64,000 nt of DNA from Phycisphaeraceae bacterium (lineage in GTDB: Bacteria; Planctomycetota; Phycisphaerae; Phycisphaerales; Phycisphaeraceae). Positions 1-64,000 of the stretch are shown here, piece after piece. Both the position numbers and the translations under genes were made by a program. Positions within the stretch are counted from its first letter, which is position 1. The number at the start of each line of letters is the position of its first letter. Below the pieces are notes generated by a model that saw nothing but the letters and a program-made list of their open reading frames with translations, was not told the origin of the DNA and made no database searches. The DNA is taken from positions 4,640,001 to 4,704,000 of the forward strand of contig OY771506.1 in the NCBI GenBank assembly GCA_963674705.1, written 5' to 3'.

Positions 1-672
1 GCCGATGATCCCGACGTTAGAAAAGCCGTGTGCATCGAGTTGAGCACGGGTCTGCTGGACCAGGTTGTTGTATTGGGTCGGCGAGATGTAGCCGTTCCAC
101 TCGCCGTTGGGTTCGTTCGCCATCTCGATGTAGGCCGGGTAGACATCATGATCCGCCAGGTAATCGATTTGTGCGGCGAGGAAGGTCGCGTAATCGTCGA
201 CCAAGTTATCGAGCATCTTGGTGTTCTGCGAGTTCAGGAAACTGTTGGCGATCTTGAATTCATTGAGGATGATGTCGATCCCGTTTGCCTGTGCGTGGAT
301 GTAACTGGATTTGATGGAAGGCAGGTGCCAGGGTTCGCTGCCGTTTGGGCCGTTGAAGTTGGCGGCGATGTAGTTGTACATCGAGGTGTAGTTGTCGCCG
401 GCTGCGACGTTGCTGTCCGTCGGGGGCTGTGTGCTGAAGTTAAACCAGTTGACGCCGGATTGCATCCGCGAGAAGTCCATCTCCAGGTCCGCCAGGACGG
501 ATTGGCCGATCGTGTTGCCCGACCAGACCTGTGCGCCGAAGCCCAGAACGGGCTGGGCGGTGTCGTTCACGTTGATGAGGTAATCAGCGGCCCGGACAGG
601 GATGGCGTCTGGCAGTACGTTCAATAGCAGAACCGCAACACCCGTAAACAAACGCATAAAGACACTTCTCAT
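1..672 (-). CDS. Secreted clan-A (GH30-like) glycoside hydrolase, 5' part; runs off the left edge
   Basis: Not in the ORF track; translated manually from ATG at 672: MRSVFMRLFTGVAVLLL...DTAQPVLGFGAQVWSG...YPAYIEMANEPNGEWN...NVGIIG. Has a signal peptide and NEP acid/base motif, and is clearly similar to 6458..7891. Confidence 0.85.
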   Translation of the reverse strand, partial: MRSVFMRLFTGVAVLLLNVLPDAIPVRAADYLINVNDTAQPVLGFGAQVWSGNTIGQSVLADLEMDFSRMQSGVNWFNFSTQPPTDSNVAAGDNYTSMYNYIAANFNGPNGSEPWHLPSIKSSYIHAQANGIDIILNEFKIANSFLNSQNTKMLDNLVDDYATFLAAQIDYLADHDVYPAYIEMANEPNGEWNGYISPTQYNNLVQQTRAQLDAHGFSNVGIIG

Positions 673-879
673 ACAAATCACCAAGGGGATCAGAACTGAT
701 CCCAGACGCATGTAAGAAAGACCCACAACTGCGACGCCGCACGCTGTTAAGCCACACGGGCGCAAACGACAAAGCATCCAATTGCTTAACAACATAACGC
801 GCCGTTAGTGCACAATCACCACAGAATATTGCCCCGATAGGGGTCAAATTATTACAAATACCAGGAGTACCGGATCGGA

Positions 880-948
880 TTGGTAATATATGGAACCACA
901 TAGACACTATTTTTGGAAGTAAAACGGGCTCCCTCGTCCTAATATCAG
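880..948 (+). promoter_or_regulatory. Putative promoter P1 (TTGGTA-N19-CACTAT) with leader motifs shared with 4195..4263
   Basis: 885-919 matches 4200-4234 at 27/35 positions; CGGGCTCCC and TATCAG follow in both. Confidence 0.55.
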
Positions 949-1009
949 TTCACACATAACCCGCGCGTTGTGGGATTGATTGACCATATCTCGAAGGAGG
1001 AGGACGAAA

Positions 1010-1711
1010 ATGTATCGGCTAACTTTAGGCGTATGTGCGGTCGTGCTTTGCAGTGCAATGACGGATGCCGCATCGATGAAGTTCGATCTCGGCGATTCGA
1101 CAACCGCCAGCCCGGGCTACGTCAATGACATCGTTTACAACGGACAGGATGTTGCCAATGCGATTGATACGACCGGCGCGGCTACGGGCGTGAGTCTGAC
1201 CGTCACATCCGATACCGGCTGGAACTCTAACGGCCCCAACCGCAGCGGCCCGTTAACCCCAACGGCGCCTGCCAGCGATTACTTCGATGGCGAAACCACC
1301 CGAGACGCGATGTTCGGCCACACCGTTGAGTTCAACGGCCTGTCACCGCGCCCGCTGGTCGAGTACACCATTGCCGGCCTTGATCCTTCGTTGATCTATG
1401 ACTTCACGTTCTATGCCTCACGCGGCGCGGTCTCGGACAATCGTGAGGCGCAATATGACGTGGTCGGGCTGAATGCCGGTGTAGCGTACCTGGATGCAGG
1501 CAACAACGTCGGTAATGTCGCGCAGGTGTTGGGGATCGCCCCCACCGCCGCCGGCGAAATTGTCATGACCATTCAGCCGGGGCCCAACAACAATAACAGC
1601 AGCGGCTTCTACTACCTCGGTGGACTGGATATCAATCCGGTTCCCGAACCCGCAACGCTGTGCCTGATGGGCCTGGGTGGGGTGTTGATCGCCGTGCGCC
1701 GTGGTGCGTAA
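1010..1711 (+). CDS. PEP-CTERM sorting domain protein, unknown function
   Basis: GGAGGAGG RBS before ATG 1010; signal peptide; C-terminal VPEPATLCLMGLGGVLIAVRR. Confidence 0.9.
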   Translation: MYRLTLGVCAVVLCSAMTDAASMKFDLGDSTTASPGYVNDIVYNGQDVANAIDTTGAATGVSLTVTSDTGWNSNGPNRSGPLTPTAPASDYFDGETTRDAMFGHTVEFNGLSPRPLVEYTIAGLDPSLIYDFTFYASRGAVSDNREAQYDVVGLNAGVAYLDAGNNVGNVAQVLGIAPTAAGEIVMTIQPGPNNNNSSGFYYLGGLDINPVPEPATLCLMGLGGVLIAVRRGA

Positions 1712-1813
1712 GCAATTCACGGTTGCAGGACAACAGCAAAGCCGAACATGATTTTATGACACCTCACGTTGGGGGCGGCAACACGCCCCCAACGATTGAT
1801 ATCTCTGGAGATA

Positions 1814-2707
1814 ATGAACGTGTTAAAAATGTGCTTACACCGTAGCACCAAAGTAATACTGGCCGCCGCACTGCTGCTGTTTGTATCAGCCAGTCAAGCC
1901 GATGCGGTCAACATCCTCTTCTATGGAAACAGCTACACCAACGCATACACAAGCTATGCTCCGCGTTCCGTGCCTGACCTGGTACGTGAGATCGCAATAG
2001 CGGCGGGCCAATCAACACCGAACACCGTTAATGCCGCCGTCAATGGCGTAGACTTTGTGTATCACCTGGCGAACAATACCTCCGTCATCAGTTCAGCGTT
2101 AGCGCCGGGCGAACAGTGGGACTACGTGGTGTTGCAGAATTACTCCACCCGCCCCACCTATTCTCATCCCAATGGGAATATACCTCAGCATAGAGCAAAC
2201 TCCGTTGCTTTATATCAGCAAGTTGCCTCGCACAGCCCTGATGTCGTTCCCGTGATGTATGAAACATGGGCACGCGCGCTGGGCGACGGCAACCTGTCGT
2301 ACTTTGCCGGGGGCCAAACCCAGATGCAGCAGGAGCTGCGTGAGGGTTACAACCTGGCCGCTGCCGATATCGATGCGGTGGTGGGCACATCCATCGCTCA
2401 GGTCGCACCGGTCGGCGATGCGTGGGAGAACGCAGGCTACGTTGACCTTTACAACCCGGACCGGACGCATCCCAATCGACGCGGCCGAATGCTTACCGCA
2501 CTGGTCATCTATTCGACCATCTACGATGACGATACACATGACCTGCTGCTTAGCGGAGCATTGGATGCGACGTTGTCGAGCATGAGTCTGACGACTACGG
2601 ATGGTGAGTTCCTGACGTCGATCTCGGATGCGACGGCCATCCCTGAACCTGCTGTATTGCCCATGGTGGGTATGGCGTGCGCGTGGTTGGTTTGTCGGCG
2701 AACCTGA
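1814..2707 (+). CDS. SGNH-hydrolase-like (DUF4886-type) esterase with PEP-CTERM
   Basis: ILFYGNSYT block, WDYVVLQ, DRTHPN (DxxH); C-terminal IPEP-TM-RR; GGAG RBS before ATG 1814. Confidence 0.8.
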   Translation: MNVLKMCLHRSTKVILAAALLLFVSASQADAVNILFYGNSYTNAYTSYAPRSVPDLVREIAIAAGQSTPNTVNAAVNGVDFVYHLANNTSVISSALAPGEQWDYVVLQNYSTRPTYSHPNGNIPQHRANSVALYQQVASHSPDVVPVMYETWARALGDGNLSYFAGGQTQMQQELREGYNLAAADIDAVVGTSIAQVAPVGDAWENAGYVDLYNPDRTHPNRRGRMLTALVIYSTIYDDDTHDLLLSGALDATLSSMSLTTTDGEFLTSISDATAIPEPAVLPMVGMACAWLVCRRT

Positions 2708-2739
2708 CTTACGGTGCAGCGCAAGAATACCCAATCATT

Positions 2740-2774
2740 GGCGGGCCTGGTGTGCGGGCCCGTCTTTTTTATTT
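2740..2774 (+). terminator. Rho-independent terminator
   Basis: GGCGGGCCT/GGGCCCGTC stem followed by TTTTTTATTT, about 33 nt after the stop at 2707. Confidence 0.7.
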
Positions 2775-2848
2775 CAAGATCACTATCGCAATCTAAGAAG
2801 CGGCTGACCGCCTCATTTGAGCCCATTTGTCAGCATTCCCAACGCGAG

Positions 2849-2879
2849 TTGACATCAAAATGAACCATATGGGCATAAT
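2849..2879 (+). promoter_or_regulatory. Putative promoter P2 (TTGACA-N19-CATAAT)
   Basis: Near-consensus sigma70 hexamers; the spacer contains TGAACCA at the same offset as GGAACCA in P1. Confidence 0.55.
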
Positions 2880-2970
2880 ATTGGTATTTGATTCTGGTTT
2901 AAATACTCTACGATAGTGTTCGGTATCGCGTCACCGAAGCGCGATGTCCATACACTTGGAGGCCACTGCC

Positions 2971-3861
2971 ATGCCCCGACGGCATAGCGCATTTACGTTG
3001 ATCGAGTTGTTGGTGGTGATATCAATCATCGCGCTGCTGGTCGGGATCCTCTTACCGGCATTGAATGCCGCACGCAAAACCGCGCAGACCGCGGTCTGCC
3101 TGTCGAACCTTCGTCAGACAGGCATCGGTATCCATGGCTACGCAACTGATTATGAAAGCGCAACACCTCCGAGCATTGTGTGGGCCTTCACAACTAACGA
3201 TGGGCGGATGCTGGAGAATGCTGAATGGTCGCTGTTGATCATGTCCTATATCGCAAGTTCGGGGGACGGGACTTATGTCGGTGCGCCAAGCGGTGCCAAC
3301 CAGGCTGACACTTCGTATGCAACACTTGACACGTTCCGCTGCCCGTCTGCCGCGGTTTCGACCGGACGTATCCATTACAGCGGACACCCGCTGACGATGC
3401 CGCTTTATGTCACCAATTCCAGCCGATCACCCGCACCGTTTAAACTCGACCAGGTCCGCCGATCGAGCGATAACATGCTTATCGCCGATGCGAATCAGTT
3501 TGATACCAGAGCGACCGGTAGCGTCGCTTCTTATGAACTGGGGATTGTCTATGCTGCGCTGGACGACTTGGATGGGAAAACCGTCTGGCGGCCGGGGAGT
3601 ACGGTGACGCACTATTACGATTCCATAGAAACTGACAATGATGAGCCTATCGATCCCGGTGCGAATGCGAACGGGATCGGGCGCAACAAGAGCGGTGCGC
3701 TGGCGGGCAAGAAAGACCTGCGCTGGCGTCACGGTAGCGGGGGTAATGTCGAGGGTGGAGACAGCGGCAGTGTCAACGTGCTCTGGACGGATGGGCATTC
3801 CGACTCCAACCCGATGGGCAGCATCCACAAGGACCGCGTCCGACCCGACCCGATGAACTGA
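2971..3861 (+). CDS. Prepilin-type N-terminal cleavage/methylation protein (DUF1559-like, H-Xn-DG C-terminus)
   Basis: [38 protein letters not shown]...[16 protein letters not shown] before ATG 2971. Confidence 0.9.
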
Positions 3862-3966
3862 CAAGCCTATCGGGGCCATATCAAGATTGATAAGGCAACT
3901 GAGTGAACCAGCATACTATCCAATGATCGTTGATCATTTGTCGCTGCATAAATTAAAAACATATCA

Positions 3967-4144
3967 GCCACAGATGAACACGGATAAACACAGATAAAAA
4001 CCAATGAAATAGCTCGGATTCATCGGATGCATCGGATGGATGCAAGCCCCTTTCGAAATCTCTTAATCCGATATATCCGATGCATCCGAGCAAAACCCCT
4101 TTCTTATCTGTGTTAATCCGTGTTCATCCGTGTTCATCCGTGGC
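3967..4144. repeat. Nested inverted-repeat element built from 9-nt units (REP/MITE-like)
   Basis: Outer arms 3967-3997 GCCACAGATGAACACGGATAAACACAGATAA and 4104-4144 TTATCTGTGTTAATCCGTGTTCATCCGTGTTCATCCGTGGC; inner arms 4012-4037 and 4066-4091 complementary at 23/26 positions. Confidence 0.9.
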
Positions 4145-4194
4145 AAAATACTGTGCCCAAGCGGGCCATAGCCAATACACTTCGTACGCTCAGA

Positions 4195-4263
4195 CTGACA
4201 ATATAGTGCACTAATAAGACACTATATTTGGAAGACACGGCGGCGGGCTCCCACTACTATCAG
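4195..4263 (+). promoter_or_regulatory. Putative promoter P3 (CTGACA-N19-CACTAT) with palindrome TAGTGCACTA in the spacer
   Basis: Aligns with P1 and P2; perfect 10-bp palindrome at 4204-4213. Confidence 0.55.
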
Positions 4264-4314
4264 AATCAGTCGGGGAACGTAACTCCGATCGACACTTGGA
4301 GACAGGATAACGCC

Positions 4315-5187
4315 ATGCCAGAACGCAAAAGCGCTTTTACACTGATCGAGTTGCTGGTCGTGATTTCGATCATCGCTCTCCTCGTGGGCATCCTGCTGCC
4401 CGCACTGGGTGCAGCGCGACGGACGGCTCAGGGGATGGTGTGCCTGTCGAATCTCCGGCAGATCGGTGTGGGCATCTCGGGCTACGCTTCGGAAAACGAT
4501 AGCGCTACGCCGCCCAGCCAGACCGCCGGCTACGTTCCGCGCGGCGCTTCGCAACCGATCGAAAACCGCGAATGGACACTGCTCATTCAGTCTTACATGG
4601 TACAAGATAGTGATGGCACCTATTCCGGCGCACAAGCGACCGGCACCGGCGATGAAACCGTCGACAGCTTCCGCTGCCCGGCGTCACCGGTCGATTCCGG
4701 ACGCATGCATTACTCGGCCCATCCCTTGTCGATGCCTTTACTTTTCTATAGCGAGGCGCGCTCCCCATCAATCTTTAAACTCGATTATGCCAAGCGGCTG
4801 ACAAAGACCATGCTCGTCGCCGATGCAAATCAATGGATACCCGATGATGAAAGCAAGACCGAGTATGGCATCACCATGTCTGCATTGACCGACCTGGATG
4901 CGGGGGATGTCTACGACAGCAGCGGTTCGGATAATCATCACTACTACCGTGAAAGTGAAAGTGATAACAACGATCCCATCGAAGTGGGGTTGAACTCATC
5001 AGGCACCGGGCCTCGCAAGTTGCAGGCGATGAGCGGCCGGGCGGATATCCGCTACAGGCATTCGGGTGGCGAGAAGGATGGCAGCACCTCCGGCAGCGCC
5101 AACATCCTCTGGGCGGACGGCCATGCAGATTCCAACTCACTTGGCTCGCTGATCAAATCCGATGTGCGGACCGATCCAATGGACTGA
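4315..5187 (+). CDS. Prepilin-type N-terminal cleavage/methylation protein (DUF1559-like), tandem paralog of 2971..3861
   Basis: [27 protein letters not shown]...FRCPAS...RYRH...NILWADGH; colinear similarity with the upstream gene throughout. Confidence 0.9.
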
Positions 5188-5246
5188 TATCAAGAACGAT
5201 CAAAATAGAGACACCCCTAATCCTTCAGCATTCAAGAGTACGTCCC

Positions 5247-6392
5247 TTGTCAAGTAGTACACCCCCGCAATCCGAAAACACGACGACTGAAACCCGCACC
5301 CTCCGAACCGGCGCAGTTGTCACGCCGCAAACCCAACAGTGGCTCAAGCGGGCCAAGCCGGCGGGTACGGGCTTTCAACTCAAGCGTTTCCATGGCAATC
5401 CGATCCTGTCGCCTAATCCAGCGAATGCCTGGGAAGCCTTGGTTACCACCAATCCGGGTGCGTGGATCGATCCTGAGACGGGTGATGTCTGCATGCTCTA
5501 TCGGGCAGCGGGGCACGATCCGCAGCATCGTGTTGTGCTGGGGATGGCTCGTAGTAAGGACGGATATCACTTCGAGCGTTGCAGCGATCGGCCGGTGTTT
5601 GAACCCAGCGCAGATGGATTCGATGCCGGCTGCGTGGAGGACCCGCGTGTCATTCGTATCGCCGAGCATTACTACATCACATACGCCGCACGCCCGGTAG
5701 CGCCTGGGCAGTATTGGATCATGCCGGCATCCGAACGTCGGTGGCAGTCGGAAACGTTGCCCGCCGATGTGCCCTGGTGCATCCGCGAGAACCATACCGC
5801 AACCGGCCTGGCGATCACGCGCGACTTTAAAACCTTTATCCGTGCAGGCAGGCTGACAAGCGCATCGGTGGATGATCGTGATGTGATCCTCTTCCCCGAG
5901 AAGATCAACAGTAAGTATTACATGATGCACAGGCCCATGCAGTGGGCAGGTGACGGATACGGCACGGAGCATCCGACGATCTGGATTAGTTGTGGGAACG
6001 ATCTGTTAACCATGCGCGATCCTGAAATCCTGGTCAAAGCGAAGTACGACTGGGAAACCAAGATCGGGGGGAACACGCCGCCGATCCGTACGCCCGAGGG
6101 CTGGTTGACGCTGTATCACGCGGTCGGGCCGGATAAGCATTATCGCCTTGGAGCACTGCTGCTGGATCTGGATGATCCGACGGTGGTCCGTCACCGCACG
6201 CCACACTGGATTATGCAGCCGGAGCAGGATTACGAGACGCAGGGTTTCTACAACGGTTGTGTGTTCCCGTGCGGAAAGGTGATCCGCGACGGTAAACTGC
6301 TGGTGTACTACGGTGCGGGCGATGTGCATATCGGGCTGGCTACATGTGATATGGCTGCACTTCTGGACTACATGCGAAACTGCCCAGCCTGA
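5247..6392 (+). CDS. GH130 family beta-mannoside phosphorylase/glycosidase
   Basis: GNPILSP, TNPGA, LYRA, EDPRV, DVILFPEKIN, PPIRTPEGWL.LYH, YRLGALLLDLDDP; no signal peptide. TTG start is uncertain. Confidence 0.85.
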   Translation: MSSSTPPQSENTTTETRTLRTGAVVTPQTQQWLKRAKPAGTGFQLKRFHGNPILSPNPANAWEALVTTNPGAWIDPETGDVCMLYRAAGHDPQHRVVLGMARSKDGYHFERCSDRPVFEPSADGFDAGCVEDPRVIRIAEHYYITYAARPVAPGQYWIMPASERRWQSETLPADVPWCIRENHTATGLAITRDFKTFIRAGRLTSASVDDRDVILFPEKINSKYYMMHRPMQWAGDGYGTEHPTIWISCGNDLLTMRDPEILVKAKYDWETKIGGNTPPIRTPEGWLTLYHAVGPDKHYRLGALLLDLDDPTVVRHRTPHWIMQPEQDYETQGFYNGCVFPCGKVIRDGKLLVYYGAGDVHIGLATCDMAALLDYMRNCPA

Positions 6393-6457
6393 TGAACTTT
6401 CTACGCCGGACTCTACTTGGAATGAGTCGGGGTGATACCATATCCATGAGGTGATTC

Positions 6458-7891
6458 ATGATGGGATTATCCCGAGGCATGTCCTGGATGGTTGCGGTGC
6501 TGGTGCTGCTGGGCCTGGGGTGTCATGCGCTGTCTGAGCAATCCTCATCGGAACCGGTGACGATCAGGATTGATGTGAAAGATACTGCGCAAGAGGTGCG
6601 AGGATTTGGCGCTCATATCTGGGCGGGCGATCGGTATGTCGAGCCTGTGCTCAAGGAACTCAGCTTGCGTTATGTACGTATGACAGTCGGCCCGAACTGG
6701 TTTGATGTCGAGCAAGAGCCTCCGACGGATTCGACTCGGGACGAGATGGATCGGTTCCTCGCCGGGCACTTCGACGGGGATGGCGAACCACGTTTAAGGA
6801 ACGCCCAATTAGCATGGCAAATGACAGAGCGATTGGGGATTCAAGTCATCCTATTACAGTTTACCTCGCCCGAAAACTGGTTGAGCGATGACGGGCATCG
6901 GCAGTTGTTGCCCGAATATGTCGATGACTATGCACGGTACTGGGGCTCGTTTGTCGGGTTCTTAGTCGACCAAGGCATGAAGCCGGCCTATATAGAACTC
7001 GCGAATGAACCTGAGGGCGATTGGAACACACGGATATTGCCCGAGGACTACAATCGCCTGGTTATCCTGACACGCAAGGAACTTGATGATCGTGGTTATC
7101 ATGATATTGGCATCATCGGGCCCGGGCTGGCGTATCTCGATCACGACAATGGCTCCAGGCAGTGGATCGGCGCATTGAGCGACGAGGGCGTGCATTCACT
7201 AGCCGGCTGGTCAACGCATGTGTGGGACGATGTATTTAGTCCGGATACGTCCGTAGGATTTATCGATCAGCGTTGGCATGATTTTGATGCTGCCGTGCGT
7301 AAGAAAGATCCTGAACGGCAAAAGCCGATCATCATTACGGAGTATGCCACGTCAGCCACCACATTCAACGGCGTGTCATATGACCTTGTGAAGTCTCATG
7401 GCAACAACCGGGCGTCGGATTCTCCTGCCTATGCACAGCGCGTGTATGAACTGACACTCGTTCATATCAACAACGGGGCATCAGTCTTGATGTTCTGGGA
7501 GGCTGCGGACCAGCCATGGTCGCATGAAGCATGGGGGCTTGCGACAGGCACAAATAACAAACAGCGCCGGCCTGCTTTTTACGCCCTGTCAACGCTCATA
7601 CCTCTTATCCCGGAATCTGCTCGAGCTTTACGAAAAACATGGGATGATCCACATGTGAGTATCGCGGGATTGATTGACGAGCACAGTTTGGTATTGGCCT
7701 TTGCGAACGGCACTGATCAACCACAGCATCGAACCATCGAGCTTAACAATACCAGTGGGTTGAAGTTGAAGTCAGCAAGACGTTATCACGCGGACCGCGT
7801 GACGGATGTGCCATTGTCAACGCAAGGCAACACATTGCAGATAACTTTGCCGGCAGAAAGCACATTGACTTGTGAGTTTGTGATGGACTAG
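6458..7891 (+). CDS. Secreted clan-A (GH30-like) glycoside hydrolase
   Basis: Signal peptide; Q.VRGFGA, ANEPEG acid/base, IIITEY nucleophile, C-terminal beta-sandwich ending TLPAESTLT. Confidence 0.75.
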   Translation: MMGLSRGMSWMVAVLVLLGLGCHALSEQSSSEPVTIRIDVKDTAQEVRGFGAHIWAGDRYVEPVLKELSLRYVRMTVGPNWFDVEQEPPTDSTRDEMDRFLAGHFDGDGEPRLRNAQLAWQMTERLGIQVILLQFTSPENWLSDDGHRQLLPEYVDDYARYWGSFVGFLVDQGMKPAYIELANEPEGDWNTRILPEDYNRLVILTRKELDDRGYHDIGIIGPGLAYLDHDNGSRQWIGALSDEGVHSLAGWSTHVWDDVFSPDTSVGFIDQRWHDFDAAVRKKDPERQKPIIITEYATSATTFNGVSYDLVKSHGNNRASDSPAYAQRVYELTLVHINNGASVLMFWEAADQPWSHEAWGLATGTNNKQRRPAFYALSTLIPLIPESARALRKTWDDPHVSIAGLIDEHSLVLAFANGTDQPQHRTIELNNTSGLKLKSARRYHADRVTDVPLSTQGNTLQITLPAESTLTCEFVMD

Positions 7892-7961
7892 CCCTTCAGG
7901 TCAAGTGACTACGCCCATTGACTTCAGCAGTTGGTCAAGGGATTACGAGCCGGTTGTGCAA

Positions 7962-9011
7962 TTACTTTGACACTTCTTGCAGCCAACGAATCGCTGGCAT
8001 AGTGTCGTGCTGATGCCCCCCATCAAATACCGTCACACGCACCGGCCCGGCAACCTGACGAAACAGGATCGGGTACTTGCGGCTGTCTTCTTGTTGTGAC
8101 GGGTGGTACTTCAGTTCATCAGGCACGTGCCTATCAAGCAGGGAATTGATTGTTTGCTCAGAGATCACCATATCCGCGTAACCATTAGCCCGAGCGAGAG
8201 CGTTGAATGCCAGCAAAGACTGACTGACAGGCACGGAGCCTGTGTGTCCATCGTTGATGCCTGTATTGATATCGATCGGCAGGCCGGTTGCGTTTTGCAG
8301 GTGGAATAATGAAGAGCGGTGATGGTATTCGGCATCAACTTCCGCGGATGCACCGGGCGGGCCGCCGCAGACGTTTTCAAGATTGTGTGCATACTTTTGT
8401 GTGTTCTCTTTGCGCATGCACTGGGTGTGCCAGGCGGACAGGTCGGAGATCGGCACCCACGCGGAAACACCTGCCCAGGTCTGCGGCGAACGGCAGGCCA
8501 TGATCAACGCCATGTGCCCGCCGCCGGACGTGCCGACCAGATAGATGCGTTTATCATCGATCGATACTTGTTGCTTGGCGAATGCAACCGCATCTAAGAC
8601 ATCAGCCACAGCCAGGTCGGATGCGCAGGCCTGCGGCTGGACATTAGGTCCACGAAAATCCGGGTGGATAAACGCCCAGCCGCGTTGCTGCGCGACATGG
8701 AGGAAGTCGTCGCGCGGGGCCGATTGCTTGTAGTCACCGCTCCACGTATGCAGACAGACCAGTAGCGGTACCGCAACATCAGGATCGGATGGAACCCAGA
8801 ACATCGCATGCTGCGGGGAGCCATCCACTGAGCTGATGATTGTCACTTCGCGCAAAACTTTTGGTACATCACCTGATCTATGTGCTTCCGTATCAGATGC
8901 TTCGATCTGCCCCACCAAGACCCCGACAAATACAATATAGATCAACAGCACACACACAAAAACAAAGCTAAACACGGAATCGTGACGCATTTTAAATGGC
9001 AGCGGATCCAT
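7962..9011 (-). CDS. Exported alpha/beta hydrolase (S9-like esterase/peptidase)
   Basis: GTSGGG nucleophile elbow, HTWSGDY, DGGH; N-terminal hydrophobic segment. Confidence 0.8.
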   Translation of the reverse strand: MDPLPFKMRHDSVFSFVFVCVLLIYIVFVGVLVGQIEASDTEAHRSGDVPKVLREVTIISSVDGSPQHAMFWVPSDPDVAVPLLVCLHTWSGDYKQSAPRDDFLHVAQQRGWAFIHPDFRGPNVQPQACASDLAVADVLDAVAFAKQQVSIDDKRIYLVGTSGGGHMALIMACRSPQTWAGVSAWVPISDLSAWHTQCMRKENTQKYAHNLENVCGGPPGASAEVDAEYHHRSSLFHLQNATGLPIDINTGINDGHTGSVPVSQSLLAFNALARANGYADMVISEQTINSLLDRHVPDELKYHPSQQEDSRKYPILFRQVAGPVRVTVFDGGHQHDTMPAIRWLQEVSK

Positions 9012-9037
9012 GAGAACTTATGAGTGTTGCACTTAAC

Positions 9038-9889
9038 TTAATACGTGAATTTCACAAATCCGTTTTCTGCGGATATCTCCAGCGAAGGAAGCTGCTCCAT
9101 CAGGAACGCACCACTGAGGTCCGGATACACGCCTTCGTAACTATCGAGATAGGATTTGACCAGTTCGGGTCCGGTGGCGATCCATTCAGCGTGACCATCC
9201 AGGAAGCCTCTGTTGATGCCATCTTCACCGTGGTTGGTCTTGGTGCCGGGCCAGTTATTTTTATTACCCGCTCCCGTGGCATCCAATCCATCCATTGCAA
9301 CGCTTACGCGATCGGGATGGGCACTGTTACGGATCGATTTGCGTACACCATCCTTGCCCGTGGCGATGACTTTTTTTGCGCCTTGTTTATAACCATTAAC
9401 ATCGCCCGGCACCTTCGTGCCATCGGGATAGATAGCTCCACCGCCAAAGAATGCCCACAATTCGTAGCTGTGGCCGCCTGTCTCATCGGTTGCGTCCTTC
9501 GCATTATCCTGCAGGTCCGCGATATATTCGACGAAGCCACCCTGCGCCGGGATATACGCTCGTTCCTTGGTCGGGCTGACGACGTTTTGTGTGCTTGGGC
9601 AAACCGCCACTTCCAAGCTGTTGATGTAATCCGGGATGACAAGATTCAAGTCATCATCACTGGCACCGATAGACGGGATGAAAGCGCCTTCTCCATCCCC
9701 TTCGTTATCGACGGCCCGTGCGAATAATCCGGTATTGAGCTGCCGAACATTGCTAAGGCATTTTGACTTCTGGGCTGTTCTGCGTGCGGCACCCAGGGCA
9801 GGCAGCAAAATACCCACCAGCAGCGCGATAATCGAGATCACGACGAGTAATTCGATGAGTGTGAATGCAGCGTATCTTTTCGTGGGCAT
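9038..9889 (-). CDS. Prepilin-type N-terminal cleavage/methylation protein (DUF1559-like)
   Basis: [47 protein letters not shown]. Confidence 0.9.
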
Positions 9890-9968
9890 GATGCTTCTCC
9901 AAGCAGACAGATAGTTCGACTTGCTCCAGCTCATTGAGCTGTTCATGTGGCGGCCAAGTGCTCGCCTT

Positions 9969-10002
9969 TAAACCGGCTGTACGCTGTCAGGCGTACGGCC
10001 GG
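9969..10002 (-). terminator. Intergenic hairpin, possibly a weak terminator or RNA processing site
   Basis: 12-bp stem (9973-9984 with 9991-10002, one mismatch), 6-nt loop, followed by TTT on the minus strand. Confidence 0.45.
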
Positions 10003-10097
10003 GTGGGAAGGTTAAAAGTGTTACGAGATTCATTCATGTCTTATCAGAAGCCTGGCCGTTACCTCAGGCAGTGATAGACCTGTTTACCTTTTCCATA

Positions 10098-11114
10098 TCA
10101 GGCCATGCGACGACGAAGCAGCGCCACGGCGCCGGTCGTCAACAGAGCCAGACTTGCCGGTTCGGGGATGGAAGGTGCACCACCGGCGGTGGGCGGCGTA
10201 CCGTTGTTCCATGTGTTCAGGACGATATCCAAGTCATCGAGGCCGACGAAGCCGTCGTTATTGATGTCGCCGGAGAGGTCGACCAGCGAGGCGGACTCAG
10301 CAACCCAGATGGCGTCGAGTTCGGCTTCGGTCAGCTGATGGTCATAGATACGCAGCGTGTCGATTGCACCATGCCAGAAGTCCTGGATGACGCCGCGGTT
10401 GTCACGGGCGCCCAGCGCCATGTTGTATTGCCATGCGGCCTGCGGGTCGGTGCTATCCAATTGTTGCCAGTCGGCACCGTACGACGCCGCGACATCACCG
10501 TCCATGTAGACGAACGAATTATTCGGCGCCATCCAACCCACGCCGTCGACATCAACATCCCAGGACCAGGCGATCAGGTGCCAGGCATTGTTGACCATGT
10601 TGATGCCTAAGCCGTCTGTTTCCTTGATATGCCAGAAGTCGCCGCCTTCGGAGCGGGGATAGATATCCAGCGAGCCGTTGATGTTGCCAGCGGTAAAGTT
10701 TGTGGTCGAGCCATCGTTTTGTGTACCCATGAGGTACTGCGTGCCTGCGTAATCGGTCCGTACCCATGCGACGATGGTGCCGGCGACAACACCCTTATTC
10801 GAAGCGTAGAACGGCCGACCGGTCAGGCCCATGTCGATCCAGTCATCGACACCGTCAAGCAGCAGAGCGCCACCGGCCGATTGGTCATAACCCGTGGTGT
10901 AGGTGGCGGTACCAGCGGTTGAACCGTTATACGAAGTACCTTCCATGTACACACCATCCGGTGTGGGGTTGCCCAGCAGATCGACGAATCCTGATGAATC
11001 GTTGAGGTTGCCATCGAAGTTGTACTGGGCGACAAGCGCGCCGGACGCCATCGAGACGGAAAAACCGAGCGTTGCAAGCGTGGCACAAGAAGCGAGTAAA
11101 CGAGTGCGAAGCAT
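10098..11114 (-). CDS. LamG/ConA-like jelly-roll protein with one dockerin-like repeat and PEP-CTERM
   Basis: LVAQYNFDGNLNDSSG, ALLLDGVDDWI, WHLIAW, GAIDTLRIYD; GDINNDGFVGLDDLDIVL; IPEP-TM-RRR; GGAGG RBS. Confidence 0.85.
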   Translation of the reverse strand: MLRTRLLASCATLATLGFSVSMASGALVAQYNFDGNLNDSSGFVDLLGNPTPDGVYMEGTSYNGSTAGTATYTTGYDQSAGGALLLDGVDDWIDMGLTGRPFYASNKGVVAGTIVAWVRTDYAGTQYLMGTQNDGSTTNFTAGNINGSLDIYPRSEGGDFWHIKETDGLGINMVNNAWHLIAWSWDVDVDGVGWMAPNNSFVYMDGDVAASYGADWQQLDSTDPQAAWQYNMALGARDNRGVIQDFWHGAIDTLRIYDHQLTEAELDAIWVAESASLVDLSGDINNDGFVGLDDLDIVLNTWNNGTPPTAGGAPSIPEPASLALLTTGAVALLRRRMA

Positions 11115-11239
11115 GATTTCAATCCTCCAATTAGAAAGTGATTTGCGATGCATGAAGTTTGAGAAACTAGAAAACATTTGGCAGCAACATAAATGTGTGG
11201 TCCACCATCACCCTCGCGGTGAACACTTTGTCCTCCTAT

Positions 11240-12289
11240 TTAATCGATACGTTGGCCATTAGGTAATATCCGAAGTGGATGCTCACGGGGTACGCCCGTC
11301 GTCTGGTTGATTTCCAGGAACGCTGAAATGGATTTGTGCATCGTGCCTTTTTCGAGTCCGGCGATGCGTCGGCATAGCCAACGGGCTGCCTCCTCGCCTA
11401 GTTCTTCCGCGCTCTGGCAGACCGCCGTCATTCGCGGATAAATGAACTTGCGGCTGGACGCGTCATCGAATCCGATCAGGGAAAGATCGTCCGGCACCTT
11501 CAATCCGATTTCCGCTGCGCGGCACATCGCACCGATCGATGTAGCCGGATCGGTCAGATATACCGCGGTGGGAGACTCGGGCAGGCTCATGAGCTGGTTG
11601 ATGGCGTTCATGCCGCCGCTGAGATTGGGGACGATGTGGATCACCAGGGCCGGATCGACTTCGATGCCGTTTTTTTGTAACGAACGCTCGTAACCCATCT
11701 GGCGGTCAAGGTGGTCGTTGTCACCCCGGCGGTCAATCACCAGCGCGATACGACGATGCCCCAGATAGATCAGGTGGTCGATCGCCCGCTCGGATTCGGG
11801 CCCGGAATCACAGCAAAGGTAATTGACCTGTTCGGACTCAAACCGCTCCGCCACAACCAAGGAGGGGAAACCCTCTTTGGCGATGGCCTCACACACCTGG
11901 CGGGATTTGGTACCCGCGCGAAGAATAACACCCTGAAAACCGTGTCTCTGGAAAAACTGGGTGTAGCTTTCGCCTTCCAGCATCTGCTGCTGAAGTGAGA
12001 CCAGCGAGGGATGGAACTTGCTGTCATGCAGCCCGAGTTGGATGCCATGCAGTAGATACTGATCGTAATCACACAACTGAGACGACTCATCCACGTGAAC
12101 CAGGCCGATACTTCCCGCCATCGGTATATTTTGTTGAGTTTTCCGTGTGTTGCCATATCCGGCGATATTCGCGGCCTTCATCACCAGTTCCCTGGTTTTC
12201 GGGCTGACATCCGGATGGCTGTTCAATGCGCGAGATGCTGTCGTCACTGAGACGCCCGCGGTTTTAGCTATTTCTCGAACTGATGCCAT
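11240..12289 (-). CDS. LacI family transcriptional regulator
   Basis: SVREIAKTAGVSVTTASRALN helix-turn-helix; GHRRIA, VPDDLSLIGFDD. Confidence 0.95.
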   Translation of the reverse strand: MASVREIAKTAGVSVTTASRALNSHPDVSPKTRELVMKAANIAGYGNTRKTQQNIPMAGSIGLVHVDESSQLCDYDQYLLHGIQLGLHDSKFHPSLVSLQQQMLEGESYTQFFQRHGFQGVILRAGTKSRQVCEAIAKEGFPSLVVAERFESEQVNYLCCDSGPESERAIDHLIYLGHRRIALVIDRRGDNDHLDRQMGYERSLQKNGIEVDPALVIHIVPNLSGGMNAINQLMSLPESPTAVYLTDPATSIGAMCRAAEIGLKVPDDLSLIGFDDASSRKFIYPRMTAVCQSAEELGEEAARWLCRRIAGLEKGTMHKSISAFLEINQTTGVPREHPLRILPNGQRID

Positions 12290-12304
12290 AGTGAACTCCC
12301 GGTT

Positions 12305-12626
12305 TTGTACCGGTTTAATACCGGTAATGAATGTACCCGTCGTCTAGTAAAATGTCAACACAAAAATGACTCCCAATGCCCGGTCACATCGGATACCAGG
12401 CCACCCAAAGTGAACTTAAATCCTTTTGGTGGCGATAATAACGCCATAAATACATCATCCTGCCAAACAGCGGAAATTTGCTCTAAACGCCCCATATTAC
12501 GGCCGGCCCCAGCTTAAACCCCACAAAATGACATGCGTACCGAATTATTACCGGTAACATTTCCAACCAATGTTCATTTGTGTATCATCATCCTCATCCC
12601 GGTCTAAGAGTTGAAAAACCGGTTTC
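12305..12626. promoter_or_regulatory. Four ACCGGT-centred palindromes, candidate LacI operators
   Basis: GTACCGGTTT 12307-12316, TACCGGTA 12319-12326, TTACCGGTAA 12548-12557, AAACCGGTTT 12616-12625, all in the divergent intergenic region. Confidence 0.6.
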
Positions 12627-12730
12627 GGGCTTCTTTCCGCCCATCGCAGGTTGACATAGATGCAAACGTACCGATCCAACACGTCAGTAACACACAAGCT
12701 TTAATCAAATAGAAACTAGTGGAGCAGGTC

Positions 12731-14059
12731 ATGAAACTCTCTGTCTTACTCACGTACACGATCCTGTTTGGCAGCCTTCTGGCCCAGATATGTGTACATG
12801 CAGCCACGGAACCCACGAACTCGGTGTCCTCACCAAGTCAGGTGGAAGTTCGCAAGACCACCAGTCAAGAGGATGGAAGTGTCAGCTACGAGTTATATGT
12901 AAACGGCGAGCCTTACTACATCAAAGGGGTGGGCGCCAAGTACAAACTGGAAGAGGTCGCCGAGGCCGGCGCCAACTCGATCCGCACGTGGGACGCCAAG
13001 GACATCGGGCCGCTGCTTGATCGGGCGCACGAACTGGGTATCACCGTCATCGTCGGATTCTGGTTGCCTCACCCCGGTGACGGCGGGTTCAGCTACGACG
13101 ATCAGGAAGCGCTTGACAAGGAAACCGAAGAGAACCTGGCGTTTGTCAAACAATACAAGGACCACCCCGCCGTGTTGATGTGGGCGCTGGGCAACGAGAT
13201 GGAAGGTAACGGCGGCAAGGACATCAACGTCTTCAAATACATCAACGAGCTTTCCAAAAAGGTCAAGGAACTCGACCCCAACCACCCCACCATGACCGTC
13301 ACCGCGGGTATCAGCATGTACCGCGTGATCAACCTTATGAAGTATTGTCCGGACGTCGATGTGTACGGACCGAACGTCTACGGTGAAGACCTGCGTTCCG
13401 CGATCGAGAAGCTTCGGACCTACGGCATGACCAAGCCGTTCATCATTCCCGAGTTCGGCCCGCCGGGGCAGTGGGAAAACAAGACGCCGTGGGGTGCGCC
13501 GATCGAGATGAACAGCACCGAAAAGGCGCGCTGCTACATCCGGCACTACTTCGATCCGATCCAGGCGGAGAAGGGCTGGTGCATTGGTTCATACGCGTTC
13601 TACTGGCGTTACGACCCGGAAGAGCGTCAGTGGCCTAGCTGGTATTCCATGGTCGATCCGCACGGCCAGCGTTACGGCGGCGCGGACGCCATGACGTATG
13701 CGTGGACGGGCAAGTGGCCGGACAACCATGCGCCGGAAATTGTGATGCTGCGATCGAAGGCCGACCAACAGATCGTCGCGCCGGGTGAGAAGTTCGATGT
13801 CAAACTGGTGGTCAGCGATCCGGATAACGATCCGATCGAGATCAAATGGATTCTGGGATTGGATCATGAAATCAGCGGTATGCGTTCTCACTTGGATGAG
13901 AAAATCCCAGAATCCGAATTCATTGCGGAAGGCTCTGGCAAACAGATCGTTGTGCGCGCCCCTGAAAAGGAAGGCCCCTACCGGTTGAATGTTTTTGTGT
14001 ATGACGATCACAACCGGGCCGCCAGGGCGAGCATGCCGTTTTACGTTCATGGCGAATGA
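12731..14059 (+). CDS. Secreted clan-A TIM-barrel glycoside hydrolase (GH2-like; possibly GH157/GH158 beta-glucanase)
   Basis: NGEPYYIKG, GANSIRTW, HPAVLMWALGNE, PEFGPPG; C-terminal Ig-like domain; GGAG RBS. Confidence 0.8.
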   Translation: MKLSVLLTYTILFGSLLAQICVHAATEPTNSVSSPSQVEVRKTTSQEDGSVSYELYVNGEPYYIKGVGAKYKLEEVAEAGANSIRTWDAKDIGPLLDRAHELGITVIVGFWLPHPGDGGFSYDDQEALDKETEENLAFVKQYKDHPAVLMWALGNEMEGNGGKDINVFKYINELSKKVKELDPNHPTMTVTAGISMYRVINLMKYCPDVDVYGPNVYGEDLRSAIEKLRTYGMTKPFIIPEFGPPGQWENKTPWGAPIEMNSTEKARCYIRHYFDPIQAEKGWCIGSYAFYWRYDPEERQWPSWYSMVDPHGQRYGGADAMTYAWTGKWPDNHAPEIVMLRSKADQQIVAPGEKFDVKLVVSDPDNDPIEIKWILGLDHEISGMRSHLDEKIPESEFIAEGSGKQIVVRAPEKEGPYRLNVFVYDDHNRAARASMPFYVHGE

Positions 14060-14147
14060 TACGCTAAAAGCGGTTGAAGCTAACTATGTGTTCGGCCGTG
14101 AAAGCGAGATCTGTCGCGTTGCGTATCTACTATCACATTACTCGTGA

Positions 14148-17100
14148 TTGTTTGTTATGAACCGTACGATCAAGACATTTCGGAGTCCGATCGGCTGGCT
14201 GGTGCTTGTCATCACAGGCTTCGGCTTGGTTGTGTGGCTGATGGGATGGATAAGTCGGCCCGAGCTACATGAAAGCCAAATCCAATACACTCAACAAGAA
14301 ATCGATGAGGCGGCCGAAGCACGGGATGTGACGTTTGATCCGGACCCAGCGAAGTTGCCTGTGCTTCATCGGGACATTGTTGTTACACCCAAGGGCGAGT
14401 CACCGATCCTGCGTGCGATGGTGGAAGCCGGCGAGTTACCACCTCTGGAAGAGCGGCTGCCCGATGAGCCGGTCGTATTGGATTGTGTCGACGGCATCGG
14501 GCAGTACGGTGGAACGTGGCTGCGGCTTGCGACCGCGATGAGCGATCTTGATGTGATCACCTATCGTCTGAGCGGCGCTTTTCTAGTGCGATGGTCATCT
14601 CTGGGTTATCCCATCATGCCCCACCTTGCCAAAAGCATTATCCCTAACGAGGATAAAACCGAATGGGTGGTCACGCTCCGCAAAGGTCTGCGCTGGTCAG
14701 ATGGAGAACCGTTCACCGCGGACGACATCATGTACTGGTGGGAAGAAGAAGCGAAAAATGCATTCGTAAGCAGCCAGCCACCGCAGTGGATGCGTCAGGG
14801 CGACAAGAGCGGGCGGGTCGAGAAGATCGATACGTATCGTTTGCGGTTTGTTTTTCCTGAGCCGAACGGCATCTTTCTGGAAAGCCTTACGCAAGCATGG
14901 CGGGGGCCGACCGAGACTCCGAGGCATTATCTGGCTAAATATCATCCCGACCCGACAGTTGGCGACCAGGCATTTATCGATCAGCAGGTGCAAGCCTACG
15001 GCCTTCCCAGTGCCAGGGCGTTGTACTTTTTTATGAAAGACTATCGTAACCCGGAACACCCGAGACTCTGGCCATGGATTTATCGTAAATACCGTGCGAA
15101 TCCGCCGCAGGTGTTTGTAAGGAATCCGTATTACTACGTGGTCGATGTCGAGGGAAACCAACTACCTTATATCGATCGGCTTCAGTTTGATGTGATGGAT
15201 GAAAAGCTGCTGGGCATCCGTGCGGCGGGGGGCGGCGTGTCGATGCAGACGCGCCATATCAAGTATCGTGATTACACCGAATACATGAGCCGACGTGAAA
15301 CCAGTGGCACGCGGATACTACATTGGTACCCGGCGACACGCTCTGACTTTGTGATTCATCCGAATCATACGCGTTATGTTGATCCGAATGACCCCGCTAC
15401 GGGCTGGAAGGCAAAGCTTCTTGCGGATGTGCGTTTCCGCAGGGCGCTATCGCTGGCGATCGACCGTAAAGCCATCATCAAAGCGGAATACAATAACATC
15501 GTTCAGCCGACACAGGTTGCGCCGGGGCCGCAATCCCCCTTCCACTACGAACCGCTGTCCAAAGCGTATACCGAGTTTGATCCGGATCGTGCGAATGCTT
15601 TACTGGATGAGCTTGGGCTTACGGAGCGAGATGCGGAAGGTTATCGCACATTCCCCGACGGATCGCGTATGGTGTTTTACTTCGATTTTTCGCCTTACAC
15701 AGGCGAGGGGCCGTTGCAGTTCATCGTGTCCGACTGGGGCGATGTCGGCATCCGGCTGATACCGAGAGCGCTAAGCCGAAGGCTATTCTATACACGCAAG
15801 GATGCGGCCAACTTCGACTTCAATGTCTGGTCCAGCGAAAGCGATTACATGCCATTGCTTTCGCCGCGTTATTTTGTGGCAGTCAATACGGAGTGTTTCT
15901 ATGCGGTGAACTGGGGCCGATGGTTCAGCCTCGGTGGGTACTACGGCGACGAGGCGGCGAACATCCGCGGCGCATCCCAACCGCCACCGGGCCATCCGAT
16001 GAATCAGGCCTATGCAGCGTTCGAGTCATCGATACGCCAACCCACCATCGAGTTGCAGAAAAAGCACTTCAACGAGGCGATGGAGATCGCAGCACAGCAA
16101 CTCTGGGCGATCGGCCTGGCAGACGCTCCGCCGCAGATCGTCGTCACAGACAATCATATGCACAACATCCCGGATATAGCGCTATTCGGCGTTATCTTCG
16201 CGACACCCGCCAACGCAGGTATCGAAACCTATTACTTTGATAACGCGGAATCCACCCAGGCTGTTACGCAAGAGGTCAGGGATTCGCTGCTACACCCGCA
16301 GTTACGGCCGCATGCAGACATTACCCCGCAAGTAGACGCTCCTGACACAGGCTATCCATGGCTAAGACTGCTGATTCGTGTCACGATCACGGCAACCATC
16401 TTGCTGGTCATCTTGCTTGTCGCGCTGCGCCATCCATACATCGGCAAGCGCTTGTTGATCATGGTCCCGACGCTATTCGTGATATCGATTGCGGTGTTTA
16501 CGATTATCCAGTTGCCTGAGGGTGACTACCTGACGATGCGGCTGATCCAGTTACAGGAGTCGGGCGACAGCCAGGCGGAAAAAGAAATCGAAGACCTGCG
16601 TACACTGTTCCATTTTGATGAACCAAACTGGAAAAAGTACATGCGGTGGATGGGAATCACGTGGTTCTACACGCTCGAGCCTTCGGATATGGGTTTGCTG
16701 CAAGGCGACATGGGCAGGTCCATGGAGACAACGGAGCGCGTGAACACGCTTGTCGGCGACAGGATACTGCTGACCTTCCTGATCTCACTGGGTACGATCC
16801 TGATGACGTGGCTGATTGCGATACCGATCGGGATCTATTCCGCGGTCAGGCAGTATTCATATTCAGATTACGCGTTGACGCTGATCGGCTTTGTGGGGAT
16901 GAGTGTGCCGGGATTCCTGCTTGCGCTTGTGTTGATGGCCAAGGCGGATGTGTCGGGCCTGTTCTCACCGGAATACGCGGTGCAACCGCAATGGTCTTTA
17001 GGCAAGTGCATAGATCTATTGGGGCATATCTGGATCCCGATTGTTGTGCTGGGCGTGGGTGGGACGACGGGCATGATCCGCATCATGCGGGCGAATCTGT

Positions 17101-17444
17101 TAGATGAATTGCATAAGCCATATGTCGTAACCGCAAGGGCGAAAGGCGTTCGACCGTTGAAGCTCTTATTGAAGTATCCGGTGCGGTTGGCACTGAATCC
17201 GTTTATCTCGGGCATCGGCCATCTGTTCCCACAACTGGTTTCCGGCGGCGCGATTGTTGCGATGGTTCTGGCGCTGCCAACGGTTGGTCCCATGCTTTTG
17301 TCCGCACTATTCAGTGAAGACATGTACCTGGCCGGCTCAATGCTCATGGTGCTCAGCACGCTGGGCGTCATGGGCACACTTGTCAGCGACCTGCTGCTGC
17401 TTTGGCTCGACCCCCGTATCCGCTACGAAGGGGGAACGCGATGA
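14148..17444 (+). CDS. Fusion of Opp/Dpp family-5 solute-binding protein and DppB-type permease
   Basis: LPPLEERLP, LRKGLRWSDGEPFTADD, RNPYY, FRRALSLAIDR, then a TM helix, YIGKRLL, GDMGRS, and the EAA loop YVVTARAKG; continuous 1098-codon frame. Confidence 0.9.
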   Translation: MFVMNRTIKTFRSPIGWLVLVITGFGLVVWLMGWISRPELHESQIQYTQQEIDEAAEARDVTFDPDPAKLPVLHRDIVVTPKGESPILRAMVEAGELPPLEERLPDEPVVLDCVDGIGQYGGTWLRLATAMSDLDVITYRLSGAFLVRWSSLGYPIMPHLAKSIIPNEDKTEWVVTLRKGLRWSDGEPFTADDIMYWWEEEAKNAFVSSQPPQWMRQGDKSGRVEKIDTYRLRFVFPEPNGIFLESLTQAWRGPTETPRHYLAKYHPDPTVGDQAFIDQQVQAYGLPSARALYFFMKDYRNPEHPRLWPWIYRKYRANPPQVFVRNPYYYVVDVEGNQLPYIDRLQFDVMDEKLLGIRAAGGGVSMQTRHIKYRDYTEYMSRRETSGTRILHWYPATRSDFVIHPNHTRYVDPNDPATGWKAKLLADVRFRRALSLAIDRKAIIKAEYNNIVQPTQVAPGPQSPFHYEPLSKAYTEFDPDRANALLDELGLTERDAEGYRTFPDGSRMVFYFDFSPYTGEGPLQFIVSDWGDVGIRLIPRALSRRLFYTRKDAANFDFNVWSSESDYMPLLSPRYFVAVNTECFYAVNWGRWFSLGGYYGDEAANIRGASQPPPGHPMNQAYAAFESSIRQPTIELQKKHFNEAMEIAAQQLWAIGLADAPPQIVVTDNHMHNIPDIALFGVIFATPANAGIETYYFDNAESTQAVTQEVRDSLLHPQLRPHADITPQVDAPDTGYPWLRLLIRVTITATILLVILLVALRHPYIGKRLLIMVPTLFVISIAVFTIIQLPEGDYLTMRLIQLQESGDSQAEKEIEDLRTLFHFDEPNWKKYMRWMGITWFYTLEPSDMGLLQGDMGRSMETTERVNTLVGDRILLTFLISLGTILMTWLIAIPIGIYSAVRQYSYSDYALTLIGFVGMSVPGFLLALVLMAKADVSGLFSPEYAVQPQWSLGKCIDLLGHIWIPIVVLGVGGTTGMIRIMRANLLDELHKPYVVTARAKGVRPLKLLLKYPVRLALNPFISGIGHLFPQLVSGGAIVAMVLALPTVGPMLLSALFSEDMYLAGSMLMVLSTLGVMGTLVSDLLLLWLDPRIRYEGGTR

Positions 17445-18580
17445 ACAAAAACAGCAAGCCCAAACATCAAGCAGAAGTTGATGTCGGCGCACGCAGTCAG
17501 TGGCAGCTTATCCGCATCCGATTCGGCCAGCACCGGCTGGCGGTTCTATCCATGTATATCCTGATCGTGCTGTATCTGATCTCAATCGGCGCGGACTTTG
17601 TCAGCCCTTACCATCCAAGACGCGATGACCTGAACCACCCCTACTGTCCGCCACAGCTTGTTCGCTGGTCCTGGTCGCACGGCCTGCATACTCGTGCGCT
17701 GCAATTGGAAGTCGACCCGATCACATTCAGGCGGATGTATATCGAAGACCCGGAACATATCGTGGCGCTAGACTGGTTCGCGCAGACGGAGCCGTACAAG
17801 CTGGCGGGTCTATTGCCGTTAAAACATAAACTCATCGGTGTCGACCATAGCGATCCGGATAACGCAGCTTTACCTGAGCAGGCGACGCTATATCTGCTGG
17901 GAACCGATCGATATGGCCGTGATGTTTTCAGCAGGATTATCCATGGCTCACGTATCTCGCTATCCGTCGGTCTTGTCGGGATTACGTGCACGTTTATCTT
18001 GGGCATGATGGTCGGAGGCATCTCGGGTTATGTCGGGGGCAGAACGGATAACCTTATTCAGCGGGTGATCGAAATCATCAATGCGTTTCCACAGCTTCCG
18101 TTGTGGTTAGCGTTGGCGGCGGTGATGCCTGATGACTGGTCTGCGTTGAAGTCTTACTTTGCGATCACGGTGGTGCTCAGCCTGTTGAACTGGACGGGTC
18201 TTGCGCGCGTCGTGCGTGGCAAGATCTTATCGCTGCGTGAAGAAGACTATGCTGTGGCTGCGAAGTTACTCGGCGCAAGCCATGGACGAATCCTGTTCCG
18301 CCACCTGATCCCGGGATTTACCAGCCACATTATCGTGGCGCTCACGCTTAGTGTGCCGGGCATGATACTGGGTGAAACATCGCTGAGCTTCCTGGGCCTT
18401 GGGCTGCGTGCTCCAATCATCAGTTGGGGTGTGATGCTTCAGGATTGCCTGGATGTGCAAGCGGTGCGCTATTACCCATGGTTGCTGCTGCCCGTGGCTT
18501 TTATCATCGCAACCGTGTTGAGTTTCAACTTCCTCGGTGACGGCCTACGAGACGCGGCCGATCCATACAGCGTTAACTGA
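17441..18580 (+). CDS. Opp/Dpp ABC transporter permease (DppC-type)
   Basis: [45 protein letters not shown] overlap with the upstream stop. Confidence 0.92.
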
Positions 18581-18617
18581 ATCAGCCATAAGCAGAACTC
18601 GTATCATTGTGCATGAC

Positions 18618-19946
18618 TTAAGGATGCTCCGGCAGAGCAAGCAGGTCATCAATACGGACGGGTTGCCCGGTTTGCATCGATATGTTTGCTGCTGCGCCAA
18701 CCAATAAGGCCGCGGCGCCGTCCCAATGTGACGCATCACGACCGAGGGGGTCATGCGGGTATTGATCCTTGGGTGTAAATATCTGTTTGAGCACACCGGC
18801 ATCAGCGCCGCCGTGGCCTCCACTCACTTCAGGCACTTCGATATCCCTCGGTGGCTCGAACATCCGTTGTAATCGGACGTAAGATTCGCCCACGTATTGC
18901 TCCTTGTCGAGTTCGGCATCGCTTTGACCCCGGATGATGTGGCCCGTACCGCGCGAGAAGAGTTCGACCTGCCCTTCCGTGCCGTTGATGATGGCTCGTT
19001 CACCTTCCCAAGGGCAATAAGCTATTAAAGAATAGCTCAGGATCGCACCATTGCGATACCTGGCGAGCACGCCCATCGTATCTTCGATAGTGACGTGATC
19101 ACCGAAGACGTTGCGGTCGCGGATGTAGCCGGTCTCCTGCTCGGCATCGAGGTATAAGCCTTTGAGTTCCGTCCCGAAGAACGTACCGTCAAGCGTCAGC
19201 GCGAAGGGGTCGTCCTTGGCATTTTCGACGCCGGTGTATCGGTTGTAATCGTATGTCTTGCCGCGCTTTCGTGCATTCTCTCTGCCGTAGAACTTCAGGT
19301 CGCTATAGCTCATCACAGACTGGGGCCATGAATTGATCCAGAAGTTGACCAGATCGAAGTGATGGCTGGCCTTGTGTATCAGCAAGCCTCCGGACTTATC
19401 TTTCTCACTGTGCCAACGCCGGAAGTAGTCGGCCCCGTGGCTGGTATCCAGATACCATTGAAGATTAACCGAGGTCGGCCTGCCGATCGCTCCGGATTGA
19501 ATGACTTCACGCATAACTGAGGCGTCCGGGCGATACCGATAGTTAAATGTCACACAGAGGTCTCTGCCGGTTCTTTCGACGGTATCCACAATCCGCTGCG
19601 CCTTTACGGCATCAGTCGTCATGGGTTTTTCTGTTACTACATCGCATCCGTGCTCCATGGCCCGGACGATGTAATCATCATGCGTACAGTCCATGCTTGT
19701 AACGATGACGGTGTCGGGCCTGGTCTGTTCCAGCATCTGATCAAATGCGTCCGCGTGAAACATGGCGGCGTCTTTCAGGCCGTAGGCATTGGCCAGATAA
19801 TCCGTCCAATACTGCATACGGACGCGGCTGATATCACACATGCCAACAAACTGACTGTAGGCGGAAAATTCACCGAAGATCGCGTCCAGATACATCCGGC
19901 AGCGTGAACCCATCCCGACGACTGCATAACGTTTTCGCTCAGACAT
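18618..19946 (-). CDS. Gfo/Idh/MocA oxidoreductase (YteT-like)
   Basis: YAVVGMGSR, TEKPM, HGADYFRRWH, GGLLIHKASHHFD, GGHGGAD. Confidence 0.9.
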   Translation of the reverse strand: MSERKRYAVVGMGSRCRMYLDAIFGEFSAYSQFVGMCDISRVRMQYWTDYLANAYGLKDAAMFHADAFDQMLEQTRPDTVIVTSMDCTHDDYIVRAMEHGCDVVTEKPMTTDAVKAQRIVDTVERTGRDLCVTFNYRYRPDASVMREVIQSGAIGRPTSVNLQWYLDTSHGADYFRRWHSEKDKSGGLLIHKASHHFDLVNFWINSWPQSVMSYSDLKFYGRENARKRGKTYDYNRYTGVENAKDDPFALTLDGTFFGTELKGLYLDAEQETGYIRDRNVFGDHVTIEDTMGVLARYRNGAILSYSLIAYCPWEGERAIINGTEGQVELFSRGTGHIIRGQSDAELDKEQYVGESYVRLQRMFEPPRDIEVPEVSGGHGGADAGVLKQIFTPKDQYPHDPLGRDASHWDGAAALLVGAAANISMQTGQPVRIDDLLALPEHP

Positions 19947-20040
19947 ATAGAACTCCTTGCTGGTAATACGCTATTTATACCTTATAATTACGTCCGTTAG
20001 ATAGTAACGTATTTGACATTATCGCTCATTTATTTGGCTA

Positions 20041-20829
20041 TTGCGCATGCTTAGGTACCTTGGTTACGGTTTAAGGGATTATGCAAAAACACCGCTGTTG
20101 CCGATGCGCCGCGAGGCCTGGGAATTCCAAGCGGTAACCGCGGGGCAGTCGGCGCCGATCTCGGATATCAGTGATTCGCCTGATCTGCGCAGCACGACAT
20201 TGTGGGTATTTCCGCCCAGACATCTGCACGGCTGGACCGGTCGTAAAGGTAAGCCCTGCCGTATTTTTGTGGCACATTTTGATGTTGTCTCGCCGGCATT
20301 GAATACAGGCGATGCGTTCAAGGTGAAACTCACCCGTCTGGAGACGAGGCGTCTTGATCGGATGGGCGAGGAGCTTGCACCCCACTATCACAGTCCGCAT
20401 TCACAGAGCCATCTTCATATCGAGCGGTGTAAAAATGAACTTACCTTGCTGGCGCTTAAACAGACCGAGTCCGTACCGATCCGCTACGACCAGCAGCGCG
20501 TCGAGGCGGCGGTGGCGTGGTATCATCAGAACATGTCCAAGCGTGTGACGGTCAACGATATGGCCGACGCTTCGTTTGTTTCGGTCGCTCACCTGCGCAG
20601 ATTATTTATCCGCTACCGCAAGAAACCACCTCAGAAGGTCATGAGAGATTTACAGATACATAGAGCACAAGAACTGATGATGACAACTCAGTTATCATTG
20701 TCAGAAATTGCTTCGGCCTGCGGATTTTCTTGCCAGTCGGTTTTTTCCCGGAGTTATGAAGACATGACAGGACAGGCGCCTTCCAAATGGCGTAGTGCGC
20801 TGCACGAACCTGCAATGAAGCAGTCTTAA
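20041..20829 (+). CDS. AraC family transcriptional regulator
   Basis: C-terminal HTH SVAHLRRLF...EIASACGFSCQSVFSR...PSKWR; divergent from the oxidoreductase. Confidence 0.9.
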   Translation: MRMLRYLGYGLRDYAKTPLLPMRREAWEFQAVTAGQSAPISDISDSPDLRSTTLWVFPPRHLHGWTGRKGKPCRIFVAHFDVVSPALNTGDAFKVKLTRLETRRLDRMGEELAPHYHSPHSQSHLHIERCKNELTLLALKQTESVPIRYDQQRVEAAVAWYHQNMSKRVTVNDMADASFVSVAHLRRLFIRYRKKPPQKVMRDLQIHRAQELMMTTQLSLSEIASACGFSCQSVFSRSYEDMTGQAPSKWRSALHEPAMKQS

Positions 20830-20883
20830 CGTCCCAATTAGCACACATTCACAATCGTTTGTTCAGTTCGTAAGACATCAAAG

Positions 20884-22146
20884 ATGGATTCAAACATGAT
20901 TAAACCCACGCTGCTTGGCATCGAACCGTCTTTTGGCTTTGGTGATCGGTTAGGACTGGCATCGCCCGGGCACCTCGAAGCGCTCAAACAGTACGGCGGG
21001 CCGATCCGCGGCATCTTCGCACAGCAGTCGATTCGCGAGATGACACGGACCGACCGTACACCAGAGCAGGTCATGTCGTGTGCTGCCGATGCGATCAAGG
21101 ATGCGGGGTTCGATCAGCCATGGGGCGCGGATGCCGACCACCTTAAGACACATGACGACGTAGACCGCACAACAAAGGCCGGGTTCGTTTTCTTCACCAT
21201 CGATCCATCCGACAATGTCGACCAGCAGGCTGACAACTACGATGCTGATAAGATCGAAAGCCTGTACCAGGCGCCACAGTGGGCGGAGCAATATATGGGC
21301 AAGCGTGTTTCGCTTGCTTGCGGCACGGCCATCGAGTTTGATGAATTAACAATCAAGCGGGCCGCGGTGAAGTATGCCAAGGCGATCGTTCACGCGATCG
21401 AGATGGCAGGTTATATCAAGGAAACCACCTCCAAACTCAACCAAGGTCACGAGATCGAGATCAGCGTGGATGAAACCGAGCAGCCGACCACACATGCTGA
21501 GCATTACATCATCGCGGATCAGCTCATCAAAGCCGGCGTGAATCTCGTGTCACTCGCGCCGAGGTTCATCGGCAACCTTGAAAAAGGGATCGACTACATC
21601 GGCGATGTGAAACAGTTGGAAGTCTCATTGAAACAACATGCCGAGATTACCGAGATGTTGGGGCCTTATAAGCTGAGTCTGCATTCGGGTAGTGATAAGC
21701 TGTCGATGTATCCAGCATTCGCACGGGCGACGAAGGGACGATTCCACGTTAAAACAGCGGGGACCAGTTACCTGGAAGCGTTGCGTGTGGTTGCTATGGA
21801 GAATGAGGCGCTTTTCCGCCGCATCATTGACTTCAGCCGACAGCGTTACGACACCGACAAGGCTACTTATCACGTGCATGCAACCCTCAAAAGCGCACCA
21901 CCACAAGCAGAGGTAAAGAGCCTGGAAGAACTCGAATCGCTATACTTAGAGCGATGGGAAGATGTTGCTCCCAATACGGGCTTCACGGCACCGGGCAGGC
22001 AGATACTGCATTGCACTTTTGGGTCTGTCTTAACAGATAAATCACTGAGCACGGAGCTTCGCCAGGTACTGCAAGAGCACCCGGAAACTCACAAGCAGAT
22101 ACTTTCCGAACATTTTGTAAAACATCTGGATGCTCTCACGTACTAA
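20884..22146 (+). CDS. uxaE: Tagaturonate/fructuronate epimerase
   Basis: SFGFGDRLGLA, AQQSIREM, GADADHLK, EISVDET, KLSLHSGSDK, HVKTAGTSYLEALR. Confidence 0.88.
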   Translation: MDSNMIKPTLLGIEPSFGFGDRLGLASPGHLEALKQYGGPIRGIFAQQSIREMTRTDRTPEQVMSCAADAIKDAGFDQPWGADADHLKTHDDVDRTTKAGFVFFTIDPSDNVDQQADNYDADKIESLYQAPQWAEQYMGKRVSLACGTAIEFDELTIKRAAVKYAKAIVHAIEMAGYIKETTSKLNQGHEIEISVDETEQPTTHAEHYIIADQLIKAGVNLVSLAPRFIGNLEKGIDYIGDVKQLEVSLKQHAEITEMLGPYKLSLHSGSDKLSMYPAFARATKGRFHVKTAGTSYLEALRVVAMENEALFRRIIDFSRQRYDTDKATYHVHATLKSAPPQAEVKSLEELESLYLERWEDVAPNTGFTAPGRQILHCTFGSVLTDKSLSTELRQVLQEHPETHKQILSEHFVKHLDALTY

Positions 22147-22559
22147 GCTCGGCAGTTTAAAACCAATCACAAGCCAAGCATTCTTTTTAACGATGAGCTG
22201 AAGCAAGTGGTCTGCTGTTTTATCGAGCGTGCATAGCCTGATCGAATATCCCATTCGGGACTTCCGGGTACAACGGTCCGAACACAGATCGCTAAGAGAT
22301 TACATCATTTAACCATCTTAATATCTGCATATCAATACGACTGAGACACATCAGTGTCATTTAAAACTTGGGTATTTGGCCACCACTTCCTTGTGCGCAA
22401 CGTTATTATGGTTAGTATTATATGCTGGCACGGTTGATGGGCGGGACCATTGATCTGTGATTGAACTAAGTACAGCATCTTGTGCTTCTGCATGTCTGTT
22501 ATTCCCTTGCGTGTCATTGCCCCCGGGTAGTGGCTTTTTGTTTACTACTTGGAACTGAA

Positions 22560-25500
22560 ATGAAACCTGCTCTCGTAAGATATACCACCCCCACCATACT
22601 CGCGGCGGGTAACGATGTTGTCGATGGGGGGATCGGCAGCTAATGCGGATTTGTATCTGATTAACACGGATACGATGACCGTCACGCGTGATGGCGTGCT
22701 CTGGGACTTCGGCGGGCAACTATCTTCGGCTGGGATCATCAACGGCAAGGCAACGTATTATCTCGGTGGCAACCTCGAACTAGGCGCCGGCGATGTGCTG
22801 CGGGGGATCGGCTCACGCCCCGTGTCATTTAACGTCGGTAACGACATGATCGTTTCACCAAATGCCACGATCGATTTTTCAGCGGTAGGCACAACCGCCG
22901 GCGCAGGCGGCGGCGACGGCGGCATCGGCGGCAGCGGCGGGTTCGGCGGCACGGGCGGTGAAGGCGGCGCGGGCGGCGGCGTGCAGTGGGTGCGCGGCGG
23001 CGGCGCGTTCATGTTCTTCTTCGGCGCTGCCCCCCCACCGGTGCCGGGCCTTGATGGTCACTACGGCGAATCAGGCTCCGCAGGCAGCGCGGGCCACGAA
23101 GGTTACGCGGGCCAAGCTGGCGAAGCCGGCTACAACAACATCGCCCCACTCGCCGCAGGTGGTTCCCCCGTCTACGACGACACGACCTACACCAACACAG
23201 GCTACGGCGGTAACGGCGGACTCGCCTCAAAGTATTGGCCCGACGTGCTCCCCACATTCCTGGGCGGCGATAGCAAAGACGGCGGCCCCGGATTCATCGG
23301 CAACACAGGTTCCACCGGCGGCACAGGCGCAACCGGGGGCAACGGTTACGGCGGCCAGTTCCTCGCCGACCCTTCCAACACCTTCGATCTCGTTGCCGGC
23401 AATGGCGGTGGTGGCGGCGCGGGTGGGCAAGGTGGTGACGGCGGTGGTGGCGGCGGCGGCGGCGGCGGTGGCGCGGCTGGCCAAGGCAATTGGGCCACGG
23501 TTATCGTTCCCCCATTACCCCCGTCCTTTATCCCCGGCTGGAACTTTGCAGGCTTCGGCGGTAGCGGTGGACCCGGCAGCGACGGTGGTGACGGCGGCTT
23601 CGGTGGCACAGGCGGCCAAGGCGGTGATGGCGGCGCGGGCGCTGGGGCTGTCGAGTTCTTCGTACAAGGCAACATCACATTCAACGGCAGCGCGGAAGCC
23701 AACGGCGGTAACGGCGAAGCCGGCAGCGTTGGTTCGATCGGCCTGCCCGGTTACACACCTGGTGAATACAATGAAGCAGGCAACATCGCTGCGATTATCC
23801 CCATCCCCGGCGTGCAAACCTTTCCCGGCGGTATCATCGGGACAAGCCCCTTCCTTGGAGGCATCGGCGGGATCGGCGGCGTCGGCGCTTACGGTGGTGA
23901 TGGCGGGCAAGGCGGGACGGGCGGCATCGGCGGCGGCGGGTCCGGCGGCACAATCAAGCTCGTTGGCACCAGCGTCACCGGCGCGGGTGATGTGAGTCTG
24001 ATCGGTGGATTGGGCGGTGACAACGGGACAACTGAAGATGACGGCCAGGCCGGGCGTTTCCTCGTTGGCAGCAACACCGTCGCGGAAGGCAGCAGCGCGA
24101 TTGGCGCACTTGGCGGTAGCGCCACACTCGACGGCAACGACACCACCACGCAAGCAGGCACACGCGCAGTCAACCCGATGATCGCCGACGAATCTTCCGT
24201 CCCCACCATCGCGGGCCTCATCGGCGGCGCTGAAACTTTCGGCTTCACGGGATTGAATGCCAACGATATCTACTTCGGCGCAGACAGCCTCATCGATCTC
24301 ACCCACAGGAAGCATTCGCCGGCGTCGCACGCCTCGACCTCGGCCCCGGAACCTACGGCAACGATTACATCGGCTACGACATGCTCCTGCTGTTCGAAGC
24401 CAAGGGAACGCAACTAAGCAACCCCATGCTTGGTATCGGTGAGGAAGATTATCTTGTGCCGATGCTCAACGGCGGATGGTCCAAGGACCTGCTCTTCGGT
24501 GGCTCGGGTGACACGGCTGTTACGACGATGAACGGCTTCGATGTCTACGCTACGCTGATCCCCGAAGATGCCGAATGGTTCAACTTCTCAGTCGACTCGG
24601 GGGGTGTGATCCTCTCAGCGAAGCAACAGATCCTTAACGATGGTGAGCTTTTCTTCGTCACAAGTTCGCCCGATGTTCCGGTGCTTGATTCGACATGGAT
24701 CGGCGCAAGTGGTAACTGGTCCAACGCATCTAATTGGTCCATGGTCTTCAACGAAACCGGCTTAGCGCCGACCGGCTTGGAAGATCCGGCCGTGCCGGGC
24801 GTGCCGTCTAACAGTGCGGCGTATGCATACAACATCCACATTGATCAGGATGTCACCGTTAATACCGACATCACCATCGCTGTCGATCAACTCAACATCG
24901 GCGCAGATGACACGCTCAGCATCCAGGGCGGCCAGGCGCTGACCATCGAACGCTTCGCCGTCCGCACCGATTCGGGCAAGATCAATAACGACGGCGTCAT
25001 CATGCTCGACGGCTCGGTCGGCAGCACCGCCCGGATGTATATCAGCGGTCCCGGCCTGATGCTTGACGGAACCGGCACACTCACGACCACGAACGATCAA
25101 GCCAACAACATCATCGCGGGCCTTCGCAAGGGTGATTCTCTGACCCAGTTCGCCGACCACACGATCGACGCATCGGGCCTTCTCGGTAACGACAAGCTCG
25201 TGATGACCAACCACGGCTCGATCTTCACGAATGGTGGACTCACCATCGATCCTGCCGGCGGCTACGATCGTTCAAGTGCCGCGTTTACCAACACGGGCCT
25301 TGTGCAGGTCGACGGCGAGGGCAACTATAATTCACGCCGCATCACCCTAAGTGACGGCTTCTTCGTGAATGAGTCGGGCGGCACCATGGAAGCGGTCGAC
25401 GGCGGACGACTCGAACTCGACGCCGCACGCCTGCACAACGATGGGACGATCCGTATCGACCCCACGTCCAGCCTGCTCATCTCCGATGCTGTACTCACCG

Positions 25501-28500
25501 GTAACGACATCGTGTTTGAGGAGGATGTCAACGGCCTCGCAGAGCTACATGTCAGCGGCGGTCAGTTAATCAACGGCACACACCTGCTCGCCCCCTTCAT
25601 GAGTATCGGTGGTAGCGACGTCATGAATATCGACGGCGGCAAGATCGGCGGATTATATGCGGGCAGCTATGCTTCTTACACGGATATCGGCAATTCGACC
25701 ATCACGGGCGGCGAACTGGATGGCGAGTTGTACGCCTCCACAACTACATTCAAGAATGTCACGCTGTTGTCCGGAGCTTACTTCGATGGCAGTAATATCG
25801 GATTTGCTGGACGCATCGACAACCAGACAGGCACCGACCCGCTGAATCCTTACGGCTACTTCTATACCAACGATGCACAAATCGTCGAAGATGCCACGTT
25901 CGCCGGCGAGGGGAATATGAAGTCGAATTCCTCTACGGCAGCGGCAACGACGCCGCTCCAAATACCCTGACTATCGCAGCGGAATCCACACTCCGGCTCA
26001 ACTCAGAAGCTCGCGACGGCCTGATCATCAACAACCAGGGTACACTCGATGTCATAACGGATGCCTACCTGGACCCGGCGGGTAATCAAAGCAGTTCCTT
26101 CGCGGGCCTGCGTAACTCAGGCACGATCAGCAACAGCTACGGATTCCTGTATATCAACGATGGCATTATTGACAACACGGGCGGCGTGATCGACAGCACG
26201 TACTCCGAATTTGATGGCGTCACGCTGATAGGCGGTACGTACAACGGATACATTTCGTTTACCGGCTCCTCGACCAGCTACGTTGTCGGGACAACCTTCC
26301 AGGATTCACAGGACACCTCGTCCTACATCGAAACCGAATCCGACCTCGTCTTGGAAGACGTTACACTCACTCAGCCGACGGAAATCTACGGCTGGAACAG
26401 CACCGCCCCTTCCGCCGTCGTGCTGAAAAACAAGCTCAATATGGATGGTATCGGTTCACTGAAGGTCGACAGCATCACCCTGGCGTTCGACAACGACTTC
26501 ACATTCGACGGCCAAGGCAGCTTGCTTGCAAGCGCAACGAGCCTCATCTCCAACAGCGCCGGGCCCATCAAACTCACGATCGGCGCGCAGTTCACGCTCG
26601 ACGGCACAGGTAACGCCACGTTTGAAGGCAACAACTGGGGCGCCGACTCGATCGAGTTCGAGATCCACGGCACGATCGATGGCAACGCCTCGGTGATCTC
26701 CCTTGACCCGGCCGGGGACATGAATGCCGCATCCCCCGGCATCGTCAACCGCGGTGTAATCAAAGGCACTGAAGTCTATATCGAAGATGCCAACATCGAT
26801 AACCGCGACGGTGTGATCGGTGAAGACCTCGGCACGGTTTACCTATCCGGTGTCAACATCGTGGGCGGTGAGTTGCGGAACTTCTCGTTCGATGAAGGTG
26901 GCCTTGGGTTCAACAACTACTTGCCGGAATCCCGGCTGGAGAATGTCAGGCTCGAAGGGTACGGCGATACTTACAATGACCTTGATCTCACCCTCGCCGG
27001 CACCATTGAAAACAACGCAGATGTGGTATTCGGTGGCACCACAAACAACATCATTATCAGCGGGTCTGTCCAATTCACCGGCTCCGGGATCATGACCTTC
27101 GAGTCAGATACCAGCTTCAGCAGCCTCTCCGAAGACGACACACTGATCAACGAAGCGGGTCACACCCTCGACTTCTCAAATGCATACAACTCGTTCGAAC
27201 TGATCCAGGGTTCACTCAACTTCACCAACAACGGCACCATCATCGTCGGCGAAGCCAGCCTGTCGGCTTCTTTCTCGACCGAGCTACTCCCCGCCGGCGC
27301 ACAGGTCCCCGACCTCAGCGACCCGGAAAATCCCGATGCGGTCATGACGCTGACCGAAGACACGGAATACATCGTCCCACGCACGCTTAATAACAATGGA
27401 AACCTCCAGGGCTTCCTGCTGGATGTCAACGACACCGCGATCCGCAACGCCGGCACGATCAGTGTCGACGATCTCTACCTCAATAGATCATCCCTGATCA
27501 ACGACGGCGGCACCGTCGAGTCATTAAGCATCCACCTGGATGGTTCGAGCACCATCTCCGGTGGAGCCATGCTCTATCCGTACATTGAGGTTACGGATTA
27601 CAACCTGACAGGCCCGGCGGGTATCGCCTCTATCGATATGGGTGAAGCCTACATCACCGCGCACGCCGAGGTCGAGTTCGGTGGCATCGTTTCCAACATC
27701 GATTTACTGGAACTTTATAACGACGCGGGCGATGTCCGGACCGTCACCATCGAAAACGCGGACACCGTCGTCACCGTAAATGAGATCTCAGTCGGGACGG
27801 GTCGTGTGCAGCTTTCGGCGGGCGTTTTGCGTACAAACACGTTCTACAACGGGACAAGTGCTTCCGTGCTTGACTGGACAGGCGGAACGTTCGGTGTGCT
27901 TGAACAAACCGTCGAGCTTGGTTCAACCAAAACCTTCGGCACGCAGATGGATATCACGACCGGCAAAACGCTCGAAGCGCCGATGGGCATCGCGATCGAT
28001 GCCGGCGCCACGCTGAATATCGGTGCGGGCGACCTGCAAACGCCGAGTATCGTCAATAACGGGCAGGTGAATGTCGGTCTGGAAGATGCCAATGGCACGT
28101 TCGATCAGCCGATCACCGGAACGGGCGCACTTGCCAAGCAAGGCGGCGGCACGGTCTACCTGACCGGTGCGAACACCTACGCCGGTGGAACAACAATTCA
28201 AGGCGGGACCCTCGAGGTCGACACAAGCGAAAACCTTGGCGACGCAGCAGGATCGATCACCTTCGCCGGCGGTAACCTGCGGGTCTTGGGCGCTGATACC
28301 GGCGCAACATCGCGCGTGATCAGCCTCAACAATTCCACCACGATTGATATCGTCGATCCCGACGCCGTGTTCGAAGTGAGTAGCGCAACGAACAATCTGC
28401 CGACCAGCAGTTCATTTACCAAGAGCGGCGAGGGCACACTCAATTATCACGCGCCGCTTTACATCTCACGGGGCACACTAAGAAACAACGATGGCGAACT

Positions 28501-29995
28501 GAACTTCTTCAATAATCAAGTAACTCTGAACGGCAGCAACGGCTCCAACGGCGGGACGGGCCAGCCCGGCACATCAGGCAACAACGCGGGGTATGTCTAT
28601 GTGAACGGCGGCTTACTCACCGGTGCGATTATTTCCGCCAACGGGGGCAATGGTGGCAACGGCAGTGATGGGTACTTCCCCAACCTCACCGGACGATACG
28701 GCGGCAACGGCGCAGATGGCGGTGTACTCGTGATCGGCGGCGGGCAGATGCAAGTCACTTCAATACTCAACCTGCGAGGCGGCGATGGCGGGGATGGTGG
28801 CGACGGCGACAGCGCCGTCTTCAGCTATGGCGCAGGTGGCAACGGCGGCCACGCCGGCGACGGCGGCAACATCTACATCCAGGGCGGTGAACTCATCTTT
28901 ACCAGTGGCTCCATCAATCTCTCCCCCGGCGTACCCGGCGATGGCGGGTACGGCCCCGGGAGTGCGCCCAATGGTAGCGACGGCAGCAGCGGCAGCATCG
29001 GAACGCTGCAGCTGCAAGGCGGTACACTCACCACCACCCAATCAAGACTCGACAACGCTCTCACCGGTAACTTCAGTTTCACTACCGGCACCATCCGTTT
29101 CCAGGATGCCGACTTCGACCTCGCAAGCTCGAGCCGGCTCAACGCTGTACTTGGCAGCACGACTAAGACATTCTCCAACGGACGCTCGCTTCACGTCGAC
29201 AACGTACTTAACATCAGCGCCTCACAAACACTCAACCTCGCCGCGGGCAGTTCACTCACCGCGGGCACTATCGATCACACGCTCGGCGGCACGTTCAACT
29301 TCTACGATGGCACACTGAGTTTCGGTACCTTCCAAGGCGACCTCGCCCAACTCGGCGGCATCGTCGCGCCGGGCAATTCACCGGGATCCATGCAGATCAC
29401 CGGTGATTACGATATCACCTCCGGCACCATCGAAGTCGAACTGATGGGCTTGGTTCAAGGCGCCGAATATGACTTTATCGATGTGCTGGGCGACCTGATC
29501 CTCGGCGACGCGTCGCTTGATGTAACGGTCCTCGATGCATTCACGCTGCAAACCAATCAACAGTTCGACATCCTGTCGATCACAGGAACTCGTACGGGCG
29601 CCTTCACAGGCCTGGCGGAAGGCGCGATCGTTACCAGCTTCGGCAACTATGACCTGGCTATCACCTACCTGGCGGGCGACGGCAACGACATCGCACTGAC
29701 CGTTCAGCCGACCATCGGGGGCGACCTGAACGGTGACGGCTTCGTGGGCCTGAACGATTTGGATATCGTGCTCGCTGCCTGGAACGAAGGCGTCCCACCG
29801 GGCGACCCGATCGCCGACGCCAACAACGACGGCTACATCGGCCTGGACGACCTGGACATAATCCTGGCAAACTGGAACGCCGGCACCCCACCGATTAACG
29901 ATGCAAACATCCCCGAGCCGATCACGTTGGCCACCATGCTGCTCGGGAGCCTGGCAATGCTTCGCCGATCAAAGAGGGCTGCACATTCTGTTTAG
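22560..29995 (+). pseudogene. Giant (~2,480 aa reconstructed) Gly-rich surface protein with autotransporter-associated beta-strand repeats, dockerin-like pair and PEP-CTERM; three frameshifts
   Basis: ORFs 22615..24417, 24381..25970 and 26186..29995 plus a signal-peptide stub at ATG 22560 join into one frame by -1 G (~22608), +1 C (~24303) and +1 G (~25912). The gene may be intact and the shifts sequencing errors. Confidence 0.8.
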
Positions 29996-32900
29996 TTCTT
30001 AATTGAAGCAAACCATTTATAGAGTGCCGGCAAGACCAGCAGTGTCAATACTGTTGAGGTTACAAGCCCACCTATAACAACTGTTGCCAGTGGGCGCTGG
30101 ACTTCGCTGCCGGTTCCGGTAGCAAATAACAGCGGTATCAACCCAAGTGCCGTGGTGGCTGCCGTCATTAGGACAGGGCGAACGCGCAGTGATGCCCCCT
30201 TCATACTGGCATCGTCGATTGATGCACCGTTCTGAATCAATTGATTAAGGTATGTGACCAACACCATACCGTTCTCCAGCGCGATTCCGAACAGCGCGAT
30301 GAATCCGACGGATGCGGGCACGGACAGGTTCTCGCCGAACAGCCAGAGCCCGAATACACCGCCGACAAGCGCCAATGGGATATTCAGCAGGATCAGAGCG
30401 GTATTCTTGAGAGAATTAAAGCTAAGGTAAAGCAACAGACATATCATGATGAGCGTGATCGGCACGACCAGCATGAGTCTTTGATTTGCTTGCTGGGCAA
30501 GTTCGAACTGACCGCCCCAGGTCACGTAGTAACCAGCTGGTAGAGTGACCTCACGGTCGATCAGTTGCTGCGCTTCCTTGACGAAACCTCCGATATCCCG
30601 GCCAACAACATTCGCTTGTACAGTAATGAAGCGTTGATTGTTTTCACGGGTGATCTGCCTCGGGCCGATCAACATCCGTATGGTCGCCAGGTCGCCAAGG
30701 GGGATGCGCTGGCCGTCCGGTGTGGTGATGATCAGCCGCTCTACATCTTCCATGGTCGAACGATACGGCTCCTGATAACGAACATAGATATCAAAACGAC
30801 GAACACCGTCGAAGACCTGCCCGGCATCGATACCTCCGATAGCCGACTTGATTGTCTCCTGCACCTCAGCCAGGTTGACGCCATACCGAGCCAACGCCTG
30901 GCGATCGGGTCGTATCAATAGTTGAGGCGTGCCGGTGATCTGGTCGGTCTGTACATCGGCTGCGCCCTTCATTGTACTGAGCGCGGCAGCGATCTCATCT
31001 CCCTTAGTCTTCAATGTGTCTAAGTCATCGCCGAATATCTTCACAGCAAGTTCGGCCTTGACGCCACCAATAAGCTCGTCGACTGTCAATTGAATCGGTT
31101 GGGTCAGATTAACGAAGACGCCTGGCATACCCTGTAAAGCTGTACGGATATCTGACTCGATGGCTGCTTGATCCATATCTGAACGCCACTGGTCCTTGGG
31201 CTTGAGTACTACCAAACTGTGCACCGAGTTGATCGGATCGGCATGCGCGCCGACTTCCCCCCTGCCGATACGGCTTACCACCGAATCAATCTCTGGCACG
31301 TTCATGAGTCGTTTTTCTGCCAGAAGCGTTAAACGCTTGGTTTCATTCAGTGAAATGGACGGGGCCATGGTCAGGTTAACAATCAGGTCACCTTCATTCA
31401 GTCGCGGGGTAAACTCACTACCGAGTTTCGGCACGATCAGAAACCCGGCAAACAGCATCAATACTGACAACAGGACTGCCGCCCATCTGCGCCTGACAAA
31501 CCAACTGACTAAAGGGCGGTAGATAACCAGTATTGCCCGGACAATGATCGGCTCCTTGGCCATATCCGAATCATTATTGTTTGTCTGCTGCTTTGCCCAT
31601 GCTTTGCGACGCCTCATGATCAGGTCAGCAAAGATGGGCGCCACGACGATTGCAAAGATCAGTGATCCGAGCATCGCCAGGGCGACTGTATACGCAAGTG
31701 GCCGGAATGTCTTGCCCTCAACGCCTTGCAGTGTGAACAGCGGGAGAAACACAATGATAATGATGGCGATCGCGAACACGATCGGTCGGGCAACCTCGTG
31801 GCAGGCTTTTGCCACGATAGTTGTTCGCGGCTCGTTCTCGTCTGATTCGTGTAGGACACGGTCGATGTTTTCCACCATGACGATGGTGCCGTCGACCATC
31901 ATACCGATCGCGATCGCCAGACCTCCAAGCGACATCAGGTTTGCAGAGATGCCGAAGTAGCCCATGGCCAGCGTGGCGAACAGAACCGAGAAGGGAATAG
32001 CCAGGGCGACGACTATAGATGGCCTGATACCCCCCATGAAAGCGAGCAGAACCAAGGCCACCAAGGCGATACCTTGAATCAATGCGTTGCGCACCGTGTG
32101 GACTGATGACTGAACCAATTCACGTTGCTGATAATACGGGACGATTTTGATGCCTTCGGGCAGTGCGTTCTGGACTTCTTTGAGTTTGGTCTCTACTCGT
32201 TCGATGACGGTCGACGCGTTGGTGCCATATAGTTGGATCACCAGCCCGGCAACAACCTCGCCCTGCCCGTTAAGCGTTTGCAGGCCACGGCGGATAGCAC
32301 CGCCCACCTCTATCTCTGCTACATCACTGAGGTAGATCGGTCGGCCATCGTCGGTCTTGACTACGATACCAGCGAGGTCTTCTATGTCGTGTGCCAATCC
32401 CTCAGAGCGAACAACATACTCCTCGGCATCTACCTCAAGGAACTGCGCCCCGACACTGACATTGTTTGATTCGATCCGTTCGATCACATCATGCAGAACC
32501 AGGTTGTAGCGTAGAAGTGCTTTGGGATCGATATTAATATGATACTGCTTCTCGTATCCGCCAATACCGAGCACCTCGGTCACGCCGGGAACCGTTTGGA
32601 GCTGATACTTGACGATCCAGTCCTGGATGGTTCGCAATTCTTCAAGCGAATAGTTGCCGGTCGTATCGTCAAGATAGTAATACAGTATCTGTCCCATACC
32701 GGTCGAGATTGGTCCCATTTCCGGTTCACCGAAGCCCTTGGGGATCTGCTCACGTGCTTCCTGCAGCCGTTCGCCCACGAGTTGGCGAGTGAAGTAGATA
32801 TCCATCCCATCTTCAAAGTAGATATTCACGACGGACAACCCGAAGTTTGAAATGCTTCTGACTTCAACCACACCAGGCAAACCTGTCATCGAGGCTTCAA

Positions 32901-33105
32901 CAGGATAGGTGACGTACTTCTCTACCTCTTCGGGGGCTAGGCCTTCGGTGATCGTAAATACCTGTACGAGGTTAGGCGACACATCGGGAAACGCATCGAC
33001 TGGTAGTTGGCGGTATGACCAATAACCAGTGCCGATGATGACCAGAACCAGAAAAACAACCAGTAACCTCGCACGCTGCGCTGTATCAATAATACGCTCG
33101 AGCAT
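29992..33105 (-). CDS. czcA: Heavy-metal efflux RND permease (CzcA/CusA family)
   Basis: LPVDAFPD, APEEVEKYVTYP, NLMSLGGLAIAIGMMVDG, RVRPVLMTA, GSEVQRPLATVVIGG. Confidence 0.92.
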   Translation of the reverse strand: MLERIIDTAQRARLLVVFLVLVIIGTGYWSYRQLPVDAFPDVSPNLVQVFTITEGLAPEEVEKYVTYPVEASMTGLPGVVEVRSISNFGLSVVNIYFEDGMDIYFTRQLVGERLQEAREQIPKGFGEPEMGPISTGMGQILYYYLDDTTGNYSLEELRTIQDWIVKYQLQTVPGVTEVLGIGGYEKQYHINIDPKALLRYNLVLHDVIERIESNNVSVGAQFLEVDAEEYVVRSEGLAHDIEDLAGIVVKTDDGRPIYLSDVAEIEVGGAIRRGLQTLNGQGEVVAGLVIQLYGTNASTVIERVETKLKEVQNALPEGIKIVPYYQQRELVQSSVHTVRNALIQGIALVALVLLAFMGGIRPSIVVALAIPFSVLFATLAMGYFGISANLMSLGGLAIAIGMMVDGTIVMVENIDRVLHESDENEPRTTIVAKACHEVARPIVFAIAIIIIVFLPLFTLQGVEGKTFRPLAYTVALAMLGSLIFAIVVAPIFADLIMRRRKAWAKQQTNNNDSDMAKEPIIVRAILVIYRPLVSWFVRRRWAAVLLSVLMLFAGFLIVPKLGSEFTPRLNEGDLIVNLTMAPSISLNETKRLTLLAEKRLMNVPEIDSVVSRIGRGEVGAHADPINSVHSLVVLKPKDQWRSDMDQAAIESDIRTALQGMPGVFVNLTQPIQLTVDELIGGVKAELAVKIFGDDLDTLKTKGDEIAAALSTMKGAADVQTDQITGTPQLLIRPDRQALARYGVNLAEVQETIKSAIGGIDAGQVFDGVRRFDIYVRYQEPYRSTMEDVERLIITTPDGQRIPLGDLATIRMLIGPRQITRENNQRFITVQANVVGRDIGGFVKEAQQLIDREVTLPAGYYVTWGGQFELAQQANQRLMLVVPITLIMICLLLYLSFNSLKNTALILLNIPLALVGGVFGLWLFGENLSVPASVGFIALFGIALENGMVLVTYLNQLIQNGASIDDASMKGASLRVRPVLMTAATTALGLIPLLFATGTGSEVQRPLATVVIGGLVTSTVLTLLVLPALYKWFASIKN

Positions 33106-33131
33106 GATTGTGCGACTCCTTAATATCTGAA

Positions 33132-34502
33132 TCAGTGCACATGGCCAGCGTGCTCAAGTTCGGCACGATTGAATTCGGCTTTCAAAGCAAGAACATTCCG
33201 GGCTACATAACGTTCACCCGGCTCAAGACCAGACAGGACTTCGACTTGGTCTTCACTAGAATTTCCAAGTTGCACTTGCCTTTGCTCGAAAGCCTCACCC
33301 TCCTGAACAAAGACAACCGTTTGACCCTCAAGCTGTGTCACGGCAGAACGGGGCACAACAACTGATTCAGACAATTGCTCGGTAGATAGATGGGCTGTTA
33401 CAAATAGACCCGGGCGCCAATGGCCTTGTGGATTGTCCAGTACGACACGCGCAGTTGCTGTGCGTGTTTGTTCTTCGAATGATGAACTGACAAACGCAAT
33501 CGTGCCGGAAGCGTCTGGGATGCCATGCCCGAATGTGATGCGCACGGTTTGCCCGCTACTCAGATTAGCGATGTCCCGTTGGTAGACTGTCAGGTCGACC
33601 CAGACACTAGAGATATCGGCGATTACAAAGGGCGGTTCAGCGGTTTGTTCGCTGATAAGTTCGCCTCTTGTCAGATGCCTTTCAATGACAATCCCGTCGA
33701 TGGGGGCACGCATCTTGTATTCGGACAGAGTCGTGTCTTCGATACTCTGCAAAACTTTCAACGACTCGTGACTTTCCCCAATCGCATGAAGGTTCTGCTC
33801 AGCCAACCTTAAAGCGATCTCAGCCTCACGCATCGCCTGCTGTGATTCGAGCATCTGTCGCTCGGTACCGATACGATCCATAACGAGTTTTTCGTCTCGA
33901 CTGAATATTTCACGCGCCAATTCCAAACGAGCATCCGCCGCCAAATAGGTGCTGCGCGCTTCGGCCAGGTCACGACTGCTTAACGTTGCCATGACTTCTC
34001 CTGCCTGAACTCTTTCGCCGACACTGTATGCCACTGATTGAGTGATGCCCGATACACTTGGCATTACATGAGCCACACGGTCTGCATTAAAAACAACTTC
34101 TCCAGGCAACTGCAGGTCCGTACCAAGCGAATCGACGGAAGCCGTTTCTATCACAATCCCGAATTCTAAAAGTATTTCGGGGGAGATCCGTAACGGTTCA
34201 TCATCATGGTCGGCATGACTTTCGTGCGAATGTTCGTCATCATGATCAGCATGATCACTATGAGCGTGTTCATCTTGCTCATTATGATCTGCGTGCGAAT
34301 CACTTTCATCATGAGGTCCATGATCATCGTCATCTTCCAGCTCATCATGATGCTCGTGCGATTGATCCTTCTGTTCTGCATGTAATCCTGAGTGATTATG
34401 CAGATCACTTTGTGCGTATGCCTGGTTAAGATCATCAAATATCAACAAGCACACTATTGCTGTAACAAGGGATGCTATCTCTATGGATTTGTATTTATTC
34501 AT
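33132..34502 (-). CDS. czcB: RND membrane fusion protein with His/Asp-rich N-terminus (CzcB-like)
   Basis: RAPIDG, WVDL.VY, TRTATAR, WRPGLFV; long HxxH/D-rich tract. Confidence 0.88.
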   Translation of the reverse strand: MNKYKSIEIASLVTAIVCLLIFDDLNQAYAQSDLHNHSGLHAEQKDQSHEHHDELEDDDDHGPHDESDSHADHNEQDEHAHSDHADHDDEHSHESHADHDDEPLRISPEILLEFGIVIETASVDSLGTDLQLPGEVVFNADRVAHVMPSVSGITQSVAYSVGERVQAGEVMATLSSRDLAEARSTYLAADARLELAREIFSRDEKLVMDRIGTERQMLESQQAMREAEIALRLAEQNLHAIGESHESLKVLQSIEDTTLSEYKMRAPIDGIVIERHLTRGELISEQTAEPPFVIADISSVWVDLTVYQRDIANLSSGQTVRITFGHGIPDASGTIAFVSSSFEEQTRTATARVVLDNPQGHWRPGLFVTAHLSTEQLSESVVVPRSAVTQLEGQTVVFVQEGEAFEQRQVQLGNSSEDQVEVLSGLEPGERYVARNVLALKAEFNRAELEHAGHVH

Positions 34503-34504
34503 GG

Positions 34505-35929
34505 CTACTGATCCTCCACTTCCAGAGGCTCCATCTCGTTAACATTCTGGTCTGTACCAGACTTGATTGTGGTAAATAATGGTTGTCCTATGAGGGCTTC
34601 GACCTCAGCCACAGCTGTGTGGTAGTCCGTTATCACGTCCAGGTAACGGGAATGCAGTTCGATCAGTGTCCGTTCTGCATCAAGCACATCGATATACCCA
34701 AGGTTCCCCTGCTCGAATGCCTGATGGATGTCATCATATGCATTGGTTGCGGCAGGGATTGCATCATCACGCAATGCGATGGCTTCTTCATATGCATTGA
34801 TCAGTTGTGAATAAGTCAACACGAGCGCCGCTTCGATCCGCAACCGAACAGCCTGCTGCCTGTTTTTGGCTGAGACAACACCGAATCGTGCTGCAAGTAT
34901 ATTGCCTTGGTTTCGATCATTGATTGGCAGGGGAAAAGAAAGACCAGCCACCAGCGCACCATCGTTGGATTCGCTAAACCAACGGTACCCAAGTGAACCG
35001 GTAATGTCGGGGATCGCCTCGGCCCGCGCAAGTTCGATCTCAGCCTGTCGGCTGGCAACTTCAACAACCCAACGGGCCACATCCGGATTCTGGTTGATCA
35101 AATGTGCCAGATCGTTCATCGATGGCACAGGCTGAAGTTGATTCAGATCGCCCTTTGCTTCTGTGAAAACGGGCTCTGTACTGCCCCAGATGAGGGCCAG
35201 TTGGACTCTTACCGCTTCAAGGGTTCGCCGGGCGCGAGCCAGTTCGATTTTTGCTTCGGCCAAAGGTACCGCGGCTCGCGATAGTTCAACAATAGCAAGG
35301 TCTCCTGCATCAATCCGCCGTTGTATGACGTCCGCTATCTCCTGCGCCAGGTCCAGTGAATCCCGGGCGAGTTCAACACGCTGCTGGACGGCAACCAGTG
35401 CGACATAGCGTTTGGTTGTTTCTGCAAGTAATGCGATCCTGGCTGATTCGTAATCCCATCCCGCTGATTGACCTGCTAATCGTGCAGCTTGTTGCCTGCG
35501 TGTGATATCCCCCCCCAAAGGAAAGTTCTGACTCAGAACAAAAGTAAACTCAGCGCCATCAAAGTCGCTCAGTTCATCAGAACCAGCAAAGTTCTCCACC
35601 ACGAAGTCCAACTCGGGATTCTCGGCAGCACCTGCCTGAACGACGCGCGCCTCCGCTGCTCTGACTTCGTAGCTGTAAGAAGCCAATTCCGGATTACCAA
35701 GTAAAGCAGCAGATAGCGCGTCGCGTAGTGTAAGATCACCCACCGGACTCTGTACCTCCGGCACAACAGAATTCTTATCCATCCCGAGCTTATTGGGGGC
35801 ATGATAGGATTCGGTCGCACTACCAATTGGCCGAGGCGATGAATCAAGTTGATCATAGAGCGGGTGCGGCTGACATCCGGCAATAATGACGGCCGATGCC
35901 ACTGCCACATATTGGGGCAAGCGGACCAT
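34505..35929 (-). CDS. czcC: TolC family outer-membrane factor (CzcC-like)
   Basis: Lipoprotein-like IIAGC, LTLRDAL...NPEL, PLPINDRNQG, DVLDAERTL; start placed at MVRLPQY. Confidence 0.85.
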   Translation of the reverse strand: MVRLPQYVAVASAVIIAGCQPHPLYDQLDSSPRPIGSATESYHAPNKLGMDKNSVVPEVQSPVGDLTLRDALSAALLGNPELASYSYEVRAAEARVVQAGAAENPELDFVVENFAGSDELSDFDGAEFTFVLSQNFPLGGDITRRQQAARLAGQSAGWDYESARIALLAETTKRYVALVAVQQRVELARDSLDLAQEIADVIQRRIDAGDLAIVELSRAAVPLAEAKIELARARRTLEAVRVQLALIWGSTEPVFTEAKGDLNQLQPVPSMNDLAHLINQNPDVARWVVEVASRQAEIELARAEAIPDITGSLGYRWFSESNDGALVAGLSFPLPINDRNQGNILAARFGVVSAKNRQQAVRLRIEAALVLTYSQLINAYEEAIALRDDAIPAATNAYDDIHQAFEQGNLGYIDVLDAERTLIELHSRYLDVITDYHTAVAEVEALIGQPLFTTIKSGTDQNVNEMEPLEVEDQ

Positions 35930-36015
35930 GGTTGGTTCTCGTGAATGTATATATTGTAGTACAGCGACGCCTATGAATTCGCATAGCGGCGTCACACACA
36001 GATATGTAAAAAATG

Positions 36016-36441
36016 CTAAATAATAAGTACGGTGCTGCTCAAAGATCGGTCGATCTGCTGAACGGCTCCAGCACTTAAAGTGTTAAGGCTAGGTGAAGCA
36101 ATGGTTGGTCGCAGTGGCTCGCCAAGAGCCACGTGATATAGAGGAACATCAACATGCTCGTGACTGACGATTTGTCGCTCTTGGTTTGAGCGGATCATCG
36201 ATACGGGGGGAAACGTCGTATCGATGCACGAACTATGACAATGCCCAAGGGCCAGCATCTGCACGTGCTCATCTGTTCTTGATTCAACATGGCCACAATC
36301 TTCACCCTGATGTGCCCACTCGACAGACGAGTGCCCGTCAATATCCATGCAGACAACCACAAACGAATTAGATATTGAAGCTGTGAAAGCAAATGCAATA
36401 ACACAGAACCAACGGAACAGGATATTATTGTAAGCCCGCAC
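36016..36441 (-). CDS. Small exported Cys/His-rich protein heading the czc-like operon
   Basis: N-terminal hydrophobic segment, C-x4-GH-x3-E and HCHSSC motifs, C-terminal STVLII. Confidence 0.6.
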   Translation of the reverse strand: MRAYNNILFRWFCVIAFAFTASISNSFVVVCMDIDGHSSVEWAHQGEDCGHVESRTDEHVQMLALGHCHSSCIDTTFPPVSMIRSNQERQIVSHEHVDVPLYHVALGEPLRPTIASPSLNTLSAGAVQQIDRSLSSTVLII

Positions 36442-36726
36442 GGGGGAAATGTAGCCGCATACACAGCCAAAGACAAGTCTAACATCTATCGACTTTATGC
36501 TCTCCTATTGATATGGTTCATTCATATTCCCGATCTCAGGAATAATTACCATAGTTGTAGTTCGCACATATGTCCGTGGATTAATTGATAATGAAAGTTC
36601 ATCTGCGGTATGGGCTGTTATCAATTGTTAGCACGGAGGTTTCATGGTAAGTTTAATACATCTGAATGTGACTGCCCGAATCTTACGTAGAGGTATATTG
36701 AGACCGCAGCCGTCAGATTCAAAACA

Positions 36727-38292
36727 CTACATACTATCCTGACGGAATTGCGTCCAGACGATACCGAGTTTTCGCATGCGAGCTCGGAGCGTATGCGGAT
36801 TGATATCAAGCATCTTGGCGGCCCCTTTTGCACCTTCGATCCTGCCTTGAGTCTGCTGCAACGCCGTCTTGATATGCTCGCGCATGGCGTGATCAAGCGT
36901 GCAGACCTGATTACGCTCCATCTTTGCATGATGAATCGTGTGTGTTGAAGTAACCTCCGTGTTAGACAGCGGGCCCAAAGCTTTAACCACTTCAAGACGA
37001 GCGCCGTCCCCCAGTATCGCAGCCCGGTCAATCACGGAAGCTAACTCACGGATATTGCCCGGCCAGGCATATTCCATCAGTAACCGCAGATCTTCTTCGC
37101 TTGGAGCACACATACGCAAGCCAAATCTTCTGGCTGCACGTTTGGCGAAGTGCATCGCTAACGCCGGGATATCCTGTTTACGTTCACGAAGTGGAGGTAA
37201 AACAATCGGGAAACTGGCGATGCGATACCATAAGTCCTCGCGGAAGTCGCCTTCCTGAATCATGTTAGGCAAGTCACGATGAGTTGCCGCAACGATCCGA
37301 ACGTTGACACGGATAGGCGATTCCCCTCCAACCCGCTCGAAGCTGCCCTCTTGGATCACACGTAACAATCGCACCTGTGCCGCCAACGGCAATTCACCAA
37401 TCTCATCTAAAAGAAGCGTGCCCTTATCCGCCCTTTCGAACCAGCCACGGCGCAGGGACGTCGCCCCGGTGAACGCCCCTTTCTCGTGGCCAAACAATTC
37501 TGAATCAATGAGCTCCGAAGGTATTGCACCGCAGTTGACACGTATAAACGGACCCTTGGCACGCGGTGATTGGTCGTGTATGTTGCGGGCGATGACTTCT
37601 TTTCCGGAGCCGGTTTCACCAAGTATCAACACCGGCAGGTCTGATCGAGCAACCAGTGAAACACGGTCCATAACAGCCTTGAGCCCCCCATCCGCGCCAA
37701 CCAGGGAATCAACCAAGTCTTCCCTACCAAGACGCGAAAGGGCTGAACGTTTGTCTGCCTCAGCCGCTTCGCGCAGAGTACTTAGTTCATGCAATCGTTG
37801 ATCGTTTTCTAAAGCAACAGAAAATGGTTCGAGCAATAACTCGACCATCTGCAAGTGCAATGGATCAAGTACTTCAGATGATGCAACGCGCACCAGTAAC
37901 GCCCCCGCCACGTCATGTTCATCCATCAAAGGGCCAACGATCCAACTGCCGTCAGTTGTTGTCGATTCTAATAACAGTGCCATGACAGGATCGGGATCAT
38001 CACCAGCCTGAAGTAGAGAAACCATTTGACGGCTACCCCACTCCCGCAGCAATCGCCGATCTGCAGGTTTGATTGCGCTCGGGGTTTGCAGATAGTTGCC
38101 CGCCCCTTCGGTCATTCCATTGGCCCGAGGCAGCAACTGGTTCTGCGTGAAGTCGATAGCAACGACGATCAGACATTCAATAGGCAGTCGTTTACTGAGG
38201 ATATGTGTGATCGTCTGGGCCGATCGCTCAATCTCGATATGACGACAGGCTTCTCGCCAAACGTCCAGCAATAGGGCTTGAAATTCATGCAT
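36727..38292 (-). CDS. Sigma54-dependent Fis-family activator (FhlA/HyfR-like, GAF-like input domain)
   Basis: GETGSGKE, ELFGHEKGAFTGA, LDEIGEL, FREDLWYR, WPGNIREL, C-terminal HTH; no receiver domain. Confidence 0.93.
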   Translation of the reverse strand: MHEFQALLLDVWREACRHIEIERSAQTITHILSKRLPIECLIVVAIDFTQNQLLPRANGMTEGAGNYLQTPSAIKPADRRLLREWGSRQMVSLLQAGDDPDPVMALLLESTTTDGSWIVGPLMDEHDVAGALLVRVASSEVLDPLHLQMVELLLEPFSVALENDQRLHELSTLREAAEADKRSALSRLGREDLVDSLVGADGGLKAVMDRVSLVARSDLPVLILGETGSGKEVIARNIHDQSPRAKGPFIRVNCGAIPSELIDSELFGHEKGAFTGATSLRRGWFERADKGTLLLDEIGELPLAAQVRLLRVIQEGSFERVGGESPIRVNVRIVAATHRDLPNMIQEGDFREDLWYRIASFPIVLPPLRERKQDIPALAMHFAKRAARRFGLRMCAPSEEDLRLLMEYAWPGNIRELASVIDRAAILGDGARLEVVKALGPLSNTEVTSTHTIHHAKMERNQVCTLDHAMREHIKTALQQTQGRIEGAKGAAKMLDINPHTLRARMRKLGIVWTQFRQDSM

Positions 38293-38363
38293 ATTTGATT
38301 GAATTATCCATTATATTTCATAGTTGTCTATTATATTTAATGACTCTACCCTTTATATTTGAT
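38291..38363. promoter_or_regulatory. Four phased ATATTTNAT repeats, candidate activator binding sites
   Basis: Copies at 38291, 38313, 38333 and 38355 (spacing 22/20/22). Confidence 0.6.
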
Positions 38364-38438
38364 AGATCTATCCAGCCTCATCGCTTAAATATTTCTTATA
38401 TTACTGTTATTATTGAACTTACACGTATCCATGACGTC

Positions 38439-38454
38439 TGGCACATAAATTGAT
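38439..38454 (+). promoter_or_regulatory. Sigma54 -24/-12 promoter for sbp-cysTWA
   Basis: TGGCAC-ATAAA-TTGAT against consensus TGGCAC-N5-TTGCW; correct spacing, one mismatch at -12. Confidence 0.65.
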
Positions 38455-38598
38455 AAACCTTATGGCATGTCAGCATTCCTGAACTCGACCCATGGCTCCG
38501 CATCTTGCATATCCAAGGTGCGGCTTAACCACCAGAAGCGGTTCTGGACACGGCTGTTGAACACAACCAGGACACACTAATCCATAAGGATCCCTGCC

Positions 38599-39660
38599 AT
38601 GACGTATTTAAGAAACATTCTGCTAGCCGCTCTTCTCATCGTTCCCCTATTTGTCTGCTCTACTCGGGCAGAACAACCCATAGAGCTATTGAATGTCAGT
38701 TACGACCCGACGCGCGAGTTTTATAAAGACTTCAACGCCGAGTTTGCTAAGTTTTGGAAAGACAGCACCGGCCAAAGTGTGACCATCAACCAGTCGCACG
38801 GCGGCGCAGGCAAGCAGGCACGGGCGGTGATCGACGGTCTGGAAGCGGATGTCGTCACACTTGCCTTGGCGTATGACATCGATGTGATCGCTCAGAAGAC
38901 CGGCCTGATGCCAACAGCCTGGCAGTCACGCCTGCCTTACAACAGTTCGCCTTACACCTCAACGATCGTCTTCCTGGTACGCAAAGGGAATCCCAAAGGT
39001 ATCCATGACTGGGACGATATTCTCAAACCGGGCGTTGAGGTGATCACACCGAACCCCAAGACTTCCGGCGGAGCGCGCTGGAATTACCTTGCCGCATGGG
39101 CATTCGTACTCAAGAAAGAACTCGGCGATTTAAACAAGCTGAATGATCCGGATCATGCGGATGAAGTTGCCAAGGCTCAGGATAAGGCAAAGGCGTTTGT
39201 CAGTGAATTGTTCAAGCATGTTCCCGTGTTGGATTCAGGCGCACGTGGATCAACCAACACCTTTGTCCGTAACGGGATAGGCGATGTATTCCTGTCATGG
39301 GAAAATGAAGCATTCCTGGCGATCGAACAACTCGGCCCGGATCAGTTTGAAATCATCGTGCCCTCGATCAGTATCCTTGCCGAACCACCCGTCACGGTGA
39401 TCGATGGCAACGCTGAGAAGCATGGCACGCTGAAGGTGGCACAGGCCTATCTCGAATATCTCTACTCGCCGATCGGTCAGCGATTGGCGGCCAAACATTA
39501 CTACCGCCCGAACATCCCCGAGCATGCCGATCCCGATGACTTGAAGCGTTTCCCCGATGTAACACTGGTTAGTGTAGATGAGGTCTTCGGTAGTTGGCAG
39601 AAAGCTCAGCAGATGCACTTCAACGACGGCGGCGTGTTTGATCAGATCTATGCACCCTGA
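38599..39660 (+). CDS. sbp: Sulfate ABC transporter periplasmic binding protein
   Basis: [45 protein letters not shown]. Confidence 0.95.
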
Positions 39661-39751
39661 TCTAGAAGCTGCCCAATAGCATTCTGGATCATCGTCACCA
39701 CTGCATAAGTCACCCGTATGAATATTGAGAACAAACCGAGTCAACATCTAA

Positions 39752-40603
39752 TTGATGAGTAGTTCAATGATAAGCCACCCCAAACAACCCAGAGTATTGC
39801 CCGGATTCGGTCTGACGATGGGTTACACGATCTTCTACTTGAGCATCATCGTTCTATTGCCGCTGTCAGCGATGTTTATCCGGGCGGGCTCACATGGCCT
39901 GGGTGAATTCTGGCAGGTGATTACCGCACCGCGTGTGATGGCGGCATACAAGCTGACCTTCGGGGCCTCGCTGATCGCAGCACTGATAAACGCAGTATTC
40001 GGATTTATGGTCGCATGGGTGCTGGTGCGATACGCATTCCCGGGCAAGCGATTGATAGATGCGATGGTCGACCTGCCTTTTGCTCTGCCTACCGCTGTCT
40101 CGGGGATCGCATTGGTCGCGATCTACTCACGCAACGGCTGGTTAGGACAATACCTCGAACCGATGGGCATTAAGGCAGCGTACACACCCATCGGTGTAAC
40201 GATAGCCCTGACATTCATCGGCCTGCCTTTTGTGGTCCGTACGCTACAGCCCGCACTTGAAGACCTGGATGCAGAAGTCGAAGAGGCCGCGGCAAGCCTG
40301 GGTGCAACACGATGGCAGACGCTGTATCGGATCATCGTGCCCACCATCATGCCTGCAATGTTGACGGGTTTTACCCTTGCGTTCGCACGAGCTGTCGGCG
40401 AATACGGGTCTGTCGTCTTCATCAGCGGCAACATGCCTATGAAAACCGAAATCGTGCCTTTATTGATCATTGCCAAGCTCGAGCAATACGACACGACCGG
40501 TGCAACCGCGATCGGCGCATCCATGCTGATCATTTCGTTCATCATCCTGCTGTCCATCAATCTGCTTCAGTGGTGGTCGGCCCGTCACAAGAGAGGAGTT
40601 TGA
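39752..40603 (+). CDS. cysT: Sulfate ABC transporter permease CysT (CysU)
   Basis: [36 protein letters not shown]. Confidence 0.95.
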
Positions 40604-40605
40604 TC

Positions 40606-41520
40606 ATGGCAGGAGCAACCACAACACTCAGACCTGCGGTCGGTGCGATGAGAAAGCCTGTGATCGGCGAGGGATCGTTAATCCGCTGGGTACTGATCGT
40701 AACATCACTCGGTTTTCTGGCACTGTTCTTGTTTCTGCCGTTAGCGGCGGTATTTACTGAAGCGTTGCGCAAGGGTGTCGGTGAATACCTGAGCAGCTTC
40801 AATGACCCGGCAGCTATCGCAGCGATCAAACTGACGTTGTTGGTAACGGCTGTATCACTACCGTTGAACCTGGTGTTCGGCCTTGCCGCTGCGTGGGCGA
40901 TTGCCAAATTCGAGTTTAGGGGCAAGCATCTGCTTATCACGCTGATCGACCTGCCCTTTGCGGTGTCCCCCGTCATCAGCGGATTGATCTATGTGCTGCT
41001 ATACGGTGCACACGGCTGGCTTGGGCCGTGGCTGATCGAGCACGATATCCAGATCATTTTCGCGGCACCCGGCATCATCCTGGCAACAATCTTCGTCACG
41101 TTCCCGTTCGTGGCGCGTGAAGTCATTCCACTCATGCAGGAACAAGGGACGGAAGAGGAGCAGGCGGCCATGACGCTCGGCGCGGGCGGATGGCAGACGT
41201 TCTTCCGCGTGACGTTGCCGAACGTGAAGTGGGCGGTGCTCTACGGCGTGATTCTGTGTAACGCCCGAGCGATGGGTGAATTCGGTGCCGTCTCGGTTGT
41301 GTCCGGCCATATCCGTGGCAAGACCAATACGATGCCGCTTCACGTCGAGATCCTTTACAACGAATACAACTTCGTCGCGGCATTTGCCGTAGCATCATTA
41401 TTAGCGCTTCTGGCACTAATCACACTTGGATTAAAGAGCTTAGTTGAATGGCGCAGTCGTGTGTCTTTAGCCTTGACTGAATATGTCGAACCAACCTTGC
41501 TTGAACAGGATAAATCATGA
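40606..41520 (+). CDS. cysW: Sulfate ABC transporter permease CysW
   Basis: [45 protein letters not shown] supports ATG 40606 rather than 40312. Confidence 0.95.
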
Positions 41521-42593
41521 GTATTGAAGTACGTAACGTAACAAAACACTTCGGCGGCTTCAGGGCGCTGGATCATGTAAACCTGAACGTCCCGACAGGT
41601 AAACTCGTTGCCCTCCTGGGCCCGTCGGGTTCAGGCAAAACGACCCTCCTGAGGATTATCGCCGGCCTGGAAAGAGCAGATGACACATCTGCAGATGGTG
41701 AGTACGGATCGATCCTGTTTCACGATGAAGATGTCGCCAGCCTGCCTGTAAGACAGCGGCGTGTCGGCTTTGTGTTTCAGCATTATGCGCTTTTCCGTCA
41801 TATGACGGTATTCGATAACGTGGCTTTCGGTTTACGTGTCCGGCCCCGCAAACATAGACCAATCAGGCGCCAGATCGCTGAAAGAGTTCAAGAGCTGCTA
41901 CGGCTGGTGCAACTCGACGGCCTTGCCCAGCGATATCCAAGCCAGCTTTCCGGTGGGCAGCGACAGCGTGTCGCACTCGCACGTGCGCTGGCGGTGCAGC
42001 CGAAGGTCCTCTTGCTGGATGAACCATTCGGGGCGCTTGATGCAAAGGTGCGAAAAGAATTACGGACCTGGCTGCGTCGATTGCACGACGAGATTCATCT
42101 GACAAGTGTGTTCGTGACGCACGACCAGGATGAGGCGCTGGAAGTTGCGGACGAAATAGTTGTCATGAACCAGGGCCACATCGAGCAGGTCGGAACACCC
42201 GACAACGTGTTTCATCATCCAGCCACTGAGTTTGTCATGCGGTTCTTAGGTGATGTGAACGCGTTCCACGGTAGAGTCAACGAAGGAACCGTTCAGTTCG
42301 GCTCACTTGAACTGCCCTTTCCCGAAAACCGCCGGCAAATTGCGGGTGACGCCCGTGTTTTTGTCCGCCCGTATGACGTTACCATCGACACGAAAACAAA
42401 CGGGTTGCCTGCACTTGAGTCTACTGTTGAGCGTGTTCATTCAGCGGGACCACTCGTACGAGTCGAATTGCTGACCTGTGCCGGCCAGCGTCTTGTGTCG
42501 GAAGTCTCACAAGAAAGGTTTGCCACTATGGGACTGGAACCGGGCAGCCGCGTGTATGTCCGTCCCCGACATATCAGAGTGTTTGCTGGATGA
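41517..42593 (+). CDS. cysA: Sulfate ABC transporter ATP-binding protein
   Basis: [40 protein letters not shown]-like C-terminus. Confidence 0.95.
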
Positions 42594-42659
42594 TAGGGAT
42601 AATGAGATCCCGCAATATACGATTAAATCCCAACTCAAGGCTACATGAGTCGATTCGCA

Positions 42660-44246
42660 TCACTCATCATTAACCGTGACCTGGAAAGGTGACGCGGGGA
42701 TACCGCTGGCATCAGTCAGATTGGCAACCGGTGGATTATCAGCCCATGCGTAGCGAACAGTAACGGGCCTTGCTATCTCCTCGTGCCAAACGGAGACTTG
42801 ATTATTACCAGTAACTTCAACATGAGCCCAGCGCCACTTCTGGTCAGCTCCGGCAATCGCGAATCCGCCAATTGGCCGATCGTCCGACGAGATTAGGGCA
42901 CCAGCGTCAACCGAAAATCGCAACTCAACCCGATCGTCAACAATTTTCGCATCTTCAAGTACAGGCCCGTGCCCAACCTTAGGCCCCTCGTAGACTTCAT
43001 CTAAAGCCCAGCGTGCGAGTCGCTCACCCACATCACGCTTATTCTGCGGATGTCCATTTTCAGCATCGCCTAGATCGATCGTCACGGCTAAACCCGTGTC
43101 CGGCAATGATCGAGCAGCTAACCGTTGTGCTTCGCGCAAGGTAGCCCACTCTGAGTCCCCAGGATCGATAGCCACGGGTCTGTAATTCGGCAACTGTACG
43201 ATTCCATAGTAATACTGCTGCTGCCCCCATGCAGACCGCCAGGCTTCTATCATCTTCATCAACATGGGTTGATATCGATCAGCACCACCGACATTGCTCT
43301 CGCCCTGATACCAGACAGCTCCTCGCATCGCAAAAGGTACTATCGGGTAGATCATCGAATCATAAAGACTGCCGGACTGAGATTGTGGCCGTAATGCTAC
43401 CGGCATACGGGGAGGTTGTGGCAGCTTCTTTCCTGCTGCTTCCGCAGCATCTCGATCTTGTTTCCACTGCGCCACCTTTGCTTCATACTCAGACATCATG
43501 CGCGGCTGCTCGCGTTCACGTATCCTGTCACGCTCCCGGGTCGAAGCGAAAGCCTCACCATCTCGGATTACTTCGATCGGCGTCCACGACTCAATTGTGG
43601 TTGCGCCCCACGCACTACTGATCAGACCAACCGGCATGCCCAGTTCTGCTCTCAACTTCAGTCCGTAGTAATACCCCACAGCAGAAAACTTCTCAGCAGA
43701 TTCAGGCGTACATCCCGCCCATGCCCCTACCGCGTCTTCACCACGCTCTACAACATGATTCTCGATACGCAATAAACGTAGCAAGGGATCATCTGCTTTC
43801 GCGACCTCTGCCTCCCCATCCTCGGCATGCGATAAACCGAACTGCATATTCGACTGCCCCGCACACAACCATACCTCGCCAACCAGGACATCCTCACATG
43901 TGAGTATTTTGCCATCACACTCAACCTTGAGCACGCGAGATGATATGCTTGCAGGCATAGGGTCCAGATCGACCCGCCAGCGGCCATCGGCGTTAGCAGT
44001 CGTTTTTTTAAACTGATCCGCAAACGTAACCACAACCTCTTTGCCGGGTTCTGCCGTGCCCCAAATCGGAACGTTGGCATCGCGCTGTAATACCATATGA
44101 TCGCCGATCACCATCGGCAAACCCAGTTCGGCTCGTGCCTGCATAGTAATTGCTGATACTAAAGCAACACCCAAAAAGCCAATGATACGTATCATAAATA
44201 TTACACGAACCGGCATTGCTACTACATAATCTTTCATCATTATCAC
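42660..44246 (-). CDS. Sialate O-acetylesterase family (SASA) esterase
   Basis: DHMVLQR, GEVWLCAGQSNM, WYQGESN, HPQNK, VRYAW. True start may be slightly downstream (e.g. 44195). Confidence 0.9.
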   Translation of the reverse strand: MIMMKDYVVAMPVRVIFMIRIIGFLGVALVSAITMQARAELGLPMVIGDHMVLQRDANVPIWGTAEPGKEVVVTFADQFKKTTANADGRWRVDLDPMPASISSRVLKVECDGKILTCEDVLVGEVWLCAGQSNMQFGLSHAEDGEAEVAKADDPLLRLLRIENHVVERGEDAVGAWAGCTPESAEKFSAVGYYYGLKLRAELGMPVGLISSAWGATTIESWTPIEVIRDGEAFASTRERDRIREREQPRMMSEYEAKVAQWKQDRDAAEAAGKKLPQPPRMPVALRPQSQSGSLYDSMIYPIVPFAMRGAVWYQGESNVGGADRYQPMLMKMIEAWRSAWGQQQYYYGIVQLPNYRPVAIDPGDSEWATLREAQRLAARSLPDTGLAVTIDLGDAENGHPQNKRDVGERLARWALDEVYEGPKVGHGPVLEDAKIVDDRVELRFSVDAGALISSDDRPIGGFAIAGADQKWRWAHVEVTGNNQVSVWHEEIARPVTVRYAWADNPPVANLTDASGIPASPFQVTVNDE

Positions 44247-45808
44247 TCCGGCAGTACCTGCCCGTCATGCAACAGTCGATCACGTAACAGATCGTACTTC
44301 ACTTCTTGAACTGGTATACCCTTGTCGATCGCGAGGTCCGCAGCGGTAGCTGCGCTCTGCCCAAGAATCATGAATACCGGCTCCATGCGGATCGAGCCAT
44401 AGGCAATGTGCGAACTAGACACCGCACACACTACAAACAGGTTTTCACACTCTTCCTGTTTAGGCGTGATCGCGCCGTAATCAATCGGGTAAGGCCCGCC
44501 CGGGTTCACCTGAACGTCCCCCTCGTTACGCACGAATCCATTCGCATCGACGTAACGCTGCACATTATGCGAATCCATGTTGTACGAGCCCATCCCAATC
44601 GGGCGTGGGGTCGGCAGCTTTCGGCGAAGATGATTTTCGTTCACGACTAAGACGCCCACCATCCGCCTCGCTTCACGCACATATATCTGGTAGGGCCAAT
44701 GACCGTTATCGACAAACTCATCTTTTGCCAATCCCCATTCGCTGTACCATGCTCGCACATCCTCTGGTACGCGGGGATCATTCGCCAAAAAGTAACAATA
44801 CCCCATCTGATAGACACGATGTTCTTCAAGAATCTCCCGGCGACGCTCGTAACCCGCCTCGGGATAGTCGTAATTCATACCGATGTTGTCTGTCGAGAAT
44901 GATCCATTGTTGTTCGTATCTGTCTTTCCATTAGGCAACTCGACAAAGCCACCGGTGTAGTGTTTCGATCCTGCAAGCAGATCACGTAACAATAATTCAT
45001 ATTGTGATGGGTCGTACTCAACCGGCTTCGGAAACGGCACGCGATTCTCCGGCACGCGCGTCAGGCACATCCGGTAGTTGTACGCTTGTACACGATGGTC
45101 TGCCTCGCCCTGCTCACCCGGCTTCTCGCTGGATACCCGCGGCAACAAACCGCTATCCGGATCACCCTGCACAACATACGCACTGATATCATTCTTAAAC
45201 TGATGATAAACCGCGTTCTCGTGCTGTACGCCGTTGAGCGTCTCGTTGTATTGGCTATTCGCCTCTCGGCCAACGGTATAACTCACCCCAGCCGCCGCCA
45301 TCAGATCGCCTTCATACGTCGCATCAATATAGACTTTCCCACGATATCGGTTCCCCGACAGCATCGTGATCGATACTATCCGTCCATTTTTCAGCTCTAC
45401 CCCTGCTTCCGGCGTGCGGTTTAACCATTCATCACGACATACAGGGATGTCGTACTCTTTCACCCAATCTTCAAACACGTACTCAGCAACATGCGGCTCA
45501 AACAGCCAGCTTGCCTTGCCCTCATGTCCATAGGCCTTACCGAGCCGTTTGTAAAATTCCAAACTTAGACCACCGACAGCGGACTTCTTCCCTGAATCGG
45601 TCGCACCGAGTCCGCTAGCGCTCATGCCTCCGATATGTTTTTCGGAGCACACGATAACGACATCCAAACCATCTCGACTTGCCTGTACCGCTGCGGTGAT
45701 CGCCGCCGATGTTCCACCGTAGATCACCAGATCATACATATGCTCAGTCTCCGCCATAGCATGTGTTGATATCAGGATGCCCAGTAACACAGCCAGGATC
45801 TGCTTCAT
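44243..45808 (-). CDS. Exported FAD-dependent oxidoreductase (FAD_oxidored-type)
   Basis: Signal peptide; DLVIYGGTSA, IDATYEGDL, YVREARRM, DSH, SIRMEPVFM. Confidence 0.88.
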   Translation of the reverse strand: MKQILAVLLGILISTHAMAETEHMYDLVIYGGTSAAITAAVQASRDGLDVVIVCSEKHIGGMSASGLGATDSGKKSAVGGLSLEFYKRLGKAYGHEGKASWLFEPHVAEYVFEDWVKEYDIPVCRDEWLNRTPEAGVELKNGRIVSITMLSGNRYRGKVYIDATYEGDLMAAAGVSYTVGREANSQYNETLNGVQHENAVYHQFKNDISAYVVQGDPDSGLLPRVSSEKPGEQGEADHRVQAYNYRMCLTRVPENRVPFPKPVEYDPSQYELLLRDLLAGSKHYTGGFVELPNGKTDTNNNGSFSTDNIGMNYDYPEAGYERRREILEEHRVYQMGYCYFLANDPRVPEDVRAWYSEWGLAKDEFVDNGHWPYQIYVREARRMVGVLVVNENHLRRKLPTPRPIGMGSYNMDSHNVQRYVDANGFVRNEGDVQVNPGGPYPIDYGAITPKQEECENLFVVCAVSSSHIAYGSIRMEPVFMILGQSAATAADLAIDKGIPVQEVKYDLLRDRLLHDGQVLPE

Positions 45809-45837
45809 GTGTATTCCTCATATTAACGAGAGAACAA

Positions 45838-46812
45838 TCAGCCTTTAACCGCGCCGAGTTGGATACCTTTGACCAGGTACTTTTGCAATACGACAAACAA
45901 TATGAGCATCGGCACAACCGACAGCGTAATCGCCGCCATCAATACGTTTGTCTGCTGGCCCGACGAAGAGTCGAAGTACAGCAGGCCAACCGGTAGTGTA
46001 TATCGGTGTGTGCTCTTTAGCATTACCAACGGCCAGAAGAAACTGTGGAAGTTGCCGATGAATGTGAAGATCGTCAGCGTGATCAATCCCGGCCGACTAA
46101 GAGGCAGAATCACATCCCAGAACAGTCGCCACTTGCTCGCCCCGTCGATGAGTGCTGCTTCATCAAGCGAACCGGGTATTGTTAGCATGAATTGCCTTAA
46201 CAGGAACGTTCCGAACGCGCTGAACGCAGCCGGCAGAATCAAACCCCAATACGTATCCACCAGCCCGAGCGATATCATCACTTGGTAGTTGGGAATCATC
46301 ATCACCAGCATCGGCAACATCATCGTGCCCAGATACAGGAAAAACACCTTGTCCCGCCCGGGCCACTTCAGCCTTGAGAAGCTGAATGCCGCCATCGAAC
46401 TTGTTACAACTTGGAGATACGTCACGCAAGACGCAACAAACACGCTGTTCCAATACCACCGTGCATAGCTGATCCCCTGAGCTTCTTGCTCCTCGTTCAA
46501 TACAATCAGATTCGTGCCAAACCATTGATTCCATAAACCTTCAAGCCATTCAAGCCTAAGAAGGGGTTTATAGTTCTCCCATCTCAATTCACTTGGCAAC
46601 CACGTATCCAGCCCCACCTCGTTGATTGGCTTCAGACTTGTCAATACCATCCAGATGAACGGCAAAACCATCGTCAGGCTCAACGCCACCAGCAGCAGGT
46701 GCAGCAACGAAACACCCATCAGCTTCGCAGAAGCCCAGGGTTTACGGTAAGTCTTCTCTGACTGAGTCGACTTATTCGAGTTGGATTTAATCGTTGACAA
46801 AACGGTTGCCAA
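45838..46812 (-). CDS. Carbohydrate ABC transporter permease (MalG-type)
   Basis: PFIWM..TSLK, FLLRQF, LDEAALIDGA, TLPVGL, GAVKG. Confidence 0.93.
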   Translation of the reverse strand: MATVLSTIKSNSNKSTQSEKTYRKPWASAKLMGVSLLHLLLVALSLTMVLPFIWMVLTSLKPINEVGLDTWLPSELRWENYKPLLRLEWLEGLWNQWFGTNLIVLNEEQEAQGISYARWYWNSVFVASCVTYLQVVTSSMAAFSFSRLKWPGRDKVFFLYLGTMMLPMLVMMIPNYQVMISLGLVDTYWGLILPAAFSAFGTFLLRQFMLTIPGSLDEAALIDGASKWRLFWDVILPLSRPGLITLTIFTFIGNFHSFFWPLVMLKSTHRYTLPVGLLYFDSSSGQQTNVLMAAITLSVVPMLILFVVLQKYLVKGIQLGAVKG

Positions 46813-48283
46813 ACTTCCAGTTAAACATTGTGATCACAAACACTAGACCAAACAGTGTCCACGTTATCGCTGCGGCGTAGCCTAATCGCCCGGTTTCGAA
46901 GCCTTCGGTGTATACGTAATAACTAAGTGTCGTCGTCGCCCCTGCCGGCCCGCCCTGCGTCATGGTACGCGCCATCTCGAAACCGCCCTGCAGACCATAG
47001 ATCATGCTCATCACCACGATGAAGAACGTAATCGGGGCAAGCTGAGGCCATGTCACATGCCAGAACTTCGCGAACCGTCCCGCCCCATCGATCGATGCCG
47101 CCTCGTACAACTCACCCGGCACATTACTCAAACCCGCCAGGTATAAAAGCATGTTGTTAGATCCGACCGCCGCCCACAAAGCCATGATCATCAACGCAGG
47201 CTTCGCCCATGCCGGGTCGCTCAACCATTGAGGTGGTTCCAAACCGTTGTCGGTTGCCATCTCCGGCAGATGATGCATCACCGATCCAAGTCCGATCAAT
47301 ACAAACATCCCCACCATTAATACCGCCGAAAATATCATCGCCCCGCCAAGTCCTTCATCCGCTGACGCTTTGAACGGCCTATCACCAAACAATAATCCCA
47401 AGATCAATCCTGCGAACAATAATCCAGCCACCGCAAGCAGCAACACACCCGCCGCTAGCACAGGCAGCCAGTTCCACCCCGTCGCAATTGGTATCGTCAG
47501 AAGCACCACCGCGATCAACAGGCCGATCTGTCCAAGATCCCCCTGCCGCCACCAGTCAAATAATCGGTAATAACCAAACGCAAACAACACGATAACTAAC
47601 AGTACCGCCAGCCATAATCCTGCCTGTACCACTCCCGGCGGCAGGCTGTTCACAGCGCTACTCACATTATCCAGCACAGGTGATAACACCGCGTTGATCG
47701 GTCCGCTGTACGGGCTGTACAGCTTCTTCCATAGGATGTACGTTGCCACACCCGCGCAGAAGTGCGGCATATAAAACAGTGTGCGGTACACGGTCGATCC
47801 GCCCATCGTCCCGCCGGTCAATATTAAGCCTACCACGCCGCCGATCAATAACGTCATCGCCGCCACACCGGCGCCAAGCATGGCCAGTATCCCCACGCCA
47901 GAGACAAACACTGCACCGACCACGAGCAACCACTTGCTCCTGCACGATCCCCCATCCAGGTCCTGGCTCAGCAATACTGCCGCCAGCAAAGAACCAGCAA
48001 TGCTGAATGGGATCGCCATCATCAGGAACAGCGTGTTCCCCATGTACTTCCAGAAGTCATCGGAACTCAACAGCCTGCTGAAGTTGTCCAAGCCGACAAA
48101 CTTCAATGGCTCATCACGGAACATGTTGTGCAGCCGCAGGTCCCAGTTACTGAACGCCAGCAAGAGCGACAGCACCAGTGGCAGCAAAGTGAACGCAAGG
48201 AATCCCAGGATATTCGGCGCAAGGAATAACAATCCCGTCGCAACTTCCCGCCGTGATCGTTTTCGCTGGCTTGCTCTACTCAA
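46787..48283 (-). CDS. Carbohydrate ABC transporter permease (MalF-type) with extra membrane segments
   Basis: FVGLDNF, YRTLFYMP, ELYEAASIDGA, TQGGPAGAT; 498 aa. Confidence 0.9.
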   Translation of the reverse strand: MSRASQRKRSRREVATGLLFLAPNILGFLAFTLLPLVLSLLLAFSNWDLRLHNMFRDEPLKFVGLDNFSRLLSSDDFWKYMGNTLFLMMAIPFSIAGSLLAAVLLSQDLDGGSCRSKWLLVVGAVFVSGVGILAMLGAGVAAMTLLIGGVVGLILTGGTMGGSTVYRTLFYMPHFCAGVATYILWKKLYSPYSGPINAVLSPVLDNVSSAVNSLPPGVVQAGLWLAVLLVIVLFAFGYYRLFDWWRQGDLGQIGLLIAVVLLTIPIATGWNWLPVLAAGVLLLAVAGLLFAGLILGLLFGDRPFKASADEGLGGAMIFSAVLMVGMFVLIGLGSVMHHLPEMATDNGLEPPQWLSDPAWAKPALMIMALWAAVGSNNMLLYLAGLSNVPGELYEAASIDGAGRFAKFWHVTWPQLAPITFFIVVMSMIYGLQGGFEMARTMTQGGPAGATTTLSYYVYTEGFETGRLGYAAAITWTLFGLVFVITMFNWKFGNRFVND

Positions 48284-49809
48284 CGATCACCGCCTTCCGT
48301 CGCGTCTTCCGCCCAACCCATCTCGACATAGTACTTGCGGTGGAATGGATTCGTAATCCATTCAAGTGGAACCTTTTGTCCTGCTGCCCGACGCTGATCG
48401 ATTTTCTCCTGAATCTTGCACAGTTCTTCGTATAGAATGCGTCGGCTTTCATTTTCTGTCAGCGATAGCTGTACTTCATCGTTGATCGCCTCGGCCGCCT
48501 CCCGTGCTGCTTTTTCTGATGACGCCATCTGCGGATCTGTCATCACCTTGTCACGCGCATCACTGATCAAGCGAGTCACGGTCACAACCGGGACGAACGG
48601 GCTTTCATCATTGGCAACGCCGAACTTTTCGACCGCTTCGCTGAATACCTCGTGGGTGCCCCATTCGTTCGGATACTTGGCCGGCTTGCGGTACGCTTTG
48701 ATCTGTGCAAATGCGGGATTCGGCGGCAAGGCATCCGCGTCTTCAACGATCTGCATGTTGTAGTCTTCGCTGGCGAGGTAGGACAGGAACAACGACGCCA
48801 GTTCTTTATTCGGGCTCCCTTTGTATACCGCCGCCGCACGCGTGCCTACAAGATTATTGGCATAACCATCTTCTGAATTTGGGAAGTGGCTGACACTTAG
48901 CTGCATCGGCTTTTCAAATTCACGCAGCCGGATCAGCGACCACCGGCCGTTGAAGATCATCCCGTAACGCCCTGTATAAAACATCGACAGCGACGCCCCG
49001 CTGAATCCTGACGCCGCCGACATCGACGCTTCTTCCGCAGCCGATGGCATCAGGTTGTCTACATACACCCACTGCCGCAACCTATCCAAGGCAAACGCAA
49101 ACCGCGGATCGTCCAACGTGCACCGCGTCATCGTTTCATTGAACACACTCAATCCCTGGCTGCGGATCATGTTCAACGAGAACACATAGGCTCGCCAGCC
49201 GGTCGCGCTATCACAAAAGAAAACCATCTGCCTTTCGCCAGGCGTGTTTGCCTTTGCAACGAATTCTCTGCCGATCCGCTCGAACGTTTCGTAGTCCCAC
49301 TCGCGAGGGGGCATCTCGACGCCGAGTTCCTTGAATCGTTCGACATTCACCCAGAAGCAGATGACTGAAACATTGCACGGAAAACCATACTGCCTTCCAT
49401 CACGAACCAATTCCGGCTTCAGCGAAGCGTACGTCTGAGACATATCAAAGCCAAGCCCCTCCGCCTCTTCCGTCATGTCTTCAAGCACGCCCAGCGAGTG
49501 CATCTGTCCGATCGAGCAATCCATGACATCACTGGCGACCCCCGCCACACTCTGCACAAGCTTCTTGGAATTGTCCGATCGACCAATCAGATCCAAACGC
49601 AATTCAACGATTGGCTTCCCGTCTTCCGTGGTGTGGCCGTTTTCAACTAACCACTTTTGGAACTGGTCCCGCTGCCTGAAACGAGCATTACTCAGATCGG
49701 TTGCCCAGTAGATCACAGGCACCTCACTGCGCATATCAGGCTCGGTCATGACCGTCACGGCACCGGCCACAACGAGGATGATCAGAACGAGCAGGAAGAG
49801 ATACTTCAT
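48280..49809 (-). CDS. Carbohydrate ABC transporter solute-binding protein
   Basis: N-terminal anchor, DGRQYGFP, F.ELG..MP..W, FYTGRYGM; ATGA/TTGA-type coupling to the permease. Confidence 0.8.
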   Translation of the reverse strand: MKYLFLLVLIILVVAGAVTVMTEPDMRSEVPVIYWATDLSNARFRQRDQFQKWLVENGHTTEDGKPIVELRLDLIGRSDNSKKLVQSVAGVASDVMDCSIGQMHSLGVLEDMTEEAEGLGFDMSQTYASLKPELVRDGRQYGFPCNVSVICFWVNVERFKELGVEMPPREWDYETFERIGREFVAKANTPGERQMVFFCDSATGWRAYVFSLNMIRSQGLSVFNETMTRCTLDDPRFAFALDRLRQWVYVDNLMPSAAEEASMSAASGFSGASLSMFYTGRYGMIFNGRWSLIRLREFEKPMQLSVSHFPNSEDGYANNLVGTRAAAVYKGSPNKELASLFLSYLASEDYNMQIVEDADALPPNPAFAQIKAYRKPAKYPNEWGTHEVFSEAVEKFGVANDESPFVPVVTVTRLISDARDKVMTDPQMASSEKAAREAAEAINDEVQLSLTENESRRILYEELCKIQEKIDQRRAAGQKVPLEWITNPFHRKYYVEMGWAEDATEGGDR

Positions 49810-49883
49810 GAGCAGTCAGCGTAAGCAATTGCGCGGTGTGGCGTATAAACGGGGTACCGTTCCAAGTGGCTGATGAAAGTTAA

Positions 49884-52800
49884 TCATAGCAGGCTTGTTA
49901 ACCAATCGGCCGTCTCGTCATCGACACCAGAGCGGTCGACCCTTGTATCCCACCCATGCCTGTGTCTGATGGTGGTTGACAGCCTGATTTCCATCGCAGG
50001 CAGCGTGAAGCATGAGCGTTGCACCTGCTCCTGCCTGTTAAGTCGTCCCCAGATCGCAGCCATCGAGAGGCTGCTTTGAGCCGATTGGACTTCTTGTTGA
50101 ACCTGGGCCTGCTGCCGATGTTGCTGCCTCTGGCTAACCGACTGTTGCTGTGTAGTCTGTGTTTGCTGTATCGGTGTATCAATCGTTACAACTGCATCTT
50201 TGTGTTCGGAAGAGTTCGGCACTACTTCCTCCGACAGGCTCGCGCTTTGATCTGCTACAGGCTCCTCAACCAACTCACCGACAACGACCTCCATCACGGG
50301 AGGCAGTTCAACACTATCAGCATATGTAAACCGATTCACGGTCCATAAATCCAAGTCTGCCTGATCGACCATACCATCGTAATTAAAATCAGCGTCTGAC
50401 CAGTTCCCGCTGCTGTTGCGGCTCAGGTTCCACCGATTGAAGTCTGAGCCATCGACACTGCCGGACAGGTTCGCATCGCCATAGAGGGTGTGGCGAATCA
50501 ATACCGCGGTCGCATCAACAGAAACACCCATGAAATCGCCACCGGTTGTACCAAGCACATCTGCGCTCTCTGCATATCCGACCGCCGACTGGATCGCATT
50601 ACCCAAGCTCGTGGTGATCCCGGCACCATCCCATTGACCCGAATTGTAGGCACGTATGATCGTCGACTGGATCGTAGCTAAAGGCGATATTCCGCTATAA
50701 TCAACAATCAAACCATTGTTCATCAGGTCCAGTGTTGCACCTGTGCCCAGCGCCAGAGATTCGACAAGTAACACACCCGATGTCGTATCGGACGAGATGA
50801 TATCTACGTCGCCATTGACGATCAGTGCTCCGATCCGCGATCCGGTAAGGAAATCGATATCAGCCGAAGCGCCAACCGTGACTAAGGGGCCGCCGTTTTC
50901 ACTATCTACAAACAGGGCGAGGCTACCGCTATTGATCGTGATCGAGTCCTCAGCTTCTGCACTCTGGATAGTCAGCGTCTGCCCCGTCATGCCGCTAAGC
51001 GTCACAGCATCTGCACCATACCCACCGCTGACCACGACATCATTGATGTCAGCTAATGCGAAACCGTGTGATACGCCATTACGTGTCACATTCAATGTTG
51101 AGCCTGATGCAGATAAACCCAGTACATCGGCTGCATCTGTACCAACCACGTATAGCGTGCCATCAACCACGAATGCAAAATCACCGGTGCGTGTCTCGTA
51201 CAGGCTCGCGCCGATCGAACGGGCCGCATCGACCATTTCGGTGTAAGGCGTATCCGTGATACTTACGAAGCCGAGGTTGCTGTTGTTGTTATTACTGTTG
51301 AGCTTGCCGGAGGTCGGGAAGTCCCAGTATTGCAGCCAGTGCATGCCGATGTAGCGATCGTCGTTCAATGTATCGAGGGCATAATCGGTGAACTTATCCG
51401 CCCTATTCGCCTGGTCCGTAGCAGTGCGCAAGCCGTCGGACAACAGGCCGGTGTCGTTTGCGCTGTAGTGGTATTCGCTGGCGATCAGGGGGACATCGCC
51501 TTCTAATCCGTTCGGATAATTTGCCGCGTTGGCACTGTATCGGTTGATGCTTACGACATCACAGTACGACATCGCCGCCGCTGCCGCGTTCTCACGTACG
51601 CCGCCCGTGAATCGTGCACCGAGATATAAATGATTGGGAGCCGCTTCTCTCATCGCCTGCTGCGTTGAGCTGAAGTACTGCTCAGCATACAACTGATCGA
51701 ATGCGATCAGGTCCGCCTCGGCTCCAGTCATATTTGGCGTCACGTTACGCTTATTCAGGAAGTCCCCCCACGATGTATAGGATGTCTGCCACTGAGTATT
51801 GAGCGCGGAGATCGTGCCGTATTTTTCCATCAACTGGTCACGGAAGGCGATCTTGGCATACTGCGTTGAACTTGCCGCCAGAGCAGCCAGCCCTGCATCG
51901 ATATCTTCAACCAGTGTCCGCGTCCAGGTAAGCTCATTGTGAATAAAGTATCCGATGTTGTATGAGTCATTCAGACTCTTGCCTGTCTCTTCGTAGATCC
52001 GGTCCTTCACATTCTGCAGATAGGCCGGGTCAAAGTAATCCGGGAACGACCCGTTACCGTTAATCAGCGACGGATTATCCGGAAACAGCACGATCGTGTA
52101 GGGCGTCTTACTTTGCAGATATACATCTTCGTCGGACCAGCCGCCGATGGTGTTAAAGCCCCAACTCTTGAGCCGCTCGTGCGCGATATCCTGTGAGATC
52201 GATTCCCAATCTTCACCGTATTTGGCCAGCGCATTAGCAGCGTAGAAGTTCATCGTCAGCGGGTATGAGCCCTGGTAATAACCGCTGGTGACAATGCTTG
52301 ATTCGACGGTTAGGAATTCAGAAGCAGGATCATTCTCATCGGGCAGATACGTAAAGTAGTCTTCTCGTCCTGACACGCCTGTCTTCACCGCAACGCCGGT
52401 CGACCCTTCTCGATCCGGATCACTCACGCCTGTAATGCCGTTGGAGAAGAACAGGTATCCATCCGGATCGACGAACCACCACTTGCCATCGACCTTGGCT
52501 GTATAGAAGTAGCCCGTCGCTTCGAGTTGTGGCCCGGCAAGCCATCCGCCGTATTCATCCAGATCAGATGCGCCAGGATTTGTCGCAAGGTCTGCCGTTT
52601 CATCGGCAGCCGACTGAACTAACTCTTCCAGTGAATCGATCTTATCTTCCCAGTCCATGTATCGGTACTGCCCGAATTCATCAATGAACGGGAAGAAACC
52701 GCTCGGATACAGCCCGTCGCCAGTCGGTGATTCCGGATTTTCCTGCATCGCAACAATCGTTTGCGGGTTCTGCAAAAGATCCAGCGCCGCAGCATCCGTC

Positions 52801-54305
52801 ACAGACGACCAGTTCTGCCCGAACCGCAATTCATCGAACTGTGTCGAACCGCTTCCGCTGTAGCGGGTGAACGCCAGCCGATCGAACGCGATGTCATAGT
52901 ACGTGATCTGCGCGTCCGGCGTCGTCTCCTGCGCTCCCACCACCGGGTTCTGCCAGATACTGATCGTGTCATTACCATCAGCAAAGTCGATACGAACGAC
53001 GAACAGGTTCGTCCCATTGTTTAACGTATCAAGTTCAACTGGCGTGCCATCGGTCCCAGCAATCGCAGTGAAGTTTGTATTCCCCGGGTGATACAGGATT
53101 CGGAACACCCGATTGTCACCTGTGACACCATCGTTGTACAAAGAAAACGTCGACGCCGGCGGGGTCGAGCCGTCCACCTGCATCAGGAACGAGAAGTACA
53201 ACGATGAACCGCTATATGAAACACTGACATCACCGTTGCTATCCAGGTAATCCGCAAAGGCGGTGTTATTTCCATCAAGGATCAGCCGTGAAACCACATC
53301 TGTCCCGTTAAGCTGTATGTGATTCGCCCCCGCGTTGCCAAGCCCACTATATGTCAGGCTTCCCGCCTCGCTCGTTGTCATCCCCAATGAAGACCACGCC
53401 CCGTCATACCCCGCGATGTAGGACCACAAGCCATCGATCGATTCACCGCTGACATACTCCACATCATTAAAACCGTCCGCGGTGATCGGTGACCGCAATA
53501 TCAAATCCAGTGCGGCTTCATCTGTCACCGCAGACCATTCACTCCCCAGACGCAACTCATCAAACTGTGTCGAGCCCACTCCCAAGTAACTTGAAAACGC
53601 TACCCGATCAAACGCGATGTCATAAGTTGCAATCTGCGCATCCGGTGTCGACTCAGTTACCCCCGCCGTCGGATTCTGCCAGATGCTGATCACATCGTTA
53701 CCCGACCGGAAGTCGAACTTGATTACAAACAGGTTCGTGCCATCATTAAGTAGATCGAGATTAACCGTCGTCCCGCTAGGTCCGACAATCGCCTGGTATG
53801 TCGACTTGGAACTCGAATAGCTGATCCGAAATACACGATCCGTCGACGAAGTCCCGCCGTTATATAGTGAGAACGTCGATGTTGGCGGCGAACTGCCGTC
53901 CACCTGCATCAACACTGATAGATAGAGATACGATCCATCCAGCGAATCCCCGATATTGCCGTTCGTATCGAGGTAATTTTCAAGCGGGTCTCCAGCCGAG
54001 AGGGCGAACTCGCGCGAGACCGTGATCGAACCATTGAGTTGAACCCGATTATCCCCCGCTTCGCCCAATCCTGCATAACTCAGGCTGCCGGACTCGATTG
54101 AAGCCGACCCGGACCCCGCCCACACACCCTCAAATCCCGATACCGACGTGTCCGTACCATCCAACTCGGTACCAACGGCATACAGGCTGTCATCAAAGCC
54201 CTCAACGACTAGCGGCGCCGAGCTCAACAACAAACGAGACTCAAGTTCTTCAACCAAGTGGTGCATAGGGCGTATACAGGCTGGACGATTACGCAACGGG
54301 TCCAA
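49884..54305 (-). CDS. Multidomain GH50 (beta-agarase-like) protein: LEPRxLL-type N-terminus, two tandem ~242-aa domains, GH50 core, dockerin-like region, Gln-rich tail
   Basis: [78 protein letters not shown].VD and ADFNYDG.VD. Start codon uncertain. Confidence 0.82.
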   Translation of the reverse strand: [1473 protein letters not shown]

Positions 54306-54562
54306 CCTGCTACAGCAGTATGTCGCTGTCCCTGCCAGAAAGCAATACCGTTTCGCGCAAAAGTATTGACCATTTGAGACATCTCCCTATCGGCAGATCT
54401 TTGTATTATTACGAACCAACACCAATCTCGGCGTGTAATGACAATTTCTTTGCGCATGCAGCCATTTTCAAATCACTTTCAGAAGGTACTCTAAGAATGC
54501 AGTTATGAGTCATTTAAAACGTCTCAAGTGACATATCAATCCTGAGCACTGGAGGAGAGAAC

Positions 54563-55564
54563 ATGAAGGTATTACCCAATTTCACAAAGTACGCCACGGG
54601 TTTAGCTGCTGTAGCGGCCCTTAGCGTATTCAACATCGTTCAATCATCTGACGCCGCACTCATCGCCACCGATCACTTTCTCACCGGCAACCCCGCTGAC
54701 GCCTCGATCGGTGAATACTCACCCACGTATATCCGCAGGGCACAAACCAGCGGTGCCGGCCAAGACCCGATCATTGACGGCTTTGTCGGTGCCTGGACCG
54801 GCAATGTCACCAGCGGATCACTCGCCGTCGCCCAATGGACTGCGGAAAACGACCCCACAGGCTCGCTCATCCCCTACCAAGAAGGCGGCCGCGCTCGTTT
54901 TGCGGGCTCCAGTGCTGTCAATGCACTGCAGCGTCGTGTCCAACGTGAACTCGATACCTACACACCTTCCGACACCTATTACATTTCTCTCATCACACAG
55001 ATCGCCACAGGTGATCTTGCCGGCGCAGATGGTTTCGTTGGTGCCGGTTTCACCAATACTGGCGCTACCGTCACTCAAACCGATGCCAATATCGTCGGCG
55101 GCAGTGATCTTCGCGGCGTCCTGATCGGTGCAGCTTCCTCGGATGGTCTGACCACCGACTTCGTCATCCGTCACGTCGGCTCAAGCGGTGTCGTTCAGAA
55201 TGATGTACTCGCTTCAGATATCGCCAGCGTCGAACCGACCTTCACCATCCTGAAGATCGAGTTCAATGACGATCCGTCCAATCCCAACGGCAACTCCAAA
55301 ATCACGGTCTGGCACAACCCAACAGCCTGGGAGACCGAAGCCGAGGCCACTGCCGATGTGACACCGCTTGTCTTCCGCACCTTCGCACTACAGTCCAACA
55401 CGGATATCACGCACCTGACGCTCACCGGCCTGAATTATTCCAAGGCTGCCAGCTTCGATGAACCACGCCTCGCCACCACTTGGGAAGAAGTCATCCCGGA
55501 ACCCGCAACCGTCTCACTAATCCTGGCGATGTCGCTCGGTCTGGTGGCTCGCCGCCGAAGTTGA
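54563..55564 (+). CDS. PEP-CTERM protein, unknown function
   Basis: GGAGG RBS; signal peptide; C-terminal SFDEPRLATTWEEVIPEP-TM-RRR. Confidence 0.9.
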   Translation: MKVLPNFTKYATGLAAVAALSVFNIVQSSDAALIATDHFLTGNPADASIGEYSPTYIRRAQTSGAGQDPIIDGFVGAWTGNVTSGSLAVAQWTAENDPTGSLIPYQEGGRARFAGSSAVNALQRRVQRELDTYTPSDTYYISLITQIATGDLAGADGFVGAGFTNTGATVTQTDANIVGGSDLRGVLIGAASSDGLTTDFVIRHVGSSGVVQNDVLASDIASVEPTFTILKIEFNDDPSNPNGNSKITVWHNPTAWETEAEATADVTPLVFRTFALQSNTDITHLTLTGLNYSKAASFDEPRLATTWEEVIPEPATVSLILAMSLGLVARRRS

Positions 55565-55595
55565 TGGACGTGACCAGCTTTTGTTCATACCTCCT

Positions 55596-55623
55596 GCGGT
55601 GGTCTACGGACCACCGCTTTTTT
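55596..55623 (+). terminator. Rho-independent terminator
   Basis: Perfect 9-bp stem GCGGTGGTC/GACCACCGC, TACG tetraloop, T6. Confidence 0.9.
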
Positions 55624-55792
55624 GCTTATTTTTTTATATGACGCATACAGACAATAACCTTGCGCGATCAGACATTGTTTCAGGATGCCTATGTTGTACT
55701 CTTGAACGTAAGAAGGACTCGATCTCTAACCGTTTATCGCACACTAACCTTTCTGACACAAAGAATTAGGTTCAACCATTGGAGGAACACCC

Positions 55793-57043
55793 ATGTTATT
55801 AAAGAGCAATGGTCAGGCGCAACAAACTATCTTTAGGTCGCTCAGGTGGTGGTCGTCCGCTGCACTTGCGGTCTCCATCCTGGCAGGTACCGGTTCATCC
55901 GCCAGCGCATACCTCATCGCGGCCGACAGCTTCCTCGGCGGCATCCCCGGCGATCCCTTGCTGGGCGAGTACGACAACACTACTTTCAAGAACCAATTCC
56001 GTCGTGGTGAAACCAACGGCGGTGGGCAGAACCCAACTATCGCCGGCTTCATCAACCCCTGGTCCGGCAACGTGACCTCCGGTTCACTAGGCGTCGCACA
56101 ATGGACGGCTGAAGTCGATAGTGTTTACACGGAATACAACTACGAAGCGGGCGGCCGTGCACGCTGGAGTGGCGTCGACAACCTCCAACGCCGTGTCCAA
56201 CGTGAGCTTGATACCTATACACCCTCCGACACCTACTTCTTCTCAGTCACAGCCCAGGTGCTGACCGATGAACTCGATCTCGACGGCTTCGTTGGTATCG
56301 GATTCACCAATACCGGCGCTACCGTCACGCTTACTGATGCCAACCTCGTCGGCGGCAGTGACCTTCGTGGCTTCCTCATCGGTGCGGCTGGTGATGGTGT
56401 ATCTGGAACAGACTGGGTTGTCCGGCACGTTGGTTCAACCGGCGCGGTTCAGAATGACGTAATCATCGACAATATGGTGCAGAACAATCCGGAAACCGGC
56501 ACCCCCTACCTGCGCTACACCGTCGTCAAGATCGACTTTAACGATGATCCTACGAATCCCGATGGCAATTCCAAGCTGACGATCTGGCAGAATCCTACCG
56601 TCTTTACCTCCGAAGCCGACGCGACAGCCGATACCGCTCCGTTGGTCTTCCGCACCTTCGCGCTGGGTACCAACGCCGACATCACTCACCTGACGATGAC
56701 CGGTATCGACTACTCCAAGGCCGCCAGTTTTGACGAACCAAAGCTTGGTACTGCGTGGGAAGACGTCGTTCCCGAACCATTGATCGAAGGCGACCTGAAC
56801 GGTGACGGCTTCGTCGGCCTCGACGACCTCGACATCATCCTCGGGGCTTGGAATCAGAATGTACCGCCAGCCGATGAAGCCGCAGACCCCTCGGGTGATG
56901 GCTTTGTGGGTCTTGATGACCTCGACATCGTGCTGAACAACTGGAACGCCGGCACACCACCGGCCGCTTCTGCCGTTCCCGAACCGGCATCCGCGCTGCT
57001 GCTGGCAACCGGTACGGTGCTGGCATTACGTCGCCGCAAATAA
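55793..57043 (+). CDS. PEP-CTERM protein, tandem paralog of 54563..55564, with added dockerin-like pair
   Basis: Shared blocks GNVTSGSL.VAQWTAE, LQRRVQRELDTYTPSDTY, PLVFRTFAL; two DGFVGLDDLDI repeats; VPEP-TM-RRRK. Confidence 0.9.
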   Translation: MLLKSNGQAQQTIFRSLRWWSSAALAVSILAGTGSSASAYLIAADSFLGGIPGDPLLGEYDNTTFKNQFRRGETNGGGQNPTIAGFINPWSGNVTSGSLGVAQWTAEVDSVYTEYNYEAGGRARWSGVDNLQRRVQRELDTYTPSDTYFFSVTAQVLTDELDLDGFVGIGFTNTGATVTLTDANLVGGSDLRGFLIGAAGDGVSGTDWVVRHVGSTGAVQNDVIIDNMVQNNPETGTPYLRYTVVKIDFNDDPTNPDGNSKLTIWQNPTVFTSEADATADTAPLVFRTFALGTNADITHLTMTGIDYSKAASFDEPKLGTAWEDVVPEPLIEGDLNGDGFVGLDDLDIILGAWNQNVPPADEAADPSGDGFVGLDDLDIVLNNWNAGTPPAASAVPEPASALLLATGTVLALRRRK

Positions 57044-57109
57044 CAACCTTGATCCACGTACGAAAGTGCGTGTCATGTTCCCCAACCGGGCGGCACTCGT
57101 AAATGGGTG

Positions 57110-57150
57110 CCCCCGGATTACAACCCCCGGATTACATCCCCGGAAGTTAT
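57110..57150. repeat. Tandem 14-nt direct repeat (two near-identical copies and one degenerate)
   Basis: CCCCCGGATTACAA, CCCCCGGATTACAT, CCCCGGAAGTTAT. Confidence 0.75.
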
Positions 57151-57199
57151 CGAAGCTTTCGGATTGTCCATCAAGTGTTTCGATCGTGAGTTTTGTCCG

Positions 57200-57895
57200 A
57201 TGGCGTTTACGAGAGTTCTGCATACCGTGTTAATCAGCTTGGCATGTCTAACCATGACATGCGTGGTTTCTGCGGATACCTCGCCAGTATTCATCTACGA
57301 CGCACAGACCGGCATTCTGAGTGTAAACGCCGATCTCGATGCTGGAACAACACTCGTCAGTTGGCTGATCCCCGGACCGCAAGCAACAAACATCCTTGCT
57401 TTTGAAGACGGCACTAACAGCCAGGGAAACGACTGGATCCAAGGCTACTTCGATAACAAAGAACAATGGATCGCCATCACAGGCAATGGCATCACAGGCA
57501 GTTGGGATATCGCGCAATACACAACCGAACTCGAACTCGCTGTATTCGGCCAGGTTGAATACGCGCTGCGATATGAAGCGGGCGGCGGTATCACTGAGTA
57601 CACCACGGTGTCTGCACCCATCCAGTTGCAAGGCGATTTAAACGGCGATGGCTTCGTCGGCCTCGATGATCTTGATATCGTCCTCGGTCATTGGAACCAA
57701 AACGTCACAGCAGGTGACCTGCTGTCCGGCGACCCAACCGGCGATGGCTTCGTCGGTCTTGACGATCTTGATGTGGTCTTAGGCAACTGGAACGCATCAA
57801 CTTCGCCCTCATCAACAATGATAGTCCCCGAGCCTGTGTCGGCTTGGTTTGTTTTGTCTGTCGTGTTCTTAGCCCGACGCTCATTAAAGGACTGA
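57200..57895 (+). CDS. Small PEP-CTERM protein with dockerin-like pair
   Basis: Signal peptide from ATG 57200; GDLNGDGFVGLDDLD and GDPTGDGFVGLDDLD; VPEP-TM-RR. Confidence 0.85.
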   Translation: MAFTRVLHTVLISLACLTMTCVVSADTSPVFIYDAQTGILSVNADLDAGTTLVSWLIPGPQATNILAFEDGTNSQGNDWIQGYFDNKEQWIAITGNGITGSWDIAQYTTELELAVFGQVEYALRYEAGGGITEYTTVSAPIQLQGDLNGDGFVGLDDLDIVLGHWNQNVTAGDLLSGDPTGDGFVGLDDLDVVLGNWNASTSPSSTMIVPEPVSAWFVLSVVFLARRSLKD

Positions 57896-57923
57896 CGCTT
57901 GATCGGTTATCAGGAGTTTTGTT

Positions 57924-59585
57924 TTGCCTGAACAGATAACACCAAATAATGGTCGCGTTGGTATCGATCCGGCCCGAGCGGCTCAATCGCAATACGACGT
58001 GCTGGTCTACGGCGCGACCGCCGGCGGTTTGATCGCCGCTCTCGCTGCCGCACGCGCCGGTTCATCTGTGCTTGTGCTCGAACCCGGCAAACATCTCGGC
58101 GGCATGGTGACCGGTGGACTCAGCGCAACCGATGCCGGCACACCCTCCGCCATCGGCGGGATAACACGCGAATACTTCGAACGTATCGGTGCTGTCTACG
58201 GCATCGACGGCCCTACCTGGCAGCACGAACCAAAGGTCTCTGAACAAATTTTCCGAGAAATGCTCGAGGAGCAGAACATCTGCGTTGCCTTCAACGCAGC
58301 TCTCAAGGAAAACGATGCTGTTGAGAAAGCCGATCAAAGCATCCAGTCTGTCACGATCGAGTCTGGCCAAATCTTCCGCGCCAAGCAGTTCATTGATGCA
58401 ACCTACGAAGGTGACCTGATGGCACAGGCCGGCGTGCGCTACACGGTCGGCCGAGAAAGCACGGAAGAATTCCAGGAAGCTCGTGCGGGCATACGTCCGC
58501 CGGTCTGCTTCGGATATCCGGGTTCCGCATACGACGAAAATGGCTTGCTCCCCGACATCGATGACGGACCGTACGGCAAGGTCGGAGAAGCGGATCACAG
58601 GATCATGGCCTACACCTTCCGGCTGTGTCTGACCAATGATCCCGACAACCGGATGCCGATCGAAAAACCGGAATGTCACGATCCTAGGCGTTATGCCTTG
58701 CTTAAGCCTGTCTTTGAAGCGCGACCCGATGCCAAGCTCGAAGACATGATACTTCCGGTCGACCTGCCGAATAAGAAGATCGACGTTAACAACAGGCCGG
58801 GCCTGATCGTCTCGACCAACCTGCATAACGGGAGTTGGGATTATCCTGAAGCAAGTTACGCAGAGCGGCGAAAGATATGGCAGGAGCATCTTTCATACGT
58901 GCATGGCTTCTTCTACTTCCTCGCAAACGATCCATGTGTGCCGCCGACTTTACGTAAGGAAGTCAAGACGTGGGGCTTGCCTGCGGATGAATTCCAAGAC
59001 ACCGGCGGTTGGCCCCATCAGCTTTATGTCCGTGCCGGCCGCAGGATGATCGGTGCTTATGTTTTATCAGCTAATGACCTGCTAAGCATGCGATCCAAGT
59101 CCGATGCAATCGCTATGGGCACTTACTTCCTGGATTCACACCGCACAAGGCGTGTTGTTCTTGAGAACGGCGATGTCGCAACCGAAGGTGGCGTCGGCGG
59201 TGAAGTCGATCCCTACGACATCCCCTACCGCGCGATGACACCCAAGGCCAAGGAATGTGGCAACCTGCTTGTTCCGGTATGTTTATCGTGCTCAGGCGTG
59301 GCCTGGTGTTCGCTTCGGATGGAACCGGTTTTCATGGCGATGGGCCACGGCGCGGGTGTCGCGGCTTCGATGGCGGCTCGTTCGAATTGCATGGTTCAAG
59401 ACATCGACACCGACAAACTCAGGCAGAAGCTGCTGGTCCAGAAGCAGGTGTTAGGCCAAATCGATCTACCTGCGATGAAGGAACACCAGCACTCCCAACT
59501 ATTAAAGCCGAAGCTGACGCCTGTCGTGGAGGCTAAAAGCATCCGTGCGATGAAACGCAAAGAACAGAAGCACATGCCCTCCTGA
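57924..59585 (+). CDS. FAD-dependent oxidoreductase (FAD_oxidored-type), paralog of 44243..45808
   Basis: YDVLVYGATAGG, IDATYEGDL, YVRAGRRM, DSH, SLRMEPVFM; CAGGAG RBS before TTG; no signal peptide. Confidence 0.88.
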   Translation: MPEQITPNNGRVGIDPARAAQSQYDVLVYGATAGGLIAALAAARAGSSVLVLEPGKHLGGMVTGGLSATDAGTPSAIGGITREYFERIGAVYGIDGPTWQHEPKVSEQIFREMLEEQNICVAFNAALKENDAVEKADQSIQSVTIESGQIFRAKQFIDATYEGDLMAQAGVRYTVGRESTEEFQEARAGIRPPVCFGYPGSAYDENGLLPDIDDGPYGKVGEADHRIMAYTFRLCLTNDPDNRMPIEKPECHDPRRYALLKPVFEARPDAKLEDMILPVDLPNKKIDVNNRPGLIVSTNLHNGSWDYPEASYAERRKIWQEHLSYVHGFFYFLANDPCVPPTLRKEVKTWGLPADEFQDTGGWPHQLYVRAGRRMIGAYVLSANDLLSMRSKSDAIAMGTYFLDSHRTRRVVLENGDVATEGGVGGEVDPYDIPYRAMTPKAKECGNLLVPVCLSCSGVAWCSLRMEPVFMAMGHGAGVAASMAARSNCMVQDIDTDKLRQKLLVQKQVLGQIDLPAMKEHQHSQLLKPKLTPVVEAKSIRAMKRKEQKHMPS

Positions 59586-59646
59586 AGCATGTGATCTTAG
59601 GGTGATCCGCGTGAAGTATTGATACTCATAAGAACAGGGGCTTACT

Positions 59647-60405
59647 TTGTGGCACGCATTTGACATCATCGCCGACGCCATGCAGATCGAGCAAGGCCTG
59701 CGGGAGTCAAAACCAACAGACATACAGAAGCTTGTGTACTGCGAGCGGGTCGTGCGATGGTTCAAGGATAAATCCGGCACTGGCCAGTGGCCCGCCGTGG
59801 TTGATGAACGGCCCGGCATTTCATATGAGATGGTTCCCGCATCTGCAACCGACAGTAATAAAACCTTGAATATCGAACACGTTCGGATCCAAGGCACTCC
59901 TGTCCGCTTGAACTTGAAACTCGTCCATGCCAATGATGGATGGCGGACCCCGATTGCTTGGAATCTCACCGAAAAACTCGGCGATAACCAATTGAAATCA
60001 GAGTTACAAAACACTACCGAACAAGGCCTGTGGGATGGCAAACAGGTCACACGCAGCATCACCGGTTCAGCCAACCGCATCATTAAACACACATATGCCT
60101 CCAGCCAACCGGCATGCTTCTACGCCCTGCTCTGCTCGTTCCCAATGAACGATATCGCCAAACTTACCGATTGCGATGCGCTATTCACCGAAGGCATGCA
60201 GCAGATGGGGCAAGCCGCCTTTGCCAAAGGTGCGATGGGTAACGCTGCTGAACATGATCTCGCCGAAGGCTTGACTTGTTACAACCTGAATCCCTCGATG
60301 GGTTTCCCGCTTGAGTTCTGGGTGAATGAACACGGCATGGTTGTGTACCTGATCGAAGGCGCTACACGTGCTTGGGTATTGCAGAGCATGGAGGCCCGGT
60401 CATGA
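59647..60405 (+). CDS. Hypothetical protein
   Basis: 252-codon ORF whose stop overlaps the sulfatase ATG (ATGA); no family recognised; start uncertain. Confidence 0.6.
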   Translation: MWHAFDIIADAMQIEQGLRESKPTDIQKLVYCERVVRWFKDKSGTGQWPAVVDERPGISYEMVPASATDSNKTLNIEHVRIQGTPVRLNLKLVHANDGWRTPIAWNLTEKLGDNQLKSELQNTTEQGLWDGKQVTRSITGSANRIIKHTYASSQPACFYALLCSFPMNDIAKLTDCDALFTEGMQQMGQAAFAKGAMGNAAEHDLAEGLTCYNLNPSMGFPLEFWVNEHGMVVYLIEGATRAWVLQSMEARS

Positions 60406-61751
60406 ATAAATATTACGGATTGACCCGCCGACGTTTCCTCCAGACCTGCGCAGCCACCGGCGCAGCCGCGAGTGTTTCGCCCTGGCTGTTCGGCCAGGCG
60501 CCTGCTGCTCCGCGTAACAGGCAACCAAACATCCTTTTGATTAGCACCGACCAGTGGCATTCTGAAGCGTTCAGTCATCTAGGCTCGCGTTACGTGAACA
60601 CGCCACATTCTGACCGTATCGCGGAGCGTTCTGTGCACTTTAGGTGTGCATATGCTGCCGACCCAGTCTGTGCCCCCTCCAGAACGAGTTGGATCACCGG
60701 ACGCATGCCCGTCGAGCATGGCGTGATCGGGAACCAGAACCGCGTCATCCCGAACATCATCGACATGGGCCAATGGTTCGGTCGTCATGGATACGAGACC
60801 GCACACTTCGGTAAGTGGCATACGCCCGGACGCGATCCGAAAGGTTCGTTCGACTACAACCACGGCATGCACCCGGCCGGACAATACGGCGACGCAAGTG
60901 TCGCACAGATGGCTGCGGCGTATCTGTTGAACCGCAATTCACGCAAGCCGTTCATGGCGCACGTTGCGTTCATGAATCCGCACGACATCTGCCAGGTGTC
61001 CTGTTTCCACACAGCACAAAATCAGCTCCCCGTCAAATCGGCGCGCGATTTGCCAGAGTTACCCACCAACTTTCATGCGCAAGAAGGCGAGCCGAATACG
61101 CTTGTGCGCAAAGTTCGGAACTCCCCCAGGCGCGCACAATACAAGTCATGGAACGAAACTGACTGGCGTGTTTACATCTGGATGTACTACCGATACTGCG
61201 AGCTTGTCGACGCCGCCATCGGCAGAGTACTTGATGCCCTGGATGCAAGCGGCGAGGCAGACAACACCCTCGTGATCTACACCTCAGACCACGGTGAAGG
61301 ATTGGGACACCATGGCCTTTTCACCAAAGCCTTTATGTACGAGTCTGCCGCGCGCGTGCCGTTTTACATGATGTATCCCGATCATATGCAGCCCGGCACA
61401 ACGAACGAATCGATCCCGATATCCGGCGTTGACCTGATGCCGACATTCTGCAACGTCGCCGGCATACCGATGCCCGAACACATGTGCGGGCAAGACTTTA
61501 TCAAGCAATACGAACAAGGCGCCAGCACACGTGAAGCACTGGTCACCTCAGCATCCTTCGGCGGTCACATGGTCCGTGACGAGCGCTACAAGCTGATCCG
61601 CTACGACGACGATCCGGTTGTGCAGTTGTTTGACCTGATCAACGATCCGCATGAGATGAACAACCTCGCAAGTGATCAGCCTGGTAAGGTCGCTGAGTTA
61701 TGGCGGCATGCAGAGAAGTTCCACGCGACACTTATTCCTGCAAGTGTTTAA
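60402..61751 (+). CDS. Tat-exported formylglycine-dependent (S1) sulfatase
   Basis: TRRRFLQ Tat motif; PNILLISTDQ, CAPSR (CxPxR), GKWH, SDHGE; GGAGG RBS. Confidence 0.93.
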   Translation: MNKYYGLTRRRFLQTCAATGAAASVSPWLFGQAPAAPRNRQPNILLISTDQWHSEAFSHLGSRYVNTPHSDRIAERSVHFRCAYAADPVCAPSRTSWITGRMPVEHGVIGNQNRVIPNIIDMGQWFGRHGYETAHFGKWHTPGRDPKGSFDYNHGMHPAGQYGDASVAQMAAAYLLNRNSRKPFMAHVAFMNPHDICQVSCFHTAQNQLPVKSARDLPELPTNFHAQEGEPNTLVRKVRNSPRRAQYKSWNETDWRVYIWMYYRYCELVDAAIGRVLDALDASGEADNTLVIYTSDHGEGLGHHGLFTKAFMYESAARVPFYMMYPDHMQPGTTNESIPISGVDLMPTFCNVAGIPMPEHMCGQDFIKQYEQGASTREALVTSASFGGHMVRDERYKLIRYDDDPVVQLFDLINDPHEMNNLASDQPGKVAELWRHAEKFHATLIPASV

Positions 61752-61785
61752 CGGCAACATTATCAAGTAATAAGAATCGCGCCCT

Positions 61786-62952
61786 TTAACCAAAGCGATG
61801 CTTGCGTCGGTATGTGATAGGCGTCTCGCCTGTTTCGCGTTTGAAGACTCTGCAAAGGTGATACATGTTGCCAAACCCCGACCGATCAGCGACTTCCTGC
61901 AACGTTGCGTCCGTCTCGGCAAGCAAGGACTTTGCTTTGTTCAGATGCGCCCGGCGGATCTCCTGAAGCGGGCTTCGGCCCAGGTGTTCACGGAACTTAC
62001 GCTCGAGTTGCCTGCGTGAAACGGGTACGATATCAAGGATGTCATCGACGCTGATCGGTCGATGCGATGCACTTTCAACGAACTTCACCGCTGCGGACAG
62101 GTCCGGATCATCCACTGCAAGTACGGATGTTGATTGACGGGGCGAGATACCAAGCGGGGGAAGTTTGACCCATGCATTGTCGACATGTTCGCCTTTCATG
62201 CGTTTATCAAGCATAACACCGGCTTCGTAACCGATGCGTGACAACGGGACTTTTATGCTGGAAAGCGCGGGTGTTGCCATATCGCAATGCAGCGAATCAT
62301 CGTTCACGCCGATCATTGCGACGTCTTCCGGTACACGAAGTCCTGCCCGATGTGCGACTTGCGTGATCCACAAGCCCCACTCGTCATCCCCTAGCAGCAA
62401 TCCGAACGGCCTTGGGATAGATGCAAGCCAATCAGCAAGCACATCATCTGCAGACGTCCATGCTTGCGACATATCCAGGCGAGGCAAGGGAGGCGATGCG
62501 CTGACTTCACAGCTTAGGCCATTGTCGATGATTGCTTGCTTGTAGCCTTCGAGCTGTTGATCGCACGATTCCCAGGAACTATCGCCGAAGTAAGCGAAGT
62601 CACGGAAACCCAGTTCGATGAGGTGATTTGCAGCCATCCGCCCTACTGCTGCGTGATCAACACCTACACCCGCAAGACTACCGCTTGTTCGGTGGTTAGA
62701 GACATCGATCACCGGCACATCCAACTGGCGCAGCGTGTTTTCCATCTCCGCGTCGGTGATGTTGGCGATGATTCCGTCGGGGCGCCAACGGCGAAGACGG
62801 TCGAGGTGGTCGAGTGTCAGGCCGCGCACGCCGTGCAGTTCCCATTCGGAGCGAGCGAGTTCGAGGCTAAGCAGGCCGCGCAATACCCTGCGCCAATAAC
62901 TATGGTCGCGATTGAACGCCAGAGCAATCCGCTTGTATGGCCGAGTGGGCAT
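61786..62952 (-). CDS. XylR-type regulator (periplasmic-binding-fold sensor plus AraC HTH)
   Basis: VPEDVAMIGVNDD, PALSSI, RQSTSV, SRRQLERKF, FKRETGETP; GAGGTG RBS before ATG 62952. Confidence 0.92.
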   Translation of the reverse strand: MPTRPYKRIALAFNRDHSYWRRVLRGLLSLELARSEWELHGVRGLTLDHLDRLRRWRPDGIIANITDAEMENTLRQLDVPVIDVSNHRTSGSLAGVGVDHAAVGRMAANHLIELGFRDFAYFGDSSWESCDQQLEGYKQAIIDNGLSCEVSASPPLPRLDMSQAWTSADDVLADWLASIPRPFGLLLGDDEWGLWITQVAHRAGLRVPEDVAMIGVNDDSLHCDMATPALSSIKVPLSRIGYEAGVMLDKRMKGEHVDNAWVKLPPLGISPRQSTSVLAVDDPDLSAAVKFVESASHRPISVDDILDIVPVSRRQLERKFREHLGRSPLQEIRRAHLNKAKSLLAETDATLQEVADRSGFGNMYHLCRVFKRETGETPITYRRKHRFG

Positions 62953-62999
62953 GAAAGTCACCTCGGGATGCACCTTGAACGTACAAGGCGTTTGGTACT

Positions 63000-64000
63000 T
63001 CACTCAACGAGGAACGGCGCATTGGCGGTCCCGAGTTTCCCCGCGGGGCTATAGCCATAGAAGTATAGCCGATACGCACCGGGCTCATTGGGTGTCGTAA
63101 AGCGGATCGTTTTGTCATCAATGACTTCAAGCCCGACAGCCAGGCCGGTATCCGTGATCGCCTGGCTTCCCTGCGCTTCCGTGACCCTCTGCTCGGGCAG
63201 TACTTCCCAACGCACATCGAGCGTATCAGGATCGGCGTGCGTGTAGCTGACTTTTGCGGTGACGGTTTGTCCGGGCTTGAGGTGGATGCTTGAATCGAAT
63301 GCCTGGCCGTTGATGTCCAGCGCAGTAACCCAGGGCGAACGTTTTTCGGGCCATGCGCCGGTCCAGATGTACTGCATCATATCTACAACGGCATTGGGTT
63401 CGCCGTTCTCATGAAACAGGCTGAACCAGGTAGAGGTGCCCTTGGGAACGTAACCCCACTTGAATGGGAAAACACCAAGGCAGTGATTCTTATCCTGCAT
63501 CAGGTATTCGTAACGTTCACGGTAGATATCAGCCTTGATCCCGCTTGGCGGTTCGATCGGTACTTTCCAGTCGGTGCGGTAACTCGTCTCCCATGTCCCG
63601 TTGATACCGATCTCGGTAATCATGTACGGGCCCGTCCAGCCGGCTTTTTTCACATTCAGCGGAACGTTCTTGTATGAACCATAAGTATTCATCCCGAGGA
63701 TGTCGATCTCCGGGGCGCGTGTGCGTACAGCGGTGATGCGCTCGACCGCGGAGCCGGCAAGCACGGTCATCGTCGGATGGTTTGGATCTACCTTGTGGAT
63801 GAACTTGGCGATTTCGTTCATCGCTTCGTAAGGCTGGCCGCCGCGTGCTTCGGCTTCATTGCCGACGGCCCAGATGAGCACGGCCGGGTGATCCTTGTAC
63901 TTCAGGATCTCCTTGGTCAGCTCTTCATACTGCTTGGCGACCATCTGCGGGTCAGCATAATCAAATCCGTCACGCTTGTGCCCGAGCCAGAGGCCGATGA
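63000..64000 (-). CDS. Clan-A TIM-barrel glycoside hydrolase, paralog of 12731..14059; 5' end lies beyond the right edge
   Basis: YKDHPAVLIWAVGNE, DPNHPTMTVLAG, ITEIG..G.WE, WTGAWP, PGAYRLY. Confidence 0.85.
   Translation of the reverse strand, partial: IGLWLGHKRDGFDYADPQMVAKQYEELTKEILKYKDHPAVLIWAVGNEAEARGGQPYEAMNEIAKFIHKVDPNHPTMTVLAGSAVERITAVRTRAPEIDILGMNTYGSYKNVPLNVKKAGWTGPYMITEIGINGTWETSYRTDWKVPIEPPSGIKADIYRERYEYLMQDKNHCLGVFPFKWGYVPKGTSTWFSLFHENGEPNAVVDMMQYIWTGAWPEKRSPWVTALDINGQAFDSSIHLKPGQTVTAKVSYTHADPDTLDVRWEVLPEQRVTEAQGSQAITDTGLAVGLEVIDDKTIRFTTPNEPGAYRLYFYGYSPAGKLGTANAPFLVE

Follow-up and report, generated by a model that had tools for sequence, protein, structure and literature searches.

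DUF1559-type pilins mark sugar-use loci of a Phycisphaeraceae bacterium and are candidate nutrient-capture subunits of a shared pilus

We found that in the 5.5-Mb genome of a Phycisphaeraceae bacterium it is the DUF1559-type pilin, and not the PEP-CTERM protein, that marks the sugar-use loci. Taking this linkage together with the evidence below, we propose that the variable-headed pilin is the nutrient-specific capture subunit of a shared retractile pilus, which would bring the substrate in through a secretin and so replace the TonB receptor, a reading to which we give about an even chance. In this reading, the two loci of the window (the whole 64,000-nucleotide stretch of DNA analysed) are repressor-controlled sugar-use clusters of a type repeated through the genome and the family.

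Results

The Two Loci of the Window

The first locus comprises the following features:
1..657, minus strand: PEP-CTERM-anchored clan-A glycoside hydrolase, 5' part (about 560 amino acids in full, continuing outside the window)
1010..1711, plus strand: PEP-CTERM protein 1 (PEP1), small secreted beta-rich domain (PF07589; start and ribosome site)
1769..2707, plus strand: PEP-CTERM protein 2 (PEP2), DUF4886 (SGNH-like, likely esterase; PF16227, E 2.7e-6; PEP tail read)
2740..2764, plus strand: terminator-like hairpin and T run between PEP2 and pilin 1 (consensus match only; near-identical in a relative)
2944..3861, plus strand: DUF1559-type pilin 1, likely start 2971 (PF07963, PF07596, TIGR02532; modelled type IV pilin fold)
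4228..5187, plus strand: DUF1559-type pilin 2, in tandem with its paralog pilin 1 (48% identity between the heads)
5247..6392, plus strand: GH130 mannoside phosphorylase/hydrolase (PF04041, E 2.6e-48)
6458..7891, plus strand: secreted clan-A glycoside hydrolase (no Pfam or NCBIfam family match)

The calls that an earlier note on this DNA had made here (PEP-CTERM, pilins, GH130 and clan-A hydrolase) agree with ours in position, but its limits for the locus, 1010-7891, were too narrow. The locus continues leftward beyond the window, taking in the PEP-CTERM-anchored clan-A paralog, a regulator of XylR type and an ABC importer for sugar; it holds a regulator, a transporter and CAZymes (GH130 and the clan-A enzymes). 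The best solved relatives of the GH130 protein are beta-1,2-mannoside phosphorylases (E ~1e-43). The 'GH30-like' label of the 6458-7891 enzyme is weak, its sole GH30 match being one xylanase at an E of 0.055; its Atlas neighbours are GH5/GH39-type clusters (0.95-0.96). The hydrolase at 1..657, which is divergent from the PEP-pilin unit, is 36% identical to it and carries the NEP motif. PEP1 has unnamed Atlas clusters (0.96) and a galactose-binding-like domain (0.86) as its matches, the latter a lead only, and its single-sequence fold model was unusable (pLDDT 41).

The second locus (module 2, 7962..18580) comprises:
7962..9011, minus strand: secreted alpha/beta-hydrolase esterase, last gene of module 2 (Peptidase_S9, BD-FAE)
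9038..9946, minus strand: DUF1559-type pilin 3, likely start 9889 (PF07963; N-terminal 27 residues common to 50 paralogs)
10098..11177, minus strand: PEP-CTERM protein 3 (PEP3), LamG/concanavalin-A-like with a short dockerin-like repeat, likely start 11114 (PF13385, E 3.4e-6)
11240..12289, minus strand: LacI-family repressor, heading the lacI-PEP3-pilin3-esterase arm (PF00356, PF13377)
12307..12327, unstranded: operator-like site 1, just downstream of a minus-strand promoter-like element (12358-12330); kept in genomes G005 and G008
12537..12557, unstranded: operator-like site 2, abutting a plus-strand promoter-like element (12560-12588) before GH158 (pattern match)
12719..14059, plus strand: GH158, predicted endo-beta-1,3-glucanase (PDB 9oro, E 1e-74; 6pal, E 1e-46)
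14148..17444, plus strand: ABC importer, family-5 solute-binding protein fused to a permease (PF00496 and PF00528)
17402..18580, plus strand: second ABC permease, right end of a movable 10.6-kb module (PF00528, PF12911)

The layout described previously for this locus (LacI, PEP-CTERM/LamG, pilin, hydrolase, and a divergent glycoside hydrolase at 12719-14059 with ABC genes at 14148-18580) was confirmed, and two of its enzymes can now be named more precisely. The hydrolase that closes the LacI arm is present, but it is an alpha/beta esterase instead of a glycosidase (a PHB-depolymerase-like match lies below cut-off), while the divergent 'clan-A hydrolase' is refined to GH158, residues 56-443 of which align to 9oro with the clan-A Asn-Glu acid/base motif retained. 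We take the activity of the GH158 family to be that of an endo-beta-1,3-glucanase. With LacI, GH158, the esterase and the ABC importer, module 2 contains the set of regulator, CAZyme and transporter; it is a GH158 gene cluster, likely for laminarin. The evidence for PEP3 includes an alignment with eight relatives. The operator-like pattern occurs just twice in 5.5 Mb, once before each arm of module 2; promoter and terminator counts over 600-14200 were not above those of shuffled sequences.

Module 2 behaves as a unit. It is intact in G005 and G008, where its surroundings differ and orthologs of pilin 3 are present, and the block 7993-18580 matches a single stretch of a relative at 86%. The idea that one relative had lost module 2 proved wrong, since it has been translocated there. 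The adjacency of the two loci, noted earlier, is true of the window, whereas their linkage is not conserved: both are intact but 135 kb apart in a close relative, so that they are neighbours here by accident. The window also contains efflux, sulfate-ABC and sigma-54 genes.

A Pilin Family with One N-Terminus and Many Heads

The genome encodes 70 DUF1559-type pilins in 60 loci, with a near-invariant type IV N-terminal helix and a variable head. The prepilin N-terminus claimed earlier is borne out by the class III signal pattern, Gly (34) or Ala (36, including the three window pilins) at −1 with Phe1/Glu5, in 70/70 members of a set that was itself selected on that pattern. The first 27 residues are identical in 51 of the 70 pilins, yet all 51 DNA sequences differ and their third codon positions are near saturation (0.47 vs 0.44), which argues for purifying selection for one assembly interface; gene conversion was rejected as the source of the identity.

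Pilins 1 and 2 score above the cut-off of TIGR02532 and reach 25.2 and 24.8 bits on PF07596 (gathering cut-off 23.3 bits), whereas pilin 3 has no PF07596 match at E<=1e-3 and matches PF07963 (N_methyl) only. On TIGR04294 (H-X9-DG-CTERM, cut-off 19 bits), pilins 1 and 2 reach 11.9 and 13.1 bits and pilin 3 has no match; the C-terminal His and Asp-Gly of this motif are present in the pilins, at a longer spacing.

The predicted pilin model has a helix at 19-69 (pLDDT >90), and much of its head is a low-confidence loop. With VIA it aligned end to end with type IV pilins, and pilins or pseudopilins made up the top 16 of the 43 rows; the best match was PilA4 (a modest Z of 5.2, rmsd 3.7, 122 residues aligned over 16-300), and ComP was among the others (Z 4.6, rmsd 4.7, 103 aligned). 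Foldseek returned nothing at E<=1e-3 for this model. The window pilins carry the type IV pilin signal, and the model shows the type IV pilin fold, a long first helix lying against a C-terminal beta-sheet. The structure prediction that the earlier note had called for agreed on the pilin fold and not on a binding fold: no lectin, CBM or SusD chain was among the Foldseek, VIA or PDB profile search matches, as judged from a full-length model whose head inserts are its low-confidence part. A metagenome scan with the pilin head alone gave no match. Trp and Tyr are enriched in the heads, at 2.5 and 5.6% against 1.6 and 2.9% for the whole proteome. A complex prediction that paired the head of pilin 3 with the LamG domain of PEP3 scored 0.00, which is evidence neither way.

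Pilins, and Not PEP-CTERM Proteins, Mark Sugar-Use Loci

Enrichment near CAZymes and LacI genes had been set beforehand as the test, and it was found far above random and PEP-only controls and, for LacI and PEP, above regional controls. By hand tallies, a GH/PL gene lies within three genes of 22/60 pilin loci, against 2/26 random and 2/34 PEP-only anchors, and any sign of sugar use within three genes of 39/60, against 2/26 and 5/34. A LacI-type regulator within three genes was found at 24/60 pilin loci (0/26 random, 1/34 PEP-only) and, within four genes, at 26/60 (global null 4.2, regional null 9.0, PEP-only 8%). Conversely, counting from the 44 LacI-type genes, 26 are no more than four genes away from a pilin, against a background of 10%. 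The previously described layout also recurs genome-wide above chance, a same-strand PEP-CTERM gene being adjacent at 39/60 pilin loci, where the global null gives 6.6 and the regional null 8.2, and at 42% of PEP-only anchors. In two other genera, LacI and pilin genes lie within 5 kb of each other in 14/19 and 20/26 cases (regional null 5.6 and 4.4). No excess over the regional null was seen for sulfatase, SBP or GFO genes near pilins.

The association extends beyond glycans: pilins also stand in B12, zinc (before a ZnuABC set) and glycerophosphodiester loci. Contrary to what had been supposed, PEP-CTERM genes do not mark CAZyme loci. The genome has about 385 of them, with three exosortases, and the PEP-only genes lie mostly among housekeeping genes. 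The window PEP-CTERM proteins show the Pro-Glu-Pro, hydrophobic stretch and basic end; PF07589 scores above cut-off for PEP1 and at 20.0, just under the cut-off of 20.7, for PEP3, and the Pro-Glu-Pro tail of PEP2 was read directly from the sequence. Beside pilins, PEP-CTERM proteins carry a lectin, CBM or GH domain in 15/74 cases, vs 1/34 elsewhere (Fisher p 0.019), and the domain often fits the locus: X25 with GH13, a mannanase binding domain with GH5, LamG with BNR/Nan.

SusC/SusD, TonB Receptors, Pilus Machinery and B12 Loci

The lack of TonB receptors and SusD from the 64 kb, pointed out earlier, is real but uninformative, since with one TonB receptor in the genome it is expected by chance; the genome-wide lack is what informs. 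There, SusD and a SusC-like receptor are missing: SusD (PF07980, PF14322) has 0 matches in a genome that is 96.6% complete. The single TonB receptor is TOL_0244-like and lies inside a signalling operon, with a YfiR-like gene and a sensor gene next in line; on the SusC model, whose cut-off is 368, it reaches 42.6 bits. No TonB receptor was shown by 16 of 31 relatives. The pilus genes include two A24 peptidases, PilB, PilT, PilC and five secretin-like genes; at least eight PilB/GspE-type ATPases leave several candidates for the serving machine. A single Amuc_1101-like PilM lies outside the window (232 bits on NF045709, cut-off 650), is found in 29/31 relatives and precedes two genes that have no family match. 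A pilin beside this PilM was rejected as a conserved pair (3/29 genomes).

The one cobalamin riboswitch found in the genome leads PEP, DUF4465-PEP and pilin genes; the PEP-CTERM protein is BtuJ-like and the pilin stands at the usual place of BtuB. DUF4465 binds B12 beside BtuB in Bacteroides (PMC13398666). In a 301-genome sample of the phylum, 6/7 DUF4465 loci have a DUF1559-type pilin within 1.5 kb, and one pilin is under its own B12 riboswitch. Of the best 30 B12 riboswitches in the phylum, 11 stand before a TonB receptor but just 2 before a pilin, which counts against a pilin replacing TonB, and TonB receptors also occur in 2/5 genomes with pilin-B12 loci. No pilin was found near a TPP riboswitch-like match (below cut-off).

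Evolution of the Pilin Heads

The heads appear to track substrate only loosely. The nearest-neighbour head, in pilin relationships drawn from a quick tree, has the same substrate label in 9/30 loci (null 3.6, p 0.024), the labels having been assigned after some top head pairs were seen. The closest pilin to pilin 3 is that of a glycerophosphodiester locus, and the two GH158 loci carry unrelated pilins. Between G000 and G005, 9/31 orthologous heads are less than 80% identical, whereas the neighbouring proteins are mostly above 85%; the pilin 3 head is at 67% and the ABC binding protein at 95%. Such divergence above that of the neighbours is unlike a constrained binding protein. Positive selection on the heads was not seen in 16 hand-picked loci that included the most divergent (omega ~0.10), and their doubled synonymous distance (0.44 vs 0.22) at this low omega fits allele swapping.

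Discussion

We infer that the pilin head would bind its substrate specifically, be loaded onto a pilus and take part in import, as follows. The LacI repressor would free both arms once the sugar appears, in module 2 likely a beta-1,3-glucan oligomer. The pilin would be cut after Gly/Ala, and its invariant helix would insert it, probably as a minor subunit, into a shared filament. At the cell surface, PEP-CTERM lectins and hydrolases that exosortase has sorted would attach to the polymer and nick it, in the manner of SusD/E/F/G or BtuG/J. The head would then bind the glycan or a loaded PEP-CTERM partner, to be carried by retraction into the periplasm, where glycoside hydrolases and the ABC or SSF transporter of the locus would complete the uptake. 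Dextran is described as binding pili-like fibres and entering the planctomycete periplasm (PMC5394234). The terminator-like hairpin at 2740..2764, between PEP2 and pilin 1, counts against the proposed capture unit.

The linkage and co-regulation results fit equally well a somewhat unlikely alternative, namely that the pilins are substrate-induced adhesins to a sugar-bearing particle or host and that the products of PEP-CTERM hydrolases enter by porins, with no pilus import. Surface-tagged GH10, GH13, GH99 and GHL10 enzymes do adjoin pilins, fast allele swapping is typical of exposed adhesins, and MUL2 of Akkermansiaceae has been interpreted as an attachment pilus (PMC13174399). Adhesion, however, does not explain the B12-riboswitch pilin beside a BtuJ-like protein or the pilin before ZnuABC, where there is nothing to adhere to, and B12 exceeds the porin size limit (PMC5394234). 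A role as pseudopilin-like cargo adaptors, in which each head would bind the PEP-CTERM protein or enzyme of its own locus for type II/IV export, display or retrieval, seems improbable to us. It would suit the frequent PEP-CTERM adjacency, the several T2SS-like clusters of the genome, a head that has no lectin fold match, and one locus where five genomes all keep the pilin together with its upstream PEP gene. Yet at several loci the head has changed while the adjacent PEP protein is still 90-95% identical, 233 of the 385 PEP-CTERM genes have no pilin within six genes, and pilin loci of other bacteria have a PEP-CTERM gene nearby in just 3/37 cases.

The linkage might also be a mere by-product of abundant accessory pilin, PEP-CTERM and CAZyme genes gathering in variable regions, with the pilins as general surface variation. 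The peaks of pilin, PEP and LacI genes do coincide in the same 250-kb bins, one third of the pilin loci (20/60) show no sign of sugar use, and DUF1559 genes of R. baltica react to stress from salt, cold and heat (PMC2754498). We nevertheless regard this as very improbable: the adjacency of LacI and PEP genes to pilins exceeded the regional null in all 1000 shuffles, and that of LacI recurs in the two other genera; LacI lies upstream at 20/60 loci vs downstream at 5/60; the order and operator-like sites of module 2 survive relocation; and the heads are under purifying selection.

A broader version of our nutrient-capture proposal, which we consider possible but doubtful, is that PVC bacteria swapped the TonB repertoire for a library of interchangeable pilins, every nutrient locus supplying a pilin head and PEP-CTERM binders of its own to a single retractile type IV machine. 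Large solutes might cross the outer membrane in this way, the nutrients being glycans, B12 and perhaps zinc and phosphodiesters. If true, it would add a third general route to those of active import across the outer membrane, and would bear on how polysaccharides enter the planctomycete periplasm with few or no TonB transporters (PMC5394234, PMC12078418). Through the linkage each pilin gains a predicted ligand, such as beta-1,3-glucan in the case of pilin 3 of the window and B12 in that of the pilin under the riboswitch, which makes the question testable. Should the pilins prove to be mere adhesins, the gene is still usable as a PUL marker where SusC/SusD-based tools fail.

Comparison with Known Systems

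DUF1559 (SBP_bac_10, PF07596) is among the largest PVC-specific families with no assigned function, a putative solute-binding family for which the available text of PMC2754498 and PMC4807772 gives no tested function. Our pilins resemble DUF1559/TIGR04294 prepilin-type proteins in their prepilin N-terminus, high copy number and C-terminal His...Asp-Gly motif; they differ in that pilin 3 lacks PF07596 and that pilins 1 and 2 are sub-cut-off on TIGR04294. We found no literature tying the family to sugar or B12 loci, and no DUF1559, prepilin or pilin entries in the supplements of PMC11685898 and PMC13526803.

Like the SusC/SusD PULs and BtuB-BtuG/J systems of Bacteroidota, these loci combine a regulator, surface binders, hydrolases and an inner-membrane transporter per substrate, and the B12 locus shares with BtuB-BtuG/J loci a DUF4465 protein under a B12 riboswitch (PMC13398666). 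Unlike the SusC/SusD PULs, they have no adjacent susC-like/susD-like pair, a pilin filling the recurring slot, and their surface proteins are PEP-CTERM-tailed instead of lipoprotein-anchored.

Pili as 'fishing rods' of planctomycetes have been put forward before (Boedeker 2017, PMC5394234; review PMC12078418), and our genes would serve the same process. That work concerns Planctopirus and Gemmata, another lineage, and names no pilin gene or substrate-specific set in its available text; the broader version of our proposal, if true, would supply the genes of these rods. The type IV-like pilus of Akkermansiaceae MUL2 (PMC13174399; Davey 2023) is also a PVC pilus linked to glycan acquisition, to which the one Amuc_1101-like PilM of this genome, below its family cut-off, may be compared. 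MUL2, however, is a single conserved locus with an archaeal-type pilin, whereas the present genome distributes some 70 type IVa-like pilins across substrate loci.

A pilin-signal protein that confers ligand specificity on a shared filament, as proposed here, also has parallels outside the PVC bacteria. ComP of Neisseria is a receptor minor pilin in DNA uptake, and the Sulfolobus bindosome is built of pilin-signal proteins with ABC-type sugar-binding domains. Each of these systems makes do with one subunit or a few, whereas the present genome holds a large library of insert-bearing heads, encoded in catabolic loci.

Gene content of the two loci and relocation of module 2

All the ORFs and families named in the earlier note were found in the window by gene calls and family matches (see the list below), and its "GH30-like" label for the clan-A hydrolase was not established.

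Features of locus 1 and module 2 (window coordinates, strand, product)
1010-1711, +, PEP-CTERM protein, locus 1
1769-2707, +, PEP-CTERM protein with DUF4886, locus 1
2944-3861, +, pilin 1, locus 1
4228-5187, +, pilin 2, locus 1
5247-6392, +, GH130, locus 1
6458-7891, +, clan-A hydrolase, locus 1
12289-7962, -, minus-strand arm of module 2: LacI, PEP-CTERM/LamG protein (PEP3), pilin (pilin 3), alpha/beta esterase
12719-18580, +, plus-strand arm of module 2: GH158 and ABC importer

Beyond the left window edge, locus 1 extends to a divergent PEP-CTERM-anchored paralog (36% identical) of the clan-A hydrolase 6458-7891, an XylR-type regulator and a sugar ABC importer. Locus 1 and module 2 are separate units. 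In a close relative, locus 1 is kept at 89-99% identity and module 2 is absent from that place, but occurs complete at a distance of 135 kb, with 86% identity over 10.6 kb; in another genome, G008, module 2 is present again in a third genomic context. An operator-like pattern has just two occurrences genome-wide, at 12307-12327 and 12537-12557, both of which adjoin promoter-like elements of the two arms of module 2 and are conserved in three genomes. From the presence of one operator-like site per arm, we infer that a single LacI repressor would jointly control the pilin, the lectin, the esterase, GH158 and the importer.

Between PEP3 and pilin 3 (window 9889-10098, minus strand), an operator half-site and a possible hairpin are conserved in three genomes. 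In G008 (stretch L206:10042-12247), an additional LacI gene lies between the pilin and the esterase, and the PEP3 and lacI orthologs appear as broken frames, which may be due to assembly error or decay. The dockerin-like repeat ahead of the PEP-CTERM tail of PEP3 (window 10108-10277) occurs in dozens of genes in the relative, as well as in the LamG paralogs.

Elsewhere, the stretch from window 63000-64000 (minus strand) on to G000:C1:4704298-4708272 of this genome (G000) holds a second GH158-like gene (32% identical to 12719-14059). It lies directly after a fourth pilin just outside the window edge, with an XylR-type regulator on either side and a PilT-like ATPase close by, and the head of this pilin (the variable part after the N-terminal helix) is unrelated to that of pilin 3. 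Window 22615-29995 (plus strand) carries three genes for long secreted proteins rich in Gly, Asn and Thr (600, 529 and 1269 aa) with no family match, one PEP-CTERM-tailed and one with a PATR repeat, the first two genes slightly overlapping. The carbohydrate genes are interrupted at 29992-41520 by an RND efflux triad, a sigma-54 activator and a sulfate ABC importer, and a sugar locus without pilin is found at 49884-57895. Its minus strand encodes a GH42-like multidomain protein of 1473 aa together with an ABC sugar importer and a SASA esterase, and its plus strand encodes three secreted proteins without assigned family.

Pilins, receptors and pilus machinery in the genome

The genome is a single 5.54-Mb contig, 96.6% complete, in which a home-made caller yielded 4301 genes (83% coding), some genes and starts being missed. 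It has 92 prepilin-motif ORFs, 70 of which are of the DUF1559 type and spread across 60 loci. PEP-CTERM genes number about 385, a few low-scoring ones being probably false. The absence of a TonB receptor from the 64 kb, noted earlier, is true but uninformative alone because the whole genome has a single one (TOL_0244-like, followed by a YfiR-like gene and a sensor gene); the genome-wide lack is informative, and a genome-wide search returned no SusD. Among 31 related genomes, no TonB receptor was detected in 16, the remainder had one to five, and all 31 have pilin matches (8-89 per genome). The machinery genes comprise three exosortases, two A24 peptidases, at least eight PilB/GspE-type ATPases, PilT, PilC and five secretin-like genes.

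A long, single-copy Amuc_1101-like PilM gene (stretch L026:8307-14344) is accompanied by two genes of no assigned family and is found in 29/31 relatives; this group is a candidate core of a MUL2-like machine. The stretches L114 and L032 (G000 4.332-4.359 Mb) contain PilB-PilT-PilB-PilC together with large minor pilins, one of them 1222 aa long; two tRNA genes come next, followed by a tandem array of four DUF1559 pilins.

Association of pilins with sugar-use genes

A same-strand PEP-CTERM gene adjoins 39/60 pilin loci (global null 6.6; regional null 8.2; 42% at PEP-only anchors, i.e., PEP-CTERM genes far from pilins), and a LacI-type gene lies at most four genes away at 26/60 (global null 4.2; regional null 9.0; PEP-only 8%), upstream of the pilin in 20 cases versus downstream in 5. 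Reciprocally, for 26 of the 44 LacI-type genes a pilin is found no more than four genes away (background 10%). Sulfatase, SBP and GFO genes near pilin loci were in no excess over the regional null.

Neighbors were also scanned against Pfam (non-pilin, non-PEP genes of at least 150 aa, at most three genes from the anchor, long proteins trimmed to 850 aa). The pilin set covered all 60 loci (201 genes, 36 pre-labelled and 165 scanned). Of 40 anchors drawn at random, 26 served as one control (127 genes), and of 40 PEP-only anchors drawn, 34 served as the other (138 genes); the rest were dropped before their annotation was known. GH/PL genes made up 27/201 pilin neighbors, 2/127 random and 3/138 PEP-only ones (p 9e-5 and 1.7e-4), with one GH-GT2 fusion excluded and one split GH31 entered twice; a GH31 gene that is split in two (stretch L044:6526-7727, minus strand) lies beside a pilin locus. 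Per locus, GH/PL genes occurred at 22/60 pilin, 2/26 random and 2/34 PEP-only anchors, a comparison with these two anchor sets; LacI (within three genes) at 24/60, 0/26 and 1/34; and any sugar-use sign at 39/60, 2/26 and 5/34, respectively. A GH/PL, BNR or sulfatase gene was present at 28/60 pilin loci, and 20/60 showed no sugar-use sign within three genes.

Thus, the genome-wide test bore out the proposed PEP-CTERM/pilin layout and the proximity of pilins to CAZyme and LacI genes above random, and for LacI and PEP also above the regional null. The proposed enrichment near CAZymes and LacI held for pilins but not for PEP-CTERM genes away from them (GH/PL 2/34, LacI 1/34), whose surroundings are mostly housekeeping genes. 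Since the GH/PL and LacI excess occurs at pilin loci, not at PEP-only or random anchors, the pilin, rather than PEP-CTERM, is the marker of these loci. A GH, CBM or lectin domain is carried by 15/74 PEP-CTERM proteins beside pilins (trimmed to 700 aa) versus 1/34 elsewhere (trimmed to 500 aa; p 0.019), and the domains of the former frequently fit the gene content of their own locus.

In two other genera of the family, a pilin lies within 5 kb of 14/19 and 20/26 LacI-type genes (regional null 5.6 and 4.4). In a metagenome sample of other bacteria, 37 pilin loci of at least 6 kb (out of 79 returned) had PEP-CTERM at 3, LacI at 2, sulfatase at 8 and GFO at 9, and a gene for a GH, a beta-helix protein, a CE15 or a sulfatase was present at 12 of the 22 Pfam-scanned ones (an uncontrolled count). 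The PEP and LacI links, scarce there and repeated for LacI in the two genera, are therefore strongest in the Phycisphaeraceae.

Association beyond glycans

The pilin association extends past glycans. The sole cobalamin riboswitch detected in the genome stands directly ahead of PEP and pilin genes, in the following order.

L018:3623-14063 (G000 1.885-1.895 Mb): cobalamin riboswitch, PEP, DUF4465-PEP, pilin; then PEP, short pilin, ZnuA/C/B-like genes

The second PEP-pilin pair thus precedes ZnuABC-like genes, and another pair leads glycerophosphodiester genes. According to PMC13398666, Bacteroides has B12-binding DUF4465 proteins whose genes adjoin btuB. In a 301-genome phylum sample, a pilin lies within 1.5 kb at 6/7 DUF4465 loci (5/6 without G000) and a riboswitch is present at 5/7; in stretch L247, the pilin stands behind a second riboswitch of its own. 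Of the 30 best riboswitches in 151 genomes, however, a TonB receptor follows 11, a BtuF-type protein 3 and a pilin 2, and TonB receptors also occur in 2/5 tested genomes with pilin-B12 loci.

Conservation and divergence of the pilins

The pilin model (pLDDT 71) combines a helix of 50 residues with a small C-terminal sheet and large uncertain inserts, and aligns with type IV pilins, in agreement with sequence matches. The N-terminal 27 residues are the same in 51/70 pilins. Because they are encoded by 51 distinct DNA sequences with third positions near saturation, gene conversion is ruled out as their source, and the identity reflects selection. The heads reach about 33% identity at best and share two cysteines, a Tyr and a C-terminal His/Asp-Gly motif. 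Between G000 and the close relative G005 (best 30 of 79 matches plus four loci), median identity is 91% for heads and 93-94% for neighbors, 9/31 heads being below 80% (Wilcoxon p 0.03). At 16 chosen loci, omega is about 0.1 and the synonymous distance of heads is doubled, which suggests allele swapping.

Nearest-neighbor head similarity tracks substrate in part (9/30; null 3.6). In a quick tree, eight pilins without sugar neighbors form one branch (SH-aLRT 95), which includes the four-gene array 5.6 kb after the PilB-PilT-PilB-PilC locus; these may be general subunits.

Interpretation and comparison with known systems

The gene linkage of pilins with sugar-use loci is solid, and we hold it to be nearly certain. 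Our best reading of the pilins, ahead of its rivals and about as probable as all else combined, is that they are nutrient-specific capture subunits feeding pilus-driven import. They could instead be adhesins co-regulated with the neighboring genes, an appreciable but lesser possibility, or, rather improbably, cargo adaptors; that the linkage is a by-product seems very doubtful.

Our search of the literature outside subscription papers found no published link of DUF1559 pilins to sugar or B12 loci. DUF1559 is named in 4 papers, where it figures as a putative solute-binding, stress-responsive, PVC-specific family (PMC2754498, PMC4807772). DUF1559-type pilins receive no mention in the consulted portions of PMC11685898, PMC13526803, PMC11361711 and 10.64898/2026.09.21.753266. 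Dextran binding by pili-like fibres with periplasmic uptake (PMC5394234), the idea of pili as a "fishing rod" (PMC12078418) and a zinc scavenger with PEP-CTERM (PMC10957091) are already in print. A type IV-like pilus locus serves glycan acquisition in Akkermansiaceae (PMC13174399; likewise 10.64898/2025.12.30.696933 and PMC4960237). The pilin loci resemble SusC/SusD loci in layout, but are no SusC/SusD system; they would be a form of pilus-assisted capture.
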